The notes below the pieces were generated by a model, which was not told where the DNA came from, did no database searches, and worked only from the letters and a program-made list of their open reading frames with translations. 64,000 nucleotides of DNA, from NCBI GenBank assembly GCA_002343185.1, contig DDRT01000001.1:27018-91017 (forward strand). Reading direction: 5' to 3'. How positions within the stretch are numbered: the first letter of the stretch is position 1; each line of letters starts with the position of its first letter. Shown in pieces: positions 1 through 64,000 of the stretch. Both the position numbers and the translations under genes were made by a program. The stretch is from Deltaproteobacteria bacterium UBA2409. Lineage in GTDB: Bacteria; Bdellovibrionota_C; UBA2361; DDRT01.

Positions 1-27
1 GGACTAAGTACGACATATATAGGTATA

Positions 28-125
28 AACTAACATCAACCCGCATCACAATGAAGGACTGCTACGGCTGCTTTCTTCCGAACCTGACCGGGTTTACAGA
101 TTCACTCGCACGGGTTGACAGCAAG
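28..125 (-). ncRNA. ffs: Small (4.5S-type) signal recognition particle RNA
   Basis: The minus strand of 59-92 reads CCCGGTCAGGTTCGGAAGAAAGCAGCCGTAGCAG. This matches the conserved domain IV core of E. coli 4.5S RNA (CCAGGUCAGGUCCGGAAGGAAGCAGCCAAGGCAG). The closing helix pairs 36-43 (tcaacccg) with 111-118 (cgggttga). Ends are approximate (+/-10 nt). Confidence 0.85.
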
Positions 126-161
126 CATACTACACTAAAATGAGGCTAACTACATCACGGT

Positions 162-180
162 CTGAGGCAAATTGCCTCAG
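162..180. other. Isolated 8-bp hairpin (ctgaggca-aat-tgcctcag), function unknown
   Basis: Perfect inverted repeat seen directly. There is no flanking T-run on either strand, so it is not a canonical terminator. Confidence 0.25.
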
Positions 181-542
181 AGGATGATCTCTAAAATCAG
201 TAATTTTAATAAGTTAGAAGTTCAAAGGATATGGCACAAATACTGAAAATAAATCTACCATATGGTAGTACTCATTCAATCACTTCAAAAAGACTTAGCC
301 TCAAAAAACCCTTATCTTGGCCTCCTAAGACTTACAAGAACATTCAGTAAGAGCTCCCCAATTAGAGCGGCGCTGGTTTCGAGAACTTTTGGAGCTAAGC
401 CTGAACTTGAGACAGATCCGATTGCATGGAAAATCATAAATGATCAGGAATTAAATAGTCTCGAATATGAATTCATATTAGAGCAAGGATCAACTAAGAG
501 TAACTTTAAAAAAATTCCGAGCTCACTTGGCAAAAGAAGACA

Positions 543-2030
543 TTACCCTCGATTAAAAGCATTGTGCAGCTCTAATAGACGCTCATATGACTCTTTAGTT
601 TTAAGAAAATCTTGATCCTGACCTTCAACTAGATCAGGGTGAACTTCCTTAATTTTCTTTCTAAAGGCATTCTTAATCTCCCGCTCGGTTACTTGTCCAC
701 TTAATCCAAAAAATTCAAGAAGTGTCCCATATTCATCTTTTCTTCGATCAAATCCGGTTGCACGACCCATGGTTACAAATTTTGGAGTGTCGTTGTTCTC
801 TTGAATCTTAACTTTTATTACCTTTTTCTTTCGTCTAATCCTTAATAGGGTCAGTAATATCGCAAGCGAAAGGCCAGTTAGCCCTAACAGCCATCCATCA
901 GATAATAAAAACAATCTTAACCGTTCCAAGAAGGTCAATTTACGACTAATAAGAGTGGCCGTTCTGTTTGCTTCAGTAAAAAGACCAAGGGCTCTTTGTT
1001 TCTCCATCATTTTAAGGGCAAGCTTTTCTCCATCTTTCGATGAGATCGAAATTAAAGCCTTGATGCCTTCTTCTGCTTCGAGAAATGAATTTGAGGATAA
1101 AGCCTCGGTTGTTAGGCTTTTAAGTTTGAAAACCAATTTTTCATTTTGACTGGCAAACTTCAAAACCCTGTCAGATGTAAAAACTGGGATATCATCTTTC
1201 GATAGGTTCGAAATTGCTTGATCCAGTATCTCAAAAGTACTCGGTCTTGTTGAAATCGCTAATGAAAGAATCTGCAAAGATCTGCCTGGGTTATTTGAAG
1301 ATTTTGCCTGCTCGTGAAGTATTTCATTTATTGCAACACTAAAGCCCGTATTTTTGAGCTCTAAAACAAGCTGTTCAGCCTCACTAAAACTGCCACGAGT
1401 AATGGCATCTTTGAGTCTATTTACCTGCAGATAATTATTCCTAAGCGCCGAAACCTCAATATCGGTCTCGCCATAAAGTTCTAACATCCTATCAATTAAG
1501 CTTTGAGAAGATTTTCCCTCGATAATGCCTTGAGCTACTCGTTTTTCTGCTTCCTCCTTTACTGCTCCAGCAAGTTTGTAAAGAACAGATACTTCCTCTG
1601 GGGGAGTTAGGCTTGGATTAAGTATTATCTCTTTAGCACATTCAGGATCCAGCTTCTTAGGATAATCTTTGAAATCTCTTAGTTCGCTAATTACATCTCT
1701 TACAATTATATCTTTCCCTGGCAAAACAACTTTTTCATCACAAAGCGTTTGTATAGCCTTTAGGGCCCAGTCAATTCTTCCAGAAGCTTTTGCGCGCTTA
1801 GTAAAGTCTCCAAGGTCTCTCGGGCTTTTAATAGCTCCTAGTGCATGTTCAACAACCCAAGCATCAACCTTATCTTTCGAAAGAAGTCGCGAAACTCCAT
1901 TGATTGTTACTACAACACTCTCTTCATCTACAACTTCAAACTTATCAACAGGGAACGATACCCCAAGCACTGTGACTGAGGCTTCTGCTAATACTAACTG
2001 TGAAAATAAAATAATAGATAATAAGCGCAC
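543..2030 (-). CDS. Membrane-anchored J-domain (DnaJ-like) protein with a large N-terminal extracytoplasmic region
   Basis: 495-aa ORF with a GTG start. It has an N-terminal signal-like segment (LLSIILFSQLVLAEA) and an internal TM (WLLGLTGLSLAILLTLL) followed by RIRRKKK. The C-terminal J domain carries the HPD motif (IKEVHPDLVEG). Confidence 0.7.
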   Translation of the reverse strand: MRLLSIILFSQLVLAEASVTVLGVSFPVDKFEVVDEESVVVTINGVSRLLSKDKVDAWVVEHALGAIKSPRDLGDFTKRAKASGRIDWALKAIQTLCDEKVVLPGKDIIVRDVISELRDFKDYPKKLDPECAKEIILNPSLTPPEEVSVLYKLAGAVKEEAEKRVAQGIIEGKSSQSLIDRMLELYGETDIEVSALRNNYLQVNRLKDAITRGSFSEAEQLVLELKNTGFSVAINEILHEQAKSSNNPGRSLQILSLAISTRPSTFEILDQAISNLSKDDIPVFTSDRVLKFASQNEKLVFKLKSLTTEALSSNSFLEAEEGIKALISISSKDGEKLALKMMEKQRALGLFTEANRTATLISRKLTFLERLRLFLLSDGWLLGLTGLSLAILLTLLRIRRKKKVIKVKIQENNDTPKFVTMGRATGFDRRKDEYGTLLEFFGLSGQVTEREIKNAFRKKIKEVHPDLVEGQDQDFLKTKESYERLLELHNAFNRG

Positions 2031-2058
2031 TACCTAATTCTTTTATCAATTGAGAGCG

Positions 2059-2928
2059 CTAAGGGGAAACCCCATAAACTGGTATATCGAGCCTTTGTCC
2101 ATCCTGGAAGCTGAGAGAAACCACCGTTTTTAAGTCTTTTGTTAGCTCTTTTAGGCTAAAAGTCAGGCTTGCATCATCATTTTGAGCTACCTCAACCTCG
2201 TTACTTTGAATTGACTCAATTGGGCTCTTTGTAAATATTTTAACATTCCTAGTAACAGGAGCCGTAACTACCCCAAATGATACAACTGGCGGTTCGGCTC
2301 TAGTAGAGGCTTGAACTCTTCCATATACGGGTACGTTTTTTACTATGGTTTTTTCAGGAGACTTAAATGTGACTAAAATTCTGTCTCTAAACTCACCAAT
2401 AGGTGGTGAAATTGACACCTCGCCTGAATCTGACATTTTAATATATTGAGACGCAGAGTTAATCCCAGATAGTTTAAAAGCTCCTGATGAGGATGCTTTT
2501 AGCCTAGTTTTGTAAGTTTCACCTTGATCTAAAACACCAAAGTTAATTACCTCGGGAGAGATGGTTCCGACTGATTTAACTTCTCCTGTAACACTCAAAA
2601 CTATCTCAGGAGTAGCTAGATCACTGGTCAATACAGTAGCTGTCTTTGTAATACTACCTGTAAATAGTTCGGTTGATACTTTTACATTTATATCTTTTGA
2701 TTCTCCAGGAGCAATTGCTCCCTCACCGCTTGTTGCTGTGCAGCCACATGGGGCAGTAATTTTATGAATTGAAATCGGAGTTTCACCTTTGTTTTGAATC
2801 TTAAAAATAGCTTCAACAGTTTCGCCCTGATATACGGAGCCAAAATCATAGGAAGCTTTTTCGACTACAGGGGCCGCTTCTACTGAATAAATAAGAAGTG
2901 TGAGGAGGCTAAGCGTGCGTACGAACAT
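2059..2928 (-). CDS. Secreted DUF1573-like protein
   Basis: Signal peptide, then the typical DUF1573 pattern YDFGSVYQGE...FKIQNKGETPISIHKITAPCGCTA...IAPGES. Confidence 0.65.
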   Translation of the reverse strand: MFVRTLSLLTLLIYSVEAAPVVEKASYDFGSVYQGETVEAIFKIQNKGETPISIHKITAPCGCTATSGEGAIAPGESKDINVKVSTELFTGSITKTATVLTSDLATPEIVLSVTGEVKSVGTISPEVINFGVLDQGETYKTRLKASSSGAFKLSGINSASQYIKMSDSGEVSISPPIGEFRDRILVTFKSPEKTIVKNVPVYGRVQASTRAEPPVVSFGVVTAPVTRNVKIFTKSPIESIQSNEVEVAQNDDASLTFSLKELTKDLKTVVSLSFQDGQRLDIPVYGVSP

Positions 2929-4300
2929 CAGAGCCCCATGTTTCCTTCTCGGAAAATAGCTGAATACTGTCTAAAAATTTCGTATGATGTCGACCTGTTA
3001 CAAAATCTGGATGTCTTAAAATTCTTCTATGAAGCTCAATATTGGTTTTTATACCCTCAATGATAAATTCATCCAGGGCAACTAAAAGCTTCTCTATACA
3101 TGAATTTCTATCTTCGCCTCTAACAACAAGTTTTGCGATTAAGGAGTCATAATAGGGTTGTACGGTATATCCAGAGTAAAGTGCAGAGTCGACTCTTACG
3201 CCATGACCACCAGGGGCATGATAGGCAGTTATAAGACCAGGGGATGGTATTAGGGTTTTTGGATCTTCTGCGTTGATTCTTGCTTCAATAACATGACCCT
3301 TCATAACCACGCTATCTTGTGAGATTGTTAGATCGTTACCCATAGCAAGCCTAATCTGCTCTTTTACTATATCAGTATCTGTTACCATCTCTGTTACAGG
3401 ATGTTCTACCTGAAGCCTTGTATTCATCTCTATAAAGTAAAATTTGTTACTTACAACATCTGCCAAAAATTCAACGGTTCCAACATTCGTATAGCCAGCA
3501 GATTTTCCGAGCTCTACAGCAGCGTTTTCTATCTGTCTTTGAAGAGCTGGATCTAGTCCGATAGAAGGCGCTTCTTCAATTAGCTTTTGATGGCGACGCT
3601 GAATGCTGCAATCTCTTATGCCGAGATGAATTACATTTCCTGCAATGTCGCCAGCAATTTGAACTTCGATATGCCTGACTTTTGGAAGATATTTTTCAAC
3701 TAATAAGTGCCCGTCGCCAAATGCTGCTTCAACTTCTCTTTGTGCTGTTGAAAATAGCCCTGAAAATGATTCTGCATTTTCAACAACCTTCATTCCCCGA
3801 CCACCACCACCTGCGCAAGCCTTTAAGAGAATTGGAAAGCCTACATTCTTTGCGATAGCAAATGCCTCTTCTGAATTTAAATATCCTTGAGAATCACCTG
3901 GAATAGTTGGAACTCCTGCTTTATCAGCAGCACGCCTTGCGCGTGCCTTATCTCCCATCATGCGCATATTGCGCACTGTAGGGCCAATAAATGTTATTCC
4001 GCATGATGAGCAGATCTCAGCAAAAGCAGGATTTTCAGATAAAAAACCATATCCTGGATGGATTGCATCCGCACCGGTTGCTGTAGCAGCCGACATAATA
4101 CTTGCTATATTCAAATAACTTTCTTTAGCTAGAGCAGGCCCTATGCAAACGCTTTCTGTTGCAAGTTTTACATGAAGCGCATCAACATCAGCTTTTGAAT
4201 GAACCGCCACAGTTTTTATTCCGAGCTGATGGCACGCTCTAATAACTCGTAAAGCTATTTCACCTCTATTTGCGATAAGAACTTTTTTTGGAAGCTTCAT
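2909..4300 (-). CDS. accC: Acetyl-CoA carboxylase biotin carboxylase subunit
   Basis: 463 aa. Shows KVLIANRGEIALRVIRA, the ATP-grasp glycine loop KACAGGGGRGMKVV, and EMNTRLQVEHPVTE. It overlaps accB by ATGA. Confidence 0.95.
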   Translation of the reverse strand: MKLPKKVLIANRGEIALRVIRACHQLGIKTVAVHSKADVDALHVKLATESVCIGPALAKESYLNIASIMSAATATGADAIHPGYGFLSENPAFAEICSSCGITFIGPTVRNMRMMGDKARARRAADKAGVPTIPGDSQGYLNSEEAFAIAKNVGFPILLKACAGGGGRGMKVVENAESFSGLFSTAQREVEAAFGDGHLLVEKYLPKVRHIEVQIAGDIAGNVIHLGIRDCSIQRRHQKLIEEAPSIGLDPALQRQIENAAVELGKSAGYTNVGTVEFLADVVSNKFYFIEMNTRLQVEHPVTEMVTDTDIVKEQIRLAMGNDLTISQDSVVMKGHVIEARINAEDPKTLIPSPGLITAYHAPGGHGVRVDSALYSGYTVQPYYDSLIAKLVVRGEDRNSCIEKLLVALDEFIIEGIKTNIELHRRILRHPDFVTGRHHTKFLDSIQLFSEKETWGSDVRTHA

Positions 4301-4758
4301 GCGCTAGGATCAATTAAAAATAGAACTTCTCCAAACTCTACAACCTGACCATCCGTCAGTAAAACTTTTACGATCTTACCACTAACTGGTGCTTCGATCT
4401 CATTCATTATCTTCATAGCTTCAATGATACAAAGGGTGTCTCCTTTTTTTACCATCTGGCCTTCTGAAGCATACGCCTCAGCGTCAGGGGAAGGTTTCCT
4501 GTAAAAAGTGCCCACGATAGGTGACTCAACTTTGGTGTACTTTTCATCAACCACGGGTGGTGCAGATTGGATAGCAGCAGGTGGAGTTGATATTGCAGGT
4601 GCAACTGAAGATATTTGAGTGGAGGTCTGAACTACAGAGCCACCCCTTGAAAGCTTGATGTGAACTCCATCATGCTCGATTTCAAAATCAGTTACTTCGT
4701 TCTGCTTTAATATTCTGATTATTTGCTCTAGGTCGTTTATATTCATACGCGAGCCCAA
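4297..4758 (-). CDS. accB: Biotin carboxyl carrier protein
   Basis: Biotinylation motif CIIEAMKIMNEIEA and a Pro/Ala linker. The listed start is TTG; an alternative ATG lies at 4746. Confidence 0.9.
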   Translation of the reverse strand: MGSRMNINDLEQIIRILKQNEVTDFEIEHDGVHIKLSRGGSVVQTSTQISSVAPAISTPPAAIQSAPPVVDEKYTKVESPIVGTFYRKPSPDAEAYASEGQMVKKGDTLCIIEAMKIMNEIEAPVSGKIVKVLLTDGQVVEFGEVLFLIDPSA

Positions 4759-4811
4759 TAGAATACCTCAAAATTGCCTTTAACTAAAGTCTAATCAGAA
4801 TGGTGATCCTT

Positions 4812-4839
4812 GGGGGTCAGGCCTTCCGGCCTGACCCCC
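4812..4839. repeat. REP-like family 1 hairpin (GGGGGTCAGGCC-ttcc-GGCCTGACCCCC), probable terminator
   Basis: Perfect 12-bp arms. It sits between the pil/lipoprotein operon end and the accB start. The same 12-mer recurs at 42006, 46058 and 52010. Confidence 0.7.
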
Positions 4840-4840
4840 G

Positions 4841-5080
4841 TTATATTTCTATCTCCGTATCAGCAACCACTGTTTCACTGGCTTTTGCTGTATTAACCCC
4901 TAGCTTGTCGGCTAAAAGTAAAACTGACTCATTTTCAGGATTTAAACTTAAAAGAACCTCTGCTTCTCTTCTTGCAAAAGAATAAAGACCTTCCTCCCAA
5001 AGAGCACGCACTAAATTGAGACGGGCTATCGAGTCCTCTTGATTGTCCTCGATAGCCCGTAAAAGCTCAACTATGTTCAT
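4841..5080 (-). CDS. Small helical (TPR-like) hypothetical protein
   Basis: 79-aa ORF with an ATG start that abuts the stop of the upstream lipoprotein gene. No recognisable family. Confidence 0.4.
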   Translation of the reverse strand: MNIVELLRAIEDNQEDSIARLNLVRALWEEGLYSFARREAEVLLSLNPENESVLLLADKLGVNTAKASETVVADTEIEI

Positions 5081-6030
5081 TAACAGTTGTCGTAATTGCT
5101 ATAAACAACTGCCCTAGCGCCACTAATTGTTAAGCTTGAATTATTCCATGTCCCAGTAAGTCTGGCGGTAACATTTCTACTTCCAGTCACAGTAAGGGTA
5201 ACAGAAGTTCCTGAAAACTCCTTAGAAGCTCCAGCTGCTAAGCCTAAGATTCTAGTGAATGGAATTTTACATGTTCCAGTTGCTCCTGCAGCTATCTCGC
5301 AGACTCCTGCTAAAGAGCCCGAAGTTACAGAGCCTCCAGTTGAGGAAGATGCAGCGGATGTGAAAGAAGCAGAGGTAAATCTCACTACCTGAGAAGTTCC
5401 ATTCTTAACGGCTACTACCAGTGTATCATTACCCCACTGCTCAAGACCTGTCGTACAGGCGGTTCTTGTTATATCAATTTCATTTGTGGCATCTGTTCCA
5501 ATTGCTTCGACTGCGACAGAAGTTACAGCAATTCTGTTAGAAGGATCATCTACAACCGATCCTCCCGATCCTAACCCACCACCTGCAGCGCCAGGAAACC
5601 CAGCAAATCCTTCAGGGGCGGAACCAGTACAAACTATTCTCTTAAACTCTCTTAGCCCTGCTCCAACTGGAAGTCTGCAACCAAATTGATAGCTTCCCGG
5701 AGCTTCACAGCCAATTCTACCGCTTATAGCACCGCTATCATCAGTCATTTCTTGTCCAGTTGTAGGTTCTAAGATCGCGATACCAGCTTCACTATCACAG
5801 GCAGCTTGGATATTAGGAACTGGAGCACCGAAGCTATCTTTAGCTTTAAAAAAGAATCCTGTAGTGCTTCCTACTGGAAATCTATCTGAGTTCAGCTCAA
5901 GAGAGACGCTACCAGAATCCTCGCCTACAAATGTATCGTCAGCATCTACGCCAGTTTCGCCACCGTCAGTACTGCCCGACGTGCATGCAACTAGCCACAC
6001 TAAACACAGTAGCGCTATAACCTTTTTCAT
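5080..6030 (-). CDS. Lipoprotein, Cys-containing, Gly/Ser/Thr-rich
   Basis: Lipobox LVACTS after a hydrophobic leader. Same operon as pilQ. Confidence 0.6.
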   Translation of the reverse strand: MKKVIALLCLVWLVACTSGSTDGGETGVDADDTFVGEDSGSVSLELNSDRFPVGSTTGFFFKAKDSFGAPVPNIQAACDSEAGIAILEPTTGQEMTDDSGAISGRIGCEAPGSYQFGCRLPVGAGLREFKRIVCTGSAPEGFAGFPGAAGGGLGSGGSVVDDPSNRIAVTSVAVEAIGTDATNEIDITRTACTTGLEQWGNDTLVVAVKNGTSQVVRFTSASFTSAASSSTGGSVTSGSLAGVCEIAAGATGTCKIPFTRILGLAAGASKEFSGTSVTLTVTGSRNVTARLTGTWNNSSLTISGARAVVYSNYDNC

Positions 6031-6052
6031 AAGTTTACCCTCATAAAATTCC

Positions 6053-6715
6053 TTATATACCCTCTTCTAAACCTGATGAGCCTGGAGTAGCTGTTGGCGC
6101 TGGACCAGGAATAATTATATTTTCTTCAATTATTCTGAAATTGAATCCTATCTCATTAGTTTCCATGCGATCCCCTGCTGTTGTTACCCCAGATACAGTG
6201 TAATAACCCTCTAATTTAAAGGGCGGTTCAGGAAGTTTCGCCCTATTCAAATTAATCCATTGAAGAATTTCATTAGGAAGCACGACAGCACCTGCAGTTA
6301 CAGACTGAGCTTTTGGTCCATCGTCATCTTCCTCTTCTCCTCCTCCAACTTCAGGAGCGGATAACACAACACTGAATGGAGCGCTAGTTGTAGGGGGCTG
6401 CTCAGAAGCTCCGGGAATTCTGAATCTATAATACATTCGATCCGTTCTGATGCCTTGCTTAGTCAGATTATTCCCAACCATAAAACATAATCCAGGAACC
6501 AAAAGTATCTCACCACTAGATATAATCTCTGCAAATATTGCCCCTGAGGACATTATAACAGTCGCTCCAGTCACTCCCCCAAAAGTACAAATCCCCTCAT
6601 CATCCGGTGCTGCCCAACCGTAAGCGGTGAAGGATACTCCTTGATCATTATTTGTAGCTGAGCCACATGACATGAGACCCACGCAGATTAATGAACTTAA
6701 AATTAAATTTCTCAT
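6053..6715 (-). CDS. Lipoprotein with an acidic GGGEEEDDDG segment
   Basis: Lipobox LMSCGS. The gene starts 18 nt downstream of the pilQ stop. Confidence 0.6.
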   Translation of the reverse strand: MRNLILSSLICVGLMSCGSATNNDQGVSFTAYGWAAPDDEGICTFGGVTGATVIMSSGAIFAEIISSGEILLVPGLCFMVGNNLTKQGIRTDRMYYRFRIPGASEQPPTTSAPFSVVLSAPEVGGGEEEDDDGPKAQSVTAGAVVLPNEILQWINLNRAKLPEPPFKLEGYYTVSGVTTAGDRMETNEIGFNFRIIEENIIIPGPAPTATPGSSGLEEGI

Positions 6716-6733
6716 AACTACCTATCTCTCTCC

Positions 6734-8971
6734 CTATGAAGATAATTTCATTGAAGCATCATCAAAGCTTCCTTCTACAATTCGTGGGGTAATAAAGAAC
6801 AGTAGTTCTTCATCACTATTAGTTGTACTACTTCGCCTAAAGAATGTTCCAAGCACGGGAATATCCTTCAAGAATGGAACTCCGGTCAGTGTGCTATTAT
6901 CACTGACTTTGTAAATTCCACCCATAGCGAATGTCTGTCCACTTGACACGAGCACACTTGAATTAGCCTTTCTTTCAATCGTTGAAGGAATTCCATCAAC
7001 CTCTTGAGCGCCAAGGGTGCTTGACTCAGCTGAAATATCCAGTAACACAAAATAATCAGGTGATGCTTGTGGTGTGACTGAAAGCTTAATTCCGAGTCTT
7101 ATCTGTTCTGTTGCAGAACCATCAGAGCCAGAGCTTGAACCTGATCCAGTTTGAACAGTCGTACCACCAGAAGGTTTCTTAACTCTTATTACTTCTACAG
7201 CCTCTATCGAAGCTTGAGTATTGTTGGTTGTAGCAACTGAAGGCTTTGAAACAACTCTAGCAATACCATCTTGCTCGTAAGCACTTAGCCTTGCTGCAAG
7301 CGATCTTGCTCCGTCTGCACTGTTAAATATCATCGATATTGCAGAACCAGCTTCGCTTGGGAAACTTGAAAAGGTTGGTATGTCTCCAAACTGAGTGCCA
7401 GTTTCTCCCCCACCAATATTCATTGAATTCGGGAAATTCCAGCCAGTTGCATTTCCAGTTTCAGGAGAAGCAATAAAGCTTCCACCAAGTTCTGCTCCGA
7501 GATCTCTGATGAAATCTCTCTTAGCCTCAACAATTTGTGTTTCAAGCAAAACTTGTGGAGTACGAAGATCTAGCTTTTTAATTAACTCAACAACGTTCTT
7601 AACTCCTTTCCTGATATCTTTTACGATTATCTGGTTAGTTCTTTCATCAAAAGCAATGCTTCCTCTTTCAGTAACGACCGAGTCAAGTATCGGCTTAATA
7701 GCAGATGCTTTTGCGTAACTAACTCTTACATACTGTATTTGAAGTGGCTCAAGCTCATCTTCAGCTTGCCTTGCTTGCTTAAGAGCTTCTCTTTCCTGTC
7801 TTAGTCTTTCGATTGGAGCAATTCTTACTACATTGCCCTCTTGAACTTTATCTAAACCATTTGTCTTTAAGATAACATCAAGAGCCTGATCCCAAGGAAC
7901 ATCAATAAGTCTTAAAGTAACCTTACCTGTAACATCATCGCTTGCGATGATGTTTAGATTAGATACTTCAGCGATAATTCTTAGTGCATTATCAATATCA
8001 GTGTCTTGAAGATCTAAAGATATTAGTCTTCCAGTATACTGGGAATCTCCACCAAGAAGAGATGCAAGATCATCATTTTCGATAGTTCCACTCTCTGGAA
8101 CCTTAGCTGCTGTATCTAACTCTTCAGGATTTGCCTGAGCGCGAATTAGTAGTTGTTCATCAAGGTTTATGTCATCAGTGACATAAATGTTGCCGTTTTC
8201 TGCATGAGCAGTAAGACTTGCTTCTGGTTGAGCAAAGATTCTTAAAAGAAGATCTCTTCCCTTACTTACCGGTCTAACCGAACGAATCGATCCACTTCCT
8301 GGAGCAGCAACTTGTGTTTCTCCAGCACCTGTAGCAATCCCAGCATCTTTTAGTGTCAAAACATATTCTGAGGGAGCTGTTTGGCTTAGATTGAACTCTG
8401 GAACGTTAGACATTCTCGCAACAATCATGTTCCCTTTCTGCTTTCCTTTGGTGATCTCAATGGAAGATAGTTTTGCAATCGCTTCATCACTCGCAGGAAC
8501 AGCCTCAAGAGGCACCAATGCTTTTACTTCCTCTCGTCGGGCAACTGTTTGTCCAGTAGCGTCCGAGATCTTAGCGTCATTAGCTTTTGCGATCTGAGCT
8601 CCTGGCTTAGCAAATGTAATCTGCACTTTGCCTTGAGATTTTTTTGCATCGCTAATTACACCATCCTGCAAGTCGAACACGATTCTTGCTTTATTGGGGT
8701 GTGTTCCAAAACGAATTCTTTCAACCAATGGGAGACTCAAATTCTCCTTTGTTTCGTTTCTTTCTAGGCTTAGTCCGGGTAGATCAACTACAAACCTATT
8801 TGGATTGGCCAAAGTCTCACTAGAAAATTCAGAGCCTGCTAACTCAAAAGTTACTGTTGACTCTGTTGAATCAACGACGCGAACTCCTACCCCTTGAGCA
8901 GAAAAATCTCTTGGGGCTGCGTAAGCCGAGATGGATAGGCAAAATAGCCCTAAAATTAAAAACTTATTCAT
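6734..8971 (-). CDS. pilQ: Type IV pilus secretin PilQ
   Basis: 745 aa. AMIN-like segments (RFVVDLPG, ARIVFDL), N0/N1 region and a secretin C-terminus (GVPFLKDIPVLGTFFR). Confidence 0.9.
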   Translation of the reverse strand: MNKFLILGLFCLSISAYAAPRDFSAQGVGVRVVDSTESTVTFELAGSEFSSETLANPNRFVVDLPGLSLERNETKENLSLPLVERIRFGTHPNKARIVFDLQDGVISDAKKSQGKVQITFAKPGAQIAKANDAKISDATGQTVARREEVKALVPLEAVPASDEAIAKLSSIEITKGKQKGNMIVARMSNVPEFNLSQTAPSEYVLTLKDAGIATGAGETQVAAPGSGSIRSVRPVSKGRDLLLRIFAQPEASLTAHAENGNIYVTDDINLDEQLLIRAQANPEELDTAAKVPESGTIENDDLASLLGGDSQYTGRLISLDLQDTDIDNALRIIAEVSNLNIIASDDVTGKVTLRLIDVPWDQALDVILKTNGLDKVQEGNVVRIAPIERLRQEREALKQARQAEDELEPLQIQYVRVSYAKASAIKPILDSVVTERGSIAFDERTNQIIVKDIRKGVKNVVELIKKLDLRTPQVLLETQIVEAKRDFIRDLGAELGGSFIASPETGNATGWNFPNSMNIGGGETGTQFGDIPTFSSFPSEAGSAISMIFNSADGARSLAARLSAYEQDGIARVVSKPSVATTNNTQASIEAVEVIRVKKPSGGTTVQTGSGSSSGSDGSATEQIRLGIKLSVTPQASPDYFVLLDISAESSTLGAQEVDGIPSTIERKANSSVLVSSGQTFAMGGIYKVSDNSTLTGVPFLKDIPVLGTFFRRSSTTNSDEELLFFITPRIVEGSFDDASMKLSS

Positions 8972-9102
8972 GGAAAAACTCCCAAACTGACAAAACTAAA
9001 TCCCTCACACTAAAAAAACCTAAAGTCTCCTAGGTACCAATAAAATCCTAAGGCCCATAATGTCAATCCAGAATTTTTATAAAACTTATCTAAAACTATG
9101 TT

Positions 9103-9756
9103 TTATTTCTTCTTGACACCTGAGGCCTTCTTACCTTTCTTTCCCTTAACCTCTTCCTCTTTTGGACGCATCTCATCCTCTGTAAGCTGTCGATACGCTG
9201 TTATAGTACAGCTAACATCTACTCCTACCGATCCTCCCTCCGAGTAGCCTCTGGGGTTTATGAATGAAACATCTGCAACGCTAATAATCCTTGATAGTCT
9301 GCTTATCTCATCAAAGAAACTAACTACCTGATGATATGTGCCTCTCATCTCGATTCGAACAGGGATCTCAGCATAATGAGAAGAAACTTTGTCTGGTTCC
9401 GGTGCAAATCTTCTGACGTTTAGCCCTATGTCTTTGGCTAGTGACTGAACTGAGCTTAGAAGATTAGGAACTTCTCTTCCTTGTGGGAGCTGTCTTTCTG
9501 CAAGTTCTTGAACAGATCTATAGGCAGCAACCTCCTTTTTATATCTCTCAAGATTAGCAGCGATCCTCCTCTCTTGATTCAACTGTGTTTGCAGAGAATC
9601 TATCTCTTTAAGAAGACCATCCTCTTCCTCTCTTAGTGGGCTTAGAAATAGATAATTACAACCAAACCATGTAACTAAAATTATGGCTATAACCCCACCA
9701 ATCAGCTGCTTTTGAGAAAGTCCTTCAATGAACTCAAGAAGCTTCTTCACTGACAC
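9103..9756 (-). CDS. pilO: Type IV pilus assembly protein PilO
   Basis: N-terminal TM, a coiled coil, and the PilO core (EIPVRIEMRGTYHQVVSFFDEISRLSRII). GTG start. Lys-rich tail. Confidence 0.75.
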   Translation of the reverse strand: MSVKKLLEFIEGLSQKQLIGGVIAIILVTWFGCNYLFLSPLREEEDGLLKEIDSLQTQLNQERRIAANLERYKKEVAAYRSVQELAERQLPQGREVPNLLSSVQSLAKDIGLNVRRFAPEPDKVSSHYAEIPVRIEMRGTYHQVVSFFDEISRLSRIISVADVSFINPRGYSEGGSVGVDVSCTITAYRQLTEDEMRPKEEEVKGKKGKKASGVKKK

Positions 9757-10567
9757 CTCCTGAAAGCTTCATAAAATCGTAGTTAAATTCAATTGTAAAA
9801 AGCCTTGATTCAGTTCCTTGGGAAAGTTCCCAGAAGTAGATTCCTTCTGGTATCTGAATGAAACGTCCCCACCCAACTACCCGACCTTCTCCACCTGAAG
9901 TTGGTCCAGCAGCACGATTAGTCTCGCTTTGAACTGATTTTGGAGGGGGTTTTGGATAAATTTTTAGCCCTCTCTCATCTGCTTCATCACGAACAAGTCT
10001 TTCAACATCTTTAACTCTATCTGCAGGTATTATGTAAAATGAGTAATCACTATCAGCTGTGTTGTAGGTGATTATTTTATTTAGATAAACAACAACGGTT
10101 TCTCTTAGGGCTACGTTTTTTAGGTAAGGGTAAGCCTCAAGCCCACTTTGAAACTGCGATACAGCGAAGTTATTGAGTGCCAGGCCATTCACTGTAACCT
10201 TTCCATCTTCTTCTACGTATGAAGTAATCCAGGCTCTTTCTGGTAAAGCCCTGTTAAGATCTTCAAAAAGCCTTACTGGTCCAATCTGTTGAAGCTTAAC
10301 TTTAGCTATACTCTGCGCTATCTCCTCAAGTTCAGATTTTCTAGTATCAAGCTCTGCAACCTCGCTTGTTTTTTCCTTAATTAGAGCTAAGTCTGTTCTA
10401 AGTCCTGTAATCTGTCGCTTAGATTCTGATATCTGTCCTGATAGAATCAAATACTGAATTCCAAGAAGTAAAACTACACCTAAAAAAACAGCTCCTCCAA
10501 TTGCACTTGTAGCTCTTCTGATTGCTGTCGAATCATCCGGTTCTGAGAGAAGGTTTATCTTAATCAT
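9734..10567 (-). CDS. pilN: PilN-like type IV pilus assembly protein, unusually long
   Basis: Starts MIKINLL (PilN hallmark), then a TM and a coiled coil. The ATG at 10567 is preceded by GGAGA, whereas the ORF-track start at 10582 is TTG. There are about 90 extra C-terminal residues. Confidence 0.7.
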   Translation of the reverse strand: MIKINLLSEPDDSTAIRRATSAIGGAVFLGVVLLLGIQYLILSGQISESKRQITGLRTDLALIKEKTSEVAELDTRKSELEEIAQSIAKVKLQQIGPVRLFEDLNRALPERAWITSYVEEDGKVTVNGLALNNFAVSQFQSGLEAYPYLKNVALRETVVVYLNKIITYNTADSDYSFYIIPADRVKDVERLVRDEADERGLKIYPKPPPKSVQSETNRAAGPTSGGEGRVVGWGRFIQIPEGIYFWELSQGTESRLFTIEFNYDFMKLSGGVSEEAS

Positions 10568-11618
10568 ATACCTTGTCTCCAAAACTACGGAGTGCTAGCC
10601 CAACACTCACTGAATAAGCTGCCGGAGCTTTTAAGCTCGCCTTTTCCTTGTATGTAACATTTCTGAATGGATCTATAATGAAAGTCTCAACCTCTGACCT
10701 CTCCGAGAAAGCCTCTAAAAGGCCTCTAGTATGTGCTGCTCCACCGGATAATACGACGCAATCTACCCCTGTATCAGCAGCACTACAGAAGAATGTAAGC
10801 TGCCTATGAAGCTCTGAGGCAACGTGCTCAACGTTCTTTGCTAGAATATCCAAAGCAGCTTCTCTTAGTCTTTCGTCTCCAACCATCTCCATCTGCTTTA
10901 ATTTTTCAGCCTCTTCTTCGCTCATTCCAAAAACATCAGTTAAAGATTGAGTGATATAATCTCCCCCAATATTTACATCACCGCAAAAAAGCGATTGTCC
11001 TTTATTGATTAAATTTACTGCTGAGTATTTAGAGCCTATCTCAACTAACGCAACTGTTTTTTCAAAATACTCAGGATAGTTCGCCTCAAACGCATTTTGA
11101 ACTGCAAAATATTCAACATCGCAGATACCTGGCTCGATACCAGTCACTGTGACTGTTTCAACAAACCTATCGATTACATCATTTTTGACTGCTACAACAA
11201 GAATTTCTAGCTGATTCTTTCCAGCCTCACCAAGTACATGAAAATCAAGTCTCACTGCATTAATTGAATGAGGTATTAAACTTGCTGCTTCAAACTGAAT
11301 AGTATCTGCAAGCTCTTTAATGTTCGTTTGATTAACCTTGTGCCTTTTTGTAAAAACACTTGGCGCAGGAACTGCAAATACTCCTCTATAAACTTTTGGA
11401 TCAAAGTCAGCTCCAGCAGATCTAAGAGCATCTGCTACTACTGACGGCTGTGAGATGGTGTTGTTCTGGACTACATCTTTTGGCAGTGCGCAGGTTCCAA
11501 GCTGTACTACGTTGTAACCACCGCTTCTCTCTTTAAGTTCGATGAACTTTGCAGAGCTACCTCCAATATCAATTCCAACAAACTTAAATTTCTGTTTAAA
11601 AAGATCAATAAAACTCAT
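10560..11618 (-). CDS. pilM: Type IV pilus assembly ATPase-like protein PilM
   Basis: Actin-like fold motifs (VGIDIGGSSAKFIEL, VVLSGGAA). It is followed by pilN and pilO. Confidence 0.9.
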   Translation of the reverse strand: MSFIDLFKQKFKFVGIDIGGSSAKFIELKERSGGYNVVQLGTCALPKDVVQNNTISQPSVVADALRSAGADFDPKVYRGVFAVPAPSVFTKRHKVNQTNIKELADTIQFEAASLIPHSINAVRLDFHVLGEAGKNQLEILVVAVKNDVIDRFVETVTVTGIEPGICDVEYFAVQNAFEANYPEYFEKTVALVEIGSKYSAVNLINKGQSLFCGDVNIGGDYITQSLTDVFGMSEEEAEKLKQMEMVGDERLREAALDILAKNVEHVASELHRQLTFFCSAADTGVDCVVLSGGAAHTRGLLEAFSERSEVETFIIDPFRNVTYKEKASLKAPAAYSVSVGLALRSFGDKVYD

Positions 11619-11664
11619 TTAGCACCAAATAGTAGCGATGCTCAGAAAAGCTCGCTAGTATAGG

Positions 11665-13770
11665 ATGTTAGATGTTTTTTATTCGACTCAGCTTAGAACG
11701 ATGTTCGTACAAATAGCAGTACCTCCCCTACCAGAGCCGCTCTGGTACTCCGTGCCTGAGCTGTTTTTGAGCAATGTTTCGCTCGGAGCGCAAGTTGAGG
11801 TTCCCTTAGGAAGTAGAAAAGAAATTGGATACATTGTTTTAATTCAAGACAAAGTCGATCTAACCTATGAGGTTAAAGAGATTTTAAGTGAGCCTATTCG
11901 ATGCTTTAAAGATATCTGGCTATTAGAATGGATATCAAAATACTACTGCGAGCCGATCTCTAAAGTTCTTGATACAGCTGCTCCAAAAATTATTCCAATC
12001 AAAAAATCAAAGTGGATATATAAAGAAGCTGGTGCAAACACTAATAACGACAAGCTAAGTAACTTACTAAGCAAACTTCCACAAAAAGCTTCTCAGCTAA
12101 AATCTAAAGCTACATTAAAGGAAGCCCTAAATTTAGGGTTATGCAGATCTGTCGAAGTTGAAGATATTCCTGTTAATGCTCAGGTTCCAGATTGGGTCAA
12201 AAGAGATCTAGAATTAAACGAATATCAGATAAAAGCTGTAGAAAGAATTGAAAGTGGTGGGACATTTCTATTATTTGGTGCTACTGGAAGCGGGAAAACG
12301 GAAGTTTATATTGAGCTTGCAAAAAAAACGATTAAAGCAGGGCGCGGAGTTTTATTTTTAGTTCCTGAAATCGCCTTAACTCCACAATTAATAGATCGGG
12401 TAAGAGGAAGACTAGATTGCGAGATCGCACTTCTTCACTCTGGATTATCACCAAAGCTTAGATACTACGGCTGGAGACTTTGTCTTGAAGGAAAATCGAA
12501 AGTGGCAATTGGTGCTAGATCCGCAATATTTGCCCCGATAGATGACATAGGATTAATAATAGTAGATGAGGAGCATGACTCGTCATATAAGCAAAGTGAT
12601 GGTCTTAGGTACAATGCAAGAGACTTAGCTCATGTTCTTGCTAAAAAACATAAAGCTACATTGGTTTTAGGCTCAGCAACTCCAAGCTTAGAAAGCTATT
12701 CTCAGGTAAAAGAGATAATTACTCTTCCACCTCAAAGCACTAAGCACTTAATGCTAAGATCCTCTCTGATAGATCTATCAAAAGAGAGAGACAAAGCATC
12801 ATCCCACATATCTTCTTCGCTTAAAAAAGAGATAGATTCAGTGTTGGCAAAAAAAGAGCAGATATTGATTTTATATAATAGAAGAGGTTTTGCCTCTTAT
12901 CTTCTTTGTTCAGAGTGTAACAAGCCTGTTTCTTGCCCAAATTGTTCAGTCACTTTAACTTTTTACAAAAGAAAAAACATAGTTCAATGTCACTACTGTA
13001 ATCATACCGGGCTTGCACCACAGTTTTGTTGTGGAAAAGCACTAAAAGAGTGTGGGGCTGGCACTGAAAGAATTCTTGAGGAGGTGGAAGAGCTTTTCCC
13101 GAATGCAAATGTAGCAAAACTTGACCGTGAATCAGTAAAAACCATGGATGAGTACCGAGAGATCTTAGAGAAAGTGCGGTCTCAGAAGATTGATATATTA
13201 GTAGGAACTCAGATGATCGCTAAAGGTCATGATTTACCAAATGTAACATTAGTAGGAGTTCTAAATTGCGATATAGGGCTTCATATGCCGGATTTTAGAG
13301 CATCCGAGAAAACATTTCAGCTGCTTCTTCAAGCTGGTGGCCGAGCTGGGAGAGATGAAAAACCTGGGAAAGTAATCTTCCAAACTTTTACCCCTAACCA
13401 TCCTGCAATAAAAAGTGCTTTAAAAAGAGATTATACTTCGTTTGCTCAAGATGAACTTAAAACAAGAAAAGAGCTTGGATATCCTCCCTACAAAAAGATC
13501 CTTAGAATTTTAGCCCAAAGTGAAAATCAAAGTGAGGGGTTAACGTTACTTTCTGAAATCGCACAGATCATTAATACCCTTTCAGGTATTACAGTATTGG
13601 GACCCGCACCATGCCCTATAGAGAAAATAAAGAAGCACTACAGATTTCATATTCTTTGTAAGGCAGATAAATCGACTGAGCTTATAGTTATGGTAAATAC
13701 TCTAAAGAAAACTAAATGGAAAAAAAGCATAAAGGTTTTTTTCGATATTGATCCGCAGGATATGCTCTAA
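11665..13770 (+). CDS. priA: Primosomal replication restart helicase PriA
   Basis: Walker A GATGSGKTEVY, DEEHD box, and a Cys-rich zinc region (CSECNKPVSCPNCSVTLTFY...CHYCNH). Confidence 0.9.
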   Translation: MLDVFYSTQLRTMFVQIAVPPLPEPLWYSVPELFLSNVSLGAQVEVPLGSRKEIGYIVLIQDKVDLTYEVKEILSEPIRCFKDIWLLEWISKYYCEPISKVLDTAAPKIIPIKKSKWIYKEAGANTNNDKLSNLLSKLPQKASQLKSKATLKEALNLGLCRSVEVEDIPVNAQVPDWVKRDLELNEYQIKAVERIESGGTFLLFGATGSGKTEVYIELAKKTIKAGRGVLFLVPEIALTPQLIDRVRGRLDCEIALLHSGLSPKLRYYGWRLCLEGKSKVAIGARSAIFAPIDDIGLIIVDEEHDSSYKQSDGLRYNARDLAHVLAKKHKATLVLGSATPSLESYSQVKEIITLPPQSTKHLMLRSSLIDLSKERDKASSHISSSLKKEIDSVLAKKEQILILYNRRGFASYLLCSECNKPVSCPNCSVTLTFYKRKNIVQCHYCNHTGLAPQFCCGKALKECGAGTERILEEVEELFPNANVAKLDRESVKTMDEYREILEKVRSQKIDILVGTQMIAKGHDLPNVTLVGVLNCDIGLHMPDFRASEKTFQLLLQAGGRAGRDEKPGKVIFQTFTPNHPAIKSALKRDYTSFAQDELKTRKELGYPPYKKILRILAQSENQSEGLTLLSEIAQIINTLSGITVLGPAPCPIEKIKKHYRFHILCKADKSTELIVMVNTLKKTKWKKSIKVFFDIDPQDML

Positions 13771-13778
13771 TGAATCAT

Positions 13779-15767
13779 TTAATACCAATCAGGACTAAAA
13801 ACAGCTCTAGCTGGCAGTCTGGCTCTATACTGTCTTCCTTCATTTTTTAAAAAATCTGTATCACGCAACAGTTCCATTAATGGATCTCGAAGCTTATGAA
13901 TGTACTCAAGTACAAACTCTCTTTGATCAGTTCTCATACCAATAATAAATCCTGTGTGCATTCTTTCTAATAATTGAACTCTTGTAGTTCGATTTACTCG
14001 GTCTGACAGCTCACTTCTTGTAGTTCCGGGATCTAAAGTAAGATTCAACCTTAATCCAATTGAAAATCGATCTTCCTTTTTCCTACTTCTCCGGGAAATA
14101 TATACTGAATGTGGAGAGATATAAATCTCAGAGTCTCCCATTATTCTCTCTCTTAGTTGCTTGAGGGCTTGAGCATCTAAAACGAGATCGAATTTTTTAC
14201 TAACCGAAGGAGCCTCTCCAAATATTATTTCTATCTCATCAGATCCAAACTCATGTCTTAGAAACATTTCAAAATTTTGGGCAATTCTTGATGCTTTTTT
14301 GAAGAATTCTCTTATTTTTGACAACTCTGGTCCCTCGGGGCTGTTCCAGTCAACTCCTGCTACTGTTGAGTGGGGATCAATTAGAACCAAATTTTCATAG
14401 TAGTTATTGATCCCTCCTTCTACTGCTCTTCGGTGATGGGGAAGATAACGATCTACGCAATCCTGATGCACTCCGAAAGCCTGTATTGAAAATGGAACGT
14501 TGGCATCTTTGTTTGCTCTTTTAATTACATTTAATGATAAAAGTCCTAACTTTGAGGCAATTTTATGAGTTTGATCGTCTCCTAAAGATAAGATAGTTCT
14601 TAAAAATGCATCTAAGTCGGTACAATAAAATCCAAGATCCTCTCTAGGAGAAATTGCTCTAAGAGTCTCTTGATATCTTATCATTGATTTATGTCCTTTT
14701 ACTTTTTTGAGTCCCTCTTCGCTCGTTCCTATAGCTCTAATTATTTGGTCGGAGCCTTTATCCTCTAGCAAAAGAACCCACTCATTTAACTTAGTTATTC
14801 GTAGAACTCCTGATGGAGCGCTACCATTTCGGTCAAGATCCCTTCTCAAAGTTTGGGGAAGTTCCGCAAATTCGACTCTCTTTATTGTCTTGGGTTTACC
14901 ATGAATTATGCCATTTTTGAGACAACTTACTGCTTGATGTTCCTCATGAGCCCTATTAGAGGCATCTGTCCTACTGTAGGCGATATCATATATTTCATGA
15001 GCAATTGATGCAGCCTTTATAAGGGTCGGTTCTTCGAATAAAACGTGATCAGGACTTTCTGCTGTAAGATCTAAGGAGCAGTTTAGAACAATAGGTAGAT
15101 CTTCACCTGTATCTCGTAACAATCTATCTATCATACTACCATAGAAATCAGATCTCTCTTTAGGTGTCATGCTAAATATATATGGTGGGCATAGTGCTAC
15201 ATTTGCTTTTTTAGTATCAAAACCAAACTTGTTATCGATTCTTGCTATCTCAGGTTGAGAAGCGATTACTATATTAAGCATATCAGGATCAAAATCGAGA
15301 GAATCCTGACTTAAGTGGCACTGTGCTAAATTTGCTGTGTCATGGAGTAAAAGTGTTCGAACTGTATATTTTATATGATCTGCTGATAGGTTCTCCCCCT
15401 CATCTATTCTACGTTTTAAATCAGCAATACCAACTCTTACTACATCTTTTACATGCGCAAATCTTGAGATTTTACCAACTAGCATATCAACAGGAACATC
15501 TTCAGGATTACCCTGATCTAAACAGTACATCTGAGGGCTTACTGGAAGTTTTTTTAATCGTTGGTTCAACGATGAGTTCATTATTTCTTCAGAATAGGCC
15601 TCTAAAAGCATCCAGAATCTCTGATTACGCGGATCTTTAAAATTATCTTCAACAAATGATGCTGGAGTAGAAAGATCTTCGAACTGATCACATCGAGGGA
15701 TCAGACGTGGAATATAGTTAAATCTTAAGGGCGAGATGTGCCTTTCAACAAATTCCTCAATGCTCAC
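13779..15767 (-). CDS. Large cytoplasmic hypothetical protein (662 aa)
   Basis: Long uninterrupted ORF with a GTG start, 15 nt downstream of mpl on the same strand. I recognise no motif. Confidence 0.55.
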   Translation of the reverse strand: MSIEEFVERHISPLRFNYIPRLIPRCDQFEDLSTPASFVEDNFKDPRNQRFWMLLEAYSEEIMNSSLNQRLKKLPVSPQMYCLDQGNPEDVPVDMLVGKISRFAHVKDVVRVGIADLKRRIDEGENLSADHIKYTVRTLLLHDTANLAQCHLSQDSLDFDPDMLNIVIASQPEIARIDNKFGFDTKKANVALCPPYIFSMTPKERSDFYGSMIDRLLRDTGEDLPIVLNCSLDLTAESPDHVLFEEPTLIKAASIAHEIYDIAYSRTDASNRAHEEHQAVSCLKNGIIHGKPKTIKRVEFAELPQTLRRDLDRNGSAPSGVLRITKLNEWVLLLEDKGSDQIIRAIGTSEEGLKKVKGHKSMIRYQETLRAISPREDLGFYCTDLDAFLRTILSLGDDQTHKIASKLGLLSLNVIKRANKDANVPFSIQAFGVHQDCVDRYLPHHRRAVEGGINNYYENLVLIDPHSTVAGVDWNSPEGPELSKIREFFKKASRIAQNFEMFLRHEFGSDEIEIIFGEAPSVSKKFDLVLDAQALKQLRERIMGDSEIYISPHSVYISRRSRKKEDRFSIGLRLNLTLDPGTTRSELSDRVNRTTRVQLLERMHTGFIIGMRTDQREFVLEYIHKLRDPLMELLRDTDFLKNEGRQYRARLPARAVFSPDWY

Positions 15768-15781
15768 CTAGAAATCTTAAT

Positions 15782-17152
15782 TTACTTATTGATGCTAATC
15801 AAAAGCTTCTCAGTTAGCCCATCAAAGCTGCCATTTGACATAACAACCACTAAATCGCGCCCTGAGAGGTTCTCACTAACTTTTGCAATAATTTCGTCTG
15901 TTTCAGAAAGCGCTGCTCCACCTATAGATTTTACAAGAGTATCAACATCAAAAAGATCATTTACATTATCATTATGTCTAGGGGTTACTCTTTTAACTAT
16001 CACACTATCAGCAACCAAAAGAGCAGTCTTATAATCATTTTCAAAGATTTTTCGTCTACTAGTATTTGATCTTGGCTCAAAACATACAATCAGCTTCCTG
16101 TCAGAATATCTTTCTTTTAGCCCTTTAAGGGTTTCTCTTACAGCTGTAGGATGATGTGCAAAATCCTCGATAATAACTATTTTCTCAGATTCAAGTTTTA
16201 CTTCCTGTCTTCTTTTTACACCCCCAAAAGTATCAAAACCTGAAGGATTATTAACCCCAGCTAGCCTTTGAACTAGCCAAGAACCAACTGCGTTATAGGC
16301 ATTGTGCTCACCTAGAAGATTGGATCTTATCTCTATTTTTTCACCCTGATAATTGAAAGTTATTAAATCTTGATTTCTCTTAAAAACAATATCCCCCTCT
16401 TCTCCATAAGTAATTAAACGAGCCTTAGAACTCCACACCCTACTCAAGTTTTTTAAATTATCTCCAGACATAGCAACTACAACAGCATCAGTTGTGCTTA
16501 GCACAAGGTCTGTAAATTCTTTATTTATACCTTCTATATTTGGATAGATATCAGCGTGATCGTACTCAACTGAAGTCACTAAAAGAATATCTGGTTTATA
16601 GAAATCAAATTTAGGAACTTTTGCAAAGAAAGCGCTGTCGTACTCATCGCCTTCAACAACTGAAAGGTTACCTTTTCCTACATGTAGACTTGACGGAAGC
16701 CCAATTACTGAACCTCCAATAAAGTAACTTGGATCTAAATTTTTTAGGCACCAGGCTGTTAGGGCTGTTGTTGTCGTTTTTCCATGTGTTCCTGAAACTA
16801 CAATCGACTTTCTTCCTTTAATAACCGTTTCGTAAAGAGCTTGTGGAAAACTAGTATATCTTACGACCTTAGAAAGGAGAGGATTATCTTTTCTAATTGC
16901 ATTGCCAATTACAACAAGATCATTTTCTGGGAGCTCTTCGTAGCCCTTAAATAACTTGATATTAGATTTCTTTAAGAGAGAACCTGCTGGCTCCCAAAAA
17001 TCAGTATCACTTCCTGAAACTTCAAAACCTTCAGTAGACAGGTAAACTGCTAGCTGAGCCATAGCGATCCCTGCAACCCCTAAAAAATGGACTTTTGATC
17101 CTTTTTTTAGTGCGTCTAAAGAAGTTGATCCTATGACTGAAAAATCAGTCAC
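15782..17152 (-). CDS. mpl: UDP-N-acetylmuramate:L-alanyl-gamma-D-glutamyl-meso-DAP ligase (Mur ligase family, Mpl-like)
   Basis: 456 aa. N-terminal Rossmann GVAGIAMAQLA...GSD and the Mur ligase P-loop SGTHGKTTTT. Length and N-terminus fit Mpl better than MurC. Confidence 0.75.
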   Translation of the reverse strand: MTDFSVIGSTSLDALKKGSKVHFLGVAGIAMAQLAVYLSTEGFEVSGSDTDFWEPAGSLLKKSNIKLFKGYEELPENDLVVIGNAIRKDNPLLSKVVRYTSFPQALYETVIKGRKSIVVSGTHGKTTTTALTAWCLKNLDPSYFIGGSVIGLPSSLHVGKGNLSVVEGDEYDSAFFAKVPKFDFYKPDILLVTSVEYDHADIYPNIEGINKEFTDLVLSTTDAVVVAMSGDNLKNLSRVWSSKARLITYGEEGDIVFKRNQDLITFNYQGEKIEIRSNLLGEHNAYNAVGSWLVQRLAGVNNPSGFDTFGGVKRRQEVKLESEKIVIIEDFAHHPTAVRETLKGLKERYSDRKLIVCFEPRSNTSRRKIFENDYKTALLVADSVIVKRVTPRHNDNVNDLFDVDTLVKSIGGAALSETDEIIAKVSENLSGRDLVVVMSNGSFDGLTEKLLISINK

Positions 17153-17807
17153 CCTCTACCTCAGCAAATTTTTCGTATAGCTGAGCATATTCTATATCAA
17201 GTGCATCATAGCGCTTCTTAACTGTGAAATAGCTCTCATTACCTTCTTTAATCTGATCTAAAAGCTCATCAATTTGAATTTCTGTTCTGGTAAGTTCACT
17301 CTTCATTTTCGAGATCTTCTCTGTCAGCTCTACATTCGACTCTAACTCTTTTAGAACCTTATCAAGCTCGGAAAGGGCTGTAGCTAATTGTTCCTTTAAA
17401 CTTGCATTTTTATTAGCAAGACCAGATTCTTTTTTCTGAAGAATTTTTAGCTCTTCTTGAGTCTCGACGTTACTTGCTTCAAGCTCACGCTCAATTTCAT
17501 CAATCTCTCTAAGCCTTGCTTCAACAGTTTCAAGTTCAGCTTGAGTAATAGTTACCCTTCCGCGCTCAAGTCTTGCTGCATCTCTTGCATCAATAGCTTG
17601 AAGGGCTGTTTCTTTAAGAATATCGAACTCGACAAGCTCTTCCTTAACAGTTTTAGCTTGAGAGATAAGATCTTGACGAAGTTTGGTTTCACTCTCCATC
17701 TTATTAAGGAGCAATTCACTTGAAGATTTTTTTCCGCTAGCGAAAACGTATAGAACACCTGGGAAAACAAGGAGTCCTATAATTCCTAAGATTACAACAC
17801 CTGTCAC
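17145..17807 (-). CDS. Membrane-anchored coiled-coil protein
   Basis: N-terminal TM, then heptad-rich E/K/L sequence. GTGA overlap with the upstream VWA gene. Confidence 0.55.
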   Translation of the reverse strand: MTGVVILGIIGLLVFPGVLYVFASGKKSSSELLLNKMESETKLRQDLISQAKTVKEELVEFDILKETALQAIDARDAARLERGRVTITQAELETVEARLREIDEIERELEASNVETQEELKILQKKESGLANKNASLKEQLATALSELDKVLKELESNVELTEKISKMKSELTRTEIQIDELLDQIKEGNESYFTVKKRYDALDIEYAQLYEKFAEVEGD

Positions 17808-19783
17808 GAGCTACCCTCCTCTTTAGGGGACTCTTCTTCTGGGATTTCTTCCTGAGGCGGCTCTTCTTCTTGAGATGATTCCTCTTGTGACACATCTTCT
17901 TTAGGAGATTCTCCTTGCGAAGTTTGATCCTGCTCTAATTCGCCCTTAGGCGGAGACCCTCCAGAAGTAGCTTCTTTTTGTGATTCTGTCTCTTTTTGAC
18001 CTGAAGAGAATCTAGGATCATTTAAATCTATATATTCTGAGTCTGCTATCTTCTTTAGCTTCTCTAGTCCAACTTCCATATCTAAGATTGGAGGAAGCTC
18101 AGGAAAACTTACTGCCCCACCTGCAATTGCTTTTTTTAGAAATAAAAATGCACCAGCAAATCCACCACCCTGCATTAAAAGCATTAGTATTATTGGAACT
18201 ACTGCACTTGGCTTTTCAGGCTCTTTAGGTTTTTCTTCCTCAATTATAACCTCTGTTACTTCTTGGCTCGCTGTTCTTTCGAACTGAATTGGCACACTTG
18301 TACCCTTGAACTCCGTTTTTCGTTTTGTGATTCCTTCTACGGATGCTGAAATAGTGAATACGCCTGGAGCAGGGAGTAATGAAGCTGCAGCTTTGTACTC
18401 GCCTTCTTTAATTTTTGTAAGGGGAATTTTGAGTTTTTTATTCTCTGCATCGATTGCTACGAGTTCTAGATCCAACTTTAAAGCGCCATCTAATTCATGT
18501 GATAAGTTTACTAATATCTCTTCGGTCTCTTCACTTGGATTTACAGTAACAAGTCGTGGTCTAACTCTAAAAGGAATATTCTGATTTCTTTCAAATGTAG
18601 GTGCTTTTGCTAAGATTCTAATTCGATACTCCCCAGGCTCTTCAATAGAAACCTCTTTTGAAAAGACTCCATCATTTGCGACCTTATCACCATTTTGTCC
18701 ATCATCAGAAAGTAGATCTCTTAGAATTGGCTCTGATATTTTATCTGTAGGTGAAATCTGAAAGGCGTACTGCCCTGATGCTGTCATCTCGGGTAACACG
18801 ACAGGTTTATCTTCTTCAAATAACCTTGCCTGAAGTAAAACTTTCTCTCCGGCTATCATCGATGGTGGCCAATCTGTAACAAGTTTTAGATTGGTTAAAA
18901 GAGTTGCAAACCCTTCATTTCCATCAACCCCAGAAAGCCCCCAGTCTCCAGGAGTTGGACCATTAACTGTAACTACATAGAACTTCTGCCCAGTGAACCA
19001 CTTAACTCCAGCAGGAACATCTGCTTCAGAAATTTTCTGTCCTGCAGGGGATATAAGTTCGACAATATCAGTAGCTGTCGATCTATCAATATAAAATGTT
19101 GCTTCTTGAATATCTTTATCGATCTTAAATCCACGCTTTGAAAATGGTACAACTTGTGGTTTTTTAACCGCCAAAAAAAGATCCGCATAGCTTTCATGAA
19201 TTTTTGTTGCATCAGGAGTGTACCAGTGAACAGCATTTGTGAATGCTGCTAATTGCGACAGAACTTCTTTATCCACAAGCTCACTGAATGCTAGAGTATA
19301 AACTTTTATTCCGCTTTGCCTTAAAGTATTAGCGGTCCCCCCTAAGAGTGAGTTAGTAAGCTCGTTAGGATCTCCACTTGAGCCTTCCATTTTTCCATCC
19401 GAGAGAAGCACGATAACTTGTGAAACATTTTTCCTTGGAGAAACCGATAGAATATTCTCAGCTTCTTTTACTGCAGTTAAGAGGTTCGTATAAGTTCCTG
19501 AGTCTCCGGCTGTTTTTATCAGAGATTTTAGGTCTTCTGCTGGATCGTATTCTGAAAGTGGCCTTAAGATCCTTGGCGAATCATCAAAGGCAACAATTGA
19601 AAGTCTATCTCCCTTTGAAAGAAGCTGAGTAAATAGCTGAGCGCCTTCGTATCTTAAACCTTCTGGATCGGTAATTCTCATGCTTCCTGATGAGTCAATC
19701 AAAAGCACAGCATCGACTGCGTCCCCCTGTTCAGCGGAGAGCCCCGATATTAAGATAAGTAATAATGTAATCGCTCGAAACAT
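17804..19783 (-). CDS. Secreted/membrane von Willebrand factor A domain protein with an acidic cytoplasmic tail
   Basis: Signal peptide, MIDAS motif LLIDSSGSM, a C-terminal TM, and an E/S/P-rich tail. ATG at 19783 (ORF-track TTG at 19786). Confidence 0.75.
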   Translation of the reverse strand: MFRAITLLLILISGLSAEQGDAVDAVLLIDSSGSMRITDPEGLRYEGAQLFTQLLSKGDRLSIVAFDDSPRILRPLSEYDPAEDLKSLIKTAGDSGTYTNLLTAVKEAENILSVSPRKNVSQVIVLLSDGKMEGSSGDPNELTNSLLGGTANTLRQSGIKVYTLAFSELVDKEVLSQLAAFTNAVHWYTPDATKIHESYADLFLAVKKPQVVPFSKRGFKIDKDIQEATFYIDRSTATDIVELISPAGQKISEADVPAGVKWFTGQKFYVVTVNGPTPGDWGLSGVDGNEGFATLLTNLKLVTDWPPSMIAGEKVLLQARLFEEDKPVVLPEMTASGQYAFQISPTDKISEPILRDLLSDDGQNGDKVANDGVFSKEVSIEEPGEYRIRILAKAPTFERNQNIPFRVRPRLVTVNPSEETEEILVNLSHELDGALKLDLELVAIDAENKKLKIPLTKIKEGEYKAAASLLPAPGVFTISASVEGITKRKTEFKGTSVPIQFERTASQEVTEVIIEEEKPKEPEKPSAVVPIILMLLMQGGGFAGAFLFLKKAIAGGAVSFPELPPILDMEVGLEKLKKIADSEYIDLNDPRFSSGQKETESQKEATSGGSPPKGELEQDQTSQGESPKEDVSQEESSQEEEPPQEEIPEEESPKEEGSS

Positions 19784-19818
19784 CAACTTTTAAAGGTTAT
19801 ACTACCTATGTGGCTTAA

Positions 19819-20346
19819 ATGACGAGAGTTTTTCTATTAATCTTAATATGTTCTACCTCATTTGCAGTTCCCTTCGAGGCTCCTAGCAGGGAGGAGATAT
19901 CAAAACTAAGGGTTGGAGCCATTCTACTTTCCTCAGGAACAGTCTGGTTTGAGCTATACCCTGAAGAAGCTCCTCTACATGTTGCAAACTTAAAATGGCT
20001 TTCTGAGGTAGGATTTTTTAAAGACAGGCCGATCTCTGATTTTCAGCCTGGATATATCGTCCAGTTTGGAAGGCTTAAAAAAAATGAGTTGTCCCGCTTT
20101 CTCTACACACTTCCTCCAGAATTTTCTGATAAAAGTCATGAAACTGGAAGTTTAAGTATGGGAAGGGTTCCTGATAGTAGAAACCCCGGGAGGGAATCGA
20201 GCTCTACAACAATACATGTGCTTCTTAGAAAGACATCTGCGATGGATGGGAACTTTACAGTTTTTGGTCGGGTAACTGAGGGGCTTCATCTGTTTAGTTC
20301 AAGCTCAGTGATAAAAGATCTGATTGTTTATGTTAGAGAGGATTAG
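19819..20346 (+). CDS. Cyclophilin-type peptidyl-prolyl isomerase-like protein (divergent)
   Basis: Cyclophilin scaffold (ELYPEEAPLHVANLKWL, GSLSMG, FTVFGRV). The FHRV and SQFFI core motifs are replaced. Confidence 0.55.
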   Translation: MTRVFLLILICSTSFAVPFEAPSREEISKLRVGAILLSSGTVWFELYPEEAPLHVANLKWLSEVGFFKDRPISDFQPGYIVQFGRLKKNELSRFLYTLPPEFSDKSHETGSLSMGRVPDSRNPGRESSSTTIHVLLRKTSAMDGNFTVFGRVTEGLHLFSSSSVIKDLIVYVRED

Positions 20347-20379
20347 ATACTTAGGGGGCAGCTAATCTAATCTTTTAAC

Positions 20380-20440
20380 GCGGAGTTCTCAGAGTTACAC
20401 AGAGTAATTACTCTGCGATACTCTGAGGCCTCTGTGTTTC
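20380..20440. repeat. REP-like family 2 palindromic element, copy A
   Basis: ctcagagttacacagagta / tactctgcgatactctgag inverted arms between convergent genes. Related copies lie at 46133-46202 and 47457-47515. Confidence 0.65.
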
Positions 20441-20492
20441 AAATTCCATTCGTAAAAAACTTTATAAACTACGAACCTTCCGGCTCGCTCCA

Positions 20493-22829
20493 CTAAAAAT
20501 CCAGATTCTCTAAATACGATTCAGTTGAAGTTGCCTCAACATATGCCTTAGGTTTTGTGCCTTTTTTAAAATACTCAAGTATCGCTCCAGGCTCGCCAGC
20601 ATTTGCCATATACCCAGTAGCTTTGTTGACCCAATATGGCTCTACCCCTTCAGGTACTCGAAACTCGCTTGGAGTAATCGGCGGTGGAGAGTCATACTCT
20701 ATACCAAGCCTTTCTGCTTCTTCCTTAGCTTCCCTTGCTAGCACTTCGTAACGTCTTTTTTCCTGATACTCAATGAAAGGCTTCATAAAATTTAACCAGA
20801 TTGGAGCTGAAATGCGTCCCCCTGTTTCTTTTGATCCAATCTTCTTTTTCTGATCGAACCCGACCCAAACCCCTGCAACCCAGTCAGGGGTAAACCCAAC
20901 AAACCAGGTATCCATGAAATCATTAGTTGTACCAGTTTTCCCAGCAGCTGGCCTTTCAAGTGCTTTAACAGAAGTTGCTGTTCCGCTTTGCACAACTCCT
21001 TGCATCATATGAGACATGATGAACGCGCTTTCTGGTGAGATAACCTGCTTAGCCTTTGTGATATTTTCCTGAGTGAATATTACATTCCCATTTCGATCTA
21101 TTATTTTCGAAATAAAGTTGCTGGGGAAAAGAACTCCTTCAGCAGGAAATACTCCGTAAGCTCTTGTAAGTTCAAGCACTGTTACTTCGCTACTACCAAG
21201 AGAAATAGATAAATTTCTTCCAAGAGGTGACTCAATTCCTAAGAGTGATGCATATTTAATTACAGGAGTTAGTCCAATTCTTGTTACCACATCCACCGAG
21301 ACAAGGTTTCTTGATTTCTCAAGTGCAACTCTCAAGGTTATGTTACCCATGAAAGTTTCATCGAAATTTCCAGGAGTCCAAACTGTATCTCCAACAGTGA
21401 ATGTTCTAGGTGAGTCATTCACAATAGTTGATGCGCTGTAGTTAAAACCATCTACTGCAGCAAGGTAAACAATAGGTTTAAATGCTGAGCCTGGCTGTCT
21501 AAGAGCTTGCGTAACTCTATTAAACTGGTTTCTTTGGTAGCTGTAACCCCCTTGAACCGCTACTACATCACCGGTTTTTGGATTTATAATGACGGAAGCC
21601 CCCTCTATCTCAGGACTTTGCTCAAGGGTTAGTTTCGGGACTTCACCATCTTCGATTAACCCGCACTCTATTATGTCACCAACCTTAAACTGCTTTCCTC
21701 GAATCCAGTTTGTTTTACTAAGATCCAAAACTCCTGTTTTAGTTCCTAGATCAATAGTCAGGTTGTTTTTTGAAACTCCGGCTACCATTCCATAAAAAAC
21801 ATCAGATTTTAGGTTTGTAGGGTATTTTTCGAGAAACTCTTTTCTGTTTTTTATAGAGTCGATAGGTCCCCTATAGCCTCTTCTTTTATCAACATCTCTA
21901 AGACCCTTTCTTAGAGCAGCCTGAACATACTTCTGTGCCGTTAAATCTAAGGGAGTATGAATTTCTAGCCCATCACCATCGATATCTAAATCTCTAAACT
22001 GTTCCTGAAGAACCCTTCTCACTTCCGCCAGATAATAGGGAGCCTCAAAAAAATTCTGTAAGGATGCCTGATGAACTTTTATTTCTTGATCATAGGCTCT
22101 ATCTCCCTCTTCTTTAGTTATAAAACCAGCTTGTGTCATCTGATCTAAGACGTATCTTTGACGCTGCTTTGCTCTTGGCATATTAGAAATAGGGGAGAAC
22201 CTGCTTGGTGCCTTTGGAAGACCTGCTAAAAGTGCTGCCTCAGCTAGAGTTATATCCTTGAGGGGTTTTTTGTAATAGATCTCGCATGCTGCTTTTATTC
22301 CGTAAGCAGTATTTCCGAAAAAGATTTGATTTAAGTACATCCCTAAGATCTCATCTTTTGTAAGACGCTTTTCGATTCGGTAAGAAAGAATTGCTTCTTT
22401 AATTTTTCTTGTGATTTTTTTTTCAGAAGTTAAAAGCAAATTCTTTACAACCTGCTGAGTGATTGTTGAACCACCTTGAGTAGCCTCACCGGCCTGAATG
22501 TTTTTTATGAATGCTCGAAAAATACTAAGAGGATCAAGACCTGGATGAGAGTAAAAACTTGCGTCTTCAGCTGCAATGAAGGCCTGCCTAACAACAAGTG
22601 GAACTTCTTCTATCCGGACAGGGTATCGCCTCTCTCTAAAAAACTCTCCAATTACAGATCCATCTGCTGCAAAAACTTTTGAAACAGCCTGTGGCTTATA
22701 CTCATCCGATGTTAGAAGTGGAGGGAGATCTCGTGTGATATAAAAGTACCCCCAAACAGCGAAAGCTCCGCCGATAAGGAATCCTACTAATCCTAGACCG
22801 ACAAAAAACAGGGCAGCTTTTCTTAGCAC
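20493..22829 (-). CDS. mrcA: Class A penicillin-binding protein (PBP1A, transglycosylase/transpeptidase)
   Basis: GT51 motifs EDASFYSHPG and GGSTITQQ. Transpeptidase motifs SAFKP, SRN and KTGTT. Confidence 0.9.
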   Translation of the reverse strand: MLRKAALFFVGLGLVGFLIGGAFAVWGYFYITRDLPPLLTSDEYKPQAVSKVFAADGSVIGEFFRERRYPVRIEEVPLVVRQAFIAAEDASFYSHPGLDPLSIFRAFIKNIQAGEATQGGSTITQQVVKNLLLTSEKKITRKIKEAILSYRIEKRLTKDEILGMYLNQIFFGNTAYGIKAACEIYYKKPLKDITLAEAALLAGLPKAPSRFSPISNMPRAKQRQRYVLDQMTQAGFITKEEGDRAYDQEIKVHQASLQNFFEAPYYLAEVRRVLQEQFRDLDIDGDGLEIHTPLDLTAQKYVQAALRKGLRDVDKRRGYRGPIDSIKNRKEFLEKYPTNLKSDVFYGMVAGVSKNNLTIDLGTKTGVLDLSKTNWIRGKQFKVGDIIECGLIEDGEVPKLTLEQSPEIEGASVIINPKTGDVVAVQGGYSYQRNQFNRVTQALRQPGSAFKPIVYLAAVDGFNYSASTIVNDSPRTFTVGDTVWTPGNFDETFMGNITLRVALEKSRNLVSVDVVTRIGLTPVIKYASLLGIESPLGRNLSISLGSSEVTVLELTRAYGVFPAEGVLFPSNFISKIIDRNGNVIFTQENITKAKQVISPESAFIMSHMMQGVVQSGTATSVKALERPAAGKTGTTNDFMDTWFVGFTPDWVAGVWVGFDQKKKIGSKETGGRISAPIWLNFMKPFIEYQEKRRYEVLAREAKEEAERLGIEYDSPPPITPSEFRVPEGVEPYWVNKATGYMANAGEPGAILEYFKKGTKPKAYVEATSTESYLENLDF

Positions 22830-22849
22830 ACCTCAATATCCCATAAAGC

Positions 22850-24028
22850 TCACTTAGCTGGAAGAAGCTGCTCTAACCTTGGAGTTATCCTCTTATAAGA
22901 GTCTTCACTGATGATAAAAAGCTCATCACCAGACTTAGCCATCCTTCCTTTATCATGAAAGCGACCTATTTCAAGTATCTTCTGTGAGTCGTCATTAAGT
23001 ACCAAAGTAAACTTGAGTTCATCGGTTGGGGCGCTAGATGAGGGAAAGTCAGCTGCACTAAGCTCAGACAAACTGTTTAGATACTCATTTATAAAGGTTG
23101 TATCCCCTTCTTTGCCATTAACGGTAAATCCATTTTCAGTTTTCTCAATTAAAACTGAGTGGCTTCCAGAAACTTCAAGTCTTTTCACTAAAGATGAGGC
23201 AAAAGTGAAAAGTTCTTTCTCTCTAAATTCCTTAACTGGCTTAAAAATTCTATCAGTTGGGTTTGGTTTTGTTTTAGCAATGAACTTATAGTCAGAAACT
23301 GAAAAATAGACAGGCTCATCACCTGATTTTGATACTGCCTCGTCTACCTTTTTAATTTTTATAATTGATTTACTGTCATCATTTTTAACAAGTTCTATTT
23401 CTAAGTCTGGATCATTAATTTCCATATCGAAGATAATCTCATCTGCTGATAAGTCTCTAATCTCAGATAAGACCTCTCTGACTGCGCTTTCAGATGCTTT
23501 TGCAGAAACTGGCTCCGTTAGTCTCCAATTATCTACTTTTGCAAGAACTACGCCTTCTGAACCTTTTTTAAGGGTAAAACTCTTAAGATCCCCAGGAAAA
23601 GCTTTAATAAGTTTTTTTTCTCTAAAATCATCAAATTTTTTATCTAGACTCTTTGAGATAAAATTAGGAACGAGATAGATCTTGTCATCATACCTTAAAT
23701 AAGTTTTCGAGAGATATTCATTCTCTTTTCCAAAAGTCAGATCTTTCTCGTCAATTTTAGCTCTAAGACTAACTGGCTCAGGAAGGGTTATCCCTTCAAG
23801 TGGATCTTCAAAATCAATACTTTCTACTGTTGAAATAACAGCACCAGCGGTGGACTGATTTACTGGTATTTCCGGGGATGATTCAAACTTCCAAACACTT
23901 CCATCTTTAACGAGAGAGATGTCATTAATTGAAAGTTTATTCTCAACTTTAACTTCTACTTTAGGAGAATATTCAAGATAAGCAAACAGAGCTGCCGCTA
24001 TAATAGCAACTATCAGTATTCGCTTCAT
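22850..24028 (-). CDS. DUF4340-like protein associated with the GldG-type ABC system
   Basis: N-terminal TM. Sits immediately downstream of the gldG-like gene with an ATGA overlap. The ATG at 24028 is preceded by GGAGGAGGAG. Confidence 0.55.
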   Translation of the reverse strand: MKRILIVAIIAAALFAYLEYSPKVEVKVENKLSINDISLVKDGSVWKFESSPEIPVNQSTAGAVISTVESIDFEDPLEGITLPEPVSLRAKIDEKDLTFGKENEYLSKTYLRYDDKIYLVPNFISKSLDKKFDDFREKKLIKAFPGDLKSFTLKKGSEGVVLAKVDNWRLTEPVSAKASESAVREVLSEIRDLSADEIIFDMEINDPDLEIELVKNDDSKSIIKIKKVDEAVSKSGDEPVYFSVSDYKFIAKTKPNPTDRIFKPVKEFREKELFTFASSLVKRLEVSGSHSVLIEKTENGFTVNGKEGDTTFINEYLNSLSELSAADFPSSSAPTDELKFTLVLNDDSQKILEIGRFHDKGRMAKSGDELFIISEDSYKRITPRLEQLLPAK

Positions 24029-25554
24029 GCACTTCTCCTCCTCCACCAGATAAATAATCCGAGAAGTAATATTATTTCAGGAACTAAGAGTGCAGATCTT
24101 AGGATCCCTAAAAATGCTTCTTTTGCAACTGGTTCAGTTGATTTTCTAAGCTCCTTTGGTCTTATGGTTAATCCACCCTCTACTCCACCAAGCCAGTTTA
24201 CAACATTCAAGAGAAGATCTTTATTTGAATAAACTGAGAATCGTTGATTGGTAGCAACGGTAGATCCTCCAAAAACTACAACTCTCGAAGTCTTCTGATC
24301 TAATTTCTTCTCGTAAGCAACTGCCACACTTACTGGCCCAGGGGTGTCTTCTGCTCCCTTCTCTGCTGTTGGTTCATTTTGATTGAACAATGCATCAAGA
24401 TTTGTTTCTCCCCATGCTGCATCACCAGTTTTTGCCAACTCGGTATACACCGACTCCTTATCCTTTTGCTCATACCCAACAGAGCTGGTCATATGAAGAA
24501 TAGAAATAGTTCCTTCATTAAAATATTTCGTTATTGGATGAGGAGCATAAGACCTAATAACTGGCTCAACACCTAAAGCAGGGCCTGCAAAAAGTCTTTG
24601 AACCTGATCTAACACGAGATCATTTCTAATCGTAATTCCAAAATGTGCTGCAAGCCTTACTGCTTCAGAGCTACTTCTTGAATTACCAAAAATTAACAAT
24701 CTTCCACCTTTTTCTACGTAGTCTTTAAGAGCAGTAAATTCTGCTTCAGGCAAACTCTTAGTTGGAGAAACAAGCACTACAAGACTTGCATCTTCAGGAA
24801 CTTTTCCGGTTTCGGCTAAAAAAAGCGATGAAACTAAAAACTGCTCATCTGAGAGGCTAGTGCTAAAATCCTTAAGCCCTTCTGGAGAAGCGTCGTTGAT
24901 ATCAGGCTCGCCGTGACCAACGATGAAATAAACTCTTCTTGCCTCAACTTCAACTAATTTTTTAATTGCATTTGTAATTGATTGTTCTGAGGTTTCAGCA
25001 AGCTGGCTTGTTTTATTTTCTCCGTATGAGAGAAGAATCAGATTTCCTTTGTTAAAGCCATAAGCTTCAACGAGATGAGGTTTTGTTTCTGGATTGATTA
25101 CCTCAAAAGAAACCATATCAGGGTTAGATCTTCTGTAAAGCCCTAAAAGCTTTTCTATGTCTCCTTGCATTTTTATAGCTACAATCTTTAGTGGCGCTTT
25201 TAGATTCTGCATTACACTTTCAGATTGCTCTGAAAGGCTAAAGGCCTTTTCTTCCGTAAGATCCCATCTTAGATCGTGTCTAAGGGCTACAAGATTTATC
25301 GCTACAAGAAGAGCTAAAAAGACTGCTATATATATAGTCGCGCCAAAACTAAATCTTGTTACTCTTCCAACCTCTTCTCTTTTTAAAAGTGACTTAATAC
25401 CAAACTTTGAGAACCAGAATATTATCGCTAAAGCGCCAAAGACTAGATTTAATAGTGGAATAAATAAGAGCTCTCTTGTCCACTCGACAATGAATCCGCC
25501 AAGAATACCAAAAAGAAAAAGAATGACTCCTGCTAAGCCTAAGAATCTAATCAT
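24025..25554 (-). CDS. GldG-like ABC transport accessory protein
   Basis: 509 aa with N- and C-terminal TM segments around a large periplasmic domain. Gene order is ATPase, ABC-2 permease, GldG-like, DUF4340. Confidence 0.65.
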   Translation of the reverse strand: MIRFLGLAGVILFLFGILGGFIVEWTRELLFIPLLNLVFGALAIIFWFSKFGIKSLLKREEVGRVTRFSFGATIYIAVFLALLVAINLVALRHDLRWDLTEEKAFSLSEQSESVMQNLKAPLKIVAIKMQGDIEKLLGLYRRSNPDMVSFEVINPETKPHLVEAYGFNKGNLILLSYGENKTSQLAETSEQSITNAIKKLVEVEARRVYFIVGHGEPDINDASPEGLKDFSTSLSDEQFLVSSLFLAETGKVPEDASLVVLVSPTKSLPEAEFTALKDYVEKGGRLLIFGNSRSSSEAVRLAAHFGITIRNDLVLDQVQRLFAGPALGVEPVIRSYAPHPITKYFNEGTISILHMTSSVGYEQKDKESVYTELAKTGDAAWGETNLDALFNQNEPTAEKGAEDTPGPVSVAVAYEKKLDQKTSRVVVFGGSTVATNQRFSVYSNKDLLLNVVNWLGGVEGGLTIRPKELRKSTEPVAKEAFLGILRSALLVPEIILLLGLFIWWRRRSA

Positions 25555-26315
25555 CTGTACCTCTCAAGCTCTACTGATCTAAAAGATAGAAATAAGCCAA
25601 GTGAAATTAAACTAAGAAAATAGATGATGCTTTTAAGAGAGATTACTCCTTTCATCATCTCATCAGACTGATCAATTGGGGATATATATCTTAGAGTCTC
25701 ACCGAGCACCCCTCCCACATTTTCTGCTGGCGCAGAGATCACATAAAATAATAATAAAGTTACTAGTCCAGCTGTACCGGCAACGACCTGATTTTCCGCA
25801 AATGAAGCTACTGCCATTGCAACTGCTCCAAATCCTAAAGCCAAAAGAGAGATTCCTAAAAACCCACTAAAAATCGGTGGAATCTCAGGATTCGCATAAA
25901 AAATCAAAAAACTAGGAAAAGTTGAAACTAAAATCACCATAATTAGCAGCGTTGCAGCTAAACCTAAAAACTTCCCTAATACAATTGAAAATACTGAAAC
26001 GGGTGATGTTATCAATAGCTCGAAAGTTCCATTACGTTTCTCCTCAGCAAATAGCCTCATCGTTAAAAGTGGCACCAAAAAAACAAGAACTAGACTCAAT
26101 GTCCTATAATACGCCTCAACTATCTGATTTAAACTGATCGATTGCACTCCACCCATCATTTGCTGAGAGCGAAATAGATAGGTATTAAACTCGGCTAAAT
26201 ACCAAAAGAAAAAGTATCCACCTAAAAGTAAAAATCCTGTTATAGCAAGATATGCTATAGGCGATACAAAGTAAGAGAGAATCTCTCTTCTTGCTATTGC
26301 TAAAACCCCTTTCAT
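25551..26315 (-). CDS. ABC-2 type permease (GldF-like)
   Basis: 254 aa and about 6 TM. Overlaps both neighbouring genes. Confidence 0.7.
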   Translation of the reverse strand: MKGVLAIARREILSYFVSPIAYLAITGFLLLGGYFFFWYLAEFNTYLFRSQQMMGGVQSISLNQIVEAYYRTLSLVLVFLVPLLTMRLFAEEKRNGTFELLITSPVSVFSIVLGKFLGLAATLLIMVILVSTFPSFLIFYANPEIPPIFSGFLGISLLALGFGAVAMAVASFAENQVVAGTAGLVTLLLFYVISAPAENVGGVLGETLRYISPIDQSDEMMKGVISLKSIIYFLSLISLGLFLSFRSVELERYR

Positions 26316-27013
26316 ACATCACCTCTTAATGACTCTAAAAAGGTCTCTTCAAGGCTTTTTTCAAGTTCAGTTAATTTTTTCTCAACAACAGTTTTGCCTT
26401 TGTTGATAATCACAACTTTATCACAAACCATAGAAACCTCTGGTAGTATATGTGTGCTTAAAACAACGACTTTCCCCTTACCTAGAGACTTTATCAATTC
26501 TCTTATCTCTATAATCTGCTTTGGATCGAGACCACTTGTTGGCTCATCTAAGATTACAACTTCTGGATCATGAATAATGGCCTGAGCAATTCCTACTCTT
26601 TGTTTAAATCCTTTTGATAGATATCCACAAAGCTTATTTGTAACTTCCTCAAGGAAACATTTTCCAATCGCTCTTTCTACAGCTTCTTTAACATCTTTTA
26701 CCCCTTTTAGCCTTGCAACAAAGGAAAGGTATTCCTTAACTGTAAGCTCTGGATAAAGGGGCGGAGTCTCTGGGAGATATCCAATTAATTTTCTAACCTC
26801 GTCCCCTTTAGTTCTTACGCTAAATCCTCCAACCGTTATATCTCCTGAGGATGGCGGAAGATAGGTTACCATCATTCTGAGCGTTGAAGTCTTTCCTGCT
26901 CCATTTGGCCCTAAAAAGCCTACTATCTCACCTTGATTAGCTGTAAAGCTAACGTCTGAGACTGCATAGAAGTCTCCATAGCGCTTTGCTACGTTATTAA
27001 CGGAAAGTTTCAT
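26312..27013 (-). CDS. ABC transporter ATP-binding protein (GldA-like)
   Basis: Walker A GPNGAGKTS, signature LSKGFKQR, Walker B VVILDEPTSGLD. Confidence 0.9.
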   Translation of the reverse strand: MKLSVNNVAKRYGDFYAVSDVSFTANQGEIVGFLGPNGAGKTSTLRMMVTYLPPSSGDITVGGFSVRTKGDEVRKLIGYLPETPPLYPELTVKEYLSFVARLKGVKDVKEAVERAIGKCFLEEVTNKLCGYLSKGFKQRVGIAQAIIHDPEVVILDEPTSGLDPKQIIEIRELIKSLGKGKVVVLSTHILPEVSMVCDKVVIINKGKTVVEKKLTELEKSLEETFLESLRGDV

Positions 27014-27075
27014 AGTTCATTCTTTGCCAAATTATTCAGATTACGGCAAGGGTTTCAAGGAATTAACTGTATTAG

Positions 27076-28128
27076 TCAGCTAATCTTTCTAATTTTACTC
27101 ACTGCCCAAAATAAAGCAGTGAACAAAACTACTACAATCGCTCCCATCCCTTGATGGGTAACTCCTAAAACAATATTTACCCCAGTAAGTAGAGTTGCTA
27201 CCCCTAGGGAAAATTGCACTATGATTGAGGCAGAAAATAGTAGAATTAAAACCTTGATAAATCTTGGTGAGTCGGTTTTTAGGTAATACCAGCAAAAAGC
27301 AACTAATAGCAGTAACCATCCGAATATACGGTGAATAAACTGAACAGCAATTGGATTGGAAGTTAAATTTTTAAGGATCCCATCAAATATAAAAAGATCT
27401 GGTGGAATTAAAAAACCACTCATGAGGGGAAAAGAATTGTACATATATCCAGCTTTTAGTCCTGCTGTAAACGCGCCCCATAAAAATTGAAAAATTAAAA
27501 GTATGAGGGTGAAAATTCCGAAGTAAAAAAGATTATAAGCTTTTCTTAGTGAGATCTCGCTTTTTAGAGCTTCAATCTTATCTCTAAAAAGTAGCTCAAA
27601 AATATGCCACACAATTATCGATAGTAAAATTAGAGCTAAGCTTAAATGAGCTGCAAGTCTTAGGTGACTAACTCTTGGAATATCCACAAGACCGCTTTTC
27701 ACCATATACCAGCCCATAAAGCCCTGAACTCCGCAAAGAAGAACAAGTAAAGAGTATTTTAGTATCTCAGCTCTTGTGAGCCATCTAGAAAATACTAACA
27801 AAGGGAGTAAGAGTGCTATTCCAACAAGTCGACCCATTATTCTATGTAAATATTCCCAGAAGAAAATAAATTTAAAATAATCGAGACTCATCCCCTTATT
27901 CTGAAGTTTATACTGAGGACTCTCTCGGTACTGATCAAAAAGCCCTAACCAATCTTCTTCTGAAAGTGGTGGCAATATTCCTGCAACAGGCTGCCATTCT
28001 ACAATTGAAAGCCCTGAGCCAGTTAGGCGTGTTATTCCCCCAACTAGTACTGTCATAAATACTAAAAATGCGCAGACAGAGAGCCAAAGAACCTTTAATT
28101 TTTTCTCATAGTCTTGATTAATCAACAT
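27076..28128 (-). CDS. ctaA: Heme A synthase (COX15/CtaA family)
   Basis: 350 aa and about 8 TM, with conserved His-containing helices (YLHRIMGR, AAHLSLA, FIHRIFG, THQGMGA). Confidence 0.75.
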   Translation of the reverse strand: MLINQDYEKKLKVLWLSVCAFLVFMTVLVGGITRLTGSGLSIVEWQPVAGILPPLSEEDWLGLFDQYRESPQYKLQNKGMSLDYFKFIFFWEYLHRIMGRLVGIALLLPLLVFSRWLTRAEILKYSLLVLLCGVQGFMGWYMVKSGLVDIPRVSHLRLAAHLSLALILLSIIVWHIFELLFRDKIEALKSEISLRKAYNLFYFGIFTLILLIFQFLWGAFTAGLKAGYMYNSFPLMSGFLIPPDLFIFDGILKNLTSNPIAVQFIHRIFGWLLLLVAFCWYYLKTDSPRFIKVLILLFSASIIVQFSLGVATLLTGVNIVLGVTHQGMGAIVVVLFTALFWAVSKIRKIS

Positions 28129-28217
28129 TTTGCATAACCTTTGATAAACTTAAAGGGTATATGTTGTACTGAAAAGTATCCAACTGCAAATCTAGTTCCT
28201 GGTAGAGTTAGACAATC

Positions 28218-28285
28218 TTTAACAAATTACTTCCAGATATTTTTTTAGCTTTGAGTTGTTAGAGATTGGGAGGGCTGGCACCAAC
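28218..28285 (-). repeat. Fossil copy of the vapC 3' end (direct repeat of 29835-29902)
   Basis: 28218-28267 equals 29835-29884 with 1 mismatch in 50 bp. Similarity resumes at gctggcaccaa / gctgccaccaa. The offset is 1617 bp. Confidence 0.85.
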
Positions 28286-28423
28286 CTTCATATTCTCTCA
28301 TCAAAAATTTACTCACCCTCAAGCTAATCTACGAACAGGGTAACTCCAAATAGCTACGGCCTACTATATAAAAAAATACTACTACTAGGCCAAGCCAACA
28401 TATAGTACTATGAGCCTAGTATT

Positions 28424-29821
28424 ATGAAAAAAAACACTAGTAGGCTTGTAGGTAGAGAGAAGGAAATAGGCTTTCTAAGTGATATAGCAGCACTTTCTGA
28501 GAGCTCCATAATCGTAGTTTATGGAAGGAGAAGGGTAGGTAAAACAACACTAATTGAACATGTCTTTAAAAATAGAGGCCTACTAAAAATCGAGGGAATA
28601 GAAGGAGGTCGTGAATCGGATCAGTTAAAACAGGCTATCTCTCAACTTATCCCTCAATTGAAAAAGTATCCGGTATCTTATTGGAATCCACAAAGTTTTA
28701 CTGATCTATTCAGGTTACTAGAACCTATCGTCTCAAAAGGTGAGTGGACTCTATTCTTAGAGGAATACCAGTGGCTCTCTTCATATCAATCCTCACTCAC
28801 TGGTGAGCTAAAAATAGCCTGGGATAATTGGTTTCGAAAAAACAACAGGTTCAAACTAATACTATGCGGCTCTTCTCCCTCATTTATGGTGAGTAGGGTT
28901 CTTATGTCCCGTGCACTTCACAACAGATCTCAACACGAGCTCCTTTTAAAACCTATGAGTTTTAATGAGGCAAAACATATTCTACCTGATGACAAAGACA
29001 GTTTCTCTAGCTATCTGCTACTCGGAGGAGTGCCAGAATATCTTAAGCGTATTAAAAAACCGTGGATTAAGTCATTCTATGATCAGGCTTTTAGTGGTAA
29101 TGGATTTTTTCTTGATGAATTTAATAGGATACTAGTTAGCTCGTTGTCTACTAATCCGAACTACAAAAAAATATTGCTCTTTCTATCTAAAGCTGGCTAC
29201 GCGGAACGCACAGAGATCGCTAATTATTTAAAGATCAAAGCTGGTGGCTCACTGAGCGATCTGCTCGAAGATCTTGAGATGTCAGGCTTTATTCGAAGCT
29301 ATATTCCGGTTGACAAAAAGGATAGCTCGATACTGAAGAGGTATAAAATATCAGATTTTTTTCTTAAAACTTACTTCAAGTTTATTCACCCAGAATATGC
29401 TAGGATCAAACAAGGAGTATCTACACCTCCTACTTTAGACCAAATATATGCACACTTAGGGTATGCGTTCGAAGAATATTGTCTTCAAAACCAGCGGAGA
29501 ATAGCAACGCTCTTGGGGTTTTCGGGGGTTAAATATACAAGTGGCTCTTACTTTTTTAGGGGAAGTAAAAGCTACCAACTTGACTTAGTATTTGTTAGAG
29601 CTGATGGTGTTCACACCATTTGTGAAATCAAGTACTCAGATATCCTATCATCAAAGTCGATTGCTAACTTCAACAGAGCTATTGCTATTTATAAAGAGAA
29701 AAATCCTGCTGCCAGTGTGGAAAGAATCCTAATTTGTAAAAGTTCAGTTAAAAAGCCGAGCTCCATTCAATTTGAGTTTGATAAGGTAATAACCTTGGAG
29801 GAATTAATTAAAAGGGAATGA
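28424..29821 (+). CDS. AAA-type ATPase of the archaeal-ATPase/DUF234 family
   Basis: LVGREKEI...VVYGRRRVGKTTL Walker A, LFLEEYQW Walker B-like, and a C-terminal DUF234-like region. Confidence 0.75.
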   Translation: MKKNTSRLVGREKEIGFLSDIAALSESSIIVVYGRRRVGKTTLIEHVFKNRGLLKIEGIEGGRESDQLKQAISQLIPQLKKYPVSYWNPQSFTDLFRLLEPIVSKGEWTLFLEEYQWLSSYQSSLTGELKIAWDNWFRKNNRFKLILCGSSPSFMVSRVLMSRALHNRSQHELLLKPMSFNEAKHILPDDKDSFSSYLLLGGVPEYLKRIKKPWIKSFYDQAFSGNGFFLDEFNRILVSSLSTNPNYKKILLFLSKAGYAERTEIANYLKIKAGGSLSDLLEDLEMSGFIRSYIPVDKKDSSILKRYKISDFFLKTYFKFIHPEYARIKQGVSTPPTLDQIYAHLGYAFEEYCLQNQRRIATLLGFSGVKYTSGSYFFRGSKSYQLDLVFVRADGVHTICEIKYSDILSSKSIANFNRAIAIYKEKNPAASVERILICKSSVKKPSSIQFEFDKVITLEELIKRE

Positions 29822-29835
29822 GTGGGCACATTATT

Positions 29836-30258
29836 TTAACCAATTACTTCCAGATATTTTTTTAGCTTTGAGTTGTTAGAGATTCTCTTTGCTGCCACCA
29901 AATCAGCTGTAAGCCATTTTGCGTTTAGAATCAGGGCAGTTTGTAAATAAATTGAGTCGAAAACTGAGAGGTTATTTTTACAGGCAATACTACAGGAGTC
30001 TACCAAATGTTTTCCCTGAATAGGAACGGTTGGTATTCCTAAGCTGTAGATAGATTCGATCGCCTTTTTCGTAAATATCTCGTCATTGGAGGACTTTCTA
30101 GAAATTACAGCGGCAGCTTCTGGATAGAAAAGCTCAGGAACCGCAAATCTAGATGGGTCTAATGTAAGCAGGTTTAGTTGCTCAATGCTTTCCTTATGTA
30201 AATTTTCGTTTGTAAAAAACCATTTAATTGCAACAGATGCATCTAATACGTATGTCAT
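29836..30258 (-). CDS. vapC: PIN-domain toxin (VapC-like)
   Basis: 140 aa. N-terminal YVLDASVAIKW with the acidic Asp, later FDSIYLQTA. Typical PIN length. Confidence 0.75.
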   Translation of the reverse strand: MTYVLDASVAIKWFFTNENLHKESIEQLNLLTLDPSRFAVPELFYPEAAAVISRKSSNDEIFTKKAIESIYSLGIPTVPIQGKHLVDSCSIACKNNLSVFDSIYLQTALILNAKWLTADLVAAKRISNNSKLKKYLEVIG

Positions 30259-30374
30259 TACCTAAGCCGAAGTTCAGTCAGAATTTCATCCAACGAAGCA
30301 GTGATTTCTACGGCGTGTTTTCGCTTCGCCTGCCACCATTTGGTGTCACTCTCCTTTCTGGAAATATCTAATTC
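30258..30374 (-). pseudogene. Short open frame abutting vapC (possible decayed antitoxin remnant or conserved leader)
   Basis: 38 codons (ELDISRKESDTKWWQAKRKHAVEITASLDEILTELRLR) end in TAATG with the vapC start. There is no canonical start codon after an in-frame TAA. It is related to the sequence upstream of the Hpt gene at 40751-40856. Confidence 0.3.
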
Positions 30375-30494
30375 TTAATTTTCCATATATTTTTAAACAT
30401 TTAGAAAATTATAGGAGAGTTTCAAAATAGGGTGGTTTTAATATTCGCTAATAGAGAGAACCAATAGTTGAGAGGCGATTGGTAAGTTACTTAA

Positions 30495-30742
30495 TTGAGT
30501 AGGGTTTCTTAACCACGTATACTCAGCCCTTGGAGAAGTTAAGTTATGGAAAGACAAGTCACTACTACAGAACAGCCTAATCTTGAAGGTGCCAAAATCG
30601 GGAAAGACGGCACATTAAATGTAGCGAGCCTCTCACCAAGTCAGCAGCAAACTCTAAGAAGAATTGGTGCCATGGCACTTATCGGCGCTGGTCTCTTAGC
30701 TCCTAAAGATGCTGAAGCGGTTACGCTTATTCAGCTAAATGA
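30495..30742 (+). repeat. 248-bp block identical to 31606-31853 (leader plus codons 1-65 of the tandem PEP-CTERM genes)
   Basis: Base-by-base comparison of the two stretches shows no mismatch. The offset is 1111 bp. Confidence 0.9.
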
Positions 30743-31397
30743 AACAAATCCTAAGGATAATTTGGCAGGAGCCGCTATTTTTTGGAATGGAGGCTCAACA
30801 TCAAACATGCTAGTCGACCGTTTTAGCATTAGCGAAGGAACTACTCTTACTGAGGCATCAGTTCTAGCAAATCTAAGAACAAGTGGTGGTACTTATCGAG
30901 ATGTAAATGATCCCGTTTGGCAAACTTTTAGAATAAATTTATATAAAGATGTTGGTGGTGTTCCTGAAAATATCTTCACACCTTCATTCTCTATAGCGGT
31001 TAACTCAAGCAAAATTCTGTCGATCTCTCAAACTAATATAAGAGATGATATGGGACAATTTTTCTACAAAATGCGATTTGAGCTAAATCAAGATCTAACA
31101 ACCCCTGGAACTTATTATATGGGTATAGCATTCGATGCAACGCAACATAGCGGATCTGCGCTCCCGTCTTTGCGAATTAATGCAAATGATCTAGTTCCAT
31201 TAAATGATCCGAATATGGGCATGTTTGCTAATAGCAGCAATCAAACATGGCGAGGTCTTCAATACCCAGGCACTAATGATTATTTCGATCCTAACTATGG
31301 ACTTGAAGCTGTTCCGGAACCTGGAACTTTTATGGTAGCTGTTGTTGCTTTAGGTGCTTATGCAGCTCAGAGGGTTAAAAAAGCTTTTAGCCGTTAA
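30546..31397 (+). CDS. PEP-CTERM sorting-signal protein, paralog 1
   Basis: GGAG Shine-Dalgarno 10 nt upstream. A long N-terminal extension precedes the hydrophobic segment RRIGAMALIGAGLLAP. The C-terminus is VPEPGTFMVAVVALGAYAAQRVKK (PEP motif, TM, basic tail). Confidence 0.8.
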   Translation: MERQVTTTEQPNLEGAKIGKDGTLNVASLSPSQQQTLRRIGAMALIGAGLLAPKDAEAVTLIQLNETNPKDNLAGAAIFWNGGSTSNMLVDRFSISEGTTLTEASVLANLRTSGGTYRDVNDPVWQTFRINLYKDVGGVPENIFTPSFSIAVNSSKILSISQTNIRDDMGQFFYKMRFELNQDLTTPGTYYMGIAFDATQHSGSALPSLRINANDLVPLNDPNMGMFANSSNQTWRGLQYPGTNDYFDPNYGLEAVPEPGTFMVAVVALGAYAAQRVKKAFSR

Positions 31398-31591
31398 TAC
31401 CATACAGATGTATCAAATCCGCCAGAGCGGTCAATACAGTCTGGTTTGCCATCTACGTTGTTCTCAACCCATTCAAATGCAGATGGATCCCCATCCGACA
31501 CTATAGCCCCAGTAACCACGCAAAATGACGTGGTAAAGTTCAAATCTTCTAAATTATTAGGATACAAACAGCACCTAGACCCTAATAACTC
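31394..31591 (-). pseudogene. 5'-truncated Flp-pilin paralog (C-terminal module only)
   Basis: The open frame ...NFTTSFCVVTGAIVSDGDPSAFEWVENNVDGKPDCIDRSGGFDTSVWY* aligns with residues about 40-87 of the pilin at 32517-32780. It lacks the leader, the G/A cleavage site and the hydrophobic helix, and has no ATG. Confidence 0.6.
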
Positions 31592-31605
31592 TTATCAGTA
31601 TTTAG

Positions 31606-31853
31606 TTGAGTAGGGTTTCTTAACCACGTATACTCAGCCCTTGGAGAAGTTAAGTTATGGAAAGACAAGTCACTACTACAGAACAGCCTAATCTTGAAGG
31701 TGCCAAAATCGGGAAAGACGGCACATTAAATGTAGCGAGCCTCTCACCAAGTCAGCAGCAAACTCTAAGAAGAATTGGTGCCATGGCACTTATCGGCGCT
31801 GGTCTCTTAGCTCCTAAAGATGCTGAAGCGGTTACGCTTATTCAGCTAAATGA
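31606..31853 (+). repeat. Second copy of the 248-bp identical block
   Basis: See 30495-30742. Confidence 0.9.
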
Positions 31854-32520
31854 TAATGGCTTAAATGGACTAAGAGGTGTTGCATCTTTTTGGAACGGAG
31901 CATCAGGCAGTGCGATGGCAGTTGAGAAGTTTCAGATCGACTCACCTACAGTTCTTACTGAAGCTAGTGCTTTAGCAAATTTAAGAGTTGGACTAAGCAA
32001 CTACGGAAAACCAATCACTGACCCTCAGTGGCAAACATTTAGAGTTTTAATTTATAAAGATGTAAATGGTGTTCCAGAAAATTGGCTTCAACCATCATAC
32101 CAGATTGCAGTTAACTCAAGCATGCTGCAGTTAACTCCTACTAGCATTGTAGACAATAACAATCAGATCTTTTACAAAGCTCAGATGTCGATTAACCAAT
32201 TAATCGATCAACCAGGAACTTATCATTTAGGGATAGCTTTTGATGCAACACAGCATTCAGGATCTGCTCTTCCTGGTTTCAACACTAATATAGAAAGTTT
32301 GAATCCATTAGGACACCCTGATAATAGCCTATTCACGTCGAATGGCACTTGGAGTCAACTTCAATATCCTTCAACTGATCAGTATGTAAACATTAACTAT
32401 GGCCTAAAAGGTCAACCAGTTCCTGAGCCAGGAACCATAACTGTTGCTTTAGTTGGTCTTGGTGCTATCGCTGCAAGGAAAATCAAAAGTTCAATTGCTA
32501 GAGGCTTAGGTAGGGATTAA
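31657..32520 (+). CDS. PEP-CTERM sorting-signal protein, paralog 2
   Basis: The first 65 residues are identical to paralog 1. The C-terminus is PVPEPGTITVALVGLGAIAARKIK. Confidence 0.8.
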   Translation: MERQVTTTEQPNLEGAKIGKDGTLNVASLSPSQQQTLRRIGAMALIGAGLLAPKDAEAVTLIQLNDNGLNGLRGVASFWNGASGSAMAVEKFQIDSPTVLTEASALANLRVGLSNYGKPITDPQWQTFRVLIYKDVNGVPENWLQPSYQIAVNSSMLQLTPTSIVDNNNQIFYKAQMSINQLIDQPGTYHLGIAFDATQHSGSALPGFNTNIESLNPLGHPDNSLFTSNGTWSQLQYPSTDQYVNINYGLKGQPVPEPGTITVALVGLGAIAARKIKSSIARGLGRD

Positions 32521-32780
32521 TACCAAACTGAACCGCCAAAACCCCCAACTTCTTGACAATCTGGTCTTCCACTACCATCGTCCGGAAGCCAGTTATAAGC
32601 GTTAGCATTCCCATCCGACACTATAGCCCCAGTAACCACGCAAAATGGTCTGGTAACGTTTACACCCAAAACGCGCACCCCTCCAATAGCCAAAATAGCA
32701 ATCAGGCTTACTAAAAGTGAATACTCAACCAAAGAGGCACCGCGCTCTTTCATAGCAGTTCTATTAACGACATAATCCAT
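32517..32780 (-). CDS. Flp/Fap-type (type IVb) pilin with an extended Cys-containing C-terminus
   Basis: Flp signature KERG/ASLVEYSLLVSLIAILAIGG (G-A cleavage site, EY, hydrophobic helix). About 35 extra residues contain FC...PDC and end in SVWY. Confidence 0.7.
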   Translation of the reverse strand: MDYVVNRTAMKERGASLVEYSLLVSLIAILAIGGVRVLGVNVTRPFCVVTGAIVSDGNANAYNWLPDDGSGRPDCQEVGGFGGSVWY

Positions 32781-32896
32781 ACAGTTCTTTAACTATACCC
32801 CCTACGCGAATCTCTTATTTTAGAGATTTGCTTCAAGGAAAGTGAAACTATATTAACTTACTTTGCCTTAAGCTAAGGCTATCGTAAGATCCTGAA

Positions 32897-33631
32897 ATGA
32901 TTAATAAGCGACTCCTTTTGATGGCTGTAGTGAGTGCTGCATTTGTTGTTCTAATTGGAATATTTGCTTTCGGACTTGTAAGTCGAAAAAACAAAGCTCA
33001 TCAATTTGAAACAGTAACTATTAATTCTATTATTTCGAATCTTTCTTTAACAGAAACTGGATCTCTTAAGGTCAGTGAAGAGCTTTTTGGGGTAGCTAGA
33101 GGAAAAAATATAAAAGGTATTATCAGATTTTTTCCTGGGACATTACCTGTAAAATCAGGTATCGTCGCACCTAAAATTTTAAACCTAACAGGTCTTAATA
33201 CAAACACCTTTGAGCCTTTGTTTTTAAAGGAAGAGCCCTCAAAAGATAAAAACTCCCTTAAAATTGGTTTGGCAGAAGACAAACCCCTTAGTGGCAATTT
33301 TTCCTTTAGACTTGATTATGAGCTAGACGGATTAGTATTGAATACAGCTAGTGGAAGATATCTTTTCTTTAAACAAATATGGAATCATTCAACATCTATT
33401 GGAAAAGCAAGTGTTACTTTAAATCTGAATCACTTTGATGTGTCAGCTTTAAAAGCATGGATAGATCTAAATGAATATATCCAAGTTAGAGCAGGTGAGG
33501 CGCAAGCATATCTTCCTAAGTCAGATGAATCCTCTGTGCTAGTTAATATAGAAGGTAATGAAGCAAAGGTAATAAGCACAAGGAGACTGGCTCCTTTTGA
33601 ATCTATCTCTATAATGGTTCCTCTTTTATGA
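32897..33631 (+). CDS. Single-pass membrane protein resembling the DUF2207 N-terminal domain, paralog 1
   Basis: N-terminal TM, then I-x-S-x3-L-x3-TGSLKVSEE...G-x2-R pattern and LDYELDG. The family assignment is tentative. Confidence 0.5.
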   Translation: MINKRLLLMAVVSAAFVVLIGIFAFGLVSRKNKAHQFETVTINSIISNLSLTETGSLKVSEELFGVARGKNIKGIIRFFPGTLPVKSGIVAPKILNLTGLNTNTFEPLFLKEEPSKDKNSLKIGLAEDKPLSGNFSFRLDYELDGLVLNTASGRYLFFKQIWNHSTSIGKASVTLNLNHFDVSALKAWIDLNEYIQVRAGEAQAYLPKSDESSVLVNIEGNEAKVISTRRLAPFESISIMVPLL

Positions 33632-35127
33632 TCTTACAGATAATACCTCCCAATAGTGGGTTTGATATAAATTACAGGGCTATCTGGCCATCAAAAAAGG
33701 TGAATTTTCAATTTCTAAATGTAAATGAAAACTCAGAGGCCTCTTTTGAGTTAAGCGAAATTGCATCTATTCTCTACCTTTTTAATCCACTAAATCTCGA
33801 ATACCTCTCGATATTAAAAAGACGAAAATTGCTTGGCCTTCCTACAATAATCGAATACACAGATAACTTTCTTGAGCTGCCTCTTTGGAACCCTGCAAGA
33901 GCAACTTATGGAACAAGAAAAGGTAAGAGCATTTTTAGAAAATTTATTAAAGAAGCTACGGTAGTTACTACTACATCTGTAGGGTTTAAAGAGTATCTCG
34001 ATAAGGAATTTACACTTGATGCAGTGCTTCTTAAAAATCAACTACCTGAAAACCCTCCTCCGATTAAAGAAAAATCTAAAGAGATCTGTTGGGGAGGATC
34101 TACCGGACATATGGGAGATTTAAGAGATTTTTTACCTATTCTGAATGAACTAAACAATCGCTTTAACTTTGAAATAATGGGCGATCCTTCATTTAGTCTA
34201 ATTGCTCCGGAACTCTCTTTTACACCAGGTAAACCATATCAAGAATATTTAAACTGGTTAAGTGATTTTAAAATTGGCGTTATCCCTTTGACCTTAAATC
34301 CTTACAATAGATCAAGAAGCGACATTAAAGCAGTAGAGATGTTAAGTAGAGGAGTGGTTCCAATATGTCCCGAAGGGCCAGTGTATCAGGATATACCAAC
34401 TCCTAAATATAAAAATCCTCAAGATATTGTACAAATAGCGACTAAATTGCTTAAGGACTCTGAAACATTAAATAAGTACAGTGAACTTGGGCTAAGTTAT
34501 GTTTTACAGAATCGAGTAGATGAGAAAGAAAGAGAAAAGTTTTTTAGTTCTTTTAACTGTGAGTTTAAGGATGTTGAGCCATATAATGATACTCCACTTC
34601 CATTAGGAAAGCTTTCCCGCTTACTCGAAGCAATCTCTGAGGCACCCGAAAGTAGGGTTAGTTTAATTGAGGAATATCTATCACTTTACCCTGATTCCCT
34701 TGAGGGAAGGCTTATGTATCTAAAAGCTCTAGAAGAAGATGAAGTCCGATTTACTGAAGAATTTGAGAATATTGATCGTGAATTTCCGGATGAGCTGAGA
34801 CATTTATCTTTTAAGAACAAACTAGAACTTTTAGAGCGCCTTGAAAAGCTAAGTAAAATTGAGCGAGCTGAAGTTTTATATCAATTTAAAGATCTGTTTC
34901 TTGGGGTAACTGATATAGATATCCTAAAAAGAGCTGTTAAGGTATTCGGATCAATTCATGGGGCAAGGCTAATCTTTGAACTTGCAAACAATCTTCAAAA
35001 GCAAGGTGAGAGTGAAGAAGCAAAGGTACTTTATAAACAGCTTTATTCAATTGCACTTAGTTTTTATCCTATTCTTCCAGTAGGTTTCCCAAATTTTCAG
35101 CTTATCACCTGTCTTGCTAAAGACTAA
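33628..35127 (+). CDS. Putative GT-B-like glycosyltransferase with a C-terminal helical (TPR-like) region
   Basis: 499 aa. ATGA overlap with the upstream gene. ICWGGSTGHMGDL and IKAVEMLSRGVVPI resemble GT-B nucleotide-sugar binding segments. The C-terminal 150 aa are helical repeats. Low certainty. Confidence 0.4.
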   Translation: MILQIIPPNSGFDINYRAIWPSKKVNFQFLNVNENSEASFELSEIASILYLFNPLNLEYLSILKRRKLLGLPTIIEYTDNFLELPLWNPARATYGTRKGKSIFRKFIKEATVVTTTSVGFKEYLDKEFTLDAVLLKNQLPENPPPIKEKSKEICWGGSTGHMGDLRDFLPILNELNNRFNFEIMGDPSFSLIAPELSFTPGKPYQEYLNWLSDFKIGVIPLTLNPYNRSRSDIKAVEMLSRGVVPICPEGPVYQDIPTPKYKNPQDIVQIATKLLKDSETLNKYSELGLSYVLQNRVDEKEREKFFSSFNCEFKDVEPYNDTPLPLGKLSRLLEAISEAPESRVSLIEEYLSLYPDSLEGRLMYLKALEEDEVRFTEEFENIDREFPDELRHLSFKNKLELLERLEKLSKIERAEVLYQFKDLFLGVTDIDILKRAVKVFGSIHGARLIFELANNLQKQGESEEAKVLYKQLYSIALSFYPILPVGFPNFQLITCLAKD

Positions 35128-35199
35128 CTCTACTCGACCATATTCTTGAGTAAGATTTTTTTTAGAGTATATTTAATTTAAGATTAATAAAGGATTATT

Positions 35200-36096
35200 A
35201 TGAATATTCAACAAGTTATGGATTCTAAAGCTGGGCTACCAAAGGTAGGGGAGCTTAGTTTTGGTGATCTTCCCTCTAAATTTCAATCTGGGATGGAGAG
35301 AATAGCAGGAGAAGTCAAAGAAAAACTAGGTGTATTAATCGATCCTTCAAATTGGAGCTATAGAACTACAAGAAATAGATTAATTGCGGTTGGAGCTATT
35401 ACTACAATCAGCGCAGCCGCTTCTTCACAAATTTTTAACTATGCGGATCCCAATCTTGTCTCGGGCAATTCTGATGCTTGGGCAAGCTCATTTTCCGGGA
35501 ATAGCCAAAATAAAAATTCTGCTATAAATCAATATACACTTGATGGACCTTCTCGGATTGGAGATAGTGCTTTTCTTGTAATAAGAACCAACACCCTAAC
35601 GAGTGGAGACCCGTTGGATCCAAATTTCGCTCCAAACTTCCAGTTTGGTATTTGGCAGAAAACAAATGGTAGCTTCCCACTTTCTCAGAACCCAACCCAT
35701 CTTATAAGCTTAGACCTAGGGCAGTTGACTAGTGTTAATACAGGTAAAACTATTGCTGGTTTTCAGGTCTGGAAGTTATCTGTTCCGGAATCTGCACTCC
35801 AATTTAACCCAGAACTAAATGGAACCATTGGATTCGGGCTCAGAGGCTTTTTCAATGCGGCAGGCGCTCACTCTCCGTATGCCGTTACTGTTGGCGCGGA
35901 TTTGCAAGATCAGATCTCTTGGGGATCTAGGCTAAGCTGGGATGGTCAATTTAGACAGGACATGGGGCATCATCCAACTCAGACTGCATTTGGCCAAGAC
36001 GTGCGCTTTAATCCAGTTCCCGAACCTGGAACTATCGTAGGGGCTGGCGCTGCAATGGCTGCTTACTTATTCCGCCGCCGAAGAAAAGAAGATTAG
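35200..36096 (+). CDS. PEP-CTERM sorting-signal protein, paralog 3 (distant)
   Basis: Long N-terminal extension, then NRLIAVGAITTISAAAS. The C-terminus is NPVPEPGTIVGAGAAMAAYLFRRRRK. Confidence 0.75.
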   Translation: MNIQQVMDSKAGLPKVGELSFGDLPSKFQSGMERIAGEVKEKLGVLIDPSNWSYRTTRNRLIAVGAITTISAAASSQIFNYADPNLVSGNSDAWASSFSGNSQNKNSAINQYTLDGPSRIGDSAFLVIRTNTLTSGDPLDPNFAPNFQFGIWQKTNGSFPLSQNPTHLISLDLGQLTSVNTGKTIAGFQVWKLSVPESALQFNPELNGTIGFGLRGFFNAAGAHSPYAVTVGADLQDQISWGSRLSWDGQFRQDMGHHPTQTAFGQDVRFNPVPEPGTIVGAGAAMAAYLFRRRRKED

Positions 36097-36135
36097 TTGT
36101 TTCTTGTCTAGCTTTACTCGGGTACTCTTTTATAG

Positions 36136-36876
36136 ATGAGGGTAGAGTCAGCCAGAAAATTGGCAATTGCTGTTTTTTCATTGGCATTATTTATAGGTTT
36201 AATATCATTTTTAAAAATTGGCTTTTTTAGCTCTGTAGACATACAAAATAAATCCGCAGAAAGACTCGTAATAAACTCTCTAGTTTCAACTTTAGAATTT
36301 CGAGATCCTACAGTTCAAATAAGCGAGGAGATCTCTTTTCAGGTTTTAAAACCAATAAAAGGTCTATCAAAAACTACCCCTGAGTTTTGGCTTAATCCAC
36401 TAGGGGTATTATACCCATCTTTTGAAAACCCTTCAGCTCTTTGGGTAAATACATTTAAAGATCTAGAGGTTTCTATAGAAGACAAGGTAATAAAATATGG
36501 ACTTTCTGAAGACTCATTCCCAGAAGGGGAGCAGATTGTAAGATTAGATTATCAATTGAACGGGATCGTAATAGATAACTCCAAAATTTACTTCAGGCAA
36601 AATTCTGAATTTCCGGCATATATCAATCAGAGTAAAATATTAGTTTCTAAAAAGAATGGCTTTAACATATCCATAGATAATATTAATGCCTTCATCGAAA
36701 CAGATAAGTTTATTCAAATGGTTGGAATTGCGCCTAATGGAGACAAAATAGAGGCACCACTTCCTGAACCTGAACAATCTGTATCGGTGACTGAGAACGA
36801 AGATGGTATTTCTATTCAATCTATGAGGCGCTTAAAGCCCCTTGAATCTTTGGCTGTAATAATTACTCTACCTTGA
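36136..36876 (+). CDS. Single-pass membrane protein resembling the DUF2207 N-terminal domain, paralog 2
   Basis: Same length class (246 vs 244 aa) and shared motifs with 32897-33631 (VINSLVSTL.., LDYQLNG, RRLKPLESL vs RRLAPFESI). Confidence 0.5.
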   Translation: MRVESARKLAIAVFSLALFIGLISFLKIGFFSSVDIQNKSAERLVINSLVSTLEFRDPTVQISEEISFQVLKPIKGLSKTTPEFWLNPLGVLYPSFENPSALWVNTFKDLEVSIEDKVIKYGLSEDSFPEGEQIVRLDYQLNGIVIDNSKIYFRQNSEFPAYINQSKILVSKKNGFNISIDNINAFIETDKFIQMVGIAPNGDKIEAPLPEPEQSVSVTENEDGISIQSMRRLKPLESLAVIITLP

Positions 36877-36908
36877 TTTGTAATCTGAGCACTTCAAGTC
36901 TATGCAAA

Positions 36909-37000
36909 CTTATCACCTGTTTTGCTAAAGACTAACTCTACTAGGCCGGCACACTAGCCCACCTTTACCATCACAAGGAACTATCAATTCTTTATTTAAA
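36909..37000. repeat. Chimeric fossil junction: copy of the GT-like gene 3' end fused to a copy of the cpaB 3' end
   Basis: 36909-36942 equals 35101-35134 (34 bp, 1 mismatch). 36953-36984 equals 37657-37688 (32 bp identical), with flanking similarity over about 55 bp. Confidence 0.85.
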
Positions 37001-37033
37001 AACAGAGGTTCTTGGTGGCTGTTACCTGATTTT

Positions 37034-37211
37034 AGTATTGAGACTTGTATACCCAAACACAGGGAGTTTTCCCGTGTTTAAAACTTCATGTGTTTGGGGA
37101 TAAGCACCGTTTTCGCCAGAAAACGGGCCAGAAACATCATATACCAAAGCGGTAGAGAGTTTTGCCGAATGGCAAAACTCGATATCGCTTGGTATACAAA
37201 GTTTCAGTATT
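37034..37211 (+). other. About 180-nt highly structured element (terminal 20-bp helix plus nested hairpins): candidate ncRNA/leader or MITE-like relic
   Basis: The terminal arms 37034-37053 and 37191-37211 pair over 20 positions. The 3 non-Watson-Crick positions are all G-T in the plus sense. Internal hairpins lie at 37055-37079, 37107-37126 (8 bp) and 37157-37180 (10 bp, GAAT loop). Confidence 0.35.
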
Positions 37212-37243
37212 TTGCGCAGGTCTATTCTGTTATAATTACCTAA

Positions 37244-37453
37244 GTGGACAGGAGTAAATTATTTACTAAAAAGGGGCTTCTTTCTGAAAAGGATAAAGCT
37301 GAAGATTACGCTGAGTGGAATGCTTTAGGCGATGAGGCTAAATTTAAAGCCGCTTGGGAACTTGTCACAACCGCATACATAATTCAGGGAAGAGACTTAA
37401 ATGAACTCAGATTTCAAAGATCTGTTACGAATATTGAACGAGGTCGGTTCTAG
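37244..37453 (+). CDS. Small protein of a two-gene cassette usually paired with a DUF6036-like nucleotidyltransferase
   Basis: 69 aa with a GTG start. The tail LRFQRSVTNIERG and the W..L...E...AWEL pattern resemble small partners of such NTase genes. It overlaps the NTase remnant start. Confidence 0.45.
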   Translation: MDRSKLFTKKGLLSEKDKAEDYAEWNALGDEAKFKAAWELVTTAYIIQGRDLNELRFQRSVTNIERGRF

Positions 37454-37626
37454 GTTCCTCGTTGTCGGCGGATATGAAGTCATTCGATAGTAAAGAAGTA
37501 TCAAGTGTGGGTGATATTTCGATTCCTTTTATTTCACGGGAAGATCTGATTAATGCTAAGCTTGCTGCGGGTCGTCCCCAAGATTTATTTGATGCAGCAG
37601 CGTTGACAAAATCAAAGCTAAAATGA
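37401..37626 (+). pseudogene. Decayed nucleotidyltransferase-like (DUF6036-type) gene with an internal deletion and frameshift
   Basis: The N-terminal fragment MNSDFKDLLRILNEVGSRFLVVGGYEVIR* spans 37401-37490. The C-terminal fragment ..SIPFISREDLINAKLAAGRPQDLFDAAAL..* spans 37507-37626 in another frame. The middle of the protein is missing. Confidence 0.55.
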
Positions 37627-37643
37627 AATAACTTTATCTTCTC

Positions 37644-38537
37644 TTACTCGACCGGTACTAGCCCACCTTTACCATCACAAGGAACTATGAACTCTTTATC
37701 TCCGATTCTCATTGTTCCTGCTTGGCAATCAACAGAGCCAGATTTTTTAGGCGCTGCCCCAGGATCCATAATTTTTCCTTGAGTAACTGAATCAACTTCT
37801 GGTGCTTTATCATCACTTGCATCACGCATAATAAGCCCTAGTCTACCAAGCTGTTTAGCTGTCTGGATCGACAGTGCTTCTTCAGGTGTTACTTCAAGTG
37901 TAATTGTACTTTTTGAAGCAACTCTTATAGCAGCGCCTGCCTGTGGGCGCCCCTGTGTCATATCACCACCAAAAGATAATACTCTTGCATTTGGAACAAG
38001 CACTCTTGTTGCAAGCTGCTTGTCATTCATATAAGTCAAAGTCACATCAACTCTTGTTCCTGGTCTTGCGTACCCTTCAATTGAAGCAGTCTCATCAACT
38101 TCAATTGTAATTGCTCTCATTCCAGGTGTTAAGGGAAGGGAAACCGTAACAGGTTCATTAGATATTGAATTTGTAGTTATAGGAGTGCCTGGCTCAAGAG
38201 CTTCTCTAGCATATTTATCTTTTAGTTGAGCAAGATCTCTTACTGCACCTTCAGGGATCTGATTTCTTGGCCAAACAACTTCCTTAAATCTAACATCCGT
38301 TAACTTTGCTCCAACTCGTACGGGTCTTTCAGGAGCATAAAGTGTTACTGTTGCAGACTCTGGCTGAAGAAGCTTTTGGGTTTCTTCTTTTGGTTTTTCA
38401 TCTTTAGATTTAATTGAAAAAACAGCCCCAACCACCACCAACAAGGATAGAAAAGCACCACCAGCTGCGATTAAAAGAAACTTCTCTCGATCAGAATTTC
38501 CGGAGAACCCACCCTTTTTGTTGAAGTAATCGCTCAT
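37644..38537 (-). CDS. cpaB: Flp pilus assembly protein CpaB/RcpC family
   Basis: N-terminal TM, a SAF-like segment (VRVGAKLTDVRFKEVVWPRNQIPEGAV), and an RcpC-like beta domain (GTRVDVTLTY, ARVLSFGG). Confidence 0.75.
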   Translation of the reverse strand: MSDYFNKKGGFSGNSDREKFLLIAAGGAFLSLLVVVGAVFSIKSKDEKPKEETQKLLQPESATVTLYAPERPVRVGAKLTDVRFKEVVWPRNQIPEGAVRDLAQLKDKYAREALEPGTPITTNSISNEPVTVSLPLTPGMRAITIEVDETASIEGYARPGTRVDVTLTYMNDKQLATRVLVPNARVLSFGGDMTQGRPQAGAAIRVASKSTITLEVTPEEALSIQTAKQLGRLGLIMRDASDDKAPEVDSVTQGKIMDPGAAPKKSGSVDCQAGTMRIGDKEFIVPCDGKGGLVPVE

Positions 38538-38727
38538 AACTCGTCTATCGGTGAAAATACCTAAAAGATTTATACCTTTACACTAGTGTATAGGGTTTTT
38601 TATTAGAGAACGAGCCAAAAAACGATTATTACTGATAGCTTAACCCCTAAAGGAGATAGAAACATTTATCAATAACACTGTTATGGAGGGTGTGTTTCAT
38701 TTTCTTTTATGCCATAAACTAACACTT

Positions 38728-39099
38728 ATGAGACTACTTTTAATCTTCCTCCTTGGATGCTCAGCTTCAGAACCCTTTATAAGTCCACCTCCTAGCTCAT
38801 CAGCTGCTCCAACCACCACAACTTCTGTTCCTATAACTTCAGAGCCCGAGAGTGAGCATGCTGAGATCGTCTGGCGAATCACTGACATTAATGTTGATGG
38901 GTTTATTATTAAATCAGGAACCTCAAAAGATATGATGGTTTCTGAAGTAAGGCTGCTTCTTTCTGATGTCGAGACTCTTTCTGGAAATTACAGATATGTT
39001 CTTAAAGATATTCCTAAAGGAGCTCCTATTTTTGTTTCAATAGCATCGTTCAAAGGTTCAGAAGTTTCACCATTCTCTGAGCCAAAAGAGGTTAGGTAG
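38728..39099 (+). CDS. Small lipoprotein with a beta-sandwich (FN3-like) C-terminal domain
   Basis: Lipobox LLGCSAS at the ATG at 38728 (in frame with ORF-track start 38683), a Pro/Ser/Thr linker, then a beta-rich domain. Confidence 0.5.
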   Translation: MRLLLIFLLGCSASEPFISPPPSSSAAPTTTTSVPITSEPESEHAEIVWRITDINVDGFIIKSGTSKDMMVSEVRLLLSDVETLSGNYRYVLKDIPKGAPIFVSIASFKGSEVSPFSEPKEVR

Positions 39100-40360
39100 T
39101 TTGGCTTTCAATGATTGAAGAGATCTCCCATGCTGGAAGCACGGTAATCTTATGATCATCGATCTTTATTTTCTGCTCTGCATCATCACAGGAAATTATA
39201 TATAAATTTTTGGCATTCAGCTCGTTTGCAGCAGCGATAAGCGCTCTAGTCTCACGAGCTAGTGTGGTCTGCGAGCTTATAGAATAAGCGACCTGAATTA
39301 AGCTAGCCTTACCGGATGATGGAGGAAGATAAAAATCTACTTCGTAGGAAGAATTAGTTTTATATGAGAAAAGTGTTAAATTAGGCACAAATCCTCTTCT
39401 GACTAATTCAATAAAAACAAAGTTCTCTAGAAGCTTGCCATAATCCCTGCCTCCTGAAAGCTGGTGCGCTGAGTAGAATCCATTATCAAAAAGGTAAAAC
39501 TTTTTCTCAGAATTAACCCTCTCTCTTGCTTTATGTGAATAGTTTTCTAGAGCACAAACTAGATAGCCTGACTCTGCCCAGCTTAAGAATTTAGATATAG
39601 TTGAGTGCGATAGTTGATGATTAATCGCTCGCTCTAGGGATCGAATGCTGCATCTTGAAGCCATATTTGTAAGGGCAAGATATAGAAGACTTTTAAGCTC
39701 ACTTACTCTTCTAACTCGATATCTCTGAACTAGATCCTTTAGAATTATAGCATCCCAGAGAGTTTTTAAAAATTCCTTTCCAGAGCTCCTTCCCGTAACT
39801 ACAGTTGGGAAACCGCCTGTTGTTAGAAAATCCATAAAAGAGTCGGACTCAGCACTTTTCTTAGTTGCAAGAATATATTCGGAAAAAGAAAAAGGTAGAA
39901 GTTGAAATTCTTTATATCGCCCCGTTAGAGAGGATGAAAGTTCACTGCTAAGCATCTTTGAGTTAGAGCCTGTGATAATTATATTTTCACCAATTCGATT
40001 GAGTCGATTTACTAACTTCTCCCAGTTAGGGAAAAGTTGAATTTCATCGAAAAGTATAATCTTATAACCCGGGTACACCTCTCTTAGCGCGCCAAGTATT
40101 TTTTCTCCATCATAATCAAACTGTAGTTCCTCATCTTCAAAATTAAAATATGCAGCTTCTGAACCTTTCAAAGCCTGAAGGGCAAGGGTCGATTTTCCAG
40201 CTCTCCGTGGCCCCGATATGACTTTTATACTTGGCTCCCTAAGAGAGGCTCTTATTTTCTGCTCTAAGGATCTCTTTACACTAGCAACGCGCAATATACG
40301 CTCCGCTTCGTTTTTTTGCTTACGAACGATGTTGGCTAGTAATTCATTCATATTGGCCAT
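39092..40360 (-). CDS. AAA-type ATPase (AAA_14/DUF4143 family)
   Basis: Walker A ISGPRRAGKSTL, Walker B ILFDEIQ, and a C-terminal DUF4143-like region ending in a restriction-endonuclease-like YEVDFY segment. Confidence 0.75.
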   Translation of the reverse strand: MANMNELLANIVRKQKNEAERILRVASVKRSLEQKIRASLREPSIKVISGPRRAGKSTLALQALKGSEAAYFNFEDEELQFDYDGEKILGALREVYPGYKIILFDEIQLFPNWEKLVNRLNRIGENIIITGSNSKMLSSELSSSLTGRYKEFQLLPFSFSEYILATKKSAESDSFMDFLTTGGFPTVVTGRSSGKEFLKTLWDAIILKDLVQRYRVRRVSELKSLLYLALTNMASRCSIRSLERAINHQLSHSTISKFLSWAESGYLVCALENYSHKARERVNSEKKFYLFDNGFYSAHQLSGGRDYGKLLENFVFIELVRRGFVPNLTLFSYKTNSSYEVDFYLPPSSGKASLIQVAYSISSQTTLARETRALIAAANELNAKNLYIISCDDAEQKIKIDDHKITVLPAWEISSIIESQTT

Positions 40361-40492
40361 AGTATCAGAGTATGGCTAATACAGCAATTTTATTTTCTGA
40401 CTATCCCCTACACTAACTCATGCCGGGAAAAACAGAGTTAAGGTCTGGTTAAAACCAGACCAGAGGTAAGAAGGTCAGTACGAATATCGTTT

Positions 40493-40750
40493 TCAAACTC
40501 TAAGAAGGTTAGATATCTCTATTAACAATTCATCTAACTCGACATCAAAAGCTGCACCACTTTTTAAGGCTATATCCAGATTTTTGGCTTTAAGTTCAAG
40601 CTCATTGAAACCTAAAAACCCCGCTCCACCTTTTAGTTTATGAACCTTCTCTAAAAGTGTTACTTTTTCAGGATTATTCCGGAATTCCTGCTTTATAGCT
40701 TTTAATTCATTTAAAAAAAGGTGCTTTGCGTGCGCTAATGGGTCATTCAC
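40493..40750 (-). CDS. Stand-alone histidine phosphotransfer (Hpt) domain protein
   Basis: 85 aa with a GTG start and the phosphoacceptor motif VHKLKGGAGFLGF. Confidence 0.65.
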   Translation of the reverse strand: MNDPLAHAKHLFLNELKAIKQEFRNNPEKVTLLEKVHKLKGGAGFLGFNELELKAKNLDIALKSGAAFDVELDELLIEISNLLRV

Positions 40751-40872
40751 GGTATAATATGATAGACGTAGTTCAGTTTTGAGTATAGAAAGATTTAGGG
40801 CTAACGAAGCAATTTCTTCTACGGCGTGTTTTGGCTACGCCAAAGCCACGCTCGCCCTACTATGCTCATAGA

Positions 40873-40900
40873 GTTTTTGAGCTTTAAAAAGCTCAAAAAC
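40873..40900. promoter_or_regulatory. 13-bp-arm inverted repeat in a divergent promoter region (candidate operator)
   Basis: gtttttgagcttt-aa-aaagctcaaaaac, with perfect arms. It lies between the Hpt gene (minus) and the HEAT-like gene (plus). Confidence 0.35.
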
Positions 40901-40966
40901 GAATGAACGCAGGGTTTGATTACCATAATGGCGTAAATGTTAATAATTTTTTAAAGTCTTATTCGT

Positions 40967-41977
40967 ATGAAAAACATCGTTCCAATTATAGTATTTATAT
41001 TAGTAGTCGGTGGAGTTGCGTGGTTTGTAACAAAAGATAAGCCAGAACCAACAACTACCTCACCACAAAAGCAACAAGAAGCAGCAATTGAAATCGACTC
41101 TGAAGACTTAGATCTAGAGCAAGATGAAGAGTTAATAAAACCAGCAACCCAACTTTATCAAACAGTTGATTCCGCTATTGAAGCAGTCAAAAAGGGAGCT
41201 GCTGATTATGATGATGTTGTTCTTGAGCAATTTACACTTCCTGGTGAGGATTGCACCTGGTGTCCAGATTTTTATACACAGATAAGATCAATGATGGCTT
41301 CACCTGATATCTCAGAGGATGAGAGAAGTTATTTTGCAGAGCTCTTGTCTATTTCAGGTCGACCAGAAAACTTGGCTGCACTTTTAAATGCAGCAAGAGG
41401 AGCCGGAAACCCTGATGAGGTCAATGCTTACCTTGAAGCGATTGAGCTAACTGTTGGAAATGAAGAGGTGATATCTTTTCTTGGAAAAGAGGTAGAAAGC
41501 GCAAATGATACAATTAAAGAGTCTATTGTTGCAGCAATTACAAATCAGGGAAGTAGAGCTGCTGCTGAGATACTGATTAAAGAATCTGAGAAAGCTTCAG
41601 ATTCAGATGATTATTATAATAAAGGAATAGGATTAGGAGAGTTTATTCCTGATAGAGAGGCGATCCCTCCACTTCAAGCGATAGTTCAAAAAAGAGACCC
41701 AAAACTTGCTGGTCTTGCTACAAAAGCACTGGCAAACGCTGGACTTGATGGGCTTAGAATCGTTTTTGATGAGCTTGCTGTGGGTAAAGATGAGGCAGCA
41801 GATAGAGAGATGATTAAAGGCTTGATTGATCATGTAAGCTATGATGAAGAAACTGAAAGTTATCTAAATCAGTTAGTGAGTAAGGGCACACCTATTCAAA
41901 AAGAATTAGCTAATTCAATACTAAATGACTTTAAATTGATGGAAGAAGAATTAGCAGAAGATGAAGAGTCGGAATAG
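40967..41977 (+). CDS. Membrane-anchored helical-repeat (HEAT-like) protein
   Basis: N-terminal TM, an acidic linker, then repeated helical hairpins. The assignment is weak. Confidence 0.45.
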   Translation: MKNIVPIIVFILVVGGVAWFVTKDKPEPTTTSPQKQQEAAIEIDSEDLDLEQDEELIKPATQLYQTVDSAIEAVKKGAADYDDVVLEQFTLPGEDCTWCPDFYTQIRSMMASPDISEDERSYFAELLSISGRPENLAALLNAARGAGNPDEVNAYLEAIELTVGNEEVISFLGKEVESANDTIKESIVAAITNQGSRAAAEILIKESEKASDSDDYYNKGIGLGEFIPDREAIPPLQAIVQKRDPKLAGLATKALANAGLDGLRIVFDELAVGKDEAADREMIKGLIDHVSYDEETESYLNQLVSKGTPIQKELANSILNDFKLMEEELAEDEESE

Positions 41978-42005
41978 ATAGTTTAATGAGTCAGGCGAAT
42001 TGTGT

Positions 42006-42017
42006 GGGGGTCAGGCC
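42006..42017. repeat. REP-like family 1 half-site (GGGGGTCAGGCC)
   Basis: Exact 12-mer without the inverted partner, between convergent genes. Confidence 0.5.
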
Positions 42018-42059
42018 TCTCTTAGGGTGCCGCGCCACTACCTACTCCTTAAGTAAAAA

Positions 42060-42641
42060 TTACTGTTTCTTTGGAGCTATTGGCTTTGGAGGTTTAAATT
42101 TGCCACATGCTGGCTTAGCTCCACTTGGCAGATCTACTCCAGCATATCTGCTTGAGTCTAATGCATATTCCTTTGCAAAACGAACTGAGCATGTTGGTCT
42201 AAAAGCATAACACCGAACCCTTTCATTTCTCTTTTTCATTTGCGCAATCAGATAACCAGCCTTCCCGGTTCGATTTGCAAGCTCTAGAGCATTTTTCGGT
42301 AGGTCGTATGTTGCTCTTCCGTTTGGACAGCCTGACCGAGGTATTGCTGTACCTAAGTACTTACCTTTTTTGTTAAATACGGTGAGCTTGGATCCTGCAA
42401 GACCACAGGTCATAGAAAAGTTATAACAGCGATTTTGTCCTTTAGTATATCCAGATACCTTAAGTGGTGCCCCTACTCTACATCGGTTTGAGATAAACCT
42501 TGTATCTGATGGCCTAATGCCTTCCATTCCAGAAAACGGAGTAGCCTTTTTACCACGGCATCTGAACTTTTCAGCTTGTACCGGAACAACGATAGTTAAT
42601 ATTAAAAGTAAAACTCGCATCCTTGGGACTTTAGCAAGCAA
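42060..42641 (-). CDS. Secreted basic Cys-rich hypothetical protein
   Basis: Signal peptide (LLLILTIVVPVQA), about 10 Cys, and a Lys/Pro-rich tail. Last gene of the KAS III operon. Confidence 0.5.
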   Translation of the reverse strand: MLAKVPRMRVLLLILTIVVPVQAEKFRCRGKKATPFSGMEGIRPSDTRFISNRCRVGAPLKVSGYTKGQNRCYNFSMTCGLAGSKLTVFNKKGKYLGTAIPRSGCPNGRATYDLPKNALELANRTGKAGYLIAQMKKRNERVRCYAFRPTCSVRFAKEYALDSSRYAGVDLPSGAKPACGKFKPPKPIAPKKQ

Positions 42642-42676
42642 TCAATAAATGGAAAACTGTCTTTGTAGTAGATCTG

Positions 42677-43447
42677 TTATCTACTTAAGCGTTCAGCATC
42701 CTTTATGTCTTTCTCGATAATCTCTCGGATCTGATAAAGGCCTCTTCTTATCTCTGCAAGCTCGCGAAGTGATTTTGCATTGCCTGCATCAGATCTTAAA
42801 GCATCCAAAGATTTTCCGTTACTTGCTACCGTGTTGGTTGATTTAATCTTTACTGCGCCAGCCATAATCGATCCACCCTTAAATAGAGTGTCTCTCTTTG
42901 AAAGGCGTCCCTTTAGACGATTAATCTCTGTAAGAACAGTTCCACGCAATGAAACAAGTGCGGGAGATACTCCCATTTCTTCTGCATTGCTTATGGCTGG
43001 AGTACGAATCGAGAGCTCTTCTGGGGCTCTCATTGAGGCTCTTAGCGAGGTTATCTCTGACCTTGCTTTAGCTCTCTCTCTTTCTAGTTCTGCTCTTAAT
43101 AGCTCAACCTCTTTTCTAGCCTCAGTTATACTGCTTTCAGCTCTGGAAGCTTCAGATGTGCTTCTTTCTAAAACGTTTCTTACGGCAGCTTGAACTTCAG
43201 CATCACATGAAACAGGCTCAGGACAGGTTAAGGTTGGACAACTTTGCTGAGGACAGCTAGTAGCACCTTTGTCTTCAAGTGCTATTACTTGCTCTGTAAG
43301 CGCATCAACAGTTGTTTCAAGCTCAGCTATGTAATCTATTACCTGATTACCATCAGCATCGGTTCTAAACGCTCTTCCATCAGGAAGACGCCCTCTTTCT
43401 TCAGAGATTACAAAACTTGCTAAGCATAAAATTAATAATACTCTCAT
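42677..43447 (-). CDS. Secreted coiled-coil protein with a CP-x-C cluster
   Basis: The ATG at 43447 overlaps the upstream stop (ATGA). Signal peptide MRVLLILCLASFVIS, a CPQQSCPTLTCPEPVSC cluster, and long coiled coils. Confidence 0.55.
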   Translation of the reverse strand: MRVLLILCLASFVISEERGRLPDGRAFRTDADGNQVIDYIAELETTVDALTEQVIALEDKGATSCPQQSCPTLTCPEPVSCDAEVQAAVRNVLERSTSEASRAESSITEARKEVELLRAELERERAKARSEITSLRASMRAPEELSIRTPAISNAEEMGVSPALVSLRGTVLTEINRLKGRLSKRDTLFKGGSIMAGAVKIKSTNTVASNGKSLDALRSDAGNAKSLRELAEIRRGLYQIREIIEKDIKDAERLSR

Positions 43448-44424
43448 ACACCCTCCATTAGAACTGAACCCCAAGATAACCCTGCACCTACTACAGCCGT
43501 TAACACTCTCATTCCTGGTTTAATATCATCCCATCTCATAGCTAACGAAGCTGGAGCCCCAGCGCCAGCCTGGTTTCCAATACATCTTACGTTATGCCAA
43601 TGATTTTGTTCAGGGATTTTTCTATTAGTTGTTATCTGCTCAAGCATAGTAGCATTTGCCTGGTGTCCAATAAAAACGTCCTTGCTCCAGTCTAAGCCAA
43701 ACTTTTCTTCTGCTCTTTTTATTAATCTTACAGTTTGTCTAACTGAGAAATCTCTAACGGCTCTTCCATCTTGATGGAACCATCCAAATCTGTCGATCAC
43801 TACAGCGTTCGATCTTGTTGGATCGGCATCAAACTCCGAATCGATAATTTTAAGTTTTCCTAAATGCTTTGTTGATAAGATACAAGCAGAAGCACCGTCG
43901 CCCCAAATGGCTCCGTCTGATCTGTCATTATAATTTACAACCTGACTAACAGCACTTGTTGTAATTGCAAGCACATACTCAGGTAACTCTTTAAAACGTT
44001 TTATAAAGTCTATATGAAGTGCAAACACTGGGCAGGCTGTTAAAACCTCAAATGCTGGAATAGAGAGATCTAGGGCTTTAGCAATTCTCTGTGCCTCGGT
44101 TGGGATTATATGATTTGGCCTCACACAATCACAAATAATCATCCCTATCTGGGACGGCGAGATCCCTGCTCTTTCGCACGCCATTGATGTTGCCTTTAGT
44201 GCAAGTTCAGTAGGTGTTGTTGTCGCAACTTTAAGCCCTTCCTCTGGATCCTGATTTCTAGTTTTCTCAATATATGGGATCGGCAAACTAATTACTCGCG
44301 ATTCAATTCCTATTTTTTCAATAATCCACTGAGCATTAGTCCCAATATCTAAGTCTTCTAAAAACTGATTCGAAAGGGCTATATCTGAATGACTAAACCC
44401 TATACCTAAGATCGATAGAGTCAT
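43444..44424 (-). CDS. 3-oxoacyl-ACP synthase III (FabH/KAS III family), catalytic subunit
   Basis: Cys in FEVLTACPVFA, His in IGHQAN, Asn in CIGNQAGAGAP (a Cys-His-Asn triad pattern). Confidence 0.75.
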   Translation of the reverse strand: MTLSILGIGFSHSDIALSNQFLEDLDIGTNAQWIIEKIGIESRVISLPIPYIEKTRNQDPEEGLKVATTTPTELALKATSMACERAGISPSQIGMIICDCVRPNHIIPTEAQRIAKALDLSIPAFEVLTACPVFALHIDFIKRFKELPEYVLAITTSAVSQVVNYNDRSDGAIWGDGASACILSTKHLGKLKIIDSEFDADPTRSNAVVIDRFGWFHQDGRAVRDFSVRQTVRLIKRAEEKFGLDWSKDVFIGHQANATMLEQITTNRKIPEQNHWHNVRCIGNQAGAGAPASLAMRWDDIKPGMRVLTAVVGAGLSWGSVLMEGV

Positions 44425-45272
44425 GAAACCCTCCTTAGTAAAATCATCCCGGTTCCTCCGCCTCCGCTTTTCTCAAGTACTAAAACTTGACTATCAACTG
44501 GTACATCAATTTCAGCCAATGTAACAGCTGAATTAGAGCCGAGAAGCTCCCCATGTTTATGAGAAATGACCTCTCCCCATGATGAAATCTGTTTTTCTAA
44601 AATTGGAGGCGCCACTATTAGCCCATCAAATTTTTGGGGCAGCAAAGGTTCGAATTCTTTTTTTAACTCATCAGAGGTAGGAAGACTTTTTATTTTTATT
44701 GCGCCAAAAAGATCCTGCTCAATTATAAACTTTGAATTGTGATTAAGTGTATACTCAACCTTCTCAACCTTAAATCCCTGTTCTTTATCGGCAGAGATTA
44801 TACAAGCTCCAGCTCCATCTCCAAAAAGATCCTTCTCGGTTCCTTCACTGAAATCAATAACTTGAGTTATAAGATTTGAAGAAACCCAAGCTATTAACGA
44901 TGGAGGATCGCTCCATCTTGTAATAGCAAACAATGAAGCCGAAAGAGCACAACCAATAGCTGTTACATCATAGGAAGGAACCTTTAATCCAAGTCGTCCA
45001 GCCACTCTTTGACCTTCTGATGGGCAGGTTTCCCACGGGGTAGAAGTGTCACCGATTACATAGGTTACTTCTTCTGTGCTAAGCTTTGCTTTCTCTAAAG
45101 CAGCTCTTAATGCAATCTCTCCAATTTCACTTGGAGAATTTACAGCATGCATGAGTGCATTTTTAATAGGAACATTTTTGGTTTCTTTAATATAGGGGAT
45201 AGGCAAGGAGGTAAAACGCTGATCGCCTAGGGGATGATTAGGAAATGCTTTACCAAATCCAAGTATATACAT
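44421..45272 (-). CDS. Short KAS III-like protein (283 aa), probable partner subunit
   Basis: Thiolase-fold similarity (VIGDTSTPWE, YDVTAIGCALSAS, GDGAGACII). It lacks a clear HQAN motif. ATGA overlap with the downstream KAS III gene. Confidence 0.6.
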   Translation of the reverse strand: MYILGFGKAFPNHPLGDQRFTSLPIPYIKETKNVPIKNALMHAVNSPSEIGEIALRAALEKAKLSTEEVTYVIGDTSTPWETCPSEGQRVAGRLGLKVPSYDVTAIGCALSASLFAITRWSDPPSLIAWVSSNLITQVIDFSEGTEKDLFGDGAGACIISADKEQGFKVEKVEYTLNHNSKFIIEQDLFGAIKIKSLPTSDELKKEFEPLLPQKFDGLIVAPPILEKQISSWGEVISHKHGELLGSNSAVTLAEIDVPVDSQVLVLEKSGGGGTGMILLRRVS

Positions 45273-45326
45273 CTTTAGGATAATGCCAGATTTGCAAGAA
45301 TTCTTCCAATTCCTTAGGGTTTAGGG

Positions 45327-46058
45327 GTGAGAAGATGGTTTATCCCTATAACACTCTGCCTTGTTTGCTTTAGGCTTAGCTACTGGCAATGGGAGAGGCA
45401 TCTTGAAAAAGAAGCATTAGTTGGTGTCTTTTCAGCCAGGATTAAAGAAGAGCCAAAAAAGCTCACCACAAACACCCTTCCATTTTCTAGAGCACTAATT
45501 GAGGGTGCGTATGATTTTGAACACGAGGTAGTAGTTAGAAACAGAAGGCTAAATGGGATTGCAGGAGTTTTTCTAATTACACCCCTAAAAACTCAAGATG
45601 GGCTTAATGTTTTAGTAAACCGGGGATTCATACCTCTAATAGCTGATCGCGAGCAGTTTAGAGATAAAAAACAGGTCTCCTTTGTTGGATTAGTAAAGGA
45701 GTCGCAAGGTTCGAGTTGGTTTTCTCTTGCAAGTGGGAAACTTTGGGAAAAAGTTGATGTGGAAGGAATTCAAAAAAATCTTCCCTATGATGTTTTACCT
45801 TTTTTTATTGAAAGACTAGATGATGCTCCAACAGAGTCAATGATTGTTGCTTCAAGCAGCGGCAGAGAGGATATTTTTAATCTTACAAGCGGTCGAACTA
45901 TTAGGGCAGGCACTGAAGACTTATCTTTGTATCCACTTCCCGCATATAGCACCACCGTTCCTGCTGGAAGACATCTTGGATATGTTTATGAGTGGATATT
46001 TATTGGATTACTGATCTTGGCTATTACATGGTTAATGAGTAGGAGATCGGGTTCTTAG
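45327..46058 (+). CDS. SURF1 family cytochrome oxidase assembly protein
   Basis: GTG start. N-terminal TM with the LSYWQWERHLEK motif (WQ..R..WK pattern) and a C-terminal TM. Confidence 0.7.
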   Translation: MRRWFIPITLCLVCFRLSYWQWERHLEKEALVGVFSARIKEEPKKLTTNTLPFSRALIEGAYDFEHEVVVRNRRLNGIAGVFLITPLKTQDGLNVLVNRGFIPLIADREQFRDKKQVSFVGLVKESQGSSWFSLASGKLWEKVDVEGIQKNLPYDVLPFFIERLDDAPTESMIVASSSGREDIFNLTSGRTIRAGTEDLSLYPLPAYSTTVPAGRHLGYVYEWIFIGLLILAITWLMSRRSGS

Positions 46059-46277
46059 GGGGTCAGGCCGGGAGGCCCAATGCCACTTACATTCAATTCT
46101 AAATTATCAGTGCTTGATAACTGATTTTTGAACACAGAGTGCTCAGAGTTTCACAGAGTTATCCAAAACAAACTACTCTGCGTAACTCTGAGACCTCTGC
46201 GTCCTTAAGTTTTACCAAATTAAATTAAACACTTACGCCATGAAGGTAAGTAACATTGGCCGGGAGGCCTGACCAGG
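46058..46277. repeat. Composite nested palindromic element (family 1 arms enclosing a family 2 copy), MITE-like
   Basis: The left arm 46058-46090 (gggggtcaggccgggaggcccaatgccacttac) is an imperfect inverted repeat of the right arm 46246-46277. The family 2 copy B lies inside at 46133-46202. Confidence 0.6.
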
Positions 46278-46302
46278 CAGGCAAATGCAAGCAGCTGCCT
46301 GG
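46273..46302 (-). terminator. Hairpin just downstream of the nrdB stop
   Basis: ccaggcag (46273-46280) pairs with ctgcctgg (46295-46302). It lies 15 nt past the nrdB stop codon. No clear U-run. Confidence 0.35.
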
Positions 46303-46316
46303 TCGCCTATAAGACA

Positions 46317-47375
46317 CTACCACTGTAGCGCAGCAGCAGCCTGATATTCTGTGACTCTTGTTTCAAAAAAGTTCTTTTCTTTTTGAAGATCAATCGTCTC
46401 GCTCATCCATGGGAATGGGTTTTTCGCTCCAGGATATTGCTGCGGAAGACCGATTCTTTCTAACCTTCTATTAGCAATATATCTTGTATAGTCTTCAAAC
46501 ATCGGAGCAGTTAGTCCTAAGATTCCTTTTGGTAAGCAATCTGTCGCATATCGGATCTCTAAGTCTACTGCTTGATCGATTAGCTTGATTATATAGTTTT
46601 GGAACTCTTCACTCCAAACATCTGGGTTTTCTTCTTTGATAGTATTAATTAGATCAATTCCAAAATTTAAGTGAATCGTTTCATCTCTTAAAATGTACTG
46701 GAACTGCTCTCCTACTCCTGTCATCTTATTTTGGCGATGCATTGATAGGATCATTGCAAAACCACTATAGAAGAAGATCCCTTCCATTATTACGTAGTAA
46801 CCAATCAAGTTTTCGAGAAACTTTTGAGCCCCTTCAGTTGTTTTTGTATTGAAGTTTGGATCGCAAACAGCAGTAGTTAGCTTCATCTCAAACTCATCTT
46901 TTGCATGAATCGAGTTGACCTCATTGTACATGTTAAACACTTCACTTTGATCTAAAGAGAGTGACTCAACTATGTAATGAAACGTGTGCGTATGAACTGC
47001 TTCTTCGAATGCTTGTCTTAGAAGGTACTGTCTCGCCTCTGGGTTTGTGATGTGCTTAAAGATTGAAAGGATAATGTTATTTCCAACTAAGCTTTCTGCT
47101 GTACTGAAGAAACCTAAGTTTCTCATAATAACAAGCCTTTCCCCTTCTGTTAGCTTATCTGATTTCCAAAGCTCGATATCTTTCGCCATCGGAACTTCAG
47201 TAGGTAGCCAGTTATTGTTACAAGCATTTAGATAATGCTCCCACGCCCATTTGTACTTAAGTGGCATTAGCTGATTAACATCAACAGCGTTGCAGTTTAT
47301 AAGGCGCTTCTGCGATGCCTTGAATCTCCCATCTTTATTATTCTCATCACCACTATTATCACCAAAGTTTAACAT
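46317..47375 (-). CDS. nrdB: Ribonucleotide reductase small subunit, apparently class Ic (Phe at the radical-Tyr position)
   Basis: Ferritin-like metal motifs STAES and [12 protein letters not shown]. In the E-x2-H-x3-[Y] motif the residue four positions after His is Phe. Confidence 0.9.
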
Positions 47376-47456
47376 ATTCTTCTCCTAAAAAATTAAATCT
47401 ACATATTGGGGTGAACGCGCCAACGAAATAGCCGAGAATCTTGATAAATTTTTCAC

Positions 47457-47515
47457 CACAGAGGTCGCAGAGTTCCACAGAGGAGTTGACATTCCTACTC
47501 CGCGTACTCTGTGCC
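47457..47515. repeat. REP-like family 2 palindromic element, copy C (nrdA-nrdB spacer)
   Basis: cacagaggtcgcagagttccacagagg ... ctactccgcgtactctgtgcc. Related to the copies at 20380 and 46133. Confidence 0.55.
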
Positions 47516-47566
47516 TTCTACGTTTTATTTCCTTATTCAAGCACATCTCCTACTAATCTTTAATCA

Positions 47567-50500
47567 CTACTGACAGCTCTCACACTCACCATCCAGTCCA
47601 CACACAGCACCTGAGGCGGTTTTCTCCTCCCCTCTAGTAACAGTTACGTTTGCTGAAGCAGATTTGTTCTTCATCCAACGAGGTTGCAGCCCTCTTCGAT
47701 TGATATCGGTTGTTGATTTCTCAATCTGAGTAGCGCCAAGAGATCTTAGATAATAGGTTGTTTTTAGTCCCTTTCTCCATGCCAGCTGATACATCTCGTT
47801 TAGTTTTTTACCATCTGGTTCTGCTAGATAAAGGTTTAAAGACTGTCCCATATCTATCCACTTTTGTCTTCTACTTGCACACTCAATAATCCACTCTGGA
47901 GACACCTCAAAAGCTGTTAGGTATTTAGCCTTTAGGTCGTCAGGAATTCTCTCGATCTCTTGAATTGATCCATCGAAATATTTTAGATCATCGATCATAT
48001 CAAGATCCCAAAGACCTAGTTCTTTTAGTTCCTCCACTAAATAAGTGTTATGAACCATAAACTCACCTGATAGGTTCGATTTTGTGAATAGATGTTTATA
48101 GGCAGGCTCAATCGACTGAGCGACCCCTGTTATGTTTGAGATAGTAGCAGTAGGTGCTATAGCCATAGTGTTACTATTTCTCATTCCATACTTTTTAATG
48201 TGATCTCTAACAGGACTCCAATCGAGAGCTGCTTTTGTATCAAGATCTACAAATTCTAAACCACGCTCATCTTGTAATAACTCAAGGGTGTCTATTGGCA
48301 GAAGCCCTCTGTCCCATTTAGAGCCTTTATAGCTTTGATAGGTTCCTCTTTCTTTTGCAAGTTCACTAGATGCTAATATTGCGAAGTAAGAGATCGCCTC
48401 CATACTTTCATCTGCAAACTTAACAGCATCCTGGCTTGCATAGCTAAACCCTCTTATATAAAGGGCATCCTGGAATCCCATAATTCCTAGACCAACTGGT
48501 CTATGTGCAAGGTTTGAGTTTTTTGCCTCGATAGTTGGATAAAAATTTATATCTATCACGTTATCAAGCATTCTGATCGCTGTTTTGACTGTTTTTTCAA
48601 TCAGCGAAAGATCTATCCCTGTTTTTGTTACATGTTTAGCAAGATTAACTGAACCTAAATTGCATACTGCCGTTTCTGCCTCAGAGGTATTGAGTAATAT
48701 CTCGGTACAAAGATTCGAACTATGCACTACTCCAACATGATCTTGAGGAGATCTTACATTGGAAGGATCTTTAAATGTGATCCAAGGGTGTCCAGTTTCA
48801 AAAAGCATCGAGAGCATCTTTCTCCAAAGAGTAACTGCTTCAATCTTTTTATAAACTTTGATCTTTCCTTCTGCTACAAGAGCTTCATACTCCATGTAGC
48901 GCTTCTCAAAAGCCTTTCCGTAGAGATCATGAAGATCTGGAACATCACTTGGACTAAAAAGAGTCCAGGTTCCATTACTCATAACACGCTTCATGAACAG
49001 ATCAGGTATCCAGTTAGCAGTGTTCATGTCATGAGTTCTTCTTCTTTCATCGCCTGTATTTTTTCTAAGCTCGAGGAAGTCCTCTATGTCTAAGTGCCAA
49101 CTTTCAAGATAGGCGCACATCGCACCTTTTCTCTTTCCGCCCTGATTCACTGCAACTGCTGTATCATTTGCAACTTTAAGGAATGGTATGATTCCTTGGC
49201 TTTTACCGTTTGTGCCCTTGATCCATGCACCAGTAGCTCGAACATTTGTCCAGTCATTACCAAGTCCTCCTGCCCATTTTGAAAGCTGAGCGTCATCAGA
49301 TATGCACTTGAAGATATGTTTTAAGTCATCACTAATTGTGGTGAGGTAACATGAGCTAAGTTGCGGATGCAGAGTTCCGGCATTAAAAAGAGTTGGAGTG
49401 CTTGATACAAACTCAAATTTTGACAGAACGTTATAAAACTCGATTGCTCTTTTGTTCTTCTCTTTACCTTCTCTGATTGAAAGTCCCATTGCAACTCTCA
49501 TCCAAAATATTTGCGGAGTTTCAAGGCGTACTTCATTATGATGTATCAGGTATCGATCATAAAGAGTCTGTAGACCTAAGTAATTAAACTGAAAATCACG
49601 CTCTAAAACGATAGCACTTGATAGTTCTTCTAGATCAAATTCAAGAATATCGGGGCTAAGTCTTTCAACCGAAACCGCCTTCTTTAGATATTCCTTAAAG
49701 TAGGCAGCGTGTAGTTTTTTAATATCTGGATTTGATGCCTCTACTCCAAATGCTCCTCGGTAAATAACATCTAGAAGAAGCCTTGCCGCAGCGTTTGAAT
49801 ATGCTGGCTCAGTTTCAATTTTTGCTCTAGCTGCTAGAATTGTAGCTGTATCTATCTCATCATCTCTAATCCCTTCGTAAAAATTTCTGACTGATTCTTC
49901 AAATATTTCTTGAGAGGAGACGTTAAGATCTTTACATGCAAACTCTATTCTCTTTTTTATATCAGCTTCTGAAACGGTGTGAGTTGTGCCGTCAACTCTT
50001 GTTGCAGTGAACTCTTTTCCAACCTCAACCTCGGTTCTTTCGAATTTTACTTCTTCTTCCGGAGTTTCTCTAACTTGAGCTCTTGTTGCTCGGTAGATGA
50101 TGTAATCTTTAGCTACATCATAAAACCCAGCGCTCATCATCTGACGCTCAACTTCATCCTGAATCAGTTCAACGTGAAGAACTGTTCCTGTTTTTGACAG
50201 CTCTGAACATCTTGCAACAACTCTGTTCATTATTAGGTTTACAGCATCAATAACTTCTGGCGGTGTCATACCAGTAACTTTTCTTGTATCCCTAAATCCT
50301 CGTTCAATAGCGGAAGCTATCTTCATCGGGTTAAACCTAACTACTGTTTTTCCATCACGTCTAAGGACTTTTAGGTTTCTCGGTGAGTCTTCCCTTAGTG
50401 CTTTTTGTTCATCGCGGTAGATTATGTAGCGTCTAGCAACTTCGTATTGACCTGCTTGCATCAGTTTAACTTCAACAATGTCTTGAATGCCTTCTACTGT

Positions 50501-50764
50501 GATGCAAGCACTGTCTGAACCTTGAATTCTGACCTCTTCAACTACTAAGTCTGCAACCTGTTGAACAATTGAATAAAAATTTTGTGAAAGTGGCTGGTTT
50601 GCGGAGATCCCGTTGTGAGCACGAAATGCGGCTTCGATCGCATTTACAATTCGATCACGCCTAAAGGGAACCAACATTCCGTTTCGTTTTACTACGGTAA
50701 AATGAGTTAAAGGTTTTACTTCTCTCTCTATCCCTACTTCTTCAACTCCTGATGCTTCCTGCAT
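47567..50764 (-). CDS. nrdA: Ribonucleotide reductase large subunit with multiple N-terminal ATP-cone domains
   Basis: Two clear ATP-cones ([11 protein letters not shown].., [12 protein letters not shown]..) plus a third degenerate one ([11 protein letters not shown]..). Active-site SSNLCTEI. C-terminal Cys pair [11 protein letters not shown]. The ATG at 50764 is preceded by GGAGAG (ORF-track TTG at 50776). Confidence 0.95.
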
Positions 50765-50812
50765 GATTCTCTCCAAAACGTGGTTTTAAAAACATTTGTG
50801 TAAGTCGACTTA

Positions 50813-50830
50813 ACCACAATATATAGTGGT
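50813..50830. promoter_or_regulatory. NrdR box 1
   Basis: ACCACAATATATAGTGGT, a near-perfect palindrome matching the NrdR box pattern (acaCwAtATaTwGtgt), 49 nt upstream of the nrdA ATG. Confidence 0.7.
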
Positions 50831-50844
50831 TAAAGTTATATCCT

Positions 50845-50862
50845 ACCACAACATATATGGTT
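50845..50862. promoter_or_regulatory. NrdR box 2
   Basis: ACCACAACATATATGGTT, 32 bp (about three helical turns) from box 1. This is the usual tandem arrangement. Confidence 0.6.
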
Positions 50863-51110
50863 TGAGAGGGCTAAAATTGTCTACCCCCTATTTTTAAAAT
50901 CGTGGGATAAATCTGTGGGAATTAAGGGTAAACCACTGGACTGATTAGATTAAAAAATTTTTCTCCCTGTGGAATGATAGTGCCTATTTGTCATGTGAGC
51001 AGCCTTCAAAACTAGGGTCAGGAACAAACGTTCATATAACTAGCTGAAATTACTAATACCGAACAATCGCGGTGGCAGGAATGATAGTTTAAGATTTAAG
51101 ATCAAGAAAT

Positions 51111-52001
51111 ATGGAGCTAGTTCACGCAACCCTTAACTTTGTTCACTCACAACTTCAAGGAGCATTCGTTGAACTTAATATGCTTTCTCAGCTAGGGTAT
51201 CACGGCTTTAATCCAGATAAGTTAACCTCTACTGAAGCATCCTTAACAAAAATCGAACAAGGACTAGTCGATTTTTATAATGGACAGCATGAGCAAGATT
51301 TTAAGGATATGATCCCAGAGATACAGCACGATCTGTTAAAACTTGCTGGAAAGGTAAAAAGAATCCTCTCTGAATCAACCTTAAAAGATTCACAAGATGA
51401 TGTAAGAGTTTTGATCGCAACTTTAGCTAGAAGTGCCTACACGAGAGATCATCTAACAAGAGGAATTTTGGATTATGCTAGGTTCACTCAGAACAAACCT
51501 CTCTTCGATCAATTTGCTTCATCAGAACCTGACATAAGGCGAGGCCTAGAGGGATGTCATTTATTGTTTTCAATTTTTACAGGTGAAGAAGAGCCAAAGC
51601 CTGTATTTTATAAAACGCTAATGGATGAAGGTGCATCATTACCAGGGCAATTTAGAAGTCAAGCTCATGAGGGGGCACTTTTACTTTTTGCTGAAAATTT
51701 CTCCTTCTCTAACACGGATATACCGGAAGCCGATATTTCAGCTTGGGAATCGATCAATATGCCACCCCAGGTAGCAGGATTTTGGCATGCATATTTAATA
51801 TCACCTGCACTTGCATCCGAATGGATTCAATCAGGAGTAGTGCAACCACAAGAAGCATGGTTTTGGAGTCATTTTGGATTTTTACCTATTCAGGCAAAGC
51901 CCTGGAAAGAAAAAGGATTCCCTGTTTTGGTAGCAAAAGATTTTCTTGATCGCGGCTACACTCCAGAAGGAGCGATTGAGGAGTTGAAGAAGGGTGCATA
52001 G
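51111..52001 (+). CDS. Hypothetical protein with six C-terminal 13-14-aa Trp/Gly/Pro/Ala repeats
   Basis: 296 aa. The tail reads ISAWESINMPPQVA / GFWHAYLISPALA / SEWIQSGVVQPQEA / WFWSHFGFLPIQA / KPWKEKGFPVLVA / KDFLDRGYTPEGA. Confidence 0.55.
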   Translation: MELVHATLNFVHSQLQGAFVELNMLSQLGYHGFNPDKLTSTEASLTKIEQGLVDFYNGQHEQDFKDMIPEIQHDLLKLAGKVKRILSESTLKDSQDDVRVLIATLARSAYTRDHLTRGILDYARFTQNKPLFDQFASSEPDIRRGLEGCHLLFSIFTGEEEPKPVFYKTLMDEGASLPGQFRSQAHEGALLLFAENFSFSNTDIPEADISAWESINMPPQVAGFWHAYLISPALASEWIQSGVVQPQEAWFWSHFGFLPIQAKPWKEKGFPVLVAKDFLDRGYTPEGAIEELKKGA

Positions 52002-52009
52002 TTTTGCTT

Positions 52010-52033
52010 GGGGGTCAGGCCGGCCTGACCCCC
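52010..52033. repeat. REP-like family 1 hairpin (GGGGGTCAGGCC/GGCCTGACCCCC), probable bidirectional terminator
   Basis: Perfect 24-nt palindrome between convergent genes (51111-52001 plus strand and ddl minus strand). Confidence 0.7.
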
Positions 52034-52036
52034 ATA

Positions 52037-52936
52037 TCAATAATCACACCTAGCAGTTTCAACAAGCGACTTTATAAATTCATCAAACCCGACTCCTTTA
52101 TAGGAAAGAGCTTTTGGAACGAGGCTAGTTTCTGTGCACCCTGGAAGAGTGTTTACCTCTAACACATAAGGCTTTTCGCCATTTACTCTAAAATCAACTC
52201 TTCCATATTGCCTGCACCCAAGAGCTTCAAAGGCATTTACAGCTATATCTTGCAGGTTTGCCCTTACATCCTCAGAAACTCTTGGGGGAATAAAATAGTC
52301 CGTAGCCCCTGAGGTATATTTATTTTTGTAATCGTAGAAGCCACTTTTTGGCGAGATCTCGATCCCCTCAAGAGCTTCTCCTAGGTAAACAGGGATAGAA
52401 ATTTCAACTCCAGGAATATACTCTTCAACAAGTACAGTGTCATCAAATCTAAATGCTTCATCTAAAGCTACTTTATATTCATTTTCACGCTCTACAATGC
52501 TAATTCCAACTGAGCTTCCTTCAATATTTGGCTTAACAACAACCGGAATAGGAAGACTTAGTTTATGGTCTCCTCTTTTCACTACTATATGTTTTGCTAT
52601 TGGAATTCCATGCAGCGAGAACATCTCTTTTGCTTTTAGTTTGTTCATTGCAAGGGCACTTGCTAGAACTCCTGAGCCTGTATAGGGAATTTTTATATAT
52701 TCTAAAAGGCCTTGAATTGTTCCATCTTCAGCATATTTTCCATGAAGACCGATAACTGCTACATCACACTTAGGTTTTGTTAATTTTTGAAAACATGCTC
52801 CAAGATCTTCAGTAACTTTTATCGGTACAGCCTCATATCCAAGGCGCTCAACAGCTTTTAAAATAGCCTGGCCAGTTGCTAGAGATATAGCACTCTCAGA
52901 GGAGATTCCACCAAAAAGTACAGCAACTCTTTTCAT
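52037..52936 (-). CDS. ddl: D-alanine--D-alanine ligase
   Basis: 299 aa. N-terminal VAVLFGGISSESAISL, an ATP-grasp core (VVKPNIEGSSVGISIV), and EVNTLPG. Confidence 0.9.
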   Translation of the reverse strand: MKRVAVLFGGISSESAISLATGQAILKAVERLGYEAVPIKVTEDLGACFQKLTKPKCDVAVIGLHGKYAEDGTIQGLLEYIKIPYTGSGVLASALAMNKLKAKEMFSLHGIPIAKHIVVKRGDHKLSLPIPVVVKPNIEGSSVGISIVERENEYKVALDEAFRFDDTVLVEEYIPGVEISIPVYLGEALEGIEISPKSGFYDYKNKYTSGATDYFIPPRVSEDVRANLQDIAVNAFEALGCRQYGRVDFRVNGEKPYVLEVNTLPGCTETSLVPKALSYKGVGFDEFIKSLVETARCDY

Positions 52937-52979
52937 GACTCTATCCCCTCCATAGGTATTAGTTTAGTATTATAGGCCT

Positions 52980-53921
52980 TTGATGTCGAATAAGATCACT
53001 GCTGTAATCATACTCCTTGTAATTGGCCTTATTATATGGGTTTTAAGTAGATATGACTTGAATCTCGTTTTTAATGAGATCTTAATGTTAGAGCAAAGTG
53101 CTCTTTTTCTTGCATTAGGATTTACGGCACTTAATTATTTAGTTTTGACATTTTATGATGCGCTTGCGTTTAAATACATAAAAGAAGACCTTTCATTCGG
53201 GCGAATCGGATTAACTGCATTTTTAAGTTACTCATTCAGCCACAACGTGGGGGCTGCTTTGGTTAGTGGTGGAGCAGTAAGGTATAGAATGTACTCCCGA
53301 TGGGGAATTTCAGGAGCAAACATTGCAAGGATTGTAGTATTTACCGGCTTTCACTACTGGGTTGGACTTTTTGTACTTGGAGCAGTAGTAGGAATTATTT
53401 TTCCATCTGATTTTGCTGAGATCTATCCAATAGGTAAAACTACAGTAATCTCTCTTGCTGCTCTGTGCTTATTGCCAGTTGCTTACTATTTTTATTTAAC
53501 ACTTCAGCCTGGGAAAAAATTATCGATAAAAAATTTCCATATGGATGTTCCTCCATTAAAATTGGCAGCTCTTGCATTGATTGTGGCGTGCCTTGACTGG
53601 CTTTGTGCTGCTACAGTTTTATATTTCCTACTTCCTGGATATCACGATCTGTCCTTCCTTGAAGGAGTGATCGCATATCTTGGTGCGCAGATGGCAGCTG
53701 TATCAAGTCATGTTCCAGGAGGAATAGGTGTTTTTGAATCAGTTCTGTTTTTATTCCTTCAATCACACTACAGAGCTGAAGCTCTTTTAGGCTCACTTTT
53801 ATTGTTTAGATTCTGTTATTATTTCCTGCCCTTTTTCCTCGCGGCTGTTCTTTATATTATATATGAGCTAAAACTTCATAAGGTTCTTTTTAGGAGAATT
53901 AGAGATAAGATTGAACTATGA
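52980..53921 (+). CDS. Integral membrane protein, UPF0104/LPG-synthase-TM (flippase-like) family
   Basis: 313 aa and about 8 TM. Motifs GAALVSGGAVRYRMY and PGGIGVFE are typical of this family. Confidence 0.6.
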   Translation: MMSNKITAVIILLVIGLIIWVLSRYDLNLVFNEILMLEQSALFLALGFTALNYLVLTFYDALAFKYIKEDLSFGRIGLTAFLSYSFSHNVGAALVSGGAVRYRMYSRWGISGANIARIVVFTGFHYWVGLFVLGAVVGIIFPSDFAEIYPIGKTTVISLAALCLLPVAYYFYLTLQPGKKLSIKNFHMDVPPLKLAALALIVACLDWLCAATVLYFLLPGYHDLSFLEGVIAYLGAQMAAVSSHVPGGIGVFESVLFLFLQSHYRAEALLGSLLLFRFCYYFLPFFLAAVLYIIYELKLHKVLFRRIRDKIEL

Positions 53922-54137
53922 GTTTGGCATATGATGTTTCTGTATCGTTTGCTGACGCAAACGACTCAATGAGCTAAAACTTCATAAGGTTCTTTTTAGG
54001 AGAATTAGAGATAAGATTGAACTATGAGTTTGGTATATGATATTTCTGTATCGTTTGCTGACGCAAACGACTCAATGAGCTAAAACTTCATAAGGTTCTT
54101 TTTAAAAGGATTAGAGATAAGATCGAACGGTGAGATG
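53865..54137 (+). repeat. 106-bp tandem repeat, about 2.6 copies
   Basis: Units at 53865-53970 and 53971-54076 differ at 2 positions. A diverged partial third unit spans 54077 to about 54137. Each full unit carries the last 19 codons of the upstream gene plus a cgtttgc-tgac-gcaaacg hairpin. Confidence 0.9.
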
Positions 54138-56373
54138 GTTACTACTCCTTGCCCCGTTTCTAGCATTTGCTGCTCCTATAACAAAAAGTAATGAGCTCTA
54201 TAATGTAAATCGAAATTGGAAAGCCAAATCTCCAAGCGAGTATTATGGTGAATGGCCTGGTCACACTTATCACCCATCTCCAAAGTATTGGGAAGAGCAG
54301 ATTCTGTATCATATCCTTATTGATAGATTTAGAGACGGAGATCCAAGAAACAATGAATTGGCTTTTTCAGGGTATAATCCTAGATCGATTAATATGCGTC
54401 ATGGTGGAGATTTTAAGGGGATCACTGAGAAGCTTGATTATCTAAAAGAGCTTGGGATAACAGCCCTTTGGCTCTCTCCAATATTCCAAACACCAGAGAA
54501 CGAATATCACGGGTACGGACAGATCGACTTTACACTTTTAGATCAAAGGTTCGGAACTCTTGATGAGCTAAGAACGCTTATTAAAGAGGCTCATAAACGT
54601 GGGATCTATGTTTTAGTTGATGTAATCGTAAACCATCTTAATAACTACTATGCTTTTAAGGATTTCGAGAATTCATTTGCGCCTTTTAGAATCCACAAGG
54701 GCGAGTATGAATTAACTAATAGATTCGAGGAGAAAGTTTATCAAGATTTCGCCTTTGATAATACGTGGGATCCCGAAGGTACACATTGTGCAGTTTACGA
54801 TTATCAAGGGATACGATTTGAATCAAATGACAAAGGGACATTCTCTAAGAGTGATTTTTATCATAACGGTAATCTTGATGACTTTAATCACCCATTCTCG
54901 AATGCATTTGGCTCGATATACGGAAAATATAACGATTTAAGACTTTGTGCTCCTCACGTTGCAAAAAAAGTTATTGCGATGACAAAGTCTCTCATTGCTT
55001 CAACAGATATAGACGGAATAAGACTTGATACCCCTATGCAGGTTCCTAATCCATTCCTAAAAGAATGGAGCACCGAAATAAAGTCCTTTGCTAAAACTCT
55101 AGGTAAAGATGATTTTTTTGTTATGGGAGAAACTTTTGCTCTTAGACCTCAAGTATCCCCAATGATTAGAAGAGGGAAAGATAAGAATGGAAATTTTATC
55201 AGCCAAGTCTCAGGCCTTGATGGTGGGATCAACTATCCACTTTTTATTGATCATATAATACCTATGTTCTGGGGCAAGGCTCACTTAAATTTTGATATTG
55301 AGGAATTTATAAAAACAGAAATAAAAAGCTATGATCTCTTTGACCCCATAAGAAAGATCGATCGATATCTAATGGCTAACTTTTCTGAAAGTCATGATCA
55401 AAGAAGGCTGTCTTCGCTAGATCCTGAGCAAAGTTTTCTTAGCTATGTATTTATAACATTCCTCCCAGGGATTCCTGTAATTTATCATGGCCAAGAGCAG
55501 CTTTTAGACTCATTTGGTTCAGGTCTTGAGGGTGATGCAAGAGAACCGATGATGGAAAACCCCTGGTGGGTAAATAGACCAAGTAGATCTTTTCCCAATA
55601 AAGCATCAAAAGACAACTTTGATATGACTAGTGATTCATTTAAGGCTTTCTCTTACCTTAATCACTTAAGAAGGGAGCTTATAGAGACAAAAGATATATT
55701 TTCAAAAATTAAAAAGGAAACTAATCAAAGCTGGAAGGTTCCACTAAAAAGTGGTGGTGAGGGGATATTTTCATTTGGACATAAAGGAAAAAATCTTCTT
55801 TGTAATGATCTAAATTGTTTTACAAAACTAGGATCATTTAATGCTACGACCAAATTTAATAAAACTTTTTTTGATGCTTCACCTATACACGACTCAAAGA
55901 TCTCACCGAATGAATCGATTATATTTTCGGGAGAAAATCCTAGTGTAAAAATTAATGACAAAGAATTTCATGAGTTTGTATTTAAGAATAATGTAATAAA
56001 ACCAAAAACAGCCTGGCCTTTTGGTATATTAAAAATTAAATCTCAAAATTTTGAAGTTAGGTATCAAATTTTAAAAGAGGCTAAGCTGAATGAGCCTCAC
56101 TTTTCGAAGGTCAAAGACAAGATAAAGATCGCCCCATCTTTACCAGGTGCAACATTGTTTAGAGTAAAGGAGCGCGATACCTGGAGTAATTGGACAGAAT
56201 TCTCAGCAGAAGTAGATGCGTTAAAGTGGTCAAGTCTACAAAGAATAGAGCTTCAATATTATAGAGATGGAAGCAGTAGCCTTTTTGATTATCAATATGT
56301 AGATATCTACGGGGGGCACCCTATGATAGAACTAACTCCTGGATTTCTTGGAGGAATAGAGAAAAACTATTAA
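54130..56373 (+). CDS. Secreted GH13 alpha-amylase family glycosidase with a C-terminal extension
   Basis: Signal peptide. GH13 regions GDFKGI..LGITALWLSP, VLVDVIVNH, IDGIRLDTPM, MGETF, FSESHDQ. GTG start. Confidence 0.85.
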   Translation: MRWLLLLAPFLAFAAPITKSNELYNVNRNWKAKSPSEYYGEWPGHTYHPSPKYWEEQILYHILIDRFRDGDPRNNELAFSGYNPRSINMRHGGDFKGITEKLDYLKELGITALWLSPIFQTPENEYHGYGQIDFTLLDQRFGTLDELRTLIKEAHKRGIYVLVDVIVNHLNNYYAFKDFENSFAPFRIHKGEYELTNRFEEKVYQDFAFDNTWDPEGTHCAVYDYQGIRFESNDKGTFSKSDFYHNGNLDDFNHPFSNAFGSIYGKYNDLRLCAPHVAKKVIAMTKSLIASTDIDGIRLDTPMQVPNPFLKEWSTEIKSFAKTLGKDDFFVMGETFALRPQVSPMIRRGKDKNGNFISQVSGLDGGINYPLFIDHIIPMFWGKAHLNFDIEEFIKTEIKSYDLFDPIRKIDRYLMANFSESHDQRRLSSLDPEQSFLSYVFITFLPGIPVIYHGQEQLLDSFGSGLEGDAREPMMENPWWVNRPSRSFPNKASKDNFDMTSDSFKAFSYLNHLRRELIETKDIFSKIKKETNQSWKVPLKSGGEGIFSFGHKGKNLLCNDLNCFTKLGSFNATTKFNKTFFDASPIHDSKISPNESIIFSGENPSVKINDKEFHEFVFKNNVIKPKTAWPFGILKIKSQNFEVRYQILKEAKLNEPHFSKVKDKIKIAPSLPGATLFRVKERDTWSNWTEFSAEVDALKWSSLQRIELQYYRDGSSSLFDYQYVDIYGGHPMIELTPGFLGGIEKNY

Positions 56374-56404
56374 GTTTGGGTAATTTCTATCCGATAATTT
56401 CTTA

Positions 56405-57997
56405 GTGCGCCTAATTTCAATTCTAATTCTTGTAGTTACTGCTTTTGCTGATTCCATACCGAATCAGATCGTTTGCAGATCAAAAGAGAGAATTAGACCC
56501 TTTAGACTCCCAGCAGCTTTAGGTGCATCTGTTAAAAGAACTAACTCAAAAATAAGACTTGTAACATTACAGGATGGCTCGAACATAAAATCGAAAATCA
56601 ACAAAATTCAAGAGAAAAACCCTAACGCAGTTTGTGGGCCAAACTATCTTTATAAACGTCTTCTTACCCCAAACGACACATTCTATAATGACATTTGGGC
56701 ACTTCCAAAAATTGGAGCACCAAGTGCTTGGGATTCTTCAACTGGATCAACAAGCATAACAGTAGCTATTATTGATACAGGGATTTTACTAAATCATCCT
56801 GATCTATCAGCAAACATAAAAATTAATTCTGCTGAGATAGCAAACAATAGTATTGATGATGATCTAAACGGATATGTTGATGATAGGCTCGGATATAACA
56901 CTATTAATGATAATTCTAATGCTAATGATGGCGAAGGTCATGGAACTCATGTAGCTGGCACTATTGGAGCAATTGGTAATAACAACTTAGGTGTAACAGG
57001 GGTTTGTTGGAGCTGTAAGCTTCTACCAGTGAAAGTGCTTGATGATAATGGCGATGGAACTTCTGAATCAGTTGCTGCTGGGGTTGATTATGCAAGAATT
57101 AGAGGCGCTGACATTTTTAATCTCTCCCTTGGTGGCCCATCAGATGATCCAGTATTAGAGAGTGCCCTTCAATCAGCCTCAAACGCAGGGAAACTTCTTG
57201 TTTTTGCTGCAGGAAATGAAGGCGCAAATAACAATACAACTCCAAGCTATCCAGCAAATTATTCATTTGCTAACTCTCTTACAGTTGCTGCTACAAACTC
57301 TTCAGATGAAAGAGCAGGCTTTTCAAACTATGGAACAAACACAGTTCATTTAGCTGCCCCAGGGGTTGATATATTAAGTACTTATCTATCAAATAACTAT
57401 GCATACTCTGATGGAACCTCCATGGCTGCACCCCAAGTCTCTGGTGCACTTGCAATATTAAGATCCCTTGGAGCTACAAGTACTCAAAGTAGAAACTGTA
57501 TACTAAATGGCGTAACAGTAGTTGCAGGACTTCCTGTATCAACTAGTGGAAGGCTAAATTTAGCCTCTGCTGTTAATCTATGCTCAACATCATCAGCAAC
57601 CCCTACTCCAACGCCAACTGTATCTCCAACGCCAACACGTAGCGGCAGTGCAATTGATGACCCTACTCCAGTTCCAATTCCACCAATCTCCTTTCAAGGT
57701 ACACTGAAAGGGTCAAGTTTAAATGGCTTAGCACTTATAAAAGGGAGAATATTTTCTATTCAAAATCAAGAGCCAGTAAGTGGTACCAGGATAAAAAGAA
57801 GCTGTGTAATTAAATTAGGAGCTACTAAAGTAAAGTATAACAAAACTCTGACTGCAAGAACATCAGGCAGCAGCATAAAAGACCTTGTCGAAATAAAAGG
57901 AGCGAGATCTGGAGACAAAGTTTCTTTTCGTTGCAAGTTTACAAATCCACTTGCGCCTCAGGCATTAAAAATCTCAGGTAAATTTCGCTGGAGATAG
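56405..57997 (+). CDS. Secreted subtilisin-like serine protease (S8)
   Basis: Catalytic triad motifs VAIIDTG, GHGTHVAG, GTSMAAP. A Thr/Pro linker and a C-terminal beta domain. Confidence 0.9.
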   Translation: MRLISILILVVTAFADSIPNQIVCRSKERIRPFRLPAALGASVKRTNSKIRLVTLQDGSNIKSKINKIQEKNPNAVCGPNYLYKRLLTPNDTFYNDIWALPKIGAPSAWDSSTGSTSITVAIIDTGILLNHPDLSANIKINSAEIANNSIDDDLNGYVDDRLGYNTINDNSNANDGEGHGTHVAGTIGAIGNNNLGVTGVCWSCKLLPVKVLDDNGDGTSESVAAGVDYARIRGADIFNLSLGGPSDDPVLESALQSASNAGKLLVFAAGNEGANNNTTPSYPANYSFANSLTVAATNSSDERAGFSNYGTNTVHLAAPGVDILSTYLSNNYAYSDGTSMAAPQVSGALAILRSLGATSTQSRNCILNGVTVVAGLPVSTSGRLNLASAVNLCSTSSATPTPTPTVSPTPTRSGSAIDDPTPVPIPPISFQGTLKGSSLNGLALIKGRIFSIQNQEPVSGTRIKRSCVIKLGATKVKYNKTLTARTSGSSIKDLVEIKGARSGDKVSFRCKFTNPLAPQALKISGKFRWR

Positions 57998-59001
57998 CGC
58001 TCATCAACCGAGCTAAAATTTATCCCAAAACCAGGTGCCTCGATTGGTAGTCTCTTTCCATCGATAAACGGGCATATCTCCTTAAAAATTTGAGGTAGCT
58101 CTAAGTCCATATCCAGATCAGTGAACAAACAGTTATCTAAAATTGATGCAAAATGAACCCCTGCAGCTGTTGAACTTTGAGTTTCAAACATCTGTCCAAC
58201 CATAACCGATAAGCCAGCATCTTTGGCTAAGCTAGCAAGCTTTAGTCCTCTTTTTATACCACCACATTTTTGAAGCTTAATATTTATCCCTGAAAATGCT
58301 TTTTCTTTGATTATTTGCTCTAAGTCTTGGAGCGAACAACACGATTCATCTGCTGCTATACAAACATCAGTGAAGCTTTCTGTTATTTTTTTTGCTTTAA
58401 GTAGCTCTCCTTTTTTACAAGGCTCTTCAACAAGAATCACATTTTCTAAACACTCAAATATCTTAGCTAAAGTTTGGATTGCATCATTCTCATCACTAAA
58501 CCCTTGATTTGCATCGAGCACGTAAGAAACATTTTTTCCAATCCCATTTTTTACGGCATTACACCTATCAAGATCGCCTTCACCCTTTAATTTAATCTTT
58601 ATAAGTTTTGTATGGGGAAATTTCGTTATAAGCCTTGAAGCCTCTCTTTCTGTTTCATCTAGTGAGTTTTTTAAAAATACAGTAACTGAATTAGGTACTA
58701 CCTTAGGAGTATCTCGATATAGCTTATAAGCAGGAATTCCCTTTTCTCTTGAAGCTATGTCGTGCTCTAAAAAATCGAGTGCGGCTAGTAGCGTGCTTGA
58801 AGTTGGCTGGACTCCAGAGAAAAATTGTTTAATTCCCTCTTCCTTTGTATCTCCAGTTATAGGTTTAAAGGGAGAGGCTTCTCCAACAGATTCACCACTA
58901 ACTAAGAAAAAACCTTCATAAGAGTTGAATGTTGAAAAAGAGATTGATATTGGCTCAGAAAGGGGGATCGAATATGGAATAAGATTAATTAACTTTTCCA
59001 T
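57958..59001 (-). CDS. Enolase-superfamily dipeptide (L-Ala-D/L-Glu-type) epimerase
   Basis: MR/MLE pattern: KIKLKG, VLDANQGF, LVEEP, AADES, KLQKCGG. Confidence 0.7.
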   Translation of the reverse strand: MEKLINLIPYSIPLSEPISISFSTFNSYEGFFLVSGESVGEASPFKPITGDTKEEGIKQFFSGVQPTSSTLLAALDFLEHDIASREKGIPAYKLYRDTPKVVPNSVTVFLKNSLDETEREASRLITKFPHTKLIKIKLKGEGDLDRCNAVKNGIGKNVSYVLDANQGFSDENDAIQTLAKIFECLENVILVEEPCKKGELLKAKKITESFTDVCIAADESCCSLQDLEQIIKEKAFSGINIKLQKCGGIKRGLKLASLAKDAGLSVMVGQMFETQSSTAAGVHFASILDNCLFTDLDMDLELPQIFKEICPFIDGKRLPIEAPGFGINFSSVDERYLQRNLPEIFNA

Positions 59002-59932
59002 TCTTTATGGTTCTAAGCCGCATTGGAAACTGAATTACTCGGTTTTTTATCTTGTAGGTGCCCCTTTTTGTAACAACTTCATCTTGATTTATTAGAGCTT
59101 CATAGTTTGGAGCTTTAGAAAATAAAATTGCTGATACATAGCCAGAAAGCTCGGCACTTGTAAGATCTTGGCTGTCCATTTCAGCAAAGCTTAGTTCTTC
59201 ATTTCCAATAGCTTTAATAACTTCTTCTTTACCTGCCCAAAAATTTGTAAAAATTCTGGCTTTAACTCCAAGTGCTCTTAGCTGCGTTGTAAATGATCCG
59301 ATCTGGCTAATTGCAACATTTAAAAATATTGCATCGCTGTTTTTTAATTTGTGAGCTTGTGATCTGATATCAATTTCTGAAGGCAAAATCTCTTCATCAA
59401 AAATAAGTTTTTTCCCAATCGATTCTCTAAACCCCTTTGATACTGAAATTGGCCAGTCATCTTGAACGGTAAGAAGAGCAATCTTTTCATAGTTCTTCAT
59501 TTGCTTTGCTAAAAACTCACCTTCTTTGTCGCTTGGGATCCAGGCCTGAAAGGCATAATCATTCTGGTTAATAAAATCTTTGTTTCCTACTCCACCTAAG
59601 AGTGGAATCTTTTCTTTCTTTGAGATCGGATTAACAGCCATTCCTGGTGGGCCGCGAAAAACAAAAACTCCATTAACATTATTTATATTCACAAGTTTTT
59701 GAAATTCAGAAATCGCCTGTGCTGGCTCGGCCTTTGAGTCAGCATATATAACTTCAAAGCTTGCCTCTTCTTTTGCAAGCTCAATTCCTCTTTGATTATC
59801 TGCTCCTACAGCCGCATATGGCCCTGAAAGGGGGAGAAGGGCTCCAAGCTTAGCTTCAAGCACTAAGAGGGCAGCAATTAGCTCTATAAACATCTTTAAA
59901 GGGTACTTAAATAGGGTCAAAAAGGAAATCAC
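58985..59932 (-). CDS. Periplasmic binding protein (type 1, Leu/Ile/Val-binding-like)
   Basis: LGALLPLSGPYAAVGADNQRGIELA is typical of the Peripla_BP_6 N-terminus. Overlaps the epimerase gene. Confidence 0.55.
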   Translation of the reverse strand: MISFLTLFKYPLKMFIELIAALLVLEAKLGALLPLSGPYAAVGADNQRGIELAKEEASFEVIYADSKAEPAQAISEFQKLVNINNVNGVFVFRGPPGMAVNPISKKEKIPLLGGVGNKDFINQNDYAFQAWIPSDKEGEFLAKQMKNYEKIALLTVQDDWPISVSKGFRESIGKKLIFDEEILPSEIDIRSQAHKLKNSDAIFLNVAISQIGSFTTQLRALGVKARIFTNFWAGKEEVIKAIGNEELSFAEMDSQDLTSAELSGYVSAILFSKAPNYEALINQDEVVTKRGTYKIKNRVIQFPMRLRTIKNGKVN

Positions 59933-59943
59933 AGGGTGATTTT

Positions 59944-62391
59944 TTGAATAAATACAAGCCTTTGAAGAATCTAATAAGATTCAGCATGAGTAGAATACTT
60001 TTGACCCTTTTTATGGCTTTTGTATCTCATGCAGAGATTCTTTATAAAAAATCCCTTCCACACCCATGTAAAAGATCAAAAAAAATTAAGGTGACCTGTC
60101 AACTAGATAGTCGAAATAACCAAGCTCTTATCATAAAAAAAAGAAAGTTAAAAAAATTTCTTAGATCATGCGAAGTGATTCCAAAATTTGCTAGGAAATT
60201 TAAAAAAGAGAAAAAAGCTTGCGAAAATTTTATCGAGCGTAATGACCCGATTCCAACAAATACCCCAAACTCTGCTCCGTCTGAAAAGATATTTTACGTG
60301 TCCCCAAATGGAAGCGACTCTTTTGATGGAACAGAGCTAACCCCATTTAAGAGTTTATCTAGAGCAAGAGATGCAGTTAGAGACTATGGTCAGTCAGCTA
60401 CTGTTTTACTTCGTGGCGGAGAGTATCAGCTTGATCAAACTTTTCAGCTGAATAACTTAGATTCTGGAACGCTATTAAGTCCCAATGTTTACAAGAACTA
60501 TCCAGGAGAAACTCCGGTTTTAGTTGGAACAAAAAAAGTTCAAACAACAGTAGGTCAAAATGGTTTTCAAATTTATACTCTACAAGACATACCCAATAAT
60601 GGAATCACTCAAGTATTCCTCAATGAGCAGATATTAACTAAGGCACGCTTTCCAAAAGAAATGATCGATTTTCAAAATGAAGACCCTTATCTTGGAAGTT
60701 TTTTATATGTTGCCTCAACTCAGCCTGATTGTATCGAAAATCCAACTCAAACGTCACTAAAGTTCGATTCCAATTTGCTAAACACTTCCAATTGGAGCGA
60801 TCTAAGTGGTGCCGAAGCCAGAATATGGCCAAATTTTAATTATGTCTCAAGCACACTAAAAATTGAAAGTGTCTTGCCTGGGGAACTTAGATTTGTTGGA
60901 AACTCCTGGGGCCCAATATGTGAAGACAATAGATTTTTCATTCAAGGAATCCCTGAACTAGTCACTGAGCCAGGAGAGTGGGCATACTACTCAGATAAAT
61001 TAAAAGTTTATCTGCCTAAACAATTATCAATAAACGATACTCTGTCTATCCCAGCATTTTACGGATCTGCGATTGAGATAAATAACGCTAGCAACATAGT
61101 AATTAATGGAATTGAGATTAAACATATTAATGGTAATGGGATATCAATTTCTAATAGCAATCAAATTCTCATAGAAGGGGTAAAAGTCTCTCATACTTTT
61201 GGAAATGGATTTGGTCAATTTGGCTTTCAAACACCCAACGGCAATGAAGGCACTGGGATTCAAGTATGGAGCTCTGAAAAAATTGTTATTAAAAATAATA
61301 TTATAAGTGATACAGCTAGTAGTGGAATTTCTCTCTTAAACTCATCTGAAAAAATTAAAAATCTTTCGCTTGATAATAACGTTGTCTCTCATAACAAAAT
61401 TACGAGCCCTGCAAAATTCTATTCACACCATGCTGGAATTTGGGTTGAATCATACGGAAGTAGGATATCAAATAATTACATAACAGATGCTCCAAAAGCC
61501 GGAATTATGGGATTTCCTGTTTTGACTGAAATTTCGTTTAACCATATTGAGCGATCTGGGTTGGAGATTTGTGATATTGGATCTATTTATATCGCTGGCA
61601 CTAGTTGGCTTCAGGGCAGAAATAATTTAATCAAAAATAATTTTATTAAAGATTCTGGCGGCTACTGTTTTAATGATTCTGAAGGAAAGTGGCAGTTTCA
61701 TAAAACAAGTTGGGGGGTATATCTTGATGATGGAGCATCATTTAACTCAGTCTCGGACAATATCGTGGTTGATGCAGCTGAGGCTTGTTATATAAACAAT
61801 TTGGGTAAGGGAAATAGCTTTATAAACAATATCTGTTATCTACCAAGAACGGGAAGTGGCTTTAATCTAAATGGAAATCTTGGGGCTTTGTATGAAAAGT
61901 TTTACAATGATGTAAGAGATCTCGCCATCAACGGCTACAACAAATCTGCCTATGAAGCTAATTTTCAAGATCTTATCAACATTCCACCGCCTCCTTGGAA
62001 GAATGAATATGCCCAAGTTGGCACTAGGGTAGAAAATAACATTACTGTTGGTAGAAGATTACAAAATAGATTTACTGTTGAAGTTAGGAATATAAATAAT
62101 AATCTTACAGAAATTGATTCAAACACATACTTTGATCCTTCTGGTGCACCAATCAGGTTCAATAGCGGATTCTTTGATGAACCGTTAGGAAATTATTTTG
62201 AACCTAAAACATTTAGTCAGTGGCAGTTAAAAAATTATGATATTAATGGCAAAATTGAAGATCCAAATTTTATAGATCCATCTAACAACAACTTTTGCTT
62301 ACGTTCGAAGAGCTCAAGATTTAATGAGATAGATCTTTCAAAAACAGGCTTAAATGGAATAGCCCCAAAGTGTGGCGATGCAAACTATTAA
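59944..62391 (+). CDS. Secreted right-handed parallel beta-helix repeat protein
   Basis: 815 aa. Repeated I-x-I-x-N/G-x-G-I coils (IVINGIEIKHINGNGISISNSNQILIEGVKV...). Confidence 0.6.
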   Translation: MNKYKPLKNLIRFSMSRILLTLFMAFVSHAEILYKKSLPHPCKRSKKIKVTCQLDSRNNQALIIKKRKLKKFLRSCEVIPKFARKFKKEKKACENFIERNDPIPTNTPNSAPSEKIFYVSPNGSDSFDGTELTPFKSLSRARDAVRDYGQSATVLLRGGEYQLDQTFQLNNLDSGTLLSPNVYKNYPGETPVLVGTKKVQTTVGQNGFQIYTLQDIPNNGITQVFLNEQILTKARFPKEMIDFQNEDPYLGSFLYVASTQPDCIENPTQTSLKFDSNLLNTSNWSDLSGAEARIWPNFNYVSSTLKIESVLPGELRFVGNSWGPICEDNRFFIQGIPELVTEPGEWAYYSDKLKVYLPKQLSINDTLSIPAFYGSAIEINNASNIVINGIEIKHINGNGISISNSNQILIEGVKVSHTFGNGFGQFGFQTPNGNEGTGIQVWSSEKIVIKNNIISDTASSGISLLNSSEKIKNLSLDNNVVSHNKITSPAKFYSHHAGIWVESYGSRISNNYITDAPKAGIMGFPVLTEISFNHIERSGLEICDIGSIYIAGTSWLQGRNNLIKNNFIKDSGGYCFNDSEGKWQFHKTSWGVYLDDGASFNSVSDNIVVDAAEACYINNLGKGNSFINNICYLPRTGSGFNLNGNLGALYEKFYNDVRDLAINGYNKSAYEANFQDLINIPPPPWKNEYAQVGTRVENNITVGRRLQNRFTVEVRNINNNLTEIDSNTYFDPSGAPIRFNSGFFDEPLGNYFEPKTFSQWQLKNYDINGKIEDPNFIDPSNNNFCLRSKSSRFNEIDLSKTGLNGIAPKCGDANY

Positions 62392-62403
62392 TCGACAACT
62401 GAT

Positions 62404-64000
62404 CTAAATGAACCTATCTCCATTCCCTAAAAGTCTAAGCGCTAACTGAGGCTGTTGATTTGCCTGGGCTAAAACCGCTGCTCCTGCTTGTTGTAATATA
62501 TTAAGTCTAATTAGTTCTGCAGAATCTACAGCTATATCGGTATCAGTAATTCTTGATGCTGCTGCTAGGAAGTTGTCTCTAGCAGTAAGAGTGGTAGAGA
62601 TTGCTGTATTAATTCTGGCCATGAAGGCACCAATTGATCCTCTCTCTAAAGATACTCTAGTAAGTTGCTCATTTAAAAATGTTAGAGCTTCAAGAGCAGA
62701 CTCTTGAGTAGTTATATCAAATAGTTTTGTGTTAAGAGTTTGAGTTGCATCTCCGGTAGTAATTTTTATATTTCCACTTCCAAAACCCCCATCGTTTGAT
62801 GCGATATCAATAATTCCGTCACCATTAAAATCACCAACTGCTAGAGTTGAAGTGCTTCCAGGATTAGTTGAAGTTACTCCTGCTGCAAATGTTCCTGTTC
62901 CGCTTCCTAAGTATGAGATAATTCCAGAAGCTGATGTCTGAGCTAAATCTAGGATACCATCACCATTAAGATCTGCTATTCTTACGCTCGTTCCTGGATA
63001 TCCACCTCCTATCACTCCAGCAAAAGATTGACCTGTACTAAATGTACCATTTCCATTTCCAAGGAAAACTTGATAGGCATTGCCAGCATTATTAAGTTGA
63101 ACAAAATCTCCAATTCCGTCTCCATTAAAATCGCCGACTCCAATTTGACCTCCAGCAACAGATCCAGCAAAAGTTTGAGTGGTTGATTGGGCTGATCCGT
63201 TCTCGCCAATTCTAATTACAGATATTCCAGCTGAGGCAGAAACAAATACTGCTGAGTAAGTATCAGATAATGTATCGTGCATTAATCTTACTGTTGAGCT
63301 ACCCGATCCCGCGCCAATGCTAAAGGTAGCGCTAACTGAGAATGTTCCATTTGAATTTCCTAGGTATATCCTTCCTGCTCCAACTCCTGCTTGAACAATA
63401 TCATCTCTTCCGTCACCATTTATATCTGCAACATCAAATCCGTTGTTTCCAAACGTTGCATCTGTGTAGGTCATTCCTAAGGTAAATGTTCCATCGCCAT
63501 CACCTGTAAAGACAGAGATTCGACCACCTGCCGATGTTACAGCAAAGTCTTCTCTACCATCTCCATTAAAATCTCCTACTCTAAGGTACCCATTTGAAGC
63601 AGCAGTATTTGCAATCTCTAAGCCTGCTGCAAAAGTGCCATCACTATTTCCTAAGGCTACTCTTATTTGTCCACTACCATCGTTTGAGCTAATCAGATCT
63701 AAAATTCCATCTCCATTAAAATCAGCTGTTTCAAGTTGGGTTACATATCCTAACCCTGTAGCAGCAGTTGAATATGTAGAGAATGTTCCATCTCCTACAT
63801 CTCTTGCGCCCTCTTCCCCAATAAAAGCAGATAGTATCCCATTAGTGCCGTATCCTACCTGAAGAGATAGACCACTTGTCCTCATCTGATCGCTAAAAAT
63901 GTTAATCCCATTAAATGTACTCGAAGAAAGTATGCGGTTATATTCTGCTGATAGTGCATTTATTTCGGTATTTAATGCGAATCTTTGCTGCGTTGAATAA
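62404..64000 (-). CDS. Flagellin with an FG-GAP repeat (beta-propeller-like) central domain; 5' end lies beyond the window
   Basis: C-terminal D1/D0 helices (LERGSIGAFMARINTAI...DIAVDSAELIRLNILQQAGAAVLAQANQQPQLALRLL). The frame stays open upstream of the listed Met to position 64000 and encodes ...EINALSAEYNRILSSSTFNGINIF (flagellin ND1). There are six DxNGDG motifs in between. Confidence 0.85.
   Translation of the reverse strand, partial: YSTQQRFALNTEINALSAEYNRILSSSTFNGINIFSDQMRTSGLSLQVGYGTNGILSAFIGEEGARDVGDGTFSTYSTAATGLGYVTQLETADFNGDGILDLISSNDGSGQIRVALGNSDGTFAAGLEIANTAASNGYLRVGDFNGDGREDFAVTSAGGRISVFTGDGDGTFTLGMTYTDATFGNNGFDVADINGDGRDDIVQAGVGAGRIYLGNSNGTFSVSATFSIGAGSGSSTVRLMHDTLSDTYSAVFVSASAGISVIRIGENGSAQSTTQTFAGSVAGGQIGVGDFNGDGIGDFVQLNNAGNAYQVFLGNGNGTFSTGQSFAGVIGGGYPGTSVRIADLNGDGILDLAQTSASGIISYLGSGTGTFAAGVTSTNPGSTSTLAVGDFNGDGIIDIASNDGGFGSGNIKITTGDATQTLNTKLFDITTQESALEALTFLNEQLTRVSLERGSIGAFMARINTAISTTLTARDNFLAAASRITDTDIAVDSAELIRLNILQQAGAAVLAQANQQPQLALRLLGNGDRFI

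Follow-up and report, generated by a model that had tools for sequence, protein, structure and literature searches.

Two tandem PEP-CTERM protein genes, W1 and W2, begin with the same sequence and continue with strongly diverged bodies, which raises the question of how perfectly identical and heavily diverged blocks have come to lie side by side. The genes are located in a 64-kb stretch of DNA (the window; its lineage is abbreviated W), and were compared with their counterparts in two related lineages, S (L002, single copy) and D (L001, with the two tandem copies D1 and D2).

An identical head precedes two strongly diverged bodies

The initial annotation had described a perfect 248-bp head made up of 51 nt of leader and codons 1–65, followed by a collapse of nucleotide identity, and each part of this description was borne out. 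All 248 of 248 bases are equal between the copies (Table 1) and the exact run cannot be extended by one base at either end, while allowing two mismatches gives a repeat spanning 30488–30742 and 31599–31853. The block comprises the leader, the 65 codons counted from the ATG at 30546 or 31657, and two further nucleotides, after which the identity in 40-column windows drops to 0.40–0.78 with many indels. The longest identical run in 20,000 column shuffles of the unit-to-unit alignment was 54, versus the 248 observed (P<5e-5). All 195 coding nucleotides of the W1 and W2 heads are equal (pS 0, dS=0), whereas the bodies are 57.5% identical at the nucleotide level, with a pS of 0.66 and a saturated dS of about 1.6. 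In the intergenic region upstream of module 1 (up-1), the unit-to-unit alignment has an identity of only 35–60%; up-1 has 64 of 82 positions in common with the sequence preceding the single-copy gene of lineage S, to which two parts of the short remnant before module 2 (31539–31557 and 31588–31605 of up-2) can also be aligned. Further copies of the head, the bodies or flp were not found elsewhere in the 64-kb window.

The first base of the identical block is also the first base of a promoter-like site (TTGAGT-N17-TATACT), of which the hexamers and the spacing are retained in both S and D. Promoter-like sites were no commoner in this region than in shuffled sequences according to the consensus scan, and we consider the site a candidate promoter because its hexamers are conserved across lineages. 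Codons 1–65 encode an unusual hydrophilic extension of 37 aa, then a putative signal peptide recognised by inspection (RRIGAMALIGAGLLAPKDAEA, ending in AEA, with V as the next residue), and then VTLIQLN, the right end of the head lying seven codons past the predicted cleavage site. The head has a dN/dS of about 0.25 between W and D, which shows that the 37-aa extension is translated. A small hairpin (-11.8 kcal/mol, z about -3) is located at the border of head and body, and is also present in L001.

Each unit is a convergent PEP-CTERM and Flp-type pilin module

Flp-like sequence had been noted downstream of each copy. The homology is indeed present, but it is on the opposite strand, and a full gene is found only after copy 2, where the stop codons of W2 and flp overlap in the sequence TTAA. 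What is left in module 1 lacks the leader and the hydrophobic helix; it has 55% identity to the Flp protein over residues 40–87 (tblastn), and has the motif DGKPDCIDRS in common with the intact flp gene of L011. Each unit is a convergent module of ~1.1 kb, consisting of a PEP-CTERM gene and an Flp-type pilin gene, with constant ends and a variable centre. The two conserved genes downstream of module 2, for which synteny extends to L001, L002 and L017 and more remotely to L019, were used as yardstick for the divergence between lineages. CtaA was rejected as a syntenic anchor, as relatives with at least 90% identity occupy another gene context.

Table 1. Features of the tandem locus and its surroundings (positions in the window)
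Feature	Position	Strand	Remarks
up-1, intergenic region upstream of module 1	30367..30494	+	diverged from the short counterpart before module 2
Identical head, copy 1	30495..30742	+	promoter-like site, 5' UTR with GGAG, codons 1–65
Promoter-like site TTGAGT-N17-TATACT, copy 1	30495..30523	+	consensus scan; conserved hexamers
W1, PEP-CTERM protein gene	30546..31397	+	ORF; 283 aa, type-1 body
flp remnant, module 1	31397..31543 (approx.)	-	C-terminal 49 codons left
38-nt patch in flp remnant	31490..31527	-	encodes FCVVTGAIVSDG; exact match to 32610–32647
Unit junction and short diverged upstream remnant (up-2)	31539..31605	+	Flp homology stops at ~31543
Identical head, copy 2	31606..31853	+	promoter-like site at 31606–31634
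W2, PEP-CTERM protein gene	31657..32520	+	ORF; 287 aa, type-2 body
Intact Flp-type pilin gene, module 2	32517..32780	-	converges on W2
38-nt patch in intact flp	32610..32647	-	likely donor
flp upstream region	32781..32842	-	contains the right-hand limit of the highly identical stretch in common with S (40/42)
Two conserved downstream genes	32897..35127	+	244 aa (DUF2207-like) and 499 aa (no family)

A second identical island, reported in the flp-like sequences, was likewise confirmed: 38 of 38 bases are equal, and the sequence is found nowhere else in the window. With the head removed from the alignment, a run of at least 38 was obtained in 0.015% of the column shuffles (P=1.5e-4). The patch in the module-1 remnant differs at 7/38 positions from its true ortholog in L011 and at 1/38 from S, and is identical to the paralog within the same genome.

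Family membership and the exosortase and Tad context

Both proteins have the C-terminal PEP motif, transmembrane helix and basic cluster of PEP-CTERM proteins. W2 scores 23.9 bits with PF07589 (cut-off 20.7), and W1, at 16.0 bits below this cut-off, has a visible VPEPGT motif, transmembrane helix and RVKK cluster (VPEPGTFMVAVVALGAYAAQRVKK). There is a third PEP-CTERM gene at 35200–36096 (PF07589 23.2 bits, TIGR02595 23.4 bits), and no exosortase (EpsH/Xrt) was detected among the scanned ORFs of the window. The product of the intact flp gene scores 23.6 bits with PF04964 (E 4.4e-5), which is under the cut-off of 32.2, and its translation reads MKERG/ASLVEYSLLVSLIAILAIGG, with the G/ASLVEY prepilin motif and a hydrophobic helix; this leader motif has been retained in S, D, L011, L017 and L019. 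Of the Tad/Cpa assembly genes, a CpaB/RcpC gene is located nearby (37644–38537; TIGR03177, 147.5 bits), and the others are absent from the window.

The family is very small. Word-indexed protein searches returned only the window's own proteins, those of S and D and one new flank lineage, while two fragments and two remotely related proteins were recovered in addition with an exhaustive profile search. The family has five representatives among 1.84 billion proteins and comes from bioreactor-sludge and other metagenome samples. Genome and metagenome contig collections scanned with alignments of the PEP-CTERM protein and of the 499-aa neighbour gave no match, and a profile search of the PDB gave nothing meaningful; an AlphaFold2 model of W1 based on a four-sequence alignment had a mean pLDDT of 38.9. 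Our literature search found no paper on PEP-CTERM proteins with gene conversion or an Flp pilin, nor on the sample accessions.

Heads are alike within and differ between genomes

As in the window, the two copies in lineage D have heads that are almost the same (D1–D2 99.5% identical) and bodies that are not (70%, dS about 1.07). Between lineages, the heads of W and D have a nucleotide identity of 62% (dS 1.2–1.5), and those of W and S are 91.8% identical (179/195 coding nucleotides, 16 differences). Paralogous heads are thus near-identical within a genome while heads differ between genomes. Given the head dN/dS of about 0.25 between W and D and the 16 differences from S, the head sequence is free to change between genomes and is not frozen by selection. 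In L001 the pattern extends further, as the locus is a mosaic of near-identical tracts separated by stretches with 50–70% identity: one tract covers the promoter and head (193–447), one is located mid-body (493–612), and one comprises the N-terminal half of flp and the sequence upstream of it (1196–1369 = 2601–2774). Recurrence is thus seen in two cases, i.e. two lineages with two copies, with two paralogs per genome. L001 hints at shared descent of the tandem arrangement, with heads alike within and unlike between the genomes, although the orthology of its copies to W1 and W2 is tentative.

The type-1 body has a counterpart in L011, where a fragment of the W1 ortholog has 80% amino acid identity, and the W2 body is 94.9% identical to the S gene at the nucleotide level. 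Heads diverging at the same rate as bodies in related genomes had been put forward as evidence against conversion; such equal rates were indeed seen between the orthologs W2 and S (pS 0.149 versus 0.163), but this does not refute conversion within a genome, which predicts equal rates between orthologs.

Whole modules have passed between lineages

The two downstream genes place S close to D and far from W, with 66–68% nucleotide identity and a pS of 0.70–0.76 for W–S, versus 88–90% identity and a dS of 0.37 for S–D. Despite this, S carries a W2-like module: from the promoter and 5' UTR onwards, which are fully identical between W and S, the consecutive segments of the W2–S comparison have 51/51, 179/195, 60/75, 414/420, 161/174, 99/117, 132/143 and 40/42 identical positions. 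With ~66% identity in the flanks and 80–100% per segment within the module, the whole module has recently been exchanged between lineages. The junctions in S coincide with short conserved stretches, and the switch from W-like to D-like sequence takes place within 13 nt that W, S and D share (AATCTCTTATTTT); this match is too short for an assembly join (assuming k=31). The divergent codons 75–88 of the S gene were also considered as a leftover of a D2-like allele, a reading without support at the nucleotide level (S–D2 0.69–0.71 versus S–W2 0.76–0.78).

Probable patchy gene conversion and its alternatives

Gene conversion of a constant head, comprising promoter, long N-terminal extension and signal segment, was the first suggestion made for this locus, and it agrees well with the absence of synonymous change in the head versus the saturated bodies, the homologous and diverged flanks, the L001 pattern, and a 38-bp patch that matches the paralog and not the ortholog. 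Within the tract the paralogs (W1–W2 100%, D1–D2 99.5%) are closer to each other than to their orthologs (W–D 62%, W–S 91.8%), and homologous but diverged sequence adjoins the tract at either end, with synonymous sites identical inside and saturated outside. We consider it highly probable that the locus reflects patchy ectopic gene conversion between two old, diverged tandem modules, and hence concerted evolution. Each module would originally have been a convergent pair, with the PEP-CTERM gene running forward and the Flp-type pilin gene running back. The 248-bp patch, with a sigma-70-type promoter, the 5' UTR, the N-terminal extension, the signal peptide and the first seven mature residues, would have been copied from one module to the other by homologous recombination, presumably of the RecA type, as would the 38-bp piece of flp. 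Copying would recur at the module ends because only these remain similar enough for pairing, and they may be free to homogenise since they encode the parts that fit the host, i.e. promoter, Sec signal, prepilin leader and assembly helix, while the centre (the mature PEP-CTERM domain and the C-terminal part of Flp) would be either too diverged for pairing or selected to differ. The same homologous ends could let whole modules pass between lineages.

The likelier direction of copying, though tentative for the head, is from module 2 to module 1. A scheme in which the W2 head was overwritten after transfer was also considered, as divergence from S is greater in the head than in the core when all sites are counted (P=7e-5); this does not hold for synonymous sites (0.149 versus 0.066, Fisher P=0.13), and the scheme was dropped for the simpler module 2 to module 1 direction.

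It is rather unlikely that the identical heads are instead a one-off by-product of acquisition, whereby one module arrived horizontally and the integrating crossover within the head left both copies with the resident version. Such an event would fit with the passage of modules between lineages, with the occurrence of type-1 and type-2 bodies in other lineages (L011 and S, respectively), and with the single S module, in which a type-2 body is preceded by up-1-like distal sequence. However, the diverged homology to the left of the block in both units indicates that the block is an internal tract and not the end of an integration, the 38-bp patch is separate and lies 0.75 kb away, and L001 has several separate tracts, including the one in mid-body. 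Acquisition would still involve homologous recombination, and thus differs from patchy conversion in the number of events only.

The initial annotation also raised the possibility that variable bodies are exchanged downstream of one invariant head, in the manner of surface-variation systems. In the evolutionary sense this holds, given the exchange of whole modules between lineages; as a programmed switch, with a dedicated recombination system joining one head to alternative bodies at high frequency, we regard it as very improbable. Such systems likewise combine a constant head with a variable body, the genes here encode proteins of the surface or of pili, and the L017 contig breaks within the variable portion of flp, perhaps owing to heterogeneity. 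Against this, W1 and W2 are both complete genes with their own promoter-like site and start codon, the 64 kb contain no other copies of head or body that could serve as silent promoterless cassettes, no inverted repeats flank the locus, and there is no recombinase, integrase, transposase or reverse transcriptase among the scanned ORFs of at least 120 aa. The lack of a reverse transcriptase among these ORFs also speaks against a diversity-generating retroelement, which would have a template/variable repeat pair with adenine-specific changes; the bodies differ by both indels and substitutions along their whole length. Copy number and population variants were judged via independent assemblies rather than reads, and no variant was present among four assemblies of the window's lineage or five of lineage S, which is a weak test as assemblies represent a consensus.

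Finally, an assembly artefact, or purifying selection at the nucleotide level without copying (for instance on a leader RNA element), is hardly credible: the 248-nt repeat is near short-read length, the border hairpin is conserved in L001 and the promoter and UTR are unchanged between W and S, but four further samples yielded assemblies with 100% identity across the locus (JGI 3300013771, JGI 3300006417, ENA ERZ761604 and ENA ERZ936845; contig-naming styles differ, so probably different assemblers), two of which are short contigs that connect the tail of copy 1 with the body of copy 2 and thus cross head 2 from unique flanks, the head differs from S at 16/195 coding positions and has only 62% identity to D, synonymous sites included, and no Rfam family matches at the locus.

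Comparison with known recombining loci

Patchy conversion of this kind has precedents. In Helicobacter pylori, babA and babB of the Hop family are surface-protein paralogs with a near-identical 5' end including the signal sequence and a diverged middle, and segments are copied between them by recombination. The near-identical start, the strongly diverged middle and, probably, the copying between paralogs are mirrored here, whereas the bab genes are at unlinked loci, encode beta-barrel outer-membrane adhesins and have conserved 3' ends too; the present copies are in tandem, have a PEP-CTERM anchor, include the promoter in the tract, and have their second constant end in the convergent flp gene. 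The pilin allele groups of Pseudomonas aeruginosa, where pilA and an accessory gene form a variable cassette between conserved flanks that has spread horizontally and is discordant with the genome phylogeny, likewise combine a pilin and a linked partner in an exchanged cassette; the P. aeruginosa pilins are of type IVa and come with glycosylation or accessory genes, with neither tandem duplication nor homogenisation of heads within a genome, whereas here an Flp-type pilin is paired with a PEP-CTERM protein.

In the programmed systems Neisseria pilE/pilS, Mycoplasma pulmonis vsa and the R64 shufflon, too, the expressed N-terminal part of a surface or pilus protein is constant and the parts downstream of it vary, but these systems depend on promoterless silent cassettes, on a site-specific recombinase with inverted sites, or on both, and result in population heterogeneity; none of these features was found in the 64 kb or among the assemblies. 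Lastly, tufA and tufB are within-genome paralogs kept identical by RecA-dependent conversion while their orthologs diverge; there the whole gene is homogenised under strong purifying selection, whereas at the present locus homogenisation is limited to short patches and the remainder is saturated.

Implications

Gene conversion and cassette exchange at surface-protein loci are already well known, and the practical value of the present locus is modest; it adds a well-documented new case of such a process, in a very small protein family that is as yet uncharacterised. It is a clear natural case, verifiable from the sequence by itself, of a surface-protein locus sorted by recombination into constant ends that fit the host (promoter, Sec signal, prepilin leader) and a variable exposed centre. 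PEP-CTERM/exosortase cargo and Tad/Flp pili, which are usually treated apart, are here linked in one convergent gene pair that has been duplicated, converted in patches and passed on as a whole. Even the very distant family members L012 and L019 retain this pair, which argues for a functional link. On the basis of this linkage it is conceivable, though we would not expect it, that the PEP-CTERM protein and the C-terminal part of Flp form a co-inherited two-gene cassette for surface specificity, of which the partners could interact physically, for instance in a pilus-associated adhesin or an aggregation factor. In that case the constant ends, with a promoter and an export signal on each side, would serve as handles for recombination, by which alternative cassettes could be duplicated, deleted and swapped between species, and conversion within the genome would refit incoming cassettes to the export machinery of the host. 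The small size of this family and its origin in bioreactor-sludge and other metagenomes suggest a module for adhesion or aggregation, as yet uncharacterised, in a lineage without cultured members.

Organisation of the tandem modules

The window contains two tandem PEP-CTERM genes, W1 and W2 (modules 1 and 2, see table), of which W2 exceeded the 20.7 cut-off for PF07589 (23.9 bits) and W1 remained below it (16.0 bits), its motif being visible by eye. As reported in the initial annotation, their heads were identical at 248/248 positions, with no extension by a single base possible on either side (with two mismatches allowed, the repeat covers 30488-30742 and 31599-31853), and since the ATG codons are at 30546 and 31657, the block comprises 51 nt of leader and codons 1-65, plus 2 nt. 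The promoter-like site is followed by GGAG, a 37-residue hydrophilic extension, the signal-peptide-like segment RRIGAMALIGAGLLAPKDAEA and VTLIQLN, likely the first seven residues past the cleavage site; the TTGAGT/TATACT hexamers and N17 spacing are also present in the related contigs L001 and L002. The repeat unit measures ~1.1 kb and is made up of upstream region, head, body (the remainder of the gene) and the 3' portion of flp; within it, the identical head is an internal tract with homologous, diverged sequence on both flanks.

With regard to the flp-like sequence annotated downstream of each copy, this was present at both sites, with a full gene (flp2) only after W2 (PF04964, 23.6 bits, under the cut-off) and a C-terminal remnant after W1. 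The second identical island, of 38 nt, was also exact; it lies within the flp sequences, codes FCVVTGAIVSDG, and had no further match in the window with 3 mismatches allowed. Additional copies of head, bodies or flp were absent from the 64 kb, and the scanned ORFs of the window (G+C 39%) have housekeeping and pilus functions, with no recombinase, transposase, reverse transcriptase or exosortase among them. A structure model of W1 was unusable (pLDDT 38.9). The convergent PEP-CTERM and flp frames overlap in their stop codons, and this overlap of 4 nt is also found in the annotations of contigs L002, L011 and L012.

Elsewhere in the window, the CtaA gene adjoins ABC-transporter genes, while CtaA genes of the same 90%-identity cluster on other contigs of the same samples (L015, L016) have an entirely different context of cytochrome oxidase, anaerobic RNR and NnrS.

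Features of the window, near-identical tracts of lineage D (contig L001) and contigs matching the window
Feature	Position	Strand	Remarks
Small SRP RNA, bacterial	29-122	-	RF00169, 58.9 bits; sole Rfam match in window
Heme A synthase (CtaA)	27076-28128	-
PIN-domain toxin gene	29836-30258	-	Directly upstream of locus; no antitoxin-sized ORF adjoining
Identical head	30495-30742 and 31606-31853		248 nt
Promoter-like site TTGAGT-N17-TATACT	30495-30523 and 31606-31634	+	First base is start of identical block
W1	30546-31397	+	283 aa; PEP-CTERM anchor at C-terminal end
N-terminal extensions	30546-30656, 31657-31767 and 35200-35400		Last in third gene (35200-36096)
Hairpin GCUGAAGCG-GUUA-CGCUU-AUU-CAGC	30711-30735 and 31822-31846; L001 400-424		-11.8 kcal/mol, z about -3
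Stop-codon palindrome TTAA	31394-31397 and 32517-32520
flp remnant	about 31397-31543	-	3' of W1; C-terminal 49 codons only
Identical island	31490-31527 and 32610-32647		38 nt
Diverged remnant of region preceding head 1	31539-31605		About 55 nt in length, before head 2
W2	31657-32520	+	287 aa; PEP-CTERM anchor at C-terminal end
flp (Flp-type pilin)	32517-32780	-	3' of W2; G|ASLVEY motif
FG-GAP repeats and flagellin C-terminal helical domain	62404-63885	-	PF00700, E 2.7e-16; unusual combination
D, promoter and head	L001 193-447		Near-identical tract
D, mid-body	L001 493-612		Near-identical tract
D, flp N-terminal half and its upstream region	L001 1196-1369 = 2601-2774		Near-identical tract
L007 (JGI 3300013771)			560-kb contig; 100% identical in overlap
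L008 (JGI 3300006417)			100% identical in overlap
L009 (ENA ERZ761604)	30980-32932		100% identical in overlap
L010 (ENA ERZ936845)	31352-32835		Labelled bioreactor-sludge metagenome; 100% identical in overlap

Identity of the heads and divergence of the bodies

The exact W2 protein was found on contigs from four other samples (L007-L010), and two of these contigs (L009, L010) run continuously from the tail of copy 1 via head 2 to the body of copy 2; judged at assembly level, the tandem heads are not an artefact. Past the block, identity did collapse as had been noted, to 0.40-0.78 per 40-column window with many indels. In the codon alignment the heads had 0 differences in 65 codons, whereas the bodies were only 57.5% identical at the nucleotide level (pS 0.66, dS ~1.6, dN 0.48). 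When the columns of the unit-to-unit alignment were shuffled 20,000 times, the longest identical run was 54, versus 248 observed, and with the head removed a run of at least 38 occurred in 0.015% of shuffles.

Probable gene conversion in two lineages

The family is very small: a word-indexed search gave three clusters, and an exhaustive profile search of 1.84 billion proteins yielded five representatives. Lineage S, represented by five identical Logan assemblies (L002-L006), has a single W2-type gene followed by flp, whereas lineage D (L001, JGI 3300045922) resembles the window in having two copies in tandem (D1, D2), each followed by an flp gene. The heads of D1 and D2 are 99.5% identical and their bodies 70% (dS ~1.07), with near-identical tracts interspersed among stretches of 50-70% identity; from this pattern, the convergent two-gene module of D is constant at both ends and variable in the centre, which comprises the mature PEP-CTERM domain and the C-terminal part of Flp. 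Selection has not frozen the head, as that of the window differs from those of both lineages: 16/195 positions differ from S (pS 0.149), and identity to D is only 62% (dS 1.2-1.5, dN/dS ~0.25). This combination of identity within and divergence between genomes, in the only two lineages known to have the two-copy arrangement (the window's and D), is the pattern that marks concerted evolution through gene conversion, and the initially proposed conversion of a constant head is supported by its diverged flanks, by zero head differences against a body dS of ~1.6, and by recurrence in D.

The flp patch gives a direction. Contig L011 (ENA ERZ794930, 703 nt) contains the 3' part of a W1-type gene (80% amino acid and 76% nucleotide identity to W1, dS ~1.4) followed by an intact flp, which has the C-terminal motif DGKPDCIDRS in common with the flp remnant of the window. 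Compared with the remnant, the 38-nt island differs at 7 positions in this ortholog, at 1 in S and at 0 in the in-genome paralog, and therefore the patch was probably copied into the remnant from flp2. Similarly, as the head and the rest of module 2 are equally far from S (synonymous difference 0.149 vs 0.163), the simplest direction for the head would be from module 2 to module 1; a direct test of this direction was not significant.

In D, the first flp (L001 about 1096-1336, minus strand) is cut short by an in-frame stop some 54 codons in (…GNENTYV*), the lost part being the variable C-terminal one in D versus the N-terminal one in the window. A small hairpin is located at the signal-peptide cleavage codons, close to the head/body border and just inside the identical block at its 3' end; it is retained in D with an A-U pair replaced by G-U, and identity between window and D is ~87% in the 30 nt around it versus 50-60% in the remaining head.

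Exchange of a module between lineages

The 499-aa downstream gene of S is close to that of D (89.6% nucleotide identity, dS 0.37) and both are far from that of the window (66%, pS 0.76-0.77), and the 244-aa downstream gene has the same pattern. The S module, only ~66% identical to D1 and D2, is W2-like: promoter and UTR 51/51, head 179/195, codons 66-90 60/75, codons 91-230 414/420, codons 231-287 161/174, flp 99/117 and 132/143, and flp upstream region 40/42. In S, the W-like segment spans about 9680 to 11018; on the left it is preceded by a D-like motif, and on the right it turns D-like at a 13-nt stretch common to all three lineages. As this match is too short for a chimeric join (assuming that the assemblies were built at k=31), and the module is not identical to that of the window, we read S as a real recombinant. 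On this reading, with a W2-like module between D-like flanks, the module was transferred between the window and S lineages after the S/D split. Upstream, distal sequence like that preceding head 1 (64/82) is joined to proximal sequence like that preceding head 2 and a type-2 body, tentatively the product expected when a deletion fuses both repeat units of a W-like tandem.

In S, the intergenic region separating flp from the 240-aa gene has ~200 additional nt (L002 about 11040-11240) absent from the window and D, which contain the perfect hairpin GGTCTGGTT-AAAA-CCAGACC, and the PIN gene of S has a PhdYeFM antitoxin as its partner. The motif ACACGCGGTCTNTGAGACG is dispersed (L002 8010, 9450 and about 9650; L001 1493; L019 13): it precedes PEP-CTERM genes by 100-350 nt in S, D and contig L019, and in S it is also present upstream of AAA_14 genes, with no match in the window at 3 mismatches allowed; it may be a genome-specific repeat or regulatory site.

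Alternative explanations and mechanism

A one-off integration crossover within the head is less likely: the block has homologous, diverged sequence on its left side, a second patch of 38 nt lies apart from it, and D shows several tracts. The alternative raised initially, of bodies swapped behind a constant head as in surface-variation systems, is not supported as a programmed switch: both genes are complete, no silent cassettes or flanking inverted repeats were found in the 64 kb and no recombinase among the scanned ORFs, and there was no variant in nine assemblies. Nucleotide-level constraint keeping the heads identical is excluded, as heads differ between lineages.

The alignments demonstrate copying of patches from one module onto the other, independently so in a second lineage, and exchange of a whole module between lineages too. 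The process would be ordinary homologous (RecA-type) recombination, recurring at the module ends where alone enough identity for pairing would be retained. Homogenised ends may be harmless or useful, as promoter, Sec signal, prepilin leader and assembly helix must fit the host machinery, while the centre may be too diverged for pairing or selected to remain different.

Conservation of the gene pair and relation to known systems

Behind each of the distant family members P0006 (E 2.5e-6) and P0007 (E 3.9e-5) lies an Flp-like gene of 77-81 aa in convergent orientation, and the PEP-CTERM/Flp pair is therefore an old, conserved gene arrangement. L019 continues with a gene whose product is homologous to the 244-aa protein (25% identity, E 2.5e-12) and with the beginning of a 499-like protein. 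In all group members, including P0006 and P0007, a long hydrophilic extension of about 37-60 aa precedes the signal-peptide-like hydrophobic segment; this extension is under purifying selection (dN/dS ~0.25) and is therefore translated. The sole contig for a fourth lineage (L017, 499-aa protein 60% identical) stops within the C-terminal, variable portion of flp (1-222), as would fit a break in assembly where the locus is heterogeneous or repeated.

In the literature searched, no link of PEP-CTERM genes with gene conversion or Flp pilins was found. The closest known analogues are the bab/Hop paralogs of H. pylori, in which the ends are conserved, the middle has diverged and segments are converted from one paralog to another; the P. 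aeruginosa alleles of pilin plus accessory gene, exchanged as cassettes; and the classical concerted evolution of tufA/tufB. The present locus adds a new example, from a family that is itself new and very small, and is distinctive in that the promoter is included in the identical tract and the second constant end is located in a different, convergent gene.
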